A stretch of 64,000 nucleotides of DNA, from positions 2,200,902 to 2,264,901 of the forward strand of contig CM082585.2 of NCBI GenBank assembly GCA_040954595.2, read 5' to 3'. This DNA is from Balanoglossus misakiensis (Eukaryota; Animalia; Hemichordata). Of the stretch, positions 1 to 64,000 are shown piece by piece. Within the stretch, counting starts at the first letter, position 1. Every line of letters starts with the position of its first letter. The position numbers and the translations under genes are program-made. The notes under the pieces were generated by a model that was given only the letters and a program-made list of their open reading frames with translations, had not been told where the DNA came from and did not search any database.

Positions 1-299
1 CCCTCGGGTGTAATAAACGGCTGCTATGGCCCTCATGGCCAGGCAATAGGTGTTCACTATTTGGTATAGCCTAGTATACTATATTTTTGTAAACCATAGA
101 AAACATGAGTGTGGTGATGAGTTGGGTGGCGGTCCAAGGTGAGGGGAGGTATATTATGCTAAGTCCAAACCAGAGAGATATTTGTGGTTGATTTGTTAGT
201 GTCAAAATTCAACTAAGTATATTTATAAAAATAAGATAGCGCTGTAGTATATATGACAACTGATACAAATGTAGGTAACTGATATGTTTACCCATAAAC

Positions 300-1105
300 C
301 GTCTAATATTTAAGATTCCCAATATGTGGAGAGGCCCTAAAATTTGACCTCATTTTTGAGCAGTTAGGTCCCCATAGAAGTTAAAAAAAAAGAAATTGGA
401 AGAAATCCTTTACAAATACACATGTCACACTATGAACAAATATCTCCAGGGCTGCTAAAACTAAAGTGACCCCCCCCCCCCCTGCAAGAAAATGTGATGG
501 AGGGGTCCAACAAATTGATTTCCATCATTTTGGGGATGTTTATTCATCATTGAAACCAAAACAGCAAACAAAACAAATAACTATTAGCAAAAACTCCTAC
601 GAGAATACACGGTATAGGTGAACAAATACTGTTAAGATTGTCGGAATGTAAGTGCCCCCCCCCCCCACAAATGTAATAGAGGGGCCCTAAAATTTGCATG
701 TGATCTTTTGTGACCAGGTGTCAAAACAGCAAAAAAAAAATTCTTTAGCAGAAAATTCTACGAAAATGGAGTAGATAGGTGAATAAATATCTTCGGGGAG
801 GCCAAAACAGGAGTGACGACCCCCCCCCCCCCCGAAAAAATATGATGGAGGGGCCCTAAAAATTGCACCCCATCATTTTCGGGTAGTTGGGTCCCCATAG
901 AAGCCAAAACAGCAAAAAAATCAATTTTAGCACAAAAATCCTACGGGAATACACATCATACCACAAAACGGAAGTACCCCCCCCCCCCCCGAGAAAAATA
1001 TGATGGAGGGGCCCTTAAAATTGCACCCCATCATTTTCGGGTAGTTGGGTCCCAATAGAAGCCAAAACAGCAAAAAAATCAATTTTAGCACAACAATCCT
1101 ACGGG
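300..1105. repeat. Degenerate ~160-190-bp tandem repeat with poly-C tracts
   Basis: Recurring (C)n-GAAAAAATATGATGGAGGGGCCC-AAAATTGCACCCCATCATTTTCGGGTAGTTGGGTCCC unit. The copies near 820-950 and 975-1105 are nearly identical; earlier copies are diverged. Confidence 0.75.
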
Positions 1106-1139
1106 AGCTGTTTTTCATGACATACCATACCGCACTAAC

Positions 1140-3300
1140 TGCAAAATCTCAAAATTTGGTCGATTTTTGAAAAAAATCATGGTGAAAATCATCAAAAAAT
1201 GACAAATTTTTGATTTTGCAAAATCTCAAAATTTCGTCGATTTTGAAAAAAATTATGGGTTCGTCGATTTTTGAAAAAAACATGGGTGAATTTTCGACTT
1301 TGCAAAATCTCAAAATTTCATCGATTTTGAAAAAAATCATGGGTTCGTTGATTTTTTAAAAAAACATGGGTGAATTTTCGACTTTGCAAAATCTCAAAAT
1401 TTCGTCGATTTGGAAAAAAAATCATGGGTTCGTTGATTTTTAAAAAAAAACATGGGTGAAAATCATCAAAAAATGAAAAATTTTCGACTTTGCAAAACCT
1501 CAAAATTTCGTCGATTTTGAAAAAAATCATGGGTTCGTCGATTTTTGTAAAAAAATCATGGGTGAAAATCATCAAAAAATGACAAATTTTCGATTTTCCA
1601 AATCTCAAAAGTTCGCCGATTTTGAAAAAAAATCATGGGTTCGTCGATTGTTTAAAAAAAACATGGGTGAAAATCAACAAAATGACAAATTTTCGACTGC
1701 AAAATCTCAAAATTTCGTCGATTTTTGAAAAAAAAATCATTGGCTGTAGCTCATGAAAATCATCAACAAATGTCAAATTTTCAACTTTGCGAAATCTCAA
1801 AATATCGTCGATTTTTGAAAAAAAACCATGGGTTCGTCGATTTTTGAAAAAAAACATGGGTGAAAATCATCAAAAAATGACAAATTTTCGACTTTGCAAA
1901 ATGTCAAAATTTCGTCGATTTTGAAAAAAATTATGGGTTCGTCGATTTTTGAAAAAAATCATGGGTGAAAATCTTCAAAAAATGACAAATTTTCGACTGC
2001 AAAATCTCAAAATTTCGTCGATTTTCGAAAAAAAATCATGGGTGAAAATCATCAAAAAAATGACAAATTTTTGATTTTGCAAAATCTCAAAATTTCGTCG
2101 ATTTTGAAAAAAAATCACGGGTTCGTCGATTTTTTAAAAAAACATGAGTGAAAACCATCAAAAAATGACAAATTTAAGACTGCAAAATCTTAAAATTTCG
2201 TCGACTTTTGAAAAAAAGCATGGGTTCGTTGATTTTTTAAAAAAACATGGGTGAAAATCATCAAAAATTTACAAATTTTCGACTGCAAAATCTCAAAATT
2301 TCGTCGATTTTTGAAAAAAAAATCATGGGTGAAAATCCTCAAAAAAACGACAAATTTTTGATTTTGCAAAATTTCAAAATTTCGTCGATTTTGAAAAAAA
2401 ATCATGGGTTCGTTGATTTTTTAAAAAAACATGGGTGAAAATCATCAAAAAATGAAAAATTTTCGACTTTGCAAAATCTCAAAATTTCGTCGATTTTGAA
2501 AAAAATTATGGGTTCGTCGATTTTTGAAAAAAAATCATGGGTGAAAATCATCAAAAAATGACAAATTTTCGATTTTGCAAAATCTCAAAAGTTCGTCGAT
2601 TTTGAAAAAAAATCATGGGTTCGTCGATTGTTTAAAAAAAACATGGGTGAAAATCAACAAAATGACAAATTTTCGACTGCAAAATCTCAAAATTTCGTCG
2701 ATTTTTGAAAAAAAAATCATAGGCTATAGCTCATGAAAATCATCAACAAATGTCAAATTTTCAACTTTGCGAAATCTCAAAATATCGTCGATTTTTGAAA
2801 AAAAAAACATGGGTGAAAATCATCAAAAAATGACAAATTTTCGACTTTGCAAAATCTCAAAATTTCGTCGATTTTGAAAAAAAATATGGGTTCGTCGATT
2901 TTTGAAAAAATCATGGGTGAAAATCATCAAAAAATGACAAATTTTCGACTGCAAATCTCAAAATTTCGTCGATTTTTGAAAAAAAATCATGGGTGAAAAT
3001 CATCAAAAAAATGACAAATTTTTGATTTTGCAAAATCTCAAAATTTCGTCGATTTTGAAAAAAATCACGGGTTCGTCGATTTTTTAAAAAAACATGGGTG
3101 AAAATCATAAAAAAATGACAAATTTTCGAGTTTGCAAAATCTCAAAATTTCGTAGATTTTTGAAAAAAATCATGGGTGAAAATCATCAAAAAATGAAAAA
3201 TTTTCGACTTTGCATAATCTCAAAATTTCGTCGATTTTGAAAAAAATCATTGGTTCGTCGATTTTTGAAAAAAAAAACATCGGTGAAAATCACCAAAAAA
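1140..3300. repeat. AT-rich satellite array with variable ~55-100-bp units built from 26-30-bp submodules
   Basis: Repeated modules AAAATCTCAAAATTTCGTCGATTTTGAAAAAAA, CATGGGTTCGTCGATTTTT and CATGGGTGAAAATCATCAAAAAATGACAAATTTTCGAC. ORFs in this region are repeat artefacts. Confidence 0.95.
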
Positions 3301-4287
3301 AAATAGGTATTTGACTCAGAGTAAACAAGATTGTGTAATTGATACATGTCAGAACGAGATAGAGATATCACGCGCTAAGTTCATGTTTAAGAAATATTAA
3401 GATGACGTGTTCCTTTTATGACATAATACTTGACTAACGTATTAATAAGAGGTGGTGAAATTTGATATCACATTATTATCACCGGAGATCCGTGACGGGA
3501 GTCAACGAGCATGGATAGAGTCGTGTAATTCTTACGTGTGACCAGTAATAAACCACAACTATTTGTGTTACTCGGAAAACTTGTTGAAAGTCTCGTTATG
3601 CCTCTCGTTAAGTTTACGATATGCCGGGTACCTCTCTCTGACTCTATGAATATGTTGGGTGGAGAAGGAGAGGGAGAGAATTTACACTCTCACCCTTCGG
3701 ACGTGGCTGATTCCCCAAAGAAGCCCCGATGAGGTAAACGTCCGAAGGATGGCGGGCGTAACAAAACTACAGTGTTCGCAACATGACCTCAGGTCCGCCG
3801 CAGGTTTTGCATGTTACAGCAGAAAACGTCTCCGTCAGACCACTAAAAGTAATACCTTTAGGACATAAATTATTTATCTTGAAAGATATTGCTGTATGCA
3901 AATTTCATCTCCGGATTGCTATCGGCGAAACATACCGAGGCTGTCGTCGCTATAGTTGGGACCGACAGTCGAGACCCACATTGTATTGTAAGGAAAGTTT
4001 TAGACGCAACTTAATCAAAGCAGGTATAGTTAGCAGAGCAGATTAAGTTAGCAGAGGAGTGTCGGTATCGTCCACCGTAAACAGGTGTATTCCTATCGGA
4101 TTTCAAGCGACAGTCAATTCCACTGGTCATCGATGTTTTTCTCCAAGGTGTTTGAAATACGTCTGTTCGATAGAGTCGTTGTTCCAAAATATGCACGGAT
4201 GCACGGAATGCGACCACATCTGGTTGTTGACAACAAACTAAGGTAGATTATGACTATAATCCCAACTGTCTCCTGTGTGACACACTC

Positions 4288-6256
4288 CTGTTGTGATTAT
4301 TGCTGGAATAGGCAATGTTTTAATCTGCCTGCAAAGACTCGTGTGACAAAGATTGTCGGCCAGTCAACATCACCAACGATATTAACAATATAAAATAAAT
4401 AAAATTTCAACGATTCAACTTCTTTTCTAGCTTCCTATCTGGATAGTTTGTTTTTTTTACTCTAAAGATCGCCTTTCTTCCAGGCCACGTGGCAAGAGAC
4501 GTTATCAACTTCTACTATGATCGATGCGAGAGTACTATAGTATTCTCATATACACAGACAAAGGCCACCAAAATAAGAGAATCATTTGGTCAAATGGTAG
4601 AGGGCGCAAAAACAGATATTTCAAATGACAAAATTTTCCGATAAACGTGTTTAATCAAATCAAACTGTGCTCAATGGTATGCTTGCAAAAATTGAATACA
4701 AATGAAACAAAACACAGCAACTGCCATGAACAAGAAGTTTATTCATGTCAAAATTCAATTTTTTTGAATCATTGATTTCAATTATCAGCTGAAAACTAAA
4801 ATTAGATTGTCATCTTGAACAGTATAAAATCAGCGAGCCATTAGACATTAAGTACCCAGCATACTAAAATAAAACCATGTAAACATGCACAATTAGATAA
4901 TCAAATAATTTTTATTTATTCACCATGATGTTTTTAATGTATGTCAAGTCAAAGTACTTGAAGTTATGGACGATCAATTAAAATAGAAAACTGTAATTTT
5001 AATGGCTGGGTAATGTATCCAATTTCTGCCCAATATATGAAATTTCCGAGTTAGCAACTGAAGAATTCGTGGGGAAAATAGTTACGTGATGTGTAACAGA
5101 ATTCACTTGGAAGTAAGGAGTTTTTGTAAAATCAACATGCATATTACAATTTATTTGTAAAAACTTGATTGGCAATGGAAAATTGGCGTTTAAATATATA
5201 GTACTTCAAGATGAACAGATAAAATATAAGTTATTACAGATGTCATTTTACGACAACAAGGAATGGTAAATCGTTCTTTAATATCTTTAAAGATGCCAGG
5301 TCAAAGGTCACCTTTGCAAATTCAACCACTGGTACCATAGCCATTTCAAATGTAGCCAAAAGTGCGCCACCACTTTCTTCAAACATACTGAAACCATCTA
5401 CAGGTTACCGTAGTCATATATCTCTTGGCATCCATGGCAGTTTAGCTAGTCATGAGCTGGCAAGGGGTGACCTGTAAGCTTTAAACTCTGGCTTCGGTAA
5501 TGTCGACTCTGGCTCTGGCATATACTTGCAGGTCCATATGACCTTGGGGTGAACATGGTCATGAAGAAATAAATAGAATCTGTTTGGTGCATTGTCAACT
5601 TCATTTTATAGTTTCAAAAAATTACAATATGATGAGTAATATTGTTGTTGTTTTCAAAGAGACTCACCACACACTTTAGTAAATCAATGACTTGAAAAAG
5701 TTTTGAGGACTATCATTTGTCAGAATCTCGGACCGCGAGGCACATACTACCTTAAATAGTTTCACTCGCAGCTTCTTGTGGGCAGTTTCTCCTTGCGTAC
5801 CTGTACAGACACACCAGGAGGCCGTTCCCGATGAACAACTCAACCCACATGAAAACATTCAAGCGTCTGGTCACACCCATTTCCGTCAAACAAGAACATG
5901 AATGAAACTGCGGAGGAAGAGAACGGGAGAGTGCCCATTAACCCTGTAATGACCAATCATTTACTGGAACAAGGTTCAGGATGTACGATCACTGGAGTTG
6001 AAAATAAGGTCATGGATTTGAAAATTATTTTGAGTTATGAAATTGAAAATACATATTTTTCATTGTGGATTCTCCGACATAAATATTATCAAAAACAATA
6101 AGGGTTGTCTTTTTAATTTATGACATATAACGCCATGAATCTAGCCCATTAATACAAAGGCAATACTAAAACACATTTCGGGTTAGCGTTATGACAACTT
6201 GAAGAAAGTATGAATACAAACTTTCTAAAGTAATATTTTAAAGGTTGGCGTATTGA
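4288..6256 (+). repeat. ~1.97-kb direct repeat, copy 1 (paralog at 21090-23058)
   Basis: Both copies start CTGTTGTGATTATTGCTGGAATAGGC and end AAGGTTGGCGTATTG, and are collinear with scattered substitutions. ORFs 5676/22480 and 5898/22702 are duplicates. Confidence 0.93.
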
Positions 6257-6369
6257 TTACAGCTTGTTTGTTCTGCTATTAATGGAAATTCGGTTAGAGC
6301 CGTTTGAGGCAACTCTTATTCTGTCAAAGTTATGGCGTTAACTTATTCTGATAAAGTTATGTTAACGCT

Positions 6370-6478
6370 AATCTGATTAAAATCAGATGTAGGGAACGGC
6401 GACGTGTTTTTTATGCTGTCGCAGCATCAAAAAACTACGTCGCCATTCCCTAGGCCTACATCTGATTTCAAACAGATT
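6370..6478. mobile_element. Small fold-back (palindromic) MITE-like element; diverged second copy at 6740-6842
   Basis: AATCTGATTAAAATCAGATGTAGGGAA...TTCCCTAGGCCTACATCTGATTTCAAACAGATT forms an imperfect hairpin, and the same terminal motif starts again at 6740. Confidence 0.65.
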
Positions 6479-6514
6479 GTGTTAACATCAGGAACACTTT
6501 ACATACATAAACTA

Positions 6515-6721
6515 CTGTAAAACACTTTATTTTAGCGAGTTGAAATTTTCACGATATCGAGAGAGGCTACTGTTTCGCGAGTATTAATTTTCGCGTTCTC
6601 TTATTTCATTCACTGCATCGTTATCTTCAAAAATAATTATGCGACCTCTTATTTTCATACCATTTTGGCTCTCACGTATCTCGCGAAAATGTATTGCTCG
6701 CGAAAATAACTTGTTTCACAG
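6515..6721. mobile_element. Non-autonomous TIR element (MITE) with TA target duplication
   Basis: TA|CTGTAAAACAC...GTTTCACAG|TA termini, with internal TTCGCG/CGCGAA repeats in both orientations. Confidence 0.7.
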
Positions 6722-7154
6722 TATATGCAAATATGCAGTAATCTGAATAAAATCAGATGTATGGTACGACGACGTCTTTTACTTATGTGGTACAGTATTA
6801 TTAGTATGCTGTCGTCATACCAACTGCGATTTTAGTCAGATTGTATGTACGTCAACACTGATTGTTGTGGCTGCCTTAAATAGGTTTTCACTTTGCGCTA
6901 CCTCTATACGTAACGCGTTCACTCAGTAGACCAAAGTACACGGATGTCCAGCAGACAAGAGTTCCTGTTTATACCATGAGGCTAGAAGACTGTATTGTGT
7001 TATTATACAGTGGTGCAGTCTAGATTTTAGTGAGGGATTGAAGCGAATCCAATTGCTTGCTTGAAACTCGCCCATCGTGATTGTGCATTGATAAAATACA
7101 ATAATCATACCACAGAAACATAAATTCCAGCTGCGCCTATCAGCGAGATTGTCA

Positions 7155-8082
7155 TAGCCTGGAGACCAGGGCGTCGGGGAAAAGAAACGCCCGGGGACAG
7201 TCTCTATTTACGAACAGAATTCTGTTCGTAGAACGACACGTGTGGTAAATCTTGCGTGTAAGCTAATTGGTCACTCAATGTTAACCACATGACATCGTCG
7301 CCTTCTAAATAAGGAAATAGAGGTGGAGTCATGTGTGAAATTCCCGCGATGGGATGTGGGAGTGGTTTTGAAAGTGTATGAATATTCATAACCAAGCTTT
7401 GTTAAAGGCACGTAAGGTGTAACTTTTGGGATAATTTTCATAATTTTTGTTTCAAACTGCACTACCATTAGTCCATGCAGATGGAGGTAGTGAACAATAC
7501 ACAAGCATTATAAACCCTAAGTATGAGTGCATATGCAAGTTTTAACCAGATAAATAATAAAGCTTTGCCGCAAGCGATTATGGCCGCCACCGTGGGAAAA
7601 TGCAAGAAACAATGAAAATGTTGCATTTCCGGTTGTGAAACTTCATAAACAAAACATGATCTCATCCACTTGAGCTCATGGAAGTAAATGTACACCACTG
7701 AGACATCAGATTTTCATTTTTCATTGCAATATTGCGCTTTTTTTAAAATTGCAGGAATTTTCGTTTTTCTTTAATTTTTGGCCATTTTGTCATAAATAAG
7801 TGTTGAGCTTGATATATTATCATGAAATAGCATTTAATAGACATAATTAAAAGCATATATGAGATTATTTAAAACTTTAATTTTTTATCCAGTTACAGCT
7901 TACGTGCCTTTAATTATATCATCCAACCACTGGCGCCCGTCAACATTTGATAGATCACTCGTTATCCATTTGTTACTAAGCGACCTCGATCGTTGCCAAG
8001 ACTACTATCTTTCAGCTCAGCAGGACTTGCTCGACTGTCCCCGAGCGTTGTATTTTAGATCGACGCCCTGGTCTCCCGGCTA
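7155..8082. mobile_element. Non-autonomous TIR DNA transposon, Academ(H)-like, 928 bp
   Basis: TIRs TAGCCTGGAGACCAGGGCGTCG...GGGGACAGTC and GACTGTCCCC...CGACGCCCTGGTCTCCCGGCTA. Perfect 9-bp TSD AGATTGTCA at 7146-7154 and 8083-8091. TAG..CTA ends with a 9-bp TSD fit AcademH. Confidence 0.85.
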
Positions 8083-9628
8083 AGATTGTCAATATATACG
8101 CTGCATGTTGCCAGCCAGGGCCCCGACTGACATTCCCTCTGAATATACACACCCCTCTATTGAAAATGGAACATTCCTGCAAGCAAAGCATGTTGTACTT
8201 GCTTACATCAGCTGTAGTGACTTGTGTAGACCCCCAGCGCGCGGCCTCTACTGTCTGTATATGGTCTGTCACAGTCCCCGGGAGTAACTGTCATGACAGA
8301 AATCGGTTTGTCAACGGCAAAACGGAGATAAGGTGTTTTTTCCGAATATAGAATATTCAATTCTGTTTGATTCGGTCATGCCCAAAGTGTGCGTAGCTGT
8401 CGTCCTCTGACAACGCTCGCTCATATTTCATGCGGAGAACTTAAGTAGGTTCAAGCCAAGTTTTAATAGTTGGGCTAAGGTCTTCCCTGATAAGTGTTGA
8501 AATGTTTGGGGTGTTACTGTCCGGGCTGTAACGACTTGGGTCGTGGAAAATGGGGGCTGAAACGACTGGGGCCGAAAGGGTCAGAGTGCCGGAACGACCT
8601 GTTTAAACATGTCGTTCCAGCACTATGACCCTAAAGTGTTACCTAAGATAGTGTCCAGCGTCTAGCCGTTATTGAAATTATAGACCCTGCAGCGAGACTG
8701 AGCATGATTTGTTGTTGTCATGAAACTCATCTCGTACTCCAGTCACTTTCATACAAAACGGCTATGAGTGTCCAATGGTCTTTGTTGAGACTGTTTGACA
8801 TTGAATGGCATTGACCTCGCGGGAGGATATCCTTCATGAATACAATGCAGGATATAATTTACATTGGCTAAGGGCTTTGAGGTGCACCAAATTAGTAATT
8901 TAGACACACCTTAATTATTACATGCCACCCCAAACTTTTTTAAAGCAAGAAACAAAATTGCAGTGCTTTTCCAATGACGCTTTTTAAAATGTAGAATCAG
9001 ATTGTTTTCTTGTCGCTCAGGTGTCCAAAATAAATATAGCTGTGATCAATTCCTACTTAAAGCAAACAAAAGTAAATTGAGTTGAATGGGCACGTCCGGC
9101 CCATATTTGACCCATTTCACATTTTTTCTTTCTTAGGCTGCATTCACAAACACCTCTGGAGGGGGGGGGGGGGAATTCATCTTTTACCGCTAATTTTCAC
9201 ATGCCCCCCCCCCCCCCTTTCACAACCCGAAATATTTTGAAATCCCCCTTCCGAACTGCCAAAATTTTGAAATCCCCCCATTTTCTTTCACAGAGCAAAA
9301 CTCATAACTCTGCTCAAGCGCTCCCATGAAAAGAATTTGAAACTGATGTTTCCCCTCATCAGTGGGTATTAAAACTGAACATTGTTTTTATTTTTTAAGT
9401 ATTTTGTATGATTATAATTAAAAAATATACAACTTAGCTAAAATGCTTAGATGAGTTAATCAGATTTTCAAAGTCCACCTAAAAGATCATTTAATCTTTC
9501 CAGGGTGCGGTTTATGTTGGAGATAGTATCAGTTAGGCTATTTCTCAGAAAATCAATGAACGATCTGCGGACACCCCGAATAATATGTTACCACAACGCT
9601 AGCCAGGAAGCACATGAGACATTTCACA

Positions 9629-9833
9629 ATGAGGCAGTGAACACTGGGGGGACCAGACTGACACGTTAACCAATCAGGGAGCTGTATGGTGAATAAATAC
9701 ATATTAATAAGACCTAACCTACAAGGTCCTGCATAATGAGGCAGTGAACACTGGAGGACCAGACCTACACATTAACCAATCAGGGAGCTGTAAAGTGAAT
9801 AATGCATTGTAATAAGACCTAACCTACAAGGTC
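9629..9833 (+). repeat. Two-copy ~107-bp tandem repeat
   Basis: AATGAGGCAGTGAACACTGG...TTAACCAATCAGGGAGCTGTA...AATAAGACCTAACCTACAAGGTC occurs twice. Confidence 0.8.
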
Positions 9834-9977
9834 TGGTGAATAATACATAGTAATATGACCTAACACATAAGGTCCCTCCAATCAGCGAGCCGCAAGTGGA
9901 CCTTAGAGAAGTGGATAAACCAATCAGAACATGTAATACGTGTGCATAGGACCTGTAATGTAGGTCATTTTGAAACA

Positions 9978-11993
9978 GGACTAGTTCACCATGACCAACC
10001 ACATGACCCAGGAAATCGATCTGCTCATAACCCACATAACACTTAGTTGGTCTCGCTGTTAACTTTGCCTTTCGTAGTCTGCTCATCAAATCTGTAATTG
10101 TCTTGATATGTTCTTCCCATGATGCAGTGTGGATCAGTATGTGATCGATATAGTTGTCTACGTTCTTCATATCTCTTAACAATCTTCTCATAATTCTGCT
10201 AAAAGTCGCAGCACTATTTACAAGTCCGAAAGGCATTTTGATAAATTGGTATAGCCCATCATGCGTGATAAATGCCGTCAATTGTTTAGAATTATCAGTC
10301 AACGGGACTTGCCAATATTCTTTGCTGAGATCTACTTTAGTGAAATAGTGATCCTTGGATAACTTAGCAAAAAGCAAAAAGCTCACTCAGGTCTGGTGTA
10401 GGCTCTGCATCAAACACTGTTATGCGATTGAGCTTTCTCATGTCAACACAACAACGATTGGACCCATCAGATTTCTTCACCATTACCAGTGGAACAGCAT
10501 ATGGACTCTCTGAAGGTTCAGCTACTCCCATCTTAATCATCGTTTTGACTTCATCTTTCACTGCTTCACGGAGTGCATGAGGGATGGGGTATGGCCTACT
10601 GCATACTGGTGTTGGATCCATCAACTTGATGTCATGGAAACCCAGGTTGGTGTTACCACGAATATCAGTTAACATATCTTTGTAATTGATCAGCAACCTC
10701 CTCACCACTTGCTTCTGTATGTCTGACAAGTTGTCACATACATTCACATCTGCAGCAAATTCTTTCTGCTTGAATGCAGGAACCCGCAGTAAGTCATCGT
10801 TTACTTTAACCCCTGTGTTCTCTTGTACTTCTGAAGATTCATAACTCTGCTCATCTATCACAGATACACACACAATCTCAAGAAGTCCAGCTGATACTTC
10901 ATCTAGCTGATCAGTTCTTCGATAGTACCTCTTCAACAGGTTGGCATGGAATGTTTTCACCCTATGACCAAAGTCAATCTTGTAATCCATATTGCTCGCT
11001 TTCTCCACCACTGGAAAAGGACCCTTCCAGTGCATAAGTAGTTTATTATGGTCAGTAGGTAGTAGCAATAACACCTCGTCACCTTTGTTGAACTTCCTCC
11101 ATTTGGCCTTTCTATTGTAGTAGGACTTGTATTTGCCTTGTGATATCTTCAGTTCTTGTCTTGCTAAATCGCATGCCTTCTTTAATTTCTTTTGAAGATC
11201 AAGGATGTATTGATAAGTCGTTTTGGTTTCTGGTTCACTGATCTCTCCAGTCCATAGTTCTTTCAAGATAGCCATTGGACCACGCACACTCCTCCCATAA
11301 AGTAACTCAAACGGAGAGAATCCTGTGCTCGATTGAGGCGTTTCTCTGTAGGCAAATAGTAAAGCATTCAGATAACGATCCCAATATGTTGGACGTTCCT
11401 CACACATCTTCCTGAGCATGAGTTTCAATGTACCATTGAACCGTTCCACTAGACCATTGAATGCTGGGTGGTATGGGGTGGTAGTCATCTGCTTTATAGA
11501 CAAAAGCCGGCTGACCTCACGCATCACATCTGATGTAAATTGAGTTCCTTGATCTGTCAGAATTTCACGTGGACACCCCACTCTTGAGTAGATGTCCAGG
11601 AGCGCCTCTGCAACAGTCTTGGTATCAATGTTAGTCAATGCAACAGCCTCCGGATAGCGTGTTGCATAATCAACAACAGTAAGTATGTACCTATTCTTGC
11701 GTTCAGTGCATGGATGAATAGGGCCAACCAGGTCTACTGCAATACGTAGGAAAGGGATATCTATTAGTGGCATACTTCCAAGTGGTACCTTGGTCACCCG
11801 TCCCTTTGGTTGTGTCCGTTGACATGAATCACAGGACTGACAGTAACGGGAAACATCTGATGTTAGCCCAGGCCAAACGAAGTTGCTGAGGATCTTGTCT
11901 GTGGTCTTGTGAGTTCCGTGGTGACCACCCAGCACTGATTCATGGGCTAGTCTCATCACCTGGTTACGATACACTCTGGGAACCACCACCTGT
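9978..11993 (-). pseudogene. pol: Gmr1 pol, 3' part: integrase followed by reverse transcriptase (frameshifted, truncated)
   Basis: IN zinc domain (AHESVLGGHHG...CQSCDSC), rve core (VDLVGP, TDQGTQF, GLVERFN) and WKGPF. RT motifs follow: SPYAVPLVMVKK, VDMRKLN, DLSKEYWQV, MPFGLVNS and YIDH (mutated YIDD). A frameshift at 10367-10380 is caused by a 7-bp duplication. Confidence 0.93.
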
Positions 11994-12842
11994 CACTACA
12001 GCTTGAACGACGCCACCTATGGGCAGTATTTCCGTGGCAGCCTATGAAGCTCATGAATATTTAATTAGACACAGTAATGGCGTTCGCGATCGAACACAGC
12101 TGTCGATGCACAGCATAATTCGGTGAGTAATATTGCTTTATTCCAAGTTTTGTTTAGTAAAATTAGCAAGATGTCAGAGACAATATGAAATAAAGTTGCG
12201 ATTCTGCTGTGTTATTTATGTGTATCAGCCAAATAACTTGAACATTTTGATCACCCGCTGACAGTCCCTGGCCGTTGCTATAGCAGAAGCCGTCCTAAGC
12301 AACCATAAACAAACACTAAAAATTACAACGATTCAGCTTCACAGAATTGTTTTTTTCAATTTGAAAACCATACGAATTTAGTCTTTTATACGTAAACATA
12401 GGATTCCATGTTTAAAATGCTGCTACAAGCAATATGACGAAATCATACCAAGCGAAAATATACGACCCTGTGTGTTCCTTGGCAGCAGCACGGGTTACAT
12501 TGATTGTAATGGCGGCGCTTCGAATTTTCGGCGACATGGTGATATTGTTCATAGAATTGACAGAAAATAAGACCGTAACTGAAAAATCAGAAACCAATAG
12601 TTTGTGCTAAAATATATTCTTGATATAATTCGCTGGAAATTCGAGGGTGAAAACGAAATAAGAAAAAAATGAATGGGCGAGATTGTTATGGTAAGGTTAC
12701 CCACATTCTTTCTATGTCACCTTTGACCTCAATTTCTGGAGGAAGTATAATGAGCAGGTGTTTTGTTTTTGCTTCCCTCGGATAGATAATTATTGTAAAG
12801 ATATTTCTCTTGTTCACCCTTTTCAGGTATAGATTTAGAGCC

Positions 12843-15800
12843 ATGTGGGGCAAACTATTCAACAGGAGTAGCGCACTTCTTAAAAGTTTGTCTATTGTTA
12901 TGCCGAATAGAAAAGGGAAAAGTTACTTCAACATAGGCCAGTGGGCAAAGGACCAAAAGATAGCGAGACAGGTAGCTGAAGAGAAGTGTTTACAACAACT
13001 ATATCAGGAGAAATTGAAGACTAGATCTTTGTCTGGGAGCGTGGCCAACAACCTATTGGTAGTTAGAACAAAGAGAGGACAGACTAAACACAGGTTTAAC
13101 TTAGGAGAGTGGTGTAGACAGAGAAAGAGAAAGAGAGATGAGGAAGAAAGCATAATTCAGGATAAGTTGAATAAGTTGAGTGCAGCTAGGAGACTAGTAA
13201 AAAGATCCTCAACCCAGCTAGCTAGACTAGAGAAGAAGAACAGTAAGATTTGTGAGATCTTAGCTACAAAGAATAATAAGAGAAAGGTAAGCTAGATCAG
13301 ATAAATAGACTTAGTCATAATTTTAAAAATCTCAGATTTGTATAAATCCTCTTCAAATTTTAGCCCAAATTCGCTTTTTGAACTTCATGTCACATGATCC
13401 TGTGTAAACAATGATAACAAAATGGGTTCAGCTTTGATGCAAAACATCTAGGTTTTCCAACAAACTATGTATATTTTTTAGGATTTTTATTGCAGAAGTT
13501 GTCAGAAAAATACAGGCTACACGTGTGTATTTCTTATCAAGGACATTTAAATTAATGATTAACTTGTAAGAAGATTTTATTTTATATATAATGATTATAT
13601 TCTAATTAGTATATATTTATCACACACTTAATCTTTCAGATTCCTGTTGATGTTGTTAATGTGAAACGCTCTAAATGGGTCCACAAGAACACTGAAGTAT
13701 GTGCAGATAATAGTGAATCTTTGAAGCTGTCGCGACGTCAACAGTATGAACGTAGATGTGAAACCTTATCAGCAGCCATAAATATTCATGTAGCAACTAC
13801 AGATGTAAGCCCAGCCAAAGGTATAAATAAACCGAATGTACTACATCCACCAAAAGCAGCACTTGATGGTTTGTGGTATACTCTTGTTAATTCTGCCACT
13901 CCTGACCAAATGAAAACATTCTTCAGAACCTCTCCCCAAATCAGTAAAAAAGTAATGCCATCAGTATTTGATAAATACATCAGTAAATTTGAGAAAAGTG
14001 AGAACAATTTGGTGAGGAGTGTCAGAACTATGTATGAGGGCGGAGTACTATCCAAACGAAAATATAACTGTCTGAGGCAGAGTGAACTTCAGATGTTCTC
14101 CAACTTGAAACATCCTAGGAAAGCATTAGAAATTCATTCTGGCTGTAGAATACCAAGACTGCTCCCATACACAAAAGTTGTACAGTATGTAAGTAACCTT
14201 GACATTGGAAATCTTGAGCCAATTATATCATCTGAAGGCAAACAAGTCGGCTTAAAAAGAAACCCTGAGGAGTTGCTTATTAAGATTGCCAGTTTATATT
14301 TAAATATGGGGGAAACACAGCCTGATATTCTTAACTGGTTCGGTAAACAGGAGGGCTCATTTCAAATCAGTATAGGTGCTGACGGGGCTCCGTTTGGCAA
14401 ACATGGACAGGCCACTGCATGGCTAGTTAGTTTCTTGAATGTGACCCACCGTGTTGCTAGCCCAGACCACAATTTTCTCCTATTAGGGGCAAACATAAAA
14501 GAGGATGACCCCATAATGATTGAATTTGCAATTGCATTGTCAAAAGACCTTGAGTGTATTGAGAAACGTAAATATAAAGTTGGCAGTCTTGATGTAACTT
14601 TTCAGGTGTCACTTTTACCCTTTGATCAGAAGGGATTGGCCAGTGTGTCTGGAGAACTAAGCAATGCAGCAAAGTATTTCAGCTCATTTGCTAACGTTCC
14701 AAAAATGATATTGATTGTATTGGAGCAGAAATTGGCCCAGGTCAGAAGTGGGATGAATGGAAATATCAGAAAAGAATTAAAGATGCAGAAGCTGTTGAAA
14801 AGTTGAAGTCAACTAAGAAAATTAAAACTGGAAAGCCCAAAACAGTGCGACCCAAAATCACACAATTTATAGCCAGTCTGAGGTCAAGACAGGAATTTGT
14901 ACCACCGTTGGGTAGATTTATTGATTGTGCCAAGGCTGAGCCATTGCATTTAAAGAACAATGCATGGCAATACTACTTCCAACGATTACTGATTGACGCA
15001 GTTGCCCACACTTCGGAAAAGGGTCGTGAAAATGGAGTTAAAATTGAGAATCTACCTAACGAGTCATATCTGTACAAATTCCTGTCTGCCCTAAAATATC
15101 AAGTAAAAGCTGGAAAGTTGTATAATAAGATTGTAAAATACTTCAATGAAAATAGTGTCAAGTCAAATGCCAACATTAATGTGGTTTATCGCTTCACTGG
15201 TGAGGAGTCTCGCAAACTTGCTTGGCATTTCATAGGATTGGTATTAGCATTGAGAAGCGATACAGACAGACCAAAGCGTCGGGCTCAATTAGCTCTCTAC
15301 ACATATACTGGTATCTTGCTTAGAGATATCACTTTGTTATTCTCACGATTCAACATAAATGAGGGAGATTTGCTTGTACTTAGGCATAAGTGTCGGTGGT
15401 ACTTTAATCTACATTCCCTGTTTCTGAATGTCAATAATACTGTGTGGCACATTGGTTATGTAGTCCCAAAACACACCACTAGTATCTATAAGCAATTCAG
15501 TCTGGGATTAGGCCTAAACACAATGGAAGGCAGAGAGGCAAAGCATCTTCGCCTGCTAGAATTCAGTGAAAATTCTACACCTCAAAATAGGTGGGCCCTC
15601 ATATTTCGACACGAATATGTGATGCTTTTTTGGCTGAGGAACAAAAGTCCAAAAGCTGACAACTATAGAAATGCAAATGTAGGTCAATTTGAGCTTAAAG
15701 AAAAAGAAAAATACATTCCCAGTCGATATTATGAGAATGCAGGCTACTGTATGTGTGGCAATTTAAAAAAATGAAACAATGACTGCCTGTGAAATATGTG

Positions 15801-15880
15801 TTGACCCAATTATGGATGACATAAAAAAAGCAGCTGTCACTGGTAAAATATCAAATAAACTCAAGAAACTTATGCTGTGA
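12843..15880 (+). CDS. Spliced RAG1/Transib/Chapaev-like DDE transposase, ~890 aa after two single-base frameshift corrections
   Basis: Exon 12843-13286 (AAG|GTAAG, phase 0) joins in frame to the exon starting at 13640 (TTTCAG|ATT). Motifs in RAG1/CMC order: IGADGAPF (D), PFDQKGL (D), AEPLH, RFTGEESRKL, VWHIGYVVPKH and GLNTMEGREAKH (E). Frameshifts lie at ~14698 and ~15770 (A-run); the corrected tail is CMCG..CEIC..KLML*. A probable non-coding exon ends at the GTGAGT donor at 12122, with the acceptor at 12826. Confidence 0.82.
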
Positions 15881-16732
15881 ACAATGATTGAATTTGAAAC
15901 AGTGGATTGTGTCACTGTGTGCTACTTTAGAATTAAAGGATAACTATAGTATTAATTACATTACAGAATTATAAAGACTCATCTGTAGTTGAGAGCTGCA
16001 TTTAATAAAAATGGAGATCACAAATCACATGAATTCACACTTTTTGAACTGGAGATGATATGTTTCTTATGGGATTTTGTATATGTGTGCATGTATGGGG
16101 ACAGGGAAATTGAAACTTATCTTACCACTATTAAGTATTGTGAATAAACCCTTAATCGTATAGTGATTGCAGTGCTTTGCAAAATTAAAATGTATGACAT
16201 ACATAAGCTTGATAGAAAAGTTTTACATTTTTCTTGAGGAGTTGTTTATTCTGCACCTGCACGAAATTTTAATGAATTTGTGAAAAAATAAAGAATTAAG
16301 TCTCATCAAATTCTTGATATTTATAAATTTTGTCATGGAATTAATTGTAAATATTAATTAAATTTAGACCAGAAATCCTGGTTAACTGTTAGATGAGCAG
16401 TTTTGATTGACTTATCAATGTTGATTGTAGGTAACATACATTTTTTTCTGAAACTAATGAAAAATCTATGTTACAATAATGATGGAAAAAAAGAATTTTA
16501 CAGTTTAGGAAATTTTGTAAACATTATCTGTTCATTTGTATTGAATGTAGATAAATAAAGACAAGTGATGAATTTTTGAGTCTTCTAATTTTCCTTTTTT
16601 TATTTGAATATATGTCAATTGTGAGAGGACTGTCTTGACAGACTGATACATCTACACTGAACAACATGTGCCACAGATCAGGAAAAAAATGTTCCTCAGA
16701 TGGGTTGAATCAGTGTGAAAAATCAATAGGGT

Positions 16733-17383
16733 TCAGTTCTCTGGATGTAATGGAATTCCATGTTTGTTCCAGGCACCAAAGCTGAATCTAACAGCAACAG
16801 TCTCCCTGTTGATAAAATATTTCACAACACAGGGCTTCTCAGGTGTGAATATAACAGCTACCCTCTTTCCACGGACTTTCTTCTCTAGGATATTCTCTGT
16901 ATGCTGACCGATAGCGCCCTCGTAGCAATAACCTTTCCGTATCACATACAATAGCTTCAAGGAACTTGTGAAGGTCAAGGTTATGATAGCCCTGGAGGTC
17001 TTCTCGTCGATACCAAAACCGGTCCGAGTAGCAAACTGATGAAAAACATCAAATACTTCCCTCGGCATTTGTCGTGTAAAGCTGCTTTGCCATGGTGACC
17101 TTAACGACGGGGATGTTGACAGCCGAGCGTAGAAGGTCTTCTGCCAGTAGGTCATATCACGCTGAAACATGGGAAATACGGCGACGTCACGCCAACGAAT
17201 CTTGTCCTTTGACAGCTTGTCGTTTCGAAATATGGCCCTTGTTGTCACATCCTCAAGTTCATCAAAGAGTGGGTGTATATACAGATTGTCCGACACGCAT
17301 TTTTTACGTTTAAGCACAGATTTTGCCTCTCGCAATTTGCGTTTTATAACTTTCTCGGCATCGATCAACACGGGCGCCGCCAT
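16733..17383 (-). CDS. 216-aa basic orphan accessory protein of the transposon, function unknown
   Basis: Intact single-exon ORF with good start context (GCCAAGATGGCG) 84 nt inside the right terminus. It is convergent with the transposase across an AT-rich spacer with poly(A)-type signals on both strands. No kelch/PHD pattern. Confidence 0.72.
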   Translation of the reverse strand: MAAPVLIDAEKVIKRKLREAKSVLKRKKCVSDNLYIHPLFDELEDVTTRAIFRNDKLSKDKIRWRDVAVFPMFQRDMTYWQKTFYARLSTSPSLRSPWQSSFTRQMPREVFDVFHQFATRTGFGIDEKTSRAIITLTFTSSLKLLYVIRKGYCYEGAIGQHTENILEKKVRGKRVAVIFTPEKPCVVKYFINRETVAVRFSFGAWNKHGIPLHPEN

Positions 17384-17467
17384 CTTGGCAATGCGTTGCT
17401 ATGGTGAACATGGGAGCTCGCGCTTCGCGGAATACTGCCCAACATAGCTCTAGTATTTCCCGCAGTG

Positions 17468-19290
17468 TGTAACAGCTTTTCACCAAATTGGACCATTGGC
17501 GAATTGAACTCTCTGTACAGGATCCCATCTTTCATGATGAACTTCAACCTACCTCCATTCCTAGTCACTTTCTCGTCACCCAAAATTGCCTTCTCACGTA
17601 GTTTGTCAAGAGTGGAGTCTTCTTCTTGAGCTTGTTGAAGCTTCCCTGGCATCACCACTTCACCAACAGCTTTAGGTACTTTAAGCTCTCTGATTGGTTT
17701 TTGGTTGGCTATCTTCTGGGCTCTGGTCTCCACAGCATTTGCTAAACCTGGTACCTGTCCAACAGTTGTACACAGTCTACATGTCGGCAATGGTTCCTGC
17801 CATGTAGTATCAGGATTCGAAGGGTCAGATACACCATCAATGTTGCCCAGTATTAAATCATACACATGGTTCATCATGCACAGTGCAGTAACATCACCAA
17901 CAAAGTAAGGGGTATCAACTTTTATAGAGGCTACAGGTACTCTTCTAATAGTCCCATCTATCAGAACACACGTCCTGTACTCACCAGTCAGCTGATTACT
18001 TGACACCAGACTTCTTCGAACTACCACGCTACTACACCCACTATCACGCAAAACGCTAACCAGCTTACCATCGAGCAATCCCTTCATTACCGGCATCTTC
18101 TTCACTCCATGGGCACTACAAGCAGCACTCATCACTGGGAGCTTATGACCACATGGTAACACGAACTCCTTATTCAGTGTTGCATCTGTTTTATCTATTT
18201 CCATTGCTACCACCATACATGCATAACCAGTGTCTAGTCCCCTGGGCTGTTGACGGTTGCCCCAATGTGTACATTCTTGTTTAGGTGGATAGTTTCTATC
18301 TTCTTCAGTTAACAATACCGCCGTCTTATGCATCTTTGGCTTACTTCTACAATCTTTGGCCATATGACCACCTTTACCACATACGAAGCACGTACCTTTA
18401 AAAACATGGGAACCATTGGTTTTGTTATTAAACTTATTTACTTGATTTGGATATACAGAAGGCTTGGTATTTGCTGTCGGCTGGCTCCTTGGATTATTCT
18501 TGGCATTACTTGGCAGTTTCCACCACCCTCGGGCATCTAAGTATTTTGAGGCAGTAGATACCATCTCTTGGACATTCTCTGGCCGTCGCTCTCTAATGAA
18601 CATTGCCATGTCTCTGGAACATACTCCAATAAACTGCTCTCGAAGTAACAGATCTGTAAGCCCATTGTACGTCTTTGGAGTACCAGCCAGTTCTACCCAT
18701 CTGCCCAAATAGTCACCAATACGGTCCATAAACTTTTGAGCACTTTCATCATAATGTGGCATACACGAACGGAACTTGTCATGAAAACTCTCCTCACTTA
18801 ACTGGTAAGCCCTCAATAACTCTGGTTTCAATTCATCATAATTATTTGCAGACGCTGCAGGCATTTGGTTGTATGTGGATACATCCTTACCTTGTAACAA
18901 TATGCACTGAGATTCACCCCCAGTCATCTTTTTCCCACTTCTGAGCAGTGGCGTAGCGCTGAAAACGTTGAAGGTACGCATCCATATCATCAACATCCTC
19001 ACGAAAACCCTGTAGTCTCGGAGCACGCGCTTTGGCCAAATTATTTTCAGTAACCTGCTGTTCTGTATTTTCCCCTTTCAATTTTAATTCTTGTAAGTGA
19101 ATTTGCATTTTCAGTATCTCTCTCTCATGTTCCTCGCGCCGCCTATTATCTTCTCTCTGCTCCTCTCTCTCAGTAGCCCTAAGATCCCTCTGTCTAATTT
19201 GTTCCTCTCTAACATAATCTTTTAAAGCAGTCCCTTCCAACCCAAATTTTCTCCCTATCTTAGATATTCTTTCTGCATATATGCTTTGCT
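17468..19290 (-). pseudogene. gag: Gmr1 gag (SCAN-like capsid, CCHC knuckle) and aspartic protease, frameshifted near 18915
   Basis: DMDAYLQRFQRYATAQKW; YDELKPELLRAYQL...LLLREQF...FIRERRP (SCAN-like); CFVCGKGGHMAKDC; LRDSGCSSVVV; DLILGN. The start position is approximate. Confidence 0.9.
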
Positions 19291-19559
19291 GTATCGCGAT
19301 TTACAACCCCCAGTTTGACAACCCCTAGCAGTACAGGGCATTCAGCACAAGTCAACACAGCCAAACGCACGACGCAAACCAACACGGCCCATATTATATA
19401 GCAGGAAACCACAAGCGCACATACAGTAACAGTACCAGCCTACAGACCCAGCACCGTCTTCACAATTTGCAGAATCTCTACCTATCAAAACCATGGTCTC
19501 CACTATATGGCAACAATTTATGATAGTATACAAACAAATGCACAACAAAACGATAAAAC

Positions 19560-19576
19560 TCCCGGACGAGCCCCCA
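19560..19576 (-). promoter_or_regulatory. Primer binding site complementary to the tRNA-Pro 3' end
   Basis: The minus strand reads TGGGGGCTCGTCCGGGA, the classic tRNA-Pro PBS (as in MLV), 2 nt after the LTR-terminal CA. Confidence 0.92.
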
Positions 19577-19578
19577 AA

Positions 19579-20875
19579 TGTCAGAGGTGGAGGGCACCCC
19601 TCTGATTCCAGGATAAATATTGAGCAGCTCTCAGTGCCAAGGAGTAAACATCCGTGGATAAGGTATGGGGAGAAACTACACAAACCAGTGCGGATACAAT
19701 AATACAGTTGATTTAATTTAAATCAATTAAATAATATAAAGATAATACTAGGAATATAATTTTTGTGCACAATATGCACAATATCAAATGTCTCTGTCCT
19801 AACCAATTTAGCAGGTACAGGTATGCTGATACAATTGGTCATACAATACAATGGGTTACTTAATATATTACATAAATGAATATATTCACAATATCACTAT
19901 AGTTTATTGTCTATTGCATATTGTCTAAACAATGGTAAGTGTCACTTAGCTGTATATAACATTCATAGTAAACAATCATGATTCAACCACAATATGGGAT
20001 GGAGTCCTGTATAGATGAACGATGTAGCGACGATCCACATTACACATACAATCTGTGATACACCATGTTTTCTACCACTTGTAGTCCTCCAGTAGTCAAG
20101 TAAACACACTGAAGACTGACTTGTTAGATGCAAGTCTTGGGTTAAATGGCTGAATGAAAAATCAACAAACATTGACTGAAATGTCCACCTTAGCAACTGT
20201 TCACAAATGAATACTGACGTTTCTCAATAATAATTATCAGAAATTTGGACTAGTTAAAGCGTCATGATTACATGTGATATCATGGAAAATTATGCTTTAA
20301 CTATGACCGTCCTATTACTTACAAATTGTCGAATTTGACATAAATATCCATAAAATATAAATTTAAGTTATAGTAAATAAATAAACAAATACATTACTTA
20401 CACGAGAATTCTTCACCACACTTCATGCTCAGCAATACCGGGTCTATAGGATGGTTCCACAGAACTCTGCTTGGAGCAATTTCCAGCCACACCACATACG
20501 ACCATGCCAGCCACGCCAATCGCCCGACCACACCGGTTTGCACTGAATAAGCACAATTCTGCTTTCTAGAAGTACTGAATTTACTTCCACTCGAATTGCA
20601 GAAACAGTGGTCCTGAGAGCACTAATGCGCGCTACAGCATTACATGGACACAGCAAGGTATGGTGCAATATTTCCCCTAGTATTTCTACTCACTGAGCAG
20701 GGAGACCCGACTTGTTGCTCCCTTCAAGACCTAAATTGAAGTGTGCTCTCTTACTACACGAAACTTAGCTAACGAAGCCATATTCATTAACATGACAATA
20801 CACGGTGTCACTACACCTGAAATTATGCGGGCACCTGGGTTTCCACTGACTCCAGTACTACCTAATTATATGACA
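19579..20875 (-). repeat. 5' LTR of the Gmr1 element (~1.3 kb; partner LTR absent)
   Basis: The inner end is fixed by TGTCA adjacent to the PBS. The outer end is inferred from TGACA at 20871-20875, where homology to a paralogous flank (3954-3978) begins. Confidence 0.72.
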
Positions 20876-21089
20876 AGTTGGGACCGACAGTCGAGACCCA
20901 TACAGCATTACAATCAACAAATAGTAAAAAAAATAAAAAAGTAAACAAAAAACAGGAAAACATTTTAAAAATACAAATAAAATTATGAAACTACTAAAAA
21001 AACAAAACAAAAACAAAAACAACACAAAAACACAAAACAACAAGCGAGGTCAATAAAGATTAACGCTTACAAAGATAGAAAAAGTAAGA

Positions 21090-23058
21090 CTGTTGTGATT
21101 ATTGCTGGAATAGGCAATGTTTTAATCTACCTGCAAATACTGGTGTGACAAAGATTGTCGGCCAGTCAACATCACCAACGATATTAACAATATAAAAATA
21201 AATAAAATTTCAACGATTCAACTTCTTTTCTAGCTTCCTATCTGGATAGTTTGTTTTATTTTACTCTAAAGATCACCTTTCTTCTAGGCCACGTGGCAAG
21301 AGACGTTTTCAACTTCTACTATCATCGATGCGAGAGTACTATAGTATTCTCATATACACAGACAAAGGCCACCAAAATAAGAGAATCATTTGGTCAAATG
21401 GTAGAGGGCGCAAAAACAGATATTTCAAATGACAAAATTTTCCGATAAACGTGTTTAATCAAATCAAACTGTGCTCAATGGTATTCTTGCAAAAATTGAA
21501 TACACATGAAACAAAATACAGCAACTGCCATGAACAACAAGTTTATTCATGACAAAATTCAATTTTTTTAATCAGTGATTTCCATTATCAGCTGAAAACT
21601 AAAATTAGATTGTCATCTTGAACAGTATAAAATCAGCGAGCAATTAGACATTAAGTACCCAGCATACTAAAATAAAACCATGTAAACATGCACAATTAGA
21701 TAATCAAAGATTTTTTATTTATTCACCATGATGTTTTTAATTTATGTCAAATCAAAGTACTTGAAGTTATGGAAGATCAATTAAAATAGAAAACTGTAAT
21801 TTTAATGGCTCGGTAATGTATCCAATTTCTGCCCAATATATGAAATTTCCGAGTCAGCAACTGAAGAATTCGTGGGGAAAATATTTACGTGATGTGTAAC
21901 AGAATTCACTTGGAAGTAAGGAGTTTTTGTAAAATCAACATGCATATTACAATTTATTTGTAAAAACTTGATTGGCAATGGAAAATTGGCGTTTAAATAT
22001 ATAGTACTTCAAGATGAACAGATAAAATATAAGTTATTACAGATGTCATTTTACGACAACAAGGAATGTTCAATCGTTCTTTAATATCTTTAATGATACC
22101 AGGTCAAAGGTCACCTTTGCAAATTCAACCACTGGTACCATAGCCATTTCAAATGTAGCCAAAAGTGCGCCACCACTTTCTTCAAACATACTGAAACCAT
22201 CTACAGGTTACTGTAGTCCTATATCTCTTGGCATCCATGGCAGTTTAGCTAGACATGAGCTGGCAAGGGGTGACCTGCAAGCTTTGAACTCTGGCTTCGG
22301 TAATGTCGACTCTGGCTCTGGCATATACTTGCAGGTCCATATGACCTTGGGGTGAACATGGTCATGAAGAAATAAATAGAATCTGTTTGGTACATTGTCA
22401 ACTTCATTTTAAACTTTCAAATAAATAACAATATGGTGAGTAATGTTTTTGTTGTTTTCAAAGAGACTCACCATACACTTTAGTAAATCAAAGACTTGAA
22501 AAAGTTTTGAGGACTATCATTTGTCTGAATCTCGGACCGCGAGGCACATACTACCTTAAATAGTTTCACTCGCAGCTTCTTGTGGGCAGTTTCTCCTTGC
22601 GTACCTGTACAGACACACCAGGAGACCGATCCCGATGAACAACGACACCCACATGAAAACATTCAAGCGTCTGGTCACACACATTTCCGTCAAACAAGAA
22701 CATGAATGAAACTGCGGAGGAAGAGAACGGGAGAGTGCCCATTAACCCTGTAATGGCCAATCATTTACTGGCACAAGGTTCAGGATGTACGATCACTGGA
22801 GTTGAAAATAAGGTCATGGATTTGAAAATCATTTTGAGTTATGAAATTGAAATACATATTTTTCATTGTGGATTCTCCGACATAAATATTATCAAAATCA
22901 ATAAGGGTTGGCTTTTTAATTTATGACATATAACGCCATGAATCTAGCCCATTAATACAAAGGCAATACTGAAACACATTTCGGGGTAGCGTTATGACAA
23001 CTTGAAGAAAGTATGAATACAAACTTTCTAAAGTAATATTTTAAAGGTTGGCGTATTG
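21090..23058 (+). repeat. ~1.97-kb direct repeat, copy 2
   Basis: Collinear near-identical copy of 4288-6256. Confidence 0.93.
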
Positions 23059-23591
23059 CTTAGCATAATCATTTTTCCGTTTGCTGTGACATTTGTCTCC
23101 CTGTGAGAGTTTAAGTAAATGTAGAGTCACGCAAATTAGGCAACATCAATATCCCATACGTAATTCAGTGTGTTTTGTTCGCATTTTTGGTTTTCATTTT
23201 GAAAATGAACAAAGGACTTTCCTATCATTGACCAACACTCGTATGAATACATCCAAATTACCCAACTTTAATTTTCCTTAAAGAATTGGTCAGCTCTGCG
23301 AATATATTTCACCTGACCACTTCCTTTGCTAAGGAAGAGTGTTGTTTATGTAATAATATTTTTATAATATTTATAACTTATGTAGCACATTAAATCTCAA
23401 CGTGCTTTAAGTTGTCCCATGGTCATTTGAGCTAGGATGTTGGACCTAAATATTCCATTCAACTCCCTGGGGAGCAAACAACATCTCACCATCATTAGAA
23501 ATGCCAAATTACAGTGCTTTTGGCCACGTATTAACCTGGGGATTTACAGTTAACTTTAAATACACACGCATATGCATTTAATCCCCATGTG

Positions 23592-23933
23592 AGGGACAAA
23601 GTCTCTCTCTCGCTGCCCTTTTCCCATATTATATTTGATAAGAGACACCGTTTGTTATTCTACATGTGGATATATAGCGAATGAACGTTCAACCACACAC
23701 AACTTCCATCCCTCTTATAGACAGGAGAGTGAAAAACTCGCCAAAATGAATAATCGTTCTTTACCATTTATTCATTTTGGGCGAGTTTTTACTCTCATAT
23801 CGTACAAACGAGACGGAAGTTGTGTGTGGTCGAATGTTGATTCACCATATATCCACATGTAGAATAACATCAATGGCGTCTTGTATCATACATAATTAAT
23901 TGAAAAAAGGCAGCGATGAGAGACTTTGCCCCT
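23592..23933. mobile_element. Kolobok-derived fold-back MITE, copy 1
   Basis: AGGGACAAAGTCTCTCTC...GAGAGACTTTGCCCCT|TTAA; nearly fully palindromic. The left TTAA has been lost by a deletion relative to copy 2. Confidence 0.82.
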
Positions 23934-24214
23934 TTAAACAATTGGTCAGCTCTGCGAATATAGTTCACCTGACCACTTCCTTTGCTAAGTAAGAGTGTTG
24001 TTTATGTAATAATATCAATATAATATTTATTACTTATATAGCACATTATGCAATAAATCTCAATGTGCTGCTTTGAAGTGTTTCCCATGGTAATTTGACC
24101 TAGGTCGTTGGACCTAAAATATTCCATTCCACTCCATGGGGAGCAAACAACAGCTCACATGTGCAGCTTTTATATCAGCAAAGCAGACCTATACATACAC
24201 ATTACAATATCCGA

Positions 24215-24360
24215 TCCACCAAATTACCCTTTTCTTATAGGCGGGGAGAGGCAAGGAGATGTAAATTGCCTTGCCAGAGGACACAACACCACAACCATGC
24301 CAGGGATCAAACTCTTGATTCTTTGATTATGGGTCTGATGCTCTAACCACTGGACTATGA
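24215..24360 (-). mobile_element. Degenerate tRNA-derived SINE (second copy ~42293-42425)
   Basis: The minus strand shows an A-box-like TAGTCCAGTGG, a B-box-like GTTTGATCC, then TGTTGTGTCCTCTGGCAAGGCA, which resembles an invertebrate SINE body. Confidence 0.65.
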
Positions 24361-25129
24361 CATTAATTTGAGGCCATCGCTTTCGTCAATTTCCCTGCGC
24401 TCCCCCTGGTAGTTTACGTCCAGTCCCTTACTTGTAATTGTCTTTGTTTGGCAACTGCAGGCCAAAAAGTTTTACTACCATGAATAAATCTACCCTAATC
24501 GATTATTCATAAAAGTACAACGTTTTTTTTTTTGGAACTACTGTCGACATTGTAAAAACCCCAGGTAGTAACTTGGGGGTGAAACAAGGCAACTCTCAGT
24601 AGCTCCTGGGAACAGTTCAATTTCAAGGTCATATCATTAAATGTGCTGGTCCAGTGAAAAAAAATGGGTCTCATGAACGTTCCCCAATTCATGACTCATC
24701 GCCAAGGTCCTTGGAATGAAGCACATTTTAAAACAGGCAACTGGTCTGGTCTTTTGCTTTGTCAACTTTCGACAAGCTTTAGCCGTGCATGCCCTGTAAG
24801 TCACAATGCACATTAGACATCAACATTACTTTAGAACATGGTGAATTTCACACAGTGTGTAGGTTATATTATTGACTGCTACAATATTTTCAGTGTTTGG
24901 GTGTAAAATGAACCCAGGTAGCTGGCAGTTGAAACACTACTGAACAAACAGTTTCATGTCAATGTAATCCAGACATTATCACTGAAGAGGTGTGAACGAG
25001 CGAAGACATTCAGGAGGCTCCTCTGTGCAAACACTGCCCTTGGCTACCAGCTGTGAAGTGATATGATAGAATTGTACCACATCAACTAGCAAGGCCCTGC
25101 ACTGTAAGATGTTAAGTGTTATTTTTTGT

Positions 25130-25450
25130 GTGTTTTATTTGGTCCCATTTGTATAGGTATATACAGTGGGACCTTATGGATTTGGTTGCGTCTGTATGTA
25201 TGTATGGACATATGGACGGATAGATGGATGTATGTCCGTACACATCAAAAACTTGAAAACCGTTGCGCCAATAACCTCGATATTTGGTGTGTAGATGCAT
25301 GCTAGGCTGTAGATGGGAGTTTGTTCAAACGAAGTTGTCATTGCCAAAAATATATACAAATTAGCTGGGAAAACCTTAATTTGGTCAAAACTCAGAAACA
25401 CGACAAGTCCTGGTCATGTTGATTTGAAAAAATGGTATGATAGTACCTTA
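25130..25450. mobile_element. Possible Helentron/DINE-like non-autonomous element fragment
   Basis: A tetranucleotide microsatellite (TATG/GATG/GACG) followed by AAAACCGTTGCGCCAATAACCTCGATATTTGGT. The resemblance is general only and the ends are not defined. Confidence 0.35.
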
Positions 25451-25826
25451 TATTAGCCTCACACATTTCTGTATGTTTTAAGCTAATAGTGTGAATTTTC
25501 TACTTGTTATGCATTTTTTTGTCTTTTTCCACATTTTTGGTAAAAAATCTACTTTTCTGGAATTGATCAGCCGACTTCTGTGAAATTTACTATGGAGCTT
25601 CATATAGGTGATCTGAGTTACATGATGGATACCAACGTAAAACCACATATTGCCACCAGTCAAATATGTTGAAAACAGTGTCATATTTGCTACCGAAACA
25701 GATCCTACTGTATCCTTTAACACCCCATTAGGGAACATGTATTCAAAGCATAGTAAGTTTCCACAGTGGGAAAAATACATGCAGTAAATGTCACAGTGCA
25801 TTGTTAACAATGCATAAATTAGATAA

Positions 25827-27600
25827 TTAAGTCAAAGGCTGACATTTCTCACTGTGTGTGACCAGGGTATCATTTTAAACACAGACTGGACTTTGAGTAT
25901 TGTGTCCAATGGAAAAAATACATCAGCATCTACGTCTGCAAAAATGGTGTCAGAACTGACATATCTTATCATGTATGCCATCGAACTCAAATGATAAAAT
26001 CTTCCTTTCATGTGACCTGTCTGGTTAAAGTTTACTGCCAACATTTCACCATGCTTTACCCACCCAAGACACAGTGTGTCAAATCCAATATTTGGTTCAA
26101 TGAATGAACCATGAAAGTTTCCGAATTAGTACTACCCGAAAACGTCACATCAAGCTAAATTTGGAATTTTGATGGGGTGGGGAGGTAAAGCTTATCTAAC
26201 ATATAGTCGTTTAGATTTAACACTATGCCTGTGAGTTACATGTTAATATTTTCTGCATGTCTGTCGCGTACAATGCGTCGGTGCGCAAAAATGATCACAG
26301 GTACTATTCAGAAGAATTCCGCTGATTCATGATGACTATGTGCATGGAAAAACCCTGATTATGATCTAACTGATAAACAATAGCATGATATTAATAAAAT
26401 ATACACATTAACCAATGAATGAACCATCATGAAGATTGTGCCCTAACACTTATTTAAGCTTTTATCACTATTATACCTTTGTCATTACTAAAGATATGAA
26501 CAGCCCTGTACACCAAAGCTATCACCACATTTGTTAACCTTTATTACACCATTCATATGAAACCATTCACCATCATCAACCTCTATTATATTCATTGTTT
26601 TGCCCATTATAATCTGTGTACCCTCAATTTTACCACAAACCATCACCACATCAGTTAACTGTTTATTAAACACTTCCACATGTGTTGCCCATTATTATAC
26701 CATTGAAATTTGTAAATCGATCATTATACCTATCATACAAGCAATTGCTGATTGCTGTTAACCCTTGTGTACCACAAGCCATTATCATGAAATAGGCAAC
26801 ATGAATTTCACATAACACAGTTTGTCAGCTCTGAAAATGAAGTTATCATGATCATTATCTATGCTAATTAAAAGTGTACGTGGGAAATTGACCTTAGCAG
26901 GCGCTGCCTTATTAAGCTCAAAGTCAGAGTATAAATAAATGTACAGGCGTGTAAATTAGACAACATCAATATAACGCAGATAACACAGTTTGTCAACTCT
27001 GAGAATATTGTTCTCAGGACCATTTCCCATGCTTAATTAAAGTGTTGTGTATGTGGTACAGTTTGGATTCCTTGTCAGATTTCCTATAACACAGGTCGTG
27101 AGCCCCGAAAAGTACCATAACACAATTCTCATGAACATTTTCCATGATCAATAAAAGTGTTGTGTGTAGCATAGTCATTTTTCCGTTTGCTGTGACATTT
27201 GTCTCCCTGTGAGAGTTTAAGTAAATGTGGAAACACGCAAATTAGGCAACACCAATATCCCGTACATAATTCAGTGTGTTTTGTTCGCATTTTTGGTTGC
27301 CATTTTGAAAATGAACAAAGGACTTTCCATTGACCAACACCCGTATGAATACGTCCAAATTACCCAACTTTAATATTCCTTAAATAATTGGTCAGCTCTG
27401 CAAATATTTTTCACCTGACCACTTCCTTAGCTAGGTAAGAGTGTTGTTTATGTAATAATATTAATATAATATTTATAACTTATGTAGCACATTAAATCTC
27501 AACATGCTTTAAAGTTGTTCCATGGTCATTTGACCTAGGTCGTTGGACCTAAACATTCCATTCAACTCCCTGGGGAGTACAGCTCACCATCATTAGCAAT
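25827..27600 (+). repeat. Composite dispersed repeat (satellite leader), paralog of 39922-41620
   Basis: Both copies start TTAAGTCAAAGGCTGA(C/T)ATTTCTCACTGTGTGTGACCAGGG and are collinear for ~1.7 kb. Partial copies lie at 23059-23590, 42590-44160 and 60372-60660. Confidence 0.9.
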
Positions 27601-28225
27601 GTCAAATTACAGTGCTTTTGGCCACATATCAACCTGGGGATTTACAGACAACTTAAAATCCCCCTCAGCATGCATTTAATCCCCATGTCAAAGTGCAGAG
27701 CTTGCATCACCATCTACCCCTTACAGTACTTATGGCCATGTATTAACCTAGGGATTTACAGTCAACATTAAATACCCATGCATATATTAACCTGGGAATT
27801 TACATTCAACATTAAATACCCATGCATATATTAACCTGGGAATTTACATTCAACATTAAATACCCATGCACATGCATTAAATACGTATGCCAAAGCGCAG
27901 AGCTTGGATCACCATCTACACTGATGCATCATTAGGCTTGCTACGCCATTTCCCCTAATGCAAAGAATCACATTCAATGTCACCATTGTATTAGCTATGT
28001 CAAATTTCAGTGCTTTTGGACTTGTATTAACCCAGGGATTTTCAGTCAACTTTTAATCCCCACATGCATTTAATACCCATGTCAAAGTGAAGTGTTTGCA
28101 TCACTATCTACCGGGATGCATCATCAAGCTTGCATCGCCATTTACCCTGATGCAAAGAATCAGATTCAGTGTCACCATTTCATTAGCAATGTAAAATAAA
28201 ATTGCTTTTTGCCAAGTATTAACCA
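27595..28225 (+). repeat. Short array (~3 monomers) of the ~194-bp satellite
   Basis: GCAATGTCAAATTACAGTGCTTTTGGCC...TGATGCAAAGAATCAGATTC monomers, the same as in the 44.2-59.6-kb array. Confidence 0.9.
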
Positions 28226-28623
28226 GGGGTACCAATTCTCTGCCCTAGCAAGGGCCAGGGGTACTTATTCTCTGCCCTAGTAAAGTTTACAATCCCATAA
28301 ATCACTATTGCAATAACATGAACTATGACATGTTCAATGCACAGCAAAACAGCAGCAACCAATCCAATTGAATGTTAAAACATGTCTCAATATTTATTAT
28401 CAAATATTAATTTTTAAGATTACCCTAAGAAGTCTCTATAGTATCACACATTTTAACATCTAGGCTAGCTGATGATAAGTAATACTTACCAGAAACTTGT
28501 CCATATCTGATGCTTTTTGACAACAATACCAAAAGTGGTTCACAATGTGGGTCACCCATTTCAGCAGTGGTTTGCACTCTTTGTTTTGTGCAGCCTTAAA
28601 AAAACACAGAATACACTCATGAT

Positions 28624-28777
28624 TGTGATGTCCGGGGAGGGGTTATTGACAGTCGACAACGACGGAGTTCCACAGAAGTGATGTTTATTGAATGACAACC
28701 ACGCGGGAACTAACAGTTACAGGAAATCACGTATACAGACCATGTGACAATCACGTGATCATGACAATACTATCACA
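28624..28777 (-). repeat. 3' LTR (154 bp)
   Basis: TGTGAT...ATCACA; identical by eye to 33471-33624. Confidence 0.97.
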
Positions 28778-29250
28778 TCTCCTCAACTTTAGAAGAAAAC
28801 TTGTACTTTAAGTTTACAACTCGCTTTGGAAAGTATGAAATTTGCCAACACTGTCAAATTGTAATGCTTTGTGAATGATCATGTTCTAACAAACGAAAAC
28901 AAACAGAACCTTAACCTTAACAAGAACTTGAGAACTTCATAACTAGGAAAATACAAATCTCCAAGAGAAAATTTGCTCTACAGAAACTCATTCCATAATG
29001 TTTGTGGACAGTCTTATGTCAATATAATCTATCCTTCTGGCATGCAATAGTCTTTGTGCCAAGGAGGTTTAGATTTTATTCTTGTTGAGCGTCTCACATC
29101 AGTACTATTGGGGTTTACATTTGTCTTAGGTGAATTTGTCACTGGCATTGTTGGAGGAACATTTACAATCGTTTCCAACGATGCTGTACCAGTAGGTGAA
29201 ACAGGACTAGGACATGCTGGTCCAGTTGATTTCTGACTAGAACAGACGGG

Positions 29251-31848
29251 TTATACTGGCAAGTTATCCAGGTTGTTATGTGTAGACAAATCATGGATAT
29301 GGGGGTTACAGGATGGAACACCATTTTGAACCCTTTGAGGTTGTTCATATGTCAAATGTTTGGAGTTCCATTCAGTGCCCTGGAAGGAAAATTCTGGATA
29401 TTCCTCAACATATTTCTTTACATGTCCAGTGGACCTTCTTTTTACACCTTTGGAGTTTTCCAATAATAACGCACCTCCATCTTTCTGGATGACTTTGTAT
29501 GGTTCTGTCTCGAAATTGGGAGTGAGTTTGTTTTGCCTAAATGCTTGCTGGAGCAAAACAGTATCACCTTCCCTGATATCTGAGGAAGTGGCATGTCTCC
29601 TGTTGTCGGCATAGAACTTTTGTTTCATTTTCATTCTGTTGTTTCTTTCTCTCATTTTGATTTGCCAATCAGACTCATTGATTGTTTGGGATGGAATTCT
29701 CAGTCTAGGAATTTTGTCCCTAAACTCTCTTCCCATCAGAGCCATAGCAGGAGATATGCCTGTCACAGTATGGGGTGTATTTCTATATTCAAATAGAAAA
29801 TGTGTCAAATCTTTGTACCAACTTTTCTTTTGCAATTTAGCAATTCGTACAGACTTCAAAATTATTTCATTCAGCCTCTCAACACTTCCATTGCTCTGAG
29901 GCCAGTATGGAATGGAATATTCATGATCAATACCTAAGTAATCAAGGAAACCTTCAAACTCGGCTGAGGTAAAAGGTGGACCATTGTCTGATTTGACACA
30001 GTAAGGCAACCCATGTGTAAGAAACATAGCTTCCATGGCTTTTATGACATGGGCAGCATCTGTTTTCTTTAACAAAACTACTTCAGGCCATCTAGAGTAT
30101 AAATCAGTTACCACTAGTAATTTCTCACCATCACATACATCCAAAAGATCAACTGCTAAATCGAACCATGGTCCTTCAGGTAACTGTGTGGGTAATAATG
30201 GCTCTGGGTTTGGCCTGGCACTGACCAATTGACATGGATGACAGGATCGTATCAGTTTTTCCACATCCCTGTCCATTCCTGGCCACCAAACTCTGTCACG
30301 TAAACGAGCCTTTGTCCTCACAATTCCCTGATGACCCTGGTGTGCAATTTTCAAGATTTTTCTTTGCAAAACTTGAGGAACAACCAATCTGTTACCACGC
30401 ATGATCAATCTGCCATACAACCATAATTCGTCTTTCACATGCCAATAGGGTGAAGACTTCAATTTTGACCAATTTGCAGAGGTAATACACTTTTCAACCA
30501 ATTGCAAGCTCTGGTCTTTTGCAGATTCTCTCTCAATATCACGTGGGGTGATAGCAGATGGCATAGCCTCTAAAACAACACTACATGCAAAATCTTCAGT
30601 CTCTCTACAATAGTTGTCAGATGGTTCGTCCACGGGCAATCTACTCAACATGTCCGCATAATTATTCTTTCCCTTGATATGGGTGATATGATAATCAAAT
30701 TGTTGCATATATAACAGCCATCTCTCAATTCTAGCTGAAGGGGGCCTGGAGTTAGGGCTGAATACTTTCAATAAAGGCTTATGGTCAGTTCTGACCTCAA
30801 AATGACTGCCTAGCAGAAACTGCTGAAGTTTCTCACATGCCCATTTAACTCCAAGCGCCTCTCGCTCAAACTGAGAGTACCTCGACTCAACATGTGTAAG
30901 CTTTCTGCTAACATAGTACACTGGTTGATATGAACCATTACTTTGCATTTGTTCAAGGATTGCTCCAACACCAACGGGCGATGCATCAGAAGTGACTCGA
31001 GTTTTAGCACCCTGCTTGAAATAAGCCATGAATGGACTTGTGGTCAATTTATGTTTGATGAGATTGAATACTTTCTCATGCTTGGGAAGCCATTTCCACT
31101 TTGCATCTTTGCGAGTCAAATCCCACAGTGGGCTTGTCACTGTTGCAAATTTATCGACATATTTTGAGCAAAATTGAGCCAGCCCAAAGAAACTTCTCAA
31201 TTCTGATTTGTCAGTTGGCGTTCGAGCTTTTACAATAGCTTTGACCTTCTCATCAGTGAGTTTCATACCCTGGGCCGTCATCAAGTGACCCATGAATATC
31301 ATACTGTCTCCTAGCTTACATTTTGTAAAGTTCAGCGTTAAACCATGCTCACTAAAACGCTTGATCACTTTCCCAACTCTGGCATGCAGCTGCTCATAAT
31401 TTTCAGCTACTACTCTAATATCATCATGCATGTTGTGGGCACCCTCACAGCCCTTCAAAACCTGGCTAATTAGATTTTGAAACTTTTCAGTCGCCATGTT
31501 CACACCAAAAACTAAACGCTTGTAGCGATACAAAGAGTTGGGCCCTGAAAAGGTTGTAATATCCCTGCTCTTTTCATCGAGCTCAATTTGATGGAAAGCC
31601 ATATTCATATCAAGCTTGCAAAATACCTTGGCCCCTGAAATTTCCTCTAGCGTTTCATCCATGGTGGGAACAGGGTGTCTTTCCCTAACAATGGCTTGAT
31701 TTGCTTTTCTCATGTCCAGACATAGTCTGATATCCCCATCAGGCTTTTGTACTGTTACAAGGGGGTTGACCCAAGAGGTCGGACCCGAAACCTTCTCTAT
31801 TACTCCCAGCTTTTGAAGCTCGTTGAGTTTTTTCAACAACTTTAGCAC
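29251..31848 (-). CDS. pol: pol: reverse transcriptase, RNase H and integrase
   Basis: WVNPLVTVQKPDGDIRLCLDMR, MHDD, SDASPVGVGA, EREALG, TDHKPL, AHQGHQG..CHPC, VDL/SDNGP/GSVERLN. It is joined to gag-PR across a frameshift in the A-run near 31830. Confidence 0.95.
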   Translation of the reverse strand: MLKLLKKLNELQKLGVIEKVSGPTSWVNPLVTVQKPDGDIRLCLDMRKANQAIVRERHPVPTMDETLEEISGAKVFCKLDMNMAFHQIELDEKSRDITTFSGPNSLYRYKRLVFGVNMATEKFQNLISQVLKGCEGAHNMHDDIRVVAENYEQLHARVGKVIKRFSEHGLTLNFTKCKLGDSMIFMGHLMTAQGMKLTDEKVKAIVKARTPTDKSELRSFFGLAQFCSKYVDKFATVTSPLWDLTRKDAKWKWLPKHEKVFNLIKHKLTTSPFMAYFKQGAKTRVTSDASPVGVGAILEQMQSNGSYQPVYYVSRKLTHVESRYSQFEREALGVKWACEKLQQFLLGSHFEVRTDHKPLLKVFSPNSRPPSARIERWLLYMQQFDYHITHIKGKNNYADMLSRLPVDEPSDNYCRETEDFACSVVLEAMPSAITPRDIERESAKDQSLQLVEKCITSANWSKLKSSPYWHVKDELWLYGRLIMRGNRLVVPQVLQRKILKIAHQGHQGIVRTKARLRDRVWWPGMDRDVEKLIRSCHPCQLVSARPNPEPLLPTQLPEGPWFDLAVDLLDVCDGEKLLVVTDLYSRWPEVVLLKKTDAAHVIKAMEAMFLTHGLPYCVKSDNGPPFTSAEFEGFLDYLGIDHEYSIPYWPQSNGSVERLNEIILKSVRIAKLQKKSWYKDLTHFLFEYRNTPHTVTGISPAMALMGREFRDKIPRLRIPSQTINESDWQIKMRERNNRMKMKQKFYADNRRHATSSDIREGDTVLLQQAFRQNKLTPNFETEPYKVIQKDGGALLLENSKGVKRRSTGHVKKYVEEYPEFSFQGTEWNSKHLTYEQPQRVQNGVPSCNPHIHDLSTHNNLDNLPV

Positions 31849-33370
31849 GGCGGTTGAAAGGAATTCGCCGGTACTGGGCTATGGGTTTGACACTCTCATC
31901 AATATGCAAATGGAGCTTGTAGCCCTTTAACTTACCCAACCCATTAAATACCTCAGGATATTTCCTCCGCAATTCTGCAAGAATTGGCGAAGAATTATCA
32001 GCAGATATTGAATTTATCGTGTACAGATTCACATTTCCAACTCTCAACATATCTAAATTCTCAGAAGTACTCCGACTCAACAAAATCGGTTGATCAGCCT
32101 TGATCACTATAAAATCAGCAATACATTTCTTTTTAGTAGGCGCTTCAACATGTAAGGCACATTTACCCAATATATCTAAAGGTTTACTAGAACCATAGGT
32201 AAACACTTTATTGTTACAATTTCGAACTTTCACACCACGCTTTTCAGCAAGTCTGCGAAATTGTCTTTCACCAATGAGATTACATGTAGCACCACTGTCG
32301 ATGATAACCGGCACGTGTTGATTCTCGATCTGAATACCTGTATCAGTGAGGTCCTTCCCACTGGAAGCACGGAAAGCAGCATTAAAAGCATAGTACGCTT
32401 TCTCCTCGTCAGTCTCGACGTCTGCATGGCCACCATCGGCGTTTGCATCAGTAGTCGTCTGAGCTACCTTGTGTGTACCGCGACCATCACCACGCGTACG
32501 GCCACGTCCACGTGCGCTGCGGTTACCACCACTGCCTCGACTGTTGCCATTTTCACTGTCTTTAGACGGACAGTCTTCCCACTTAGCACGACAGTCTGCA
32601 GCTCTGTGTCCCGGTTTTTGACATCGGAAACACCGGTCGGATTTTTGTTCGGCATTGCGAGAACTACCACTTGTACTGGCGCGACATTCACGTTGCATGT
32701 GACCTTTCCTTCCACAACGGAAACAGGCTAAGTCCGCCATTTTGTTTTTGGCGCGCGTACGTTTACCGCCAATATTGACTGCATTTGCACTCACAGCTTG
32801 AGTACCAGACACCAAAACTAGTGCATCTTTGTCGTGATACGACCGTATGATTTGTAGTAGTTTGGTAGTGTCCAAATTCTTTTCACGATACAGCTTGCTT
32901 TTTAGCACCTTGTCGCTGATGTAGAGCAAGACACGATCTCTTATCTGGTTGTCTTTTTCCGTCTCGGGAAAATCACAGTCTTTCAGTAGGTTCTTGAGAC
33001 GTATTACGTAGCTGTCGACCGTCTCCCCGGACGTGGGAGTTGCGCTGTAAAACTTCTGTCTCGCCATAGGAACGTTTTTCTGCAGTTGAAAGTGTTTATC
33101 CAAACATGCTATCAACGTTGCGCAGTTTGTGACGTCACCAGTTTCATCTTCAGATTTAGTGCTAACAATGTCTCTGATGCCCGCTCCAGCCATGTGCAAA
33201 AGTAAGGCACGCTTCTGCGCATTATTTGAAACACCAGAAGCTGCTACGAACAGTTCAAATTCCTGAAGCCAACGCTCCCACCTTTGCTGAAGAGCCTCCG
33301 GTTCGCCTTCACAGTCGAATCCCGCCACTCCTGGCAGTCCGGACAGCGTTACGGGTGTAGACATTTTCAT
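31739..33370 (-). CDS. gag: gag with two CCHC knuckles and aspartic protease
   Basis: WERWLQEFELF; CFRCGRKGHMQREC; CFRCQKPGHRAADC; IIDSGATCNLI. Confidence 0.95.
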   Translation of the reverse strand: MKMSTPVTLSGLPGVAGFDCEGEPEALQQRWERWLQEFELFVAASGVSNNAQKRALLLHMAGAGIRDIVSTKSEDETGDVTNCATLIACLDKHFQLQKNVPMARQKFYSATPTSGETVDSYVIRLKNLLKDCDFPETEKDNQIRDRVLLYISDKVLKSKLYREKNLDTTKLLQIIRSYHDKDALVLVSGTQAVSANAVNIGGKRTRAKNKMADLACFRCGRKGHMQRECRASTSGSSRNAEQKSDRCFRCQKPGHRAADCRAKWEDCPSKDSENGNSRGSGGNRSARGRGRTRGDGRGTHKVAQTTTDANADGGHADVETDEEKAYYAFNAAFRASSGKDLTDTGIQIENQHVPVIIDSGATCNLIGERQFRRLAEKRGVKVRNCNNKVFTYGSSKPLDILGKCALHVEAPTKKKCIADFIVIKADQPILLSRSTSENLDMLRVGNVNLYTINSISADNSSPILAELRRKYPEVFNGLGKLKGYKLHLHIDESVKPIAQYRRIPFNRRAKVVEKTQRASKAGSNREGFGSDLLGQPPCNSTKA

Positions 33371-33453
33371 GCACTCAAATCACGGCTAAAAAGTCACCAA
33401 ATCTCGTAAAGGTTGCTTGCGTATGTTCTTCGATAGTTAATTTAGACAACTAA

Positions 33454-33466
33454 ATCCTCGTCGCCA
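33454..33466 (-). promoter_or_regulatory. Primer binding site, tRNA-Ser(GCU)-like
   Basis: The minus strand reads TGGCGACGAGGAT 4 nt after the 5' LTR, complementary to the ...ATCCTCGTCGCCA 3' end of metazoan tRNA-Ser(GCU). Confidence 0.85.
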
Positions 33467-33470
33467 TTTA

Positions 33471-33624
33471 TGTGATGTCCGGGGAGGGGTTATTGACAGT
33501 CGACAACGACGGAGTTCCACAGAAGTGATGTTTATTGAATGACAACCACGCGGGAACTAACAGTTACAGGAAATCACGTATACAGACCATGTGACAATCA
33601 CGTGATCATGACAATACTATCACA
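33471..33624 (-). repeat. 5' LTR (154 bp)
   Basis: Identical by eye to 28624-28777 and adjacent to the PBS. Confidence 0.97.
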
Positions 33625-34110
33625 ATGATCTGATATAAACTGATGGTTCATAACTATTCACCATAGACCTGAACTTGTTTGTGACATTTACTGATGCAAA
33701 TAACAACTGCACAATTTGAATATTGCCATAACTATTTTCAAAGGTAGTTTGACACCCACCCCACCCAAAATGATAGAAGGATCAGTTAGTAACATTCTAT
33801 ACCCTTACATTTTTATGTGTCAGTGTCACACATATTTAGAAGATAAATGAAAACTGAATACAAGAATAAAAGTTTGTCTAACCTTTATGATCTTCTTTGA
33901 CAAGTTCTTGGCAGCATGCCAAATGTCATGAGAATGTTTTATGTCTGGGTGATCGTCTCCTATAAGAGTGGGTAAATGTGATTACAAATGGAGCTTCAAA
34001 ATGACAGTGTTATGATTGCCAAATACATTATCTCAGAAAAACAAAATCAACATTGACCTGTATAACAGCTTTGCTTTTGGCATTTCAAAGCAACATATAA
34101 CCCAAGTTAA

Positions 34111-34905
34111 GATGGGTCCCTAGGATCTTTTTGCTCGTTGCTATGGGCCTTTATAGGACACTACACTCAATTTTGATCGAAACCGTTATGAACGTCCGAC
34201 AAGGGGCTTGTAACTAGTTAAAAATACGCACGATTGTGTGCACACCCCCTGTCCGAGTATGGTTACGGCAGCTACCGCCCGGCCATAGGCCGCCACGCTA
34301 ATACGGCAAAGCAGCAGTCACCGATAGCGTGCGCGTCCTGTAACCACAGTAACTGGATCGAACGCTAAATATCCAATGTTTTGTACACAGAGATTTTGTA
34401 CCGTTCACGAAAATCCCTAAGGCTTTTTTCATAGGCGACGTAGGCCAGCCAAATTTGACCTGCTTGTTGAGAACGCACTTCCGCATAGTGTGACGGATCG
34501 TTTTTTCGGTTTTCGTCGTGCTAAGAAGCGATACCGGTGGAAGAGTGCGTCCAAAAACACCCAAAATCGATGACTTTTTCAGGTGTGGTACGGGTATGCT
34601 GAAATCGTAGGATACAACGATAATATTCGAAAACAAAATCCGTCACGATCTTCCCTGGTTCAAGCAACTAATGAATACGTATCAAGTTCGTTTTTGAGGT
34701 CACGGAATAAAAAGCCTTAGGCTTTTGAAATTTGACCTAGCTAATTTGCATATCAATGGCGTCAGGGGGCGCGCGCTCACAATCGTGCAGATTTTCAACT
34801 AGTTACCAGCCCCTTGTTAGACTCTGAAAACGGCTTAGTCCAAATCGGGGTGTAATGTCCTATAAAGGCCCATAGCAACGGGCAAAAAGATCCTAGGGAC
34901 CCATC
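34111..34905. mobile_element. 795-bp non-autonomous TTAA-targeting TIR element (Kolobok-like GA..TC ends) in a transposase intron
   Basis: TTAA|GATGGGTCCCTAGGATCTTTTTGC...GCAAAAAGATCCTAGGGACCCATC|TTAA; TIRs of ~55-75 bp and a GC-richer interior. Confidence 0.92.
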
Positions 34906-36224
34906 TTAAAATCATAAAATTACACTTACTCATCAGAGCTGTAATCTGCATGTGGGCATCTGTTACGACTTCTTTGACATTTACACCTTTCTCCTGAAGC
35001 TGGTTTAGACTTTTAACAAGGCAGGCCTTTTCCATGTTTGTTGACTTCTTCTCTGTTTCTCTTTTGTCCATGGTTATTATCGACAGAATTTTCTTGGTGG
35101 TTTCCTCCATCACAGTATAGGTGCAATATTGCGCACAAAAACCCGGGGAATCCATTCGCCCATCACCTGAGACATAATCAAGTAAATATGTCAGTCAAAT
35201 TATACATAAGTATGCATAAGTGAGAACATTTCCAATTCAATGATTTTACAATGAGTATGAAATGATGCAAATGAGGAAGTAAATGCCACCAAATAATAAC
35301 TATTGTATTCTTTTCTAAATCAGCAGAATAGAGTGTGTAAGTATAAACTTTTAGACATAAATTACAAGTGCATTGGCCGACATGTGATGGATAATCAGTG
35401 GGGTGAGCCAATCAGATTAGGTGCGTGTCATTAACAATGAAGCTAAAAACTTACCCAGTAAAACAAGTTCTTGGCCATCAAATGAATCAATGATGTCTTG
35501 TTGTTGTCGTATCCAAAATTCATCAAGACATGGTATTAGATAAGCTTTCTGAATTCTATTGTAAGTATTCTGGGAGCAAATTCTGAGTGACAGAATGCTT
35601 GCCAAAAAATTAATTTTGGCATAATTATTACCAGACAATAGAATGGCAGCTGCTGTGAAGAGATCACCACTATGAAGTCTCCTGTTCAAAATTGGTTGTG
35701 AACACCATTCGTACTCAAGGTGACCAGCTGAGCATTCCTGAAAAAAAAAAGTTTAAAGATTCATGCTTATTTGATCATTTCATGTTGATTTCTCCAAGAC
35801 ACGATAAAACAGATGTTAATACCGATAACTTTGTAATTTCAGTTGACTATTGTTTTTTATTATAAACCTAAAGGAACAATGTGCACCCACATAGGATTAT
35901 AACTAGAGTTTCCTGTTCATCTAAATAATACTGGCATAGTGATTGTCCATACAATGCACACTACAGTTGGTATAGTTTAACAATAATTGTCAAGAATATA
36001 CCATATTTAGTTCACACTCACCCACTTTAGATATAAAGCTGAGCCAACAAACTTTGAAGTAGAGGATATCAATCCACTGCAAGACTTCAATGCACAGACT
36101 TGCCTAATAGATTTTTTGCCAAGGGCCAGAAGCTGGTTAAAAAAAACAGACATGTTGTAGAGTCACCAAGGAGGCTTTCCCCATCTTCTTCTGTGACAAC
36201 TCTCTGCAGACCCGGTGATGGTGT

Positions 36225-36255
<31 letters not shown>

Positions 36256-37428
36256 CCACCGTCACTTTCAATATCGTCGTCACCAATGGCAGGAACCACC
36301 TGCACGCCATTAGTTCTGAGAAATGGACAAAAAATCCTAACAATGCTCATGACTTGTCCATCAGAGTTTGTCAGTCAGCTGTTAGTACAAATGTTGTAAG
36401 TTGATGTTTCATTCATAAAAGAAAATTTATCATATATATGAATTTTAGCGTCCAACACTTAGGCTTTTTTTAACCATGAGGATATTTTGCTTTCCATTTG
36501 TTGTGTACCCATCCAATAAGGAACTTTGATGATAGTGATAAATGCGCACTTACATTATAGAAATATCAAAGCTGGGCTCATAGTCATAATCATCATCGTC
36601 ACATAGGTTCATGTCTTCCTCTTTGTCTTCCTCAGAAATATCAATGCTCAACCTGGTAGTAATAAAACCAAGGAATTAATCTGAATAGTGGGACAATGCT
36701 GCTCACTAAAAATACATATAGTCACTCATAAGCACAAAAAAGAAAGAAAACATTTCCCATGAATTTAAGTACAAGCAAATGTTCTGACACACGTGATGCA
36801 TGTCATGAAACTGATTTTCCCAACAAATTTAAATTTAGTGTAACAGGAGAAAAGAAGCAATCGAAAAGGCTTGCTCAAGCAAGGGATACATGCATGCCGT
36901 ATATGACAATAGAATAAGGAAAACTTACTCAAATGGATTGATGAAAGACTCAGACAAATTTCTTGGAAATCTTACACGGCCGCTGGAGAAAAAAATGACA
37001 AAATAGGCACACATGAGACGGCAATATGTACTGAACTAATTTACAGCTGTGAACTAAATATAACACACATGAAAATTGAACTCTGAAACAAAGTGACAGG
37101 GGCACACAGGGACAGCAGCATCACTGCTTATTTTTACAGGTTCCTCTCTATCTTGGTTTCACACAAGTAAATTTAGGGTGCTTGGTAAACATTTGCCATT
37201 TTGCTTTCTAAGAAATATTTTCATGTTGATAGCTACACAGAATAACTTATTCACACAAGCATAAGCAAGGGAGTTAGAAATTAGTACATTTACATGTATG
37301 TAAAGCAGTCGCTCCTGCTTTTGTCCTAAAGCAGGAGATTAATGTTTATCACAAAAGGTACAAAAGAGGGGGGAAAGCCACATTTCACTATAAAAGTTTA
37401 CCTAACTACAGTTTATCTTCAGATTAAT

Positions 37429-37845
37429 AGAATCTCACACTCCCAAGGACCTGGGATCACATTTCTCACAAGAGTTGGGGATTTTCTGTCCCACACGAGC
37501 CGCAGGCTCGTGTGGGACAGAATATCCCCGACGAGTGTGAGAAATATGATCCCAGGTCCTTGGTGTGTGAGATTCTTTTTCTCACACGGTCACAAATTAG
37601 CCAAGTTCGTTAAAAACATTGAATAAATGACTCTGGAATTGTTGTCTGGGGGCACGTTGTAGTCTCTGTGCCTGTAATACACATCGCGCCATTGGATAAC
37701 ATTTAGTGCGCGTAGCGACAGAACACTTTGTTAACCAATCAGCACTCACGTCATATACAGCTTTCTATTCAGTGAGATTGTGAGAACAATTTGTTCCCAC
37801 ACTCTGTTCTCACACTCCCAGCGTACGGGGAGTGTAAGAAAAGAT
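37429..37845. mobile_element. Hairpin-bearing non-autonomous element in an intron (148-bp palindrome at 37429-37576)
   Basis: AGAATCTCACAC...CCCACACGAGCC-GCA-GGCTCGTGTGGG...GTGTGAGATTCT, with further TCTCACAC motifs to ~37845. The outer end is approximate. Confidence 0.7.
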
Positions 37846-39921
37846 AGTGTCATACCTTTCACTTTGTACTGGCTGTGATGGGCCTTCTGTAGATTCCATA
37901 GGTTTCTCTTGTGATGATTCTCCTATCTCCTGAACATCTATCTCTGCAATTCCAGAGATGGAAGAAACCCTGTACAAAGAAAAAAAAGACTAAAATTTGA
38001 TACATGACAAACTAGGTCTGCACAAACGTTGTAGGTTCCAGTTCCCCCTAATCCCCCAACCAGTAAGCAGTGAAAAACCTATGTTTGCTGGATTAAAACC
38101 ATAGACGTGAATGTCTTGGTCAACACACTGAATAAATTGTATAGGATGATTTTGGTTGTTTATTGGAGGGCAAATGTCAGGTATACTTCGCCATTGTTAT
38201 GTTGATTATTGTCACCTGAGAGTTTGAGCAGAGGCTTTTCCTCATACTACAGATTGTGGCTAGAAGCATTGAAATTATCATGTAATGTAAAAAAACAGTG
38301 CTTAAACACCTACCTGACTGATGATATTTCTGATGCAACTAATTCTTCTAAATTTTTTTCGATATCACAAAGATGGCCATTTCCTGGCGTTGATGTCATA
38401 GGAAAAGTTTGGGTGGCTTGTCCTTGATCATCACGTTGCCTATAAATTTTAAGAAACAAATATATACTTTTAGGTATTCCCATCTATCACACAGATAACT
38501 ATGTGGAATGCAACATTTCATTGTTTCATTTCTATAAATTATATTACGGACACAATTACTTTTCATGAGCCATAAAAACATGTCACCTCTTTAAAACAAT
38601 ATACATCATGTATACTGCAAGAGCCCCATCAAATATGAAAATCTATTGTGTACTATACAAAGCTCAAAGTATCATGATCAAAATTTATTTGGTACCTAGT
38701 TTCCATAGACGGTGCAAATACTTGCAGTGTTTCTTGGCCACTTGGAGATGATGCAGGCCTGGTAAATTCTGCATCTGTTGTTGCTGTAACTTGATGTTCA
38801 TAATACCTGTCCACACAAATAATAAGACACAATGAACCTTTTTTGCCTTTACAATGGCTTGTTTACGTAGCCAATTTCTGTCTTTAGAAGGGATTACACA
38901 CAGCCATAATTTGCCTCAGAGGACAGGTTACAGACACGTAAGGTGAGAATAAGATAACTACGAGAAAATAGCCAAATTTTTCTTCAGTTCATATACAGCT
39001 CAAGAAATGTACACAACTGGCTATAACAAAACGGAAGTTGTAGCAGAACAAAGAACAACCAAATTCCGCTAAAAGCATATTGTCTCGTATGTTCGATAAC
39101 AGTAATACATGTAGATTGTCCGGAGGAAAAAAAAGAAAAAAAAAAAAAATTGCAGTACCGTACAATTTATCTCGCATAGTCATACATTGATACAAACGGT
39201 CCAGCGTACTACATACAACTGCTGGTCGAGGGCGAGGTATGCGCTGGGCAAAATCACTAAGTGAAATACGACTTGAAACAGCACATTTAGAATTACATTG
39301 AGATGATGCTCGCAGTGATTCTGTGAGACACAGATTCTAAATTCATGTACACAATTCATGCCGTATCTTTGGCTATGGAGTACGTACACAGTGAATGCAC
39401 GAATATGTACTTACCGGTCGATCAGTACCTTTGCGACCTGGCGGTTCGTTTCCAATACCAAGGAGCGTTTGATTTCATTCCAACGATGAATTTCCGAGAA
39501 AATGTTTATCTGACCTACTTGTTTCAGCAATTGTTTACGTTTTTTTGCCGAAGCAGTGGTTTGTGGGCGGCCACGAGCACGTTTACGTTTACCACTGCTA
39601 CTGGGAACAGACGCCAAAGCATCCGCCATGACTGTCGCTACAGCTATAATTATATGTATGACGTTTCATTTTGTGTATATACCCTTGCACATGCGCACAT
39701 TGGTAATGATCGAAGCCCGGCCCGCGTCCGCGCTCGAATAAATGGTAAAGAACGATTATTCATTTTGGTGATTTTTTTACTCTCGTGTCTACAAGCGGGA
39801 TGGAACTTGTGTGTGGTCGAACGTTGATTCACTATATATCAACATTTAAAATAACATACACAGTGTCTTGAATGAATCAAAAGTAATGGAAAAAAGGCAA
39901 AAAGAGAGAGACTTTGTCCCT

Positions 39922-41620
39922 TTAAGTCAAAGGCTGATATTTCTCACTGTGTGTGACCAGGGTATCATTTTAAACACAGACTGGACTTTGACTACTGTGT
40001 CCAATGGAAAAAATACATCAGCATCTATGTCTGCAAAAAGGTGTCAAAACTGACATATCTTATCATGTATGTCATCAAACTCAAAGGATAATATCTTCAT
40101 TTCATGTGACCTGCCTGGTTAAAGTTTACCGCCAACATTTCACCATGCTTTACCCACCCATGGCACAGTGTGTCAAATCCAATATTTGGTTCGATGAATG
40201 AACCATGAAAGTTTCCGAATTGGTACTACCCGAAAACTGCATGGCAAGCTAAATTTGGAATTTGGATGGGGTGGGGAGGTAAAGCTAACCTAACGTACAG
40301 TCGTTTAGATTTAACATTATGCCTGTGAGTTACATGTTAATATTTTCTGCATGTCTGTCGCGTACAATGCGTCGGTGCGGAAAAATGATCACAGGTACTA
40401 TTCAGAAGAATTCCGCTGAATCATGGTGACGATGTGCATGGAAAAATCCTGATTATGATCTAACTGATAAACAATAGCATGATATTAATAAAATATACAC
40501 ATTAACCAATGAATGAACCATCGTGAAGATTGTGCCCCAACACTTATTTAAGCTTTTATCATTATTATACCTTTGTCATTACTAAATATATCAACAGCCC
40601 TGTACACCAAAGCTATCACCACATTTGTTAACCTTTATTACACCATTCATATGAAACCCTTCACCATCATCAACCTCTATTATATTCATTGTTTTGGCCC
40701 ATTATAATCTGTGTACCCTCAATTTTACCACAAACCATCACCACATTAGTTAACTGTTTATTAAACACTTCCACATGTGTTGCCCATTATTATACCATTG
40801 AAATTTATAAATCGATCATCATACCTATCATACAAGCAATTGCTGATTGCTGTTAACCCTTGTGTACCACAAGCCATTATCATGAAATAGGCAACATGAA
40901 TTTCACATAACACAGTTTGTCAGCTCTGAGAATATTGTTCTCAGGACCATGTCCCACGCTTAATAAAAGTGTTGTGTATGTGGTACAGTTTAGATTCCTT
41001 GTCAGATTTCCCATAACACAGTTCGTGAGCCCCGAAAAGTACCATAACACAATTCTCATGAACATTTCCCATGATCAATAAAAGTGTTGTGTGTAGCATA
41101 GTCATTTTTCCGTTTGCTGTGACATTTGTCTCCGTGTGAGAGTTTAAGTAAATGTGGAAACACGCAAATTAGGCAACATCAATATCCCGTACAGAATTCA
41201 GTGTGTTTTGTTCGCATTTTTGGTTGCCATTTTGAAAATGAACAAAGGACTTTCCATTGACCAACACCCGTATGAATACGTCCAAATTACCCAACTTTAA
41301 TATTCCTTAAATAATTGGTCAGCTGTGCAAATATTTTTCACCTGACCACTTCCTTTGCTAAGCAAGAGTGTTTTTTATGTAATAATATTAATATAATATT
41401 TATAACGTATGTAGCACATTAAATCTCAATGTGCTTTAAAGTTGTCCCATGGTCATTTGATTTAGGTCGTTGGACATAAATATTCCATTCAACTCCCTGG
41501 GGAGCAAACAACATCTCACCATCTTTAGAAATGTCAAATTACAGTGCTTTTGGCCACGTATTAACCTGGGGATTTACAGTTAACTTTAAATACACATGCA
41601 TATGCATTTAATCCCCATGT
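39922..41620 (+). repeat. Composite dispersed repeat, paralog of 25827-27600, ending in a partial satellite monomer
   Basis: Collinear with the 25.8-kb copy but lacks its ~26830-26995 segment. Confidence 0.9.
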
Positions 41621-41681
41621 GACTATAAAACAGTTTGTAAATGTGAATATGTCCACATTACACAACTTGAATTGTACTTAA

Positions 41682-42012
41682 AGGGACAAAGTGTCTCTCT
41701 CGCTGCCCTTTTTACCATTAATTATGTTTGATACAAGACATCGTTTATGTTGGCTGTATAGTGAATCAATGTTCGACCAAACACAACTTCCACCCCACTT
41801 GTACACACAAGAATGAAAAAACTCGCCAAAATGAATAATCGGTGTTTACCATTTATTCATTTTTGCGAGATTTTTACTCTCAGATTCTACAAACGGGATG
41901 AAAGTTGTTGGTTGAATGTTGATTCACTATATAGCCACATGTAGAATAACATAAATGGGTTCATGTATCAAACTTAATTGAACAATGGTGGCGAAAGAGA
42001 GACTTTGCCCCT
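41682..42012. mobile_element. Kolobok-derived fold-back MITE, copy 2
   Basis: TTAA|AGGGACAAAGTGTCTCTC...GAGAGACTTTGCCCCT|TTAA; the arms match the terminal ~170 bp of the Kolobok element (39740-39921). Confidence 0.88.
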
Positions 42013-43391
42013 TTAAACAATTGGTCAGCTCTGCGAATATAGTTCACCTGACCACTTCCTTTGCTAAGTAAGAGTGTTGTTTATGTAATGATATCAATAT
42101 AATATTTATTACTTATATAGCACATTACACAATAAATCTCAATGTGCTGCTTCAAAGTGTTTCCCATGGTAATTTGACCTAGGTCGGTGGACCTAAAATA
42201 TTCCATCCCACTCCATGGGGAGCAAACAACAGCTCACATGTGCAGCTTTTATATCAGCACAGCAGACCTAAACATACTCATTACAATATCGGATCCACCA
42301 AATTACCTTTTCTTATGGGCGGGGAGAGGCAAGGAGATGTAAACACCACAACACCACAACCATGCCAGGGATCAAACCCTTGATTCTTTGATTATGGGTC
42401 TGATGCTCTAACGACTGGACTATGACTTTATGTGGCACAATGACCTTTCCATTTAGTGCCTTGTTCAGCTCTCAGTCAGGGTTTAAGCAAATATGGAAAC
42501 ATGCATATTAGGCTCTTTGAATTTCCAAAAATTCAGTGTGTCAGCTCCCATTTCCCAAGACCAGTTCCCGTGCTAAATAAAAGTGCTGTGTGTGGCATAA
42601 TCATTTTTCCGTCTGCTGTGACATTTGTCTCCCTGTGAGAGTTTAAGTAAATGTGGAGACACGCAAATTAGGCAATCCCATATATCCCATACATAATTCA
42701 GTGTGTTTTGTTCACATTTTTGGTTTTTATTTTGAAAATGAACAAAGGAGTTTCCTATCATTGAGCAACTCACTCCATTAACAGTTGCTCGATATGCAGG
42801 CTAACTTGCTAGATCACTAAAGACTTAAAGCATGTTGAGGTTGGTGCCCCAAACCCTCTTGAAGACAACTGGTTGCTAACGATTGCCAATTAGGCAATTT
42901 GGATATTCTACACATAACACAGTTTGTCAACTTTGAGAATACTGTTCTCAATACTATTTCCCATGCTTAATAGAAGTGTTGAGTAACAGTATGTGGTAGA
43001 ATGGCATTCCTATACGTTGCCTTCTTTTGCTCATTATCACGGTTTCAGTAAATTTAGAGACACGCAAGTTTAGCAGCTTGAATTTCTCATAACACAGTTT
43101 TGAGCTCCGAGAACACAGTTCTCATGAACATTTCCCATGCTCCATAAAAGTGTTGTGTATGTCTTACAATGATCTTTCCATACGCTGCCTTGTATAGCTG
43201 CTGTTAATAATTCAAGTTAATGTGGAGACGTATTAGGCAATATCAACGTCCCATACATAACACAGTTTGTAGGTATGAATACATCCAAAATACCCAACTT
43301 TAATTTTCCTTAAAGAATTGGTCAGCTCTGCAAATATATTTCACCTGACCACTTCCTTAGCTAAGTAAGAGTGTTGTTTATGTAATATTAT

Positions 43392-44022
43392 CATACATGC
43401 AACGCCTGTATTTAACACTTTCTATTGTTCTCGCCCCGAAGATATTTTACGGTATTTCACAATGTGAAAATATCGCGTCCACGTCTCGGCGTGACAGTTC
43501 ACTGCGCGCGCGAGCGACACACGGGGCATAGTGGAGAGGGGTGTTGTAAAATTCGGTTATTAGAAGCTGTAATAAAGTTTTCAAAGCTGGCGGTTTTGTC
43601 ATGTTGAATGCATCAGTTTTAGTTCTTCGAAATTCTCAATGCAAAATAATTGTTAACATGATATTTTGAAAGAGAACGTAGACAATTTTATTTAGAATGT
43701 GGATGTGCCCATCGTAATGAAAGCTGCCAACCCCCTTAAAATGATACTACGGCCCACACGTCATACGTCACAACATGGCTACTGCCGTGATCCCAGCGCC
43801 CGGTTCAAATTTGAAATTATTTTTCTCGGCGCATTTCTGCAAATCGTACTGTTTTATAGGTAGGCATGTATGATAAAGAGGTTATTACACGAATTTTGGT
43901 CGATAACGCGACGCATTCTCGTGATGTCTGTATTTTGACTCGTTGCGAAGCGCAACTCATCAAAATACGGACATCACTCGAATACGACGCGTTATCGACC
44001 AAAATTCGTGTAATAACCCCTA
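43392..44022. mobile_element. ~630-bp insertion ending in a ~140-bp palindrome (43880-44018)
   Basis: It interrupts TGTAATA|ATATTAATATAATATT, which is contiguous in the paralog at ~27451. The hairpin is GGTTATTACACGAATTTTGGTCGATAACGCG...CGCGTTATCGACCAAAATTCGTGTAATAACC. Confidence 0.78.
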
Positions 44023-44164
44023 AATATTAATATAATATTTATAACTTATGTAGCACATTAAATCTCAACATGCTTTAAAGTTGTCCCATGGTAATTTGAC
44101 CTAGGTCGTTGGACCTTACTATTCCATTCAACTCCCTGGGGAGCAAACAACATCTCACCATCAT

Positions 44165-47100
44165 TAGAAATGTCAAATTACAGTGCTTTTGGCCACGTAT
44201 TAACCTGGGGATTTACAATCAACTTTAAATCCACATATGCACCATATTCCAATGTCAATGTGAAGGGCTTGAAATACCATCTACCCTGATGCATCATCAA
44301 GTTTGTTTCGACAACTTTAAATCCCCTTCAGCAAGCATTTTATACCCATGTCAAAGTGCAGAGCTTGCATCACCATCTATCCTGATGCATCATCAAGCTG
44401 CTTCGCCATTTGCCCTGATGCAAAGAATCAGATATAGTGTCACCATTGCATTAGCAATGTCAAATTACAGTGCTTTTGGCCAGGTATTAACCTGGGGATT
44501 TACAATCAACTTTAAATCCCCATATGCACTATATTCCAATGTCAATGTGAAGGGCTTGAAATACCATCTACCCTGATGCATCATCAAGTTTGTTTCGACA
44601 ACTTTAAATCCCCCTCAGCAAGCATTTTATACCCATGTCAAAGTGCAGAGCTTGCATCACCATCTATCCTGATGCATCATCAAGCTGCTTCGCCATTTGC
44701 CCTGATGCAAAGAATCAGATATAGTGTCACCATTGCATTAGCAATGTCAAATTACACTGCTTTTGGCCATGTATTAACATCGGGATTTATAATCAACTTG
44801 AAATCCCCATATGCTTTTTATACCCATGTCAAAGCGAAGTGTTTGCTTCACTATCTACAGTAATGCATCGTCAAGCATGCTTCGCCATTTGCCGTAATGC
44901 AAAGAATCAGATTCAATGTCACCATTGCATTCGCAATGTCAAATTACTGTGCTTTTGGCCACATATTAACCTGGCGATTTACAGTCAACTTTAAACATCA
45001 GTGCATATGCATTAAATACACATGTCAAAGTGCAGTGTCTCCATCACCATTGATCCTGATGCATCATCAAGCATGCTTCGTTATATGCCCTGGTGCAAAG
45101 AATCAGATTTAGTATCACAGTAGCATTAGCCATGTCAAATTACAGTGCTTTTGGCTATGTATTAACCTAGGGATTTACACTCAACTTTAAATCCCCATAT
45201 GCATTATATGCCAATGTCAATGTGAAGGGCTTGAAATACCATCTACCCTGATGCATCATCAAGTTTGTTTCGCCATTAACCCTGATGCAAATAATCAGTG
45301 TCACCATAGCATTAGCAATGTCAATTTACTGAGCGTTTGGCCATGTATTAACTTGGGGGTTTACAATCAACTTTAAATCCCCATATGCATTATATTGCAA
45401 TGTTAACTTGAACGGCTTGAAACACCATCTATACTGATGCATCATCAAGCTTTCTTTACAATTTACCCTGATGCAAAGAATCAGATTTAGTGTCGCCATA
45501 GCATTAGCAATGGCAAATAAAAGTGTTTTCGGCCACATATTAACCCAGGGATTTATAATCAACTTGAAATCCCCATATGAATTTTATACCCATGTCAAAG
45601 CGAAGTGCTTGCATCAATATCTACCGTGATGCATCATCAAGCTTGCTTCGCCATTTGCCCTAATGCAAAGAATCAGATTCAATGTCACTGTAGCATTAGC
45701 AATGTCAAATTACAGTTCGTTTGGCCGTATACTAACCTGGGGATTTACAATCAACTTTAAATCCCCATATGCATTATATTCTAATGTCAATGTGAAGGGC
45801 TTGAAACACCATCTATCCTGATGCATCATCAAGCTTGCTTCACCATTTTCCCTGATGCAAAGAATCAGATTTAGTGTCACGGTAGCATTAGCAAATCCCC
45901 ATATGCATTTAACACCCACGTCAAAGTGAAGTGTTTGCATCCCTATCTACCGTGATGCATCATCAAGCTTGCATCGCCATTTACCCTGATGCAAAGAATC
46001 AGATTCAATATCATCGTTGCATTAGCAATGTCAAATTACAGTGCTTATGGCCACGTATTAACCTGGGAATTTACAGACAACTTTAAATACCCATGCATAT
46101 GCATTAAATACCTATGTCAAAGTGCAGAGCTTGCATCACCATCTATCCTGATGCATCATCAAGCTGCTTCGCCATTTGCCCTGATGCAAAGAATCACATT
46201 CAATGTCACCATTGCATTAGCAATTTTAAATTACAGTGTTTTTGGCCATGTATTAACCTAGGGATTTGCAATTAACTTTAAATCCCCATATGCGTTATAT
46301 TCCAATGTCAAGTGAAGGGCTTGAAACACCATCTATCCTGATGCATCATCAAGCTTGCTTCACAATTTACCCTGATGCAAAAAAATCACATTCAGCGTCA
46401 CCATTTCATTAGCAATGTCAAATTACAGTGATTATGGCCACGTATTAACCTGGGGATTTACAATCAACTTTAAATCCCCATATGCGTTATATTCCAATGT
46501 CAATGTGAAGGGCTTGAAATACCATCTACCCTGATCCATCATCAAGCTGCTTCCCCATTTGCCCTGATGCAAAGAATCAGATATAATGTCAACATGGCAT
46601 TAGCAATGTCAAATTACAGTGCTTTTGGACACGTATTAACACAGGGATTTATAATCTACTTGAAATCCCTATATGCTTTTTATACCCATGTCTAAGCGAA
46701 GTGTTTGCATCACTATCTACTGTGATGCATCATCAAGCATGCTTCGCCATTTACGCTGATGCAAAGAATCAGATTCAATGTCACCATTGCATTAGCAATG
46801 TCAAATTACAGTGCTTTTGGCCATGTATAAACATCGGGATTTATTATCAACTTGAAATCCCCATATGCTTTTTATACCCATGTCAAAGCGAAGTGTTTGC
46901 ATCACTATCTACAGTAATGCATCGTCAAGCATGCTTCGCCATTTGCCCTAATGCAAAGAATCACATTAAATGTCACTGTTGCATTCGCAATGTCAAATTA
47001 CTGTGCTTTTGGCCACGTATTAACCTGGCGATTTACAGTCAACTTTAAATCCCCATATGCATTATATTCCAATGTCAATGTGAAGGGCTTGAAAAACCAT

Positions 47101-50100
47101 CTACCCTGATGCATCATCAAGTTTGTTTCGCCATTAACCCTGATGCAAATAATCAGTGTCACCATAGCATTAGCAATGGCAAATAAAAGTGCTTTCGGCC
47201 ACATATTAACCCAGGGATTTATAATCAACTTGAAATCCCCATATGAATTTTATACCTATGTCAAAGCGAAGTGCTTGCATCAATATCTACCGTGATGCAT
47301 CATCAAGCTTGCTTCGCCATTTGCCCTAATGCAAAGAATCAGATTCAATGTCACTGTAGCATTAGCAATGTCAAATTACAGTTCGTTTGGCCGTTTACTA
47401 ACCTGGGGATTTACAATCAACTTTAAATCCCCATATGCATTATATTCTAATGTCAATGTGAAGGGCTTGAAACACCATCTATCCTGATGCATCATCAAGC
47501 TTGCTTCACCATTTTCCCTGATGCAAAGAATCAGATTTAGTATCACGGTAGCATTAGCAATGTCAAATTACAGTGCCTATGGCCACGTATTAACCTCGGG
47601 ATGTACGGACAACTTTAAATACCCTTGCATATACATTTAATACCTATGTCAAAATGCAGAGCTTGCATCACCATCTACTCTGATGCACCATTAGGCTTGC
47701 TACGCCATTTCCCCTAATGCAAAGAATCACATTCAATGTCACCATTGCTTTTGGCCATGTATTAACCTGGGGATTTATAATCAACTTTAAATCCCCGTCT
47801 GCGTTATATTCCAATGTCAATGTGAAGGGCTTGAAACCTGGGGATTTACAGTCAACTTTTAATCCCCCTGTATACATTTTAAACCCCGGTGTCAAAGTTT
47901 AGTGATTGCATCATCATTGACCCTGGTGCATCATCAAGCATTCTTCAGAATTTGCCCTGATGCAAAGAATCAGATTCAATATCACCCTTGCATTAGCAAT
48001 TTTAAATTACAGTGCTTTTGGACATGTATTAACCTGGGGATTTACAGTCAACATTAAATACCCATGCATAGGCATTAAATACCTATGTCACAATGCATAG
48101 CTTGCATCACCATCTACTCTGATGCACCATTATGCTCGCTACGCCATTTCCCCTAATGCAAAGAATGACATTCAATGTCACCATTGCATTTGCAATTGTA
48201 AATTACAGTGCTTTTGGCCATGTATTAACCTAGGGATTTTCAATCAACTTTAAATCCCCATATGCGTTATATTCCATTGTCAATGTGAAGGGCTTGAAAC
48301 ACCATCTGTCCTGATGCATCATCAAGCTTGCTTCACAATTTACCCCGATGGAAAGAATCAGATTTAATGTCACGGTAGCATTAGCAATGTCAAACTACAG
48401 TGCTTATGGCCACGTATCAACCTGGGGATTTACAATCAACTTTAAATCCCCATATGCGTTATATTCCAATGTCAATGTGAAGGGCTTGAAATACCATCTA
48501 CCCTGATGCATCATCAAGTTTGTTTTGACAACTTTAAATCCCCCTCAGCATGCATTTAATCCCCATGTCAAAGTGCAGAGCTTGCATCACCATCTATCCT
48601 GATGCATCATCAAGCTGCTTCGCCATTTGCCCTGATGCAAAGAATCAGATATAGTGTCACCATTGCATAAGCAATGTCAAATTACAGTGCTTTTGGACAC
48701 GTATTAACACAGGGATTTATAATCTATTTGAAATCCCTATATGCTTTTTATACCCATGTCTAAGCGAAGTGTTTGCATCACTATCTACTGTGATGCATCG
48801 TCAAGCATGCTTCGCCATTTGCCTTAATGCAAAGAATCAGATTAAATGTCACTGTTGCATTCGCAATGTCAAATTACTGTGCTTTTGGCCACGTATTAAC
48901 CTGGCGATTTACAGTCAACTTTAAACATCTGTGCATATGCATTAAATACGCATGTCAAAGTGCAGTGTCTCCATCACCATTGATCCTGATGCATCACCAA
49001 GCATGCTTCGCTATATGCCCTGATGCAAAGAATCAGATTTAGTATCACAGTAGCATTAGCCATGTCAAATTACAGTGCTTTTGGCTATGTATTAACCTGG
49101 GGATTTACAATCAACTTTAAATCCCCATATGCATTATATTCCAATGTCAATGTGAAGGGCTTGAAATACCATCTACCCTGATGCATCATCAAGTTTGTTT
49201 CGCCATTAACCCTGATGCAAATAATCAGTGTCACCATAGCATCAGCAATGTCAAATTACTGAGCATTTGGCCATGTATTAACTTGCGGGTTTACAATCAA
49301 CTTCAAATCCCCATATGCATTATATTGCAATGTTAACTTGAACGGCTTGAAACACCATCTATACTGATGCATCATCAAGCTTTCTTCACAATTTACCCTG
49401 ATGCAAAGAATCAGATTTAGTGTCGCCATAGCATTAGCAATGGCAAATAAAAGTGCTTTCGGCCACATATTAACCCAGGGATTTATAATCAACTTGAAAT
49501 CCCTATATGAATTTTATACCTATGTCAAAGCGAAGTGCTTGCATCAATATCTACCGTGATGCATCATCAAGCTTGCTTCGCCATTTGCCCTAATGCAAAG
49601 AATCAGATTCAATGTCACTGTTGCATTAGCAATGTCAAATTATAGTGCGTTTGGCCGTATACTAACCTGGGGATTTACAATCAACTTTAAATCCCCATAT
49701 GCATTATATTCTAATATCAATGTGAAGGGCTTGAAACACCATCTATCATGATGCATCATCAAGCTTGCTTCACCATTTTCCCTGATGCAAAAAATCAGAT
49801 TTAGTGTCATGGTAGCATTAGCAAATCCCCATATGCATTTGATACCCATGTCAAAGTGAAGTGTTTGCATCACTATCTACCGTGATGCATCATCAAGCTT
49901 GCATCGCCATTCACCCTTATGCAAAGAATCAGATTCAATGTCACCGTTGCATTAGCAATGTCAAATTACAGTGCTTATGGCCACGTATTAACCTGAGGAT
50001 TTACAGTCAACATTAAATACCCATGCATATCCATTAAATACCTATGTCAAAGTGCAGAGCTTGCATCACCATTTACTCTGATGCACCATTAGGCTTGCTA

Positions 50101-53100
50101 CGCCATTTCCCCTAATGCAAAGAATCACATTCAATGTCACCATTGCATTAGCAATTTTAAATTACAGTGTTTTTGGACATGTATTAACCTATGGATTTGC
50201 AATTAACTTTAAATCCCCATATGCGTTATATTCCAATGTCAAGTGAAGGGCTTGAAACACCATCTATCCTGATGCATCATCAAGCTTGCTTCACAATTTA
50301 CCCTGATGCAAAAAATCACATTCAGCGTCACCATTTCATTAGCAATGTCAAATTACAGTGCTTATTGCCACGTATTAACCTGGGAATTTACAGACAACTT
50401 TAAATACCCATGCATATACATTAAATACCTATGTCAAAGTGCAGAGCTTGCATCACCATTTACTCTGATGCACCATTAGGCTTGCTACGCCATTTCCCCT
50501 AATGCAAAGAATCACATTCAATGTCACCATTGCATTAGCAATTTTAAATTACAGTGTTTTTGGCCATGTATTAACCTATGGATTTGCAATTAACTTTAAA
50601 TCCCCATATGCGTTATATTCCAATGTCAAGTGAAGGGCTTGAAACACCATCTATCCTGATGCATCATCAAGCTTGCTTCACAATTTACCCTGATGCAAAA
50701 AATCACATTCAGCGTCACCATTTCATTAGCAATGTCAAATTACAGTGCTTATTGCCACGTATTAACCTGGGAATTTACAGACAACTTTAAATACACATGC
50801 ATATACATTAAATACCTATGTCAAAGTGCAGAGCTTGCATCACCATCTACTCTGATGCATCATTAGGTTTGCATCGCCATTCCCCCTAATGCAAAGAATC
50901 AGATTCAATGTCACCCTTGCATTAGCAATTTTAAATTACAGTGCTTTTGGACATGTATTAACCTAGGGATTTTCAATCAACTTTAAATCCCCATATGCGT
51001 TATATTCCATTGTCAATGTGAAGGGCTTGAAACACCATCTGTCCTGATGCATCATCAAGCTTGCTTCACAATTTACCCCGATGGAAAGAATCAGATTTAA
51101 TGTCACGGTAGCATTAGCAATGTCAAACTACAGTGCTTATGGCCACGTATCAACCTGGGGATTTACAATCAACTTTAAATCCCCATATGCGTTATATTCC
51201 AATGTCAATGTGAAGGGCTTGAAATACCATCTACCCTGATCCATCATCAAGCTGCTTCCCCATTTGCCCTGATGCAAAGAATCAGATATAGTGTCAACAT
51301 TGCATTAGCAATGTCAAATTACAGTGCTTTTGGACACGTATTAACACAGGGATTTATAATCTACTTGAAATCCCTATATGCTTTTTATACCCATGTCTAA
51401 GCGAAGTGTTTGCATCACTATCTACTGTGATGCATCATCAAGCATGCTTCGCCATTTACGCTGATGCAAAGAATCAGATTCAATGTCACCATTGCATTAG
51501 CAATGTCAAATTGCTGTGCTTTTGGCCATGTATAAACATCGGGATTTATAATCAACTTGAAATCCCCATATGCTTTTTATACCCATGTCAAAGCGAAGTG
51601 TTTGCATCACTATCTACAGTAATGCATCGTCAAGCATGCTTCGCCATTTGCCCTAATGCAAAGAATCACATTAAATGTCACTGTTGCATTCGCAATGTCA
51701 AATTACTGTGCTTTTGGCCACGTATTAACCTGGCGATTTACAGTCAACTTTAAATCCCCATATGCATTATATTCCAATGTCAATGTGAAGGGCTTGAAAA
51801 ACCATCTACCCTGATGCATCATCAAGTTTGTTTCGCCATTAACCCTGATGCAAATAATCAGTGTCACCATAGCATTAGCAATGGCAAATAAAAGTGCTTT
51901 CGGCCACATATTAACCCAGGGATTTATAATCAACTTGAAATCCCCATATGAATTTTATACCTATGTCAAAGCGAAGTGCTTGCATCAATATCTACCGTGA
52001 TGCATCATCAAGCTTGCTTCGCCATTTGCCCTAATGCAAAGAATCAGATTCAATGTCACCCTTGCATTAGCAATGTCAAATTACAGTTCGTTTGGCCGTA
52101 TACTAACCTGGGGATTTACAATCAACTTTAAATCCCCATATGCATTATATTCTAATGTCAATGTGAAGGGCTTGAAACACCATCTATCCTGATGCATCAT
52201 CAAGCTTGCTTCACCATTTTCCCTGATGCAAAGAATCAGATTTAGTATCACGGTAGCATTAGCAATGTCAAATTACAGTGCCTATGGCCACGTATTAACC
52301 TCGGGATGTACGGACAACTTTAAATACCCTTGCATATACATTTAATACCTATGTCAAAATGCAGAGCTTGCATCACCATATACTCCAATGCATTATTAAG
52401 CTTGCTTCGCCATTTTCCCTGATGCAAAGAATCAGATTAAATGTCACCGTTGTATTAGCAATGTCAAATTAAAGTGCTTTTGGACTTGTATTAACCCAGG
52501 GATTTACAGTCAACTTTTAATCCCCCTGTATACATTTTAAACCCCGGTGTCAAAGTTTAGTGATTGCATCACCATTGACCCTGGTGCATCATCAAGCATT
52601 CTTCAGAATTTGCCCTGATGCAAAGAATCAGATTCAATGTCACCCTTGCATTAGCAATTTTAAATTACAGTGCTTTTGGACATGTATTAACCTAGGGATT
52701 TACAGTCAACATTAAATACCCATGCACATGCATTAAATACCTATGTCAAAATGCATAGCTTGCATCACCATCTACTCCAATGCATCATTAAGCTTGCTTA
52801 GCCATTTCCCCTAATGCAAAGAATTACATTCAATGTCACCATTTCATTAGCAATGTCAAATTACAGTGCTTTTGGATGCGTAGTAACCCAAGGATTTGTA
52901 ATCAACTTGAAATCCCCATATGCATTTAATACCCATGTCAAAGTGAACTGTTTGCATCACTATCTACCGTGATGCATCATCAAGCCTGCATCGCCATTTA
53001 CCCTGATGCAAAGACTCAGATTCAATATCATCGTTGCATTAGCAATGTCAAATTACAGTGCTTATGGCCACGTATTAACCTGAGGATTTACAGTCAACAT

Positions 53101-56100
53101 TAAATCCCCATATGCATTATATTCAAAAGTCAATGTGAAGGGCTTGGAACACCATCTATCCTGATGCATCATCACGTTTGCTTCACCATTTATCGATATT
53201 CAATGTCACCCTTGCATTAGTAATTTTAAATTACAGTGCTTTTGGCCATGTATTAACCTCAGGATTTAGAGTCAACTTTAAATATCAATGCGCATGCATT
53301 AAATACCCATGTCAAAGTGAAGTGTTTGCATCACTATCTACTGAGATGCATCGTCAAGCTTGCATCGCCATTTACCCTGATGCAAAGACTCAGATTCAAT
53401 ATCATTGTTGCATTAGCAATGTCAAATTACAGTGCTTATGGCCACGTATTAACCTGAGGATTTACAGTCAACATTAAATACCCATGCATATGCATTAAAT
53501 ACCTATGTCAAAGTGCAGAGCTTGCATCACCATCTACTCTGATGCACCATTAGGCTTGCTACGCCATTTCCCCTAATGCAAAGAATCACATTCAATGTCA
53601 CCATTGCATTAGCAATTTTAAATTACAGTGCTTTTGGCCATGTATTAACCTGGGGATTTACAATCAACTTTAAATCCCCATATGCGTTATATTCCAATGT
53701 CAATGTGAAGGGCTTGAAACACCATCTATCATGATACATCATCAAGCTTGCTTCACAATTTACCCTGATGCAAAGAATCAGATTTAGTATCACGGTAGCA
53801 TTAGCAATGTCAAATTACAGTGATTATGGCCACGTATTAACCTGGGGATTTACAGACAACTTTAAATACCCATGCATATACATTTAATACCTATGTCAAA
53901 ATGCAGAGCTTGCATCACCATATACTCCGATGCATTATTAAGCTTGCTTCACCATTTGCCCTGATGCAAAGAATCAGTTTAAATGTCACCGTTGTATTAT
54001 CAATGTCAAATTACGGTGCTTTTGGACTTGTATTAACCTGGGGATTTACAGTCAACTTTTAATCCCCCTGTATACATTTTAAACCCCGGTGTCAAAGTTT
54101 AGTGATTGCATCACCATTGACCCTGGTGCATCATCAAGCATTCTTCAGAATTTGCCCTGATGCAAAGAATCAGATTCAATATCACCCTTGCATTAGCAAT
54201 TTTAAATTACAGTGCTTTTGGACATGTATTAACCTGGGGATTTACAGTCAACATTAAATACCCATGCATAGGCATTAAATACCTATGTCACAATGCATAG
54301 CTTACATCACCATCTACTCTGATGCACCATTATGCTCGCTACGCCATTTCCCCTAATGCAAAGAATGACATTCAATGTCACCATTGCATTTGCAATTGTA
54401 AATTACAGTGCTTTTGGCCATGTATTAACCTAGGGATTTTCAATCAACTTTAAATCCCCATATGCGTTATATTCCATTGTCAATGTGAAGGGCTTGAAAC
54501 ACCATCTGTCCTGATGCATCATCAAGCTTGCTTCACAATTTACCCCGATGGAAAGAATCAGATTTAATGTCATGGTAGCATTAGCAATGTCAAACTACAG
54601 TGCTTATGGCCACGTATCAACCTGGGGATTTACAATCAACTTTAAATCCCCATATGCGTTATATTCCAATGTCAATGTGAAGGGCTTGAAATACCATCTA
54701 CCCTGATGCATCATCAAGTTTGTTTTGACAACTTTAAATCCCCCTCAGCATGCATTTAATCCCCATGTCAAAGTGCAGAGCTTGCATCACCATCTATCCT
54801 GATGCATCATCAAGCTGCTTCGCCATTTGCCCTGATGCAAAGAATCAGATATAGTGTCACCATTGCATAAGCAATGTCAAATTACAGTGCTTTTGGACAC
54901 GTATTAACACAGGGATTTATAATCTATTTGAAATCCCTATATGCTTTTTATACCCATGTCTAAGCGAAGTGTTTGCATCACTATCTACTGTGATGCATCG
55001 TCAAGCATGCTTCGCCATTTGCCTTAATGCAAAGAATCAGATTAAATGTCACTGTTGCATTCGCAATGTCAAATTACTGTGCTTTTGGCCACGTATTAAC
55101 CTGGCGATTTACAGTCAACTTTAAACATCTGTGCATATGCATTAAATACGCATGTCAAAGTGCAGTGTCTCCATCACCATTGATCCTGATGCATCACCAA
55201 GCATGCTTCGCTATATGCCCTGATGCAAAGAATCAGATTTAGTATCACAGTAGCATTAGCCATGTCAAATTACAGTGCTTTTGGCTATGTATTAACCTGG
55301 GGATTTACAATCAACTTTAAATCCCCATATGCATTATATTCCAATGTCAATGTGAAGGGCTTGAAATACCATCTACCCTGATGCATCATCAAGTTTGTTT
55401 CGCCATTAACCCTGATGCAAATAATCAGTGTCACCATAGCATCAGCAATGTCAAATTACTGAGCATTTGGCCATGTATTAACTTGCGGGTTTACAATCAA
55501 CTTCAAATCCCCATATGCATTATATTGCAATGTTAACTTGAACGGCTTGAAACACCATCTATACTGATGCATCATCAAGCTTTCTTCACAATTTACCCTG
55601 ATGCAAAGAATCAGATTTAGTGTCGCCATAGCATTAGCAATGGCAAATAAAAGTGCTTTCGGCCACATATTAACCCAGGGATTTATAATCAACTTGAAAT
55701 CCCTATATGAATTTTATACCTATGTCAAAGCGAAGTGCTTGCATCAATATCTACCGTGATGCATCATCAAGCTTGCTTCGCCATTTGCCCTAATGCAAAG
55801 AATCAGATTCAATGTCACTGTTGCATTAGCAATGTCAAATTATAGTGCGTTTGGCCGTATACTAACCTGGGGATTTACAATCAACTTTAAATCCCCATAT
55901 GCATTATATTCTAATGTCAATGTGAAGGGCTTGAAACACCATCTATCATGATGCATCATCAAGCTTGCTTCACCATTTTCCCTGATGCAAAAAATCAGAT
56001 TTAGTGTCATGGTAGCATTAGCAAATCCCTATATGCATTTGATACCCATGTCAAAGTGAAGTGTTTGCATCACTATCTACCGTGATGCATCATCAAGCTT

Positions 56101-59100
56101 GCATCGCCATTCACCCTTATGCAAAGAATCAGATTCAATGTCACCGTTGCATTAGCAATGTCAAATTACAGTGCTTATGGCCACGTATTAACCTGAGGAT
56201 TTACAGTCAACATTAAATACCCATGCATATCCATTAAATACCTATGTCAAAGTGTAGAGCTTGCATCACCATTTACTCTGATGCACCATTAGGCTTGCTA
56301 CGCCATTTCCCCTAATGCAAAGAATCACATTCAATGTCACCATTGCATTAGCAATTTTAAATTACAGTGTTTTTGGCTATGTATTAACCTATGGATTTGC
56401 AATTAACTTTAAATCCCCATATGCGTTATATTCCAATGTCAAGTGAAGGGCTTGAAACACCATCTATCCTGATGCATCATCAAGCTTGCTTCACAATTTA
56501 CCCTGATGCAAAAAATCACATTCAGCGTCACCATTTCATTAGCAATGTCAAATTACAGTGCTTATTGCCACGTATTAACCTGGGAATTTACAGACAACTT
56601 TAAATACCCATGCATATACATTAAATACCTATGTCAAAGTGCAGAGCTTGCATCACCATCTACTCTGATGCATCATTAGGTTTGCATCGCCATTCCCCAT
56701 AATGCAAAGAATCAGATTCAATGTCACCCTTGCATTAGCAATTTTAAATTACAGTGCTTTTGGACATATATTAACCTGGGGATTTACAGTCGACATTAAA
56801 TACCCATGCATATGCATTAAATATCTATGTCAAAGTGCAGAGCTTGCATCACCATCTACTCTGATGTACCATTATGCTTGCTACGCCATTTCCCCTAATG
56901 CAAAGAATGACATTCAATGTCACCATTGCATTTGCAATTTTAAATTACAGTGCTTTTGGCCATGTATTAACCTAGGGATTTTCAATCAACTTTAAATCCC
57001 CATATGCGTTATATTCCATTGTCAATGTGAAGGGCTTGAAACACCATCTGTCCTGATGCATCATCAAGCTTGCTTCACAATTTACCCCGATGGAAAGAAT
57101 CAGATTTAATGTCACGGTAGCATTAGCAATGTCAAACTACAGTGCTTATGGCCACGTATCAACCTGGGGATTTACAATCAACTTTAAATCCCCATATGCG
57201 TTATATTCCAATGTCAATGTGAAGGGCTTGAAATACCTTCTACCCTGATGCATCATCAAGTTTGTTTTGACAACTTTAAATCCCCCTCAGCATGCATTTA
57301 ATCCTCATGTCAAAGTGCAGAGCTTGCATCACCATCTATCCTGATGCATCATCAAGCTGCTTCGCCATTAACCCTGATGCAAATAATCAGTGTCACCATA
57401 GCATTAGCAATGGCAAATAAAAGTGCTTTCGGCCACATATTAACCCAGGGATTTATAATCAACTTGAAATCCCCATATGAATTTTATACCTATGTCAAAG
57501 CGAAGTGCTTGCATCAATATCTACCGTGATGCATCATCAAGCTTGCTTCGCCATTTGCCCTAATGCAAAGAATCAGATTCAATGTCACTGTAGCATTAGC
57601 AATGTCAAATTACAGTGCTTTTGGCCATACAATCAACTTTAAATCCCCATGTGCGTTATATTCCAATGTCAATGTGAAGGGCTTGAAACACCATCTATCA
57701 TGATACATCATCAAGCTTGCTTCACAATTTACCCTGATGCAAAGAATCAGATTTAGTATCACGGTAGCATTAGCAATGTCAAATTACAGTGCCTATGGCC
57801 ACGTATTAACCTCGGGATTTACGGACAACTTTAAATACCCATGCATATACATTTAATACCTATGTCAAAGTGCAGAGCTTGCATCACCATTTACTCCGAT
57901 GCATTATTAAGCTTGCTTCACCATTTTCCCTGATGCAAAGAATCAGATTAAATGTCACCGTTGTATTAGCAATGTCAAATTAAAGTGCTTTTGGACTTGT
58001 ATTAACCTGGGGATTTACAGTCAACTTTTAATCCCCCTGTATACATTTTAAACCCCGGTGTAAAAGTTTAGTGATTGCATCACCATTGACCCTGGTGCAT
58101 CATCAAGCATTCTTCAGAATTTGCCCTGATGCAAAGAATCAGATTCAATGTCACCCTTGCATTAGCAATTTTAAATTACAGTGCTTTTGGACATGTATTA
58201 ACCTAGGGATTTACAGTCAACATTAAATACCCATGCACATGCATTAAATACCTATGTCAAAATGCATAGCTTGCATCACCATCTACTCCAATGCATCATT
58301 AAACTTTTAGCCATTTCCCCTAATGCAAAGAATTACATTCAATGTCACCATTTCATTAGCAATGTCAAACTACAGTGCTTTTGGGTGCGTATTAACCCAG
58401 GGATTTGTAATCAACTTGAAATCCCCATATGCATTTAATACCCATGTCAGAGTGAACTGTTTGCATCACTATCTACCGTGATGCATCATCAAGCCTGTAT
58501 CGCCATTTACCCTGATGCATAGAATCAGATTCAATGTCACCATTTCATTAGCAATGTCAAACTACAGTGCTTTTGGGTGCGTATTAACCCAGGGATTTGT
58601 AATCAACTTGAAATCCCCATATGCATTTAATACCCATGTCAGAGTGAACTGTTTGCATCACTATCTACCGTGATGCATCATCAAGCCTGTATCGCCATTT
58701 ACCCTGATGCATAGAATCAGATTCAATGTCACCGTTGCATTAGCAATGTCAAATAAAAGTGCTTTTGGCCATGTATTAACCTAGGGATTTACAATCAACT
58801 TTAAATCCCCATATGCATTATATTCAAAAGTCAATGTGAAGGGCTTCAAACACCATCTATCCTGATGCATCATCACGTTTGCTTCACCATTTATCCATAT
58901 TCAATGTCACGCTTGCATTAGTAATTTTAAATTACAGTGCTTTTGGCCATGTATTAACCTCGGGATTTAGAGTCAACTTTAAATATCAATGCGCATGCAT
59001 TAAATACCCATGTCAAAGTGAAGTGTTTGCATCACTATCTACCGGGATGCATCATCAAGCTTGCATCGCCATTTACCCTGATGCAAAGAATCAGATTCAA

Positions 59101-59610
59101 TATCATCGTTGCATTAGCAATGTCAAATTACAGTGCTTATGGCCACGTATTAACCTGAGGATATACAATCAACTTTAAATCCCCATATGCGTTATATTCC
59201 AATGTCAATGTGAAGGGCTTGAAACACCATCCATCATGATGCATCATCAAGCTTGCTTCACAATTTACCCTGATGCAAGAATCAGATTTAGTGTCACGGT
59301 AGCATTAGCAATGTCAAATTACAGTGCTTTTGGCCACGTATTAACCTGGGGATTTACAGTCAACATTAAATACCCATGCACATGCATTAAATACCTATGT
59401 CAAAGTGAAGTGTTTGCATCACTATCTACCTGGCTGCATCATCAAGCTTGCATCGCCATTCCCCCTAATGCAAAGAATCAGATTCAATGTCATCGTTGCA
59501 TTAGCAATGTCAAATAAAATTGCTTTTGGACACGTATTAACCCAGGGATTTCAGTCAACTTTTAGTATCCCTGTATGCATTTTAAACCCCGGTGTCAACG
59601 TTTAGTGATT
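44165..59610 (+). repeat. Large satellite array of ~194-bp diverged monomers with kb-scale higher-order duplications
   Basis: Monomer AATGTCAAATTACAGTGCTTTTGGCCACGTATTAACCTGGGGATTTAC...TGATGCATCATCAAGC...TGATGCAAAGAATCAGATT. Matching ORF-track peptides recur at offsets of 287, 387, 3930, 4705, 5701 and 6200 bp. Confidence 0.97.
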
Positions 59611-61239
59611 AACTTCTTTGCTATTTAAACATTACATTTTGAGTAAAAGGGGTGAAATGGGATTAAAGTTTATAGTGACATATCGAAAAGAATCTATTTG
59701 AATTCGTTCATTTCTGAAATCATATCGAAAAGAATCTATTTCAATTCGTTCATATCTGAAATATGATAATACGAATATGCATGTTTTATTCGCCATATAT
59801 GAACACCAATGAAAAGTTATGTTTCCAGCTTAGGTATCGGTGGATTTGAACCACCTGACATCAGAAGACGCCTCCAGAATACCTTTAAATTGGTTGCATA
59901 ATTTTCATGTGAATGTTCATAATATAGCGAGTGATTAATCCCTAATTTATTGTTTTGGGGGGGGGGGGTGGGGGTGGGGGGGGGGAGTTCAAGTAGCATA
60001 TCTTGCAGGCCAATTTGAAACAATGTGTCATGTGGTTAAACTGAAAGAAATTAACCAATATAGTTTCAGCTCTTTTTGAAACAAGGTGTCATTTGGTTGA
60101 ACAATGGGCCAGTCAAAATAGCATCTGCTAATTATGCACACAATAGTGTGATGGGTTAGTGGGTTAAGTTTACTTTTACCTTAGCGTTATATAACACACT
60201 ATCGTGTACATAATCTCGCAGAGCTCATTCACAATTGTTTTAAAATAAAGCAAGATAACTACATGTATGATAACACACATCTAATTTACGCGCCTAAAGG
60301 GCAGTTAAAAAACCTCATACCAATTACAAAAGAGGGAAAAAAAACTGTCCTCTCCTCCTCTCACCCCATGATCTAAGCTAAATTTGGAATTTGGATGGGG
60401 TGGGGAGGTTAAGCTAACCTAACATTGTGCTAACATTTTCTGCCTGTCTGTCGCGTACAATGTGTCGATGCGCGAATACAATCACGGGTACCGTTGCGAG
60501 AAATTCCACCGAATAACGATGCTGACGAGTATTATCTATCTGAGAAATAATAGCATGTTATTCATAAAATATACACATTAACCAATGAATGAACCAACAT
60601 GATTATTAGACCTTGGACACTTATTTAACATTTTATCATTATTATACCTCTGTCATCATCATCAATATTAACACCCTTTTTATACTTAATATCACCATAA
60701 GCCATCACCACAATTATTAATCGTTATTATACCCTTGCACAATTGTTACCCTTATTAAACCCGACACAGTTATTACTATTATTATACCCTTCTCATTCAT
60801 ATACCCATTATAACCTGTGTACACAAGCCATCATCATATTATAAACCCGTTATACCTTTATACCACATTTGTTACCCTAATATTATTCCCTTCATACAAG
60901 CAACCGTTGTTACCCCTTTATAACCTGTGTACACTCAAATTTTACCATAAAACCATCATCACATTTGTAACCCTTTTATTAAACCAAATTCAAATTTGTT
61001 CACCGTTATTATACCATACACATTTCGGAACCTATTATCATACCCTGCACAAAGCCATTGCTGTTAACCTAATTTTAAAACAAGTAATCACTACCAATTA
61101 TTAACCCGATTTATTGGACTATTAAGTTTTATATTACGATCACCTCGTTTTGTACGTCTATATTACTCTATCTTATAATTTTGGTCAATAGGATATTATG
61201 TTGAAACTCCACTTCTCCATTCTTCCACTTCTCCATCCT

Positions 61240-61720
61240 TTAGGTTGACGCTCCATCCATCCATCCATCAAAGTTTATATTAGTAGGTTGACTATGGTTG
61301 ACTCTCCGCTCCATCCTCCCATCAAATTTTACGTTAGTTGGTTGATTATGGTGTTACCAGTGTGCCCTACAGGAAAGAAAAAGAGGAAAAAACAGAGAAA
61401 AAACTCCACTTCTCCATCCTTCCACTTCTCCATCCTTTAAGTTGACGCTCCGCGGCACCATCCATCCATCAAAGTTTATATTTTAGTAAGTTGACTATGG
61501 TTGACGCTCCGCTCCATCCATCCATCAAAGTTTATATTAGTAGGTTGACTATGGTTGACGCTCCGCTCCATTCATCCATCAAAGTTTATATTAGTAGGTT
61601 GACTATGGTTGACGCTCCCCTCCATCCATCCATCAAAGTTTATATTAGTAGGTTGACTATGGTTGACACTCCGCTCCATCCATCCATCAAATTTTACGTT
61701 AGTAGGTTGATTATGGTGTT
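61240..61720 (+). repeat. 54-bp minisatellite
   Basis: TTGACTATGGTTGACGCTCCGCTCCATCCATCCATCAAAGTTTATATTAGTAGG, ~4 tandem copies from 61491 plus partial copies at 61240-61350 and 61440-61490. Confidence 0.9.
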
Positions 61721-62619
61721 ACCATTGGGGCCTACAGGGAAAAAAAGAAAAAAAAGAGAAAAGAAGAGAAAAAAAGAAAGAAAGAAAGAAAGAGAGAGAG
61801 AAGGAGAAGAGTACCGGTGGGACCTACAAAAAAAAAAGAATGAAAGAATTAAATGCATGAAATCAATGATAATAATAGGATTAATTTGGCAAGCCAGCCC
61901 AACCCAACATACTGCGGGTCAAGGGGTACATATCGTCAATTAATGAAAAAAAAATAAAGTGCAACAAACATTGGCTAGGTCAAAGCAGTTCCTATGGATA
62001 CCAGAGAGTGCCAATGCTGTATCTGCTATGTATATAGGAAAGCAGATCAAAGGTCACCAAGAGCTCACCCAAAATTGTCAACAAATGTTTCTTCCAAAAT
62101 TATCAGTGTAAAATGAAAAACAAGACTTCTGGCTCTATTGGTTAACCTGGTAATTAGGTGTTCCAGCCCTCAAAATTTGAAGGCGTTATCTGCTGTGCAT
62201 GCCAAGGCAGGGAAAATAGGTTTAAGGTAACCAAAGCTAACAAAAATGTCAGAAAAAAATGTGATCGCATACTGGTGAATGTTCAAGAAAACCCAGACTC
62301 AAAGCTTCATTATCTAGTCTACAATTACGTAAGCACATATTTATAAGGTTATCATTGGTCAAGAAATTCAGCAAAAAAATTAAGTCCAATAGTAGAGCAT
62401 GTTCATAAAAAATTCAACCTGTAACAATATGGGTAAGCTCAGCATTAGATATTCACATATTTAATAAGCTCAACATTGGTCCAGTGGATTCCAAATGTAA
62501 CAAAAAAAGCTAAGTCCCATACTTGTCCATATACATCAAAAACCAAACCTCTAGTGCTATTAGTCTAGTCGCCATAAGATATTCAGAAAAGAATACAGGT
62601 GCCAAACTTAGGACAAAGT

Positions 62620-64000
62620 TCAATGCCAATATTATCAAAAAATTTGGGTTATGTCCTGGCAGCAGTACTATTCGTGTGAAAAATAAATCATCACTGTTTT
62701 GCTTTTCAACAAGAGGCATATCCACGAATAATTAAGTTCTGAAAAAAAAATGGATCAAAGTACATGCGAAAGTTGCCAAAAAATGCAACGTATTCTGGTC
62801 ATATGGTGACTCGTATCTATAAAAAGAATTGGTGTGCAATCAAAGTTTTTAATCAGAATTCATAAAATCCAATTTGGCTTCAATAAACTTTAATTAAGTT
62901 CTGAAAGATCTGGATCAAAAGACAAATGAAAGTTGCCTAAAAATTTGTATTATTAAGTGTTGGAAAAACTGGATTAAAGGACATGTGCAATATGCCAAAA
63001 ATGGTAACATATTCTGGTCATATAGTGAGTCATATACATATAAATAATGTTTGTGCTATCAATGAGTAGGCCATAAATAGGAAATCTTAGTTTTAAATCG
63101 TTGTTCAGAAAATCCAATTTGGCTCCAATAAGGTTTAACCAATCACAATTCACTTGAAAACTTGATTAGAAAAAGTGTTTTAATGATATTTTTCAAAAAT
63201 CTAATAAGGAATTCTAAGTCACATGACTACTAGCAATATTACAGTCAAACTTTGAACTGCACAGTATATTCGAACTTGATTGTCCCTGTAGTTTTGGAAA
63301 AGAACTGTCATCTTTTAAAGGTTATCAGAAAATCCAATATGGCCACCCTGAAGAAGACAATTAAAGGAACATGCAGCATTACAGGGACCAAAGCAGTTAG
63401 CATGGTTCCAACAGAAAGCAAACTCTGTATCTGTTGTGGATGCTTAGAAATGGTAGGTAAGCCAGAGGTCACGGAAATTTGTGGCAACAAATTTTGACAT
63501 CAAACTGATCAGTGTTCAACAAAAAAACAGACTTTTATTCTCAATTGGTTAACTAGAAAAAGCTTATGTACACAACTTTTGTGTTAAAGTTTAATACTTT
63601 ATTAGGTGTTTAAGGCCTAAAAATCTGAAGGCTGTATCTGTTGTGCAGGCCAGGTTATGGGAAAGTACATCAAAGGTCATTGCCAAAATTATCAAAATAT
63701 TTGGGTTATGTCCTGGCAGCAGTAGTACTCTTTGAACAAAATCATGACTGTTGAGCTTTTTATCAAGAGCCATATCCACATAAAATTAAGTTATGGAATT
63801 ACTGGATCAAAGGACATGCGAGAGTCACCAACAAATTGTTTAATCAAATACTGAAAAAAAACTGGATCAAAGAACATATGAAAGTTGTCAAAAAATGTAA
63901 CATATTCTAGTCATATGGTGACTCGTATCCACAGAAAGAATTTGTGTGCTTTCAATGAGTAGGATAAAAAAAGGAATTTTAGCTTTTAATCGGAGTTCAG
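62620..64000 (+). repeat. Diverged local repeat family
   Basis: TTTGGGTTATGTCCTGGCAGCAGTA at ~62643 and ~63700, and CTGGATCAAAG...ATTCTGGTCATATGGTGACTCGTATC recurring several times. Confidence 0.65.

Follow-up and report, generated by a model that had tools for sequence, protein, structure and literature searches.

A 64,000-nucleotide stretch of the genome of the hemichordate Balanoglossus misakiensis (hereafter the window) carries a DNA transposon in which a small second gene runs convergent to the transposase gene and begins close to the right end of the element. The locus raises the question of what this partner gene is, whether it belongs with the transposase, and what it might do for the transposon.

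The element and its surroundings

The transposon, whose coordinates are collected in Table 1, starts with CACTACAG and ends with the reverse complement of CACTGCGG, its left and right ends having an internal GGGCAGTATT block in common. It lies in what we take, from its motifs, to be the pol region of a minus-strand LTR retrotransposon, whose order of gag, protease, integrase and reverse transcriptase presumably corresponds to the Gmr1-like arrangement among Gypsy elements. This host retrotransposon spans window positions 9772-11992 and 17365-19300 on the minus strand and is bracketed by 1975-bp direct repeats (4288-6259 and 21090-23062; 96.9% identical, 16.8 kb apart), which may be LTRs of great length or else a tandem unit. 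A large satellite-like array, built on a period of ~192-196 nt and showing higher-order structure, occupies positions 44000-61000 and 27700-28360. In run X1, contig depth is flat at ~1360-2060 over positions 8047-20524, which include the transposon and its flanks, and diverged paralog contigs lie at depth 114-262; this depth is not a copy number and hints only faintly that the block as a whole is multi-copy. One diverged paralog of that run (record 8) matches both ends of the partner open reading frame (ORF), at window positions 16735-16782 and 17329-17442, and bears an end of its own, which reads GTAGTG; further contigs of the run match portions of the transposase. As the transposase of the window copy carries two frameshifts, this copy is probably non-autonomous.

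Table 1. Coordinates of the features of the transposon and its insertion site in the window
Feature	Position	Strand	Remarks
Whole DNA transposon	11994..17467	.	5474 bp (5.47-kb); CAC..GTG termini
Target-site duplication, left copy	11991..11993	+	TGT, 3 bp
Target-site duplication, right copy	17468..17470	+	TGT, 3 bp
Left imperfect terminal inverted repeat	11994..12035	+	starts CACTACAG
Right imperfect terminal inverted repeat	17426..17467	-	inward reading CACTGCGG
Probable first coding exon of transposase (inferred)	12843..13286	+	148 codons; GT donor 13287
Transposase main exon, predicted RAG1-fold DDE	13641..15880	+	frameshifts near 14700 and 15767
Partner gene, 216 aa	16733..17383	-	651-nt uninterrupted ORF, convergent to transposase
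Partner start-codon context CAAGATGGCGGC	17376..17387	-	exact match to TISU/YY1 consensus SAASATGGCGGC
Candidate polyadenylation signal of partner gene	16599..16604	-	weak; AT-rich region
LTR retrotransposon pol frames flanking the element	17365-19077 and 10364-11992	-	by motifs

The partner family and its linkage to the transposase

The sequence-only reading had described an uninterrupted, basic, aromatic-rich ORF of 216 residues starting 84 nt from the right terminus, and each of these features was recovered: the frame measures 651 nt, its product has a pI of 10.0 with 12% aromatic residues, and its ATG lies 84 nt inside position 17467. In 500 shuffles of the element no ORF of 216 codons arose, the longest reaching 154. 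The same reading had set the openness of the frame against the lesions of its neighbors; the frame is indeed open, but the contrast is not significant and carries no weight, because two frameshifts in ~2680 coding nucleotides leave a probability of ~0.62 that 651 nt would escape a lesion.

The gene had also been called an orphan, a description that has to be withdrawn. Pfam and word-index searches with the window protein gave no relatives. A phmmer search of 1.84 billion representatives recovered 81 at E<=1e-3, 12 of them at E<=1e-10, with identities of 20-39%, lengths in many cases of 205-245 aa and, in most, a shared C-terminal motif, G-x-W-N-x-x-G-x-P-x-H. Since all 58 proteins found in a profile search carry Pfam PF26709 (58/58), the family is, by sequence, already catalogued under that entry through its relatives. 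The named members are uncharacterized proteins of Acropora, Pocillopora, Actinostola and the ribbon worm Tubulanus, and several clusters consist of near-identical copies across many large contigs. The pI exceeds 9 in 59 of the 74 aligned members; the best-conserved columns are Pro, Phe, Tyr, Gly, Trp, Asn, His, Arg and Lys, and the alignment contains no invariant acidic set.

A confident structure model of the partner (pLDDT 91) displays a helical hairpin of three N-terminal helices followed by a seven-strand alpha/beta domain. The four beta-like stretches noticed earlier (residues 133-140, 175-180, 185-190 and 196-203) fall on predicted strands E133-138, E173-178, E185-190 and E195-205. Foldseek searches with the model gave no clear structural match (best E 0.024), and no structural homolog of known function was found for the alpha/beta part (best Z 4.5-4.9). 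The earlier inspection saw no kelch, PHD or Myb/BEN signature, and the window protein lacks Pfam matches to kelch, PHD, Myb or BEN domains; kelch and PHD are likewise without a match in 59 members of the family. Hence, the partner is predicted from its model to be unrelated to RAG2.

Scanning metagenomes with the transposase alignment yielded 212 confirmed stretches, and the following locus counts refer to the best 80 of these. A partner homolog was found at 34 of the 80 loci overall, at 34 of the 41 with at least 1000 nt of sequence downstream, and convergent with the transposase at 30 of the 32 with at least 1500 nt downstream; many of the 80 are copies of the same family, and the independent count is nearer 15. 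All 34 homologs lie 3' of the transposase on the opposite strand. Judged roughly by their length, 29 of 35 partner frames, the window included, are intact, and intact cognate transposase-partner pairs occur (e.g. L003, L006 and L075). No third ORF is conserved between families among 10 complete elements of 4.2-7.4 kb and three partner-less loci. Short plus-strand fragments of partner genes were seen near the left end at L073:1168-1260, L074:3228-3320, L075:804-896 and L048:3130-3483. The element ends across loci read CACG(C/G)(C/T)..., and the 11 loci retaining both ends and flanks comprise five with a 3-bp duplication, one with a 2-bp match and five with none, duplications of 4-6 bp occurring in 0/11. 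With the window included, the duplicated sequences are TGT, GAT, ATT, TTA, TAG and ATT. Two pairs of loci have a common left flank but different right flanks, which suggests collapsed assemblies.

The check on copies proposed with the sequence-only reading gave partner dN/dS values well below 1 in two diverged pairs: 0.33 in L056/L061 (Fisher p 8e-6) and 0.37 in L033/L039 (p 7e-4). The near-identical pair L067/L072 gave 0.07 (p 0.01), and other close pairs, those involving the damaged copy L038, gave 0.50-0.59. The corresponding transposase values are 0.21, 0.16 and 0.17 for L056/L061, L033/L039 and L067/L072, the partner thus evolving faster than the transposase in both diverged pairs. Across 13 families represented by one copy each, the partner and transposase similarity matrices are correlated (Mantel rho 0.535, reached in 1/10000 permutations), and the three transposase clades with strong support are each found again in the partner tree; the deep branches, that of the window among them, are without resolution in these trees. 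Such congruence speaks for long co-inheritance and not for physical contact, because linkage alone produces it. The partner is a coding gene under selection, which has a fixed convergent layout and is co-inherited with the transposase.

A predicted RAG1-fold transposase and its known counterparts

The main transposase exon aligns with its closest relative, P0001 of Ptychodera flava (75%), in three tblastn pieces of 58-74% identity, and 76 relatives of 630-806 aa were found in all, the others coming from corals, anemones, Lineus and Owenia. The probable first exon is proposed on the basis of its open frame and splice context; only 12 of its residues match the N-terminus of relative P0050 (9/12, pairwise E 4e-4), there is no match with L003, and by inspection it has three Cys in no evident zinc-finger pattern, a Chapa zinc finger being the N-terminal mark of Chapaev. 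Searched by sequence against solved structures (PDB) and Pfam, the transposase matched no solved structure and no transposase family, RAG1 included. The model of P0001 (pLDDT 91.7) retrieved RAG1 in Foldseek at E 1.7e-11 (TM ~0.55), followed by HzTransib (E 5.9e-7) and BbRAG1L (E 4e-6), with the P-element transposase far behind (E 5.5e-3). In an alignment of 63 rows, from which 13 of the 76 relatives were left out as near-duplicates, the catalytic triad (D181 in 63/63, D262 in 62/63, E566 in 63/63) is retained and the LH motif is invariant. Accordingly, the transposases of the element and its relatives are predicted to have a RAG1 fold. A C-x-C...C-x2-C tail follows downstream of the core.

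These features invite comparison with the CMCT clade, which comprises EnSpm/CACTA, Mirage, Chapaev including Chapaev3, Transib, Plavaka, ESTA and Lanisha (PMC12730594); the comparison takes in Lanisha by name alone (PMC8245031). The element resembles the clade in its CA..TG termini, a duplication within 2-5 bp, the D-D-E triad and the LH motif. It differs in that the C(2)C motif, described for all CMCT members (PMC12730594), is missing: CxxC occurs within 45 residues after the second Asp in 0/63 transposases. Before the catalytic Glu, where the clade has an H(3-4)H motif, one of the two His is conserved (61/63), and the full pattern occurs in 28/63. The CAC..GTG ends with a 3-bp duplication fit the EnSpm/Chapaev3 signature (PMC12730594, PMC4079192), and EnSpm can encode a second regulatory protein (PMC1131882). 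Nevertheless, no Pfam transposase family, CACTA included, was matched at E<=0.05 among the 63 transposases, and just one of six duplications fits the TWA rule given for Chapaev3 (PMC4079192). With Transib (HzTransib, PDB 6pqx) the element has the predicted fold and the CAC termini in common; unlike Transib, which has one gene and 5-bp duplications (PMC7204232, PMC1131882), it has two genes and 3-bp duplications, with the partner in 30 of 32 informative loci.

The closest parallel in layout is that of the RAGL transposons, in which RAG1L is convergent with a RAG2L of kelch and PHD domains and duplications are 5 bp (PMC7204232, PMC9435367). Like RAGL/ProtoRAG (PDB 6b40), our element has a transposase with a RAG1-fold model, CAC termini, marine invertebrate hosts and, between the terminal inverted repeats, two genes in convergent order. 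The RAG2L-like position proposed earlier is borne out to this extent, for the partner is a selected, transposon-borne, end-proximal and convergent second gene. Kinship with RAG2 and membership in ProtoRAG are not: in place of a kelch propeller and PHD finger there is a protein of 205-260 aa with a helical hairpin and an alpha/beta domain, the C(2)C motif is absent, and the duplications are 3-bp rather than 5-bp. Because of these differences the element seems to represent a two-gene lineage of its own within the CMCT/RAG1-fold group.

Possible role of the partner and its wider meaning

The start-codon context of the partner, CAAGATGGCGGC, matches the TISU consensus SAASATGGCGGC exactly. In 14 of 16 elements an ATGGCG start is situated 71-132 nt inside the right end, whereas GCG makes up 5 of the 399 Ala codons in nine transposase frames. 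TISU is described as working via YY1 close to the start site of genes whose leaders are very short (PMC3177215). Judging by sequence, a start of the TISU/YY1 type would account for the expression of a gene so near the end, although TISU was defined in mammalian cells and a GCG following the ATG is common among animal genes.

We regard the partner as the conserved second gene of a two-gene lineage and consider a basic, nucleic-acid-binding transposition cofactor its likely identity, at roughly even chances. In such a scheme a promoter lying within some 70-130 nt of the right end would drive inward transcription, the transcript having a very short leader and a translation start of the TISU/YY1 type. 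Binding of DNA, that of the element or of the target, would fall to the alpha/beta domain, in which Arg, Lys and aromatic residues are conserved, the N-terminal helical hairpin might oligomerize or dock on the transposase, and the protein could help to assemble or aim the transpososome. RAG2, TnpA of CACTA and the Myb protein of Harbinger have a similar role as transpososome helpers, which the partner would fill through an unrelated fold.

The faster evolution of the partner relative to the transposase fits a protein in conflict with the host as well as it fits a cofactor. It might thus be an anti-silencing factor on the model of VANC, which would bind the DNA or RNA of the element or a small-RNA or chromatin factor of the host and keep the element expressed, perhaps by mimicking the Argonaute N/L1 module. 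A start site at the very end of the element would permit early expression; the language-model features of the window protein lie nearest to Argonaute N/L1/PAZ clusters (0.93, at low recognition), and prokaryotic Argonaute complexes are among the weak Foldseek rows (E ~0.08-0.12). However, the recognition value is 1361 against a threshold of 2300, with 140 of 256 features shared; a second family member did not reproduce the lead (best 0.78), and ArgoN, ArgoL1 and PAZ have no Pfam match in 59 partner members. That families so far diverged nearly all retain the gene and give congruent trees would better suit an essential subunit than a counter-defense gene specific to one host, and we deem an anti-silencing role unlikely, if by no means negligible.

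The basic protein, the fixed linkage and the purifying selection would equally fit a regulator of copy number, a repressor that would bind the ends or the transposase and limit transposition; yet no specific sign points to it and deep conservation across families would be harder to explain for a pure inhibitor, making it distinctly improbable. The idea of host cargo picked up by the element, or of a frame open by chance and without function there, finds one point in its favor, a partner-like domain (residues 459-609, E 2e-4) at the C-terminus of P0141, a 613-aa gene model of Tubulanus. As the first 460 residues of that model are unrelated, it is more likely a model run into an element than a host gene, the alternative being a real exon capture. 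A captured host fragment had been named as a possible refutation of the sequence-only reading, and no host-gene match was obtained. The 500 shuffles without so long a frame, the same position and orientation in 34 loci, dN/dS below 1 and the many-contig, multi-copy nature of family members render such an explanation hardly credible. Among these readings we favor a transposition cofactor, a small share of the probability being left to some other role.

We found no description of the lineage in the literature searched, Repbase and paper supplements being outside its scope, and the available parts of bioRxiv 10.64898/2026.01.24.700457 and 10.64898/2026.08.26.747230 contain no account of it. The two-gene RAG1-fold lineage hence appears to be undescribed, in a comparison that had Repbase outside it and took in Lanisha by name alone. 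We tentatively raise the possibility, doubtful on balance, that this undescribed cnidarian and marine-worm lineage is a second, independently assembled two-component recombinase parallel to RAG1-RAG2, in which a transposase cutting with a 3-bp stagger after loss of the C(2)C zinc site of RAG1/CMCT would require an obligate partner of new fold.

PF26709, annotated as uncharacterized in coral genomes, is now tied to a mobile element, and a transposase family of predicted RAG1 fold is found without the zinc motif held common to the whole clade. In accounts of how V(D)J recombination arose, the passage from a single-gene transposase of the Transib type to one that requires RAG2 is still to be explained. 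With the gene layout of RAGL but an unrelated partner, a widespread lineage of predicted RAG1-fold transposases offers a natural comparison for that dependence, and suggests repeated acquisition of partner genes by RAG1-type enzymes.
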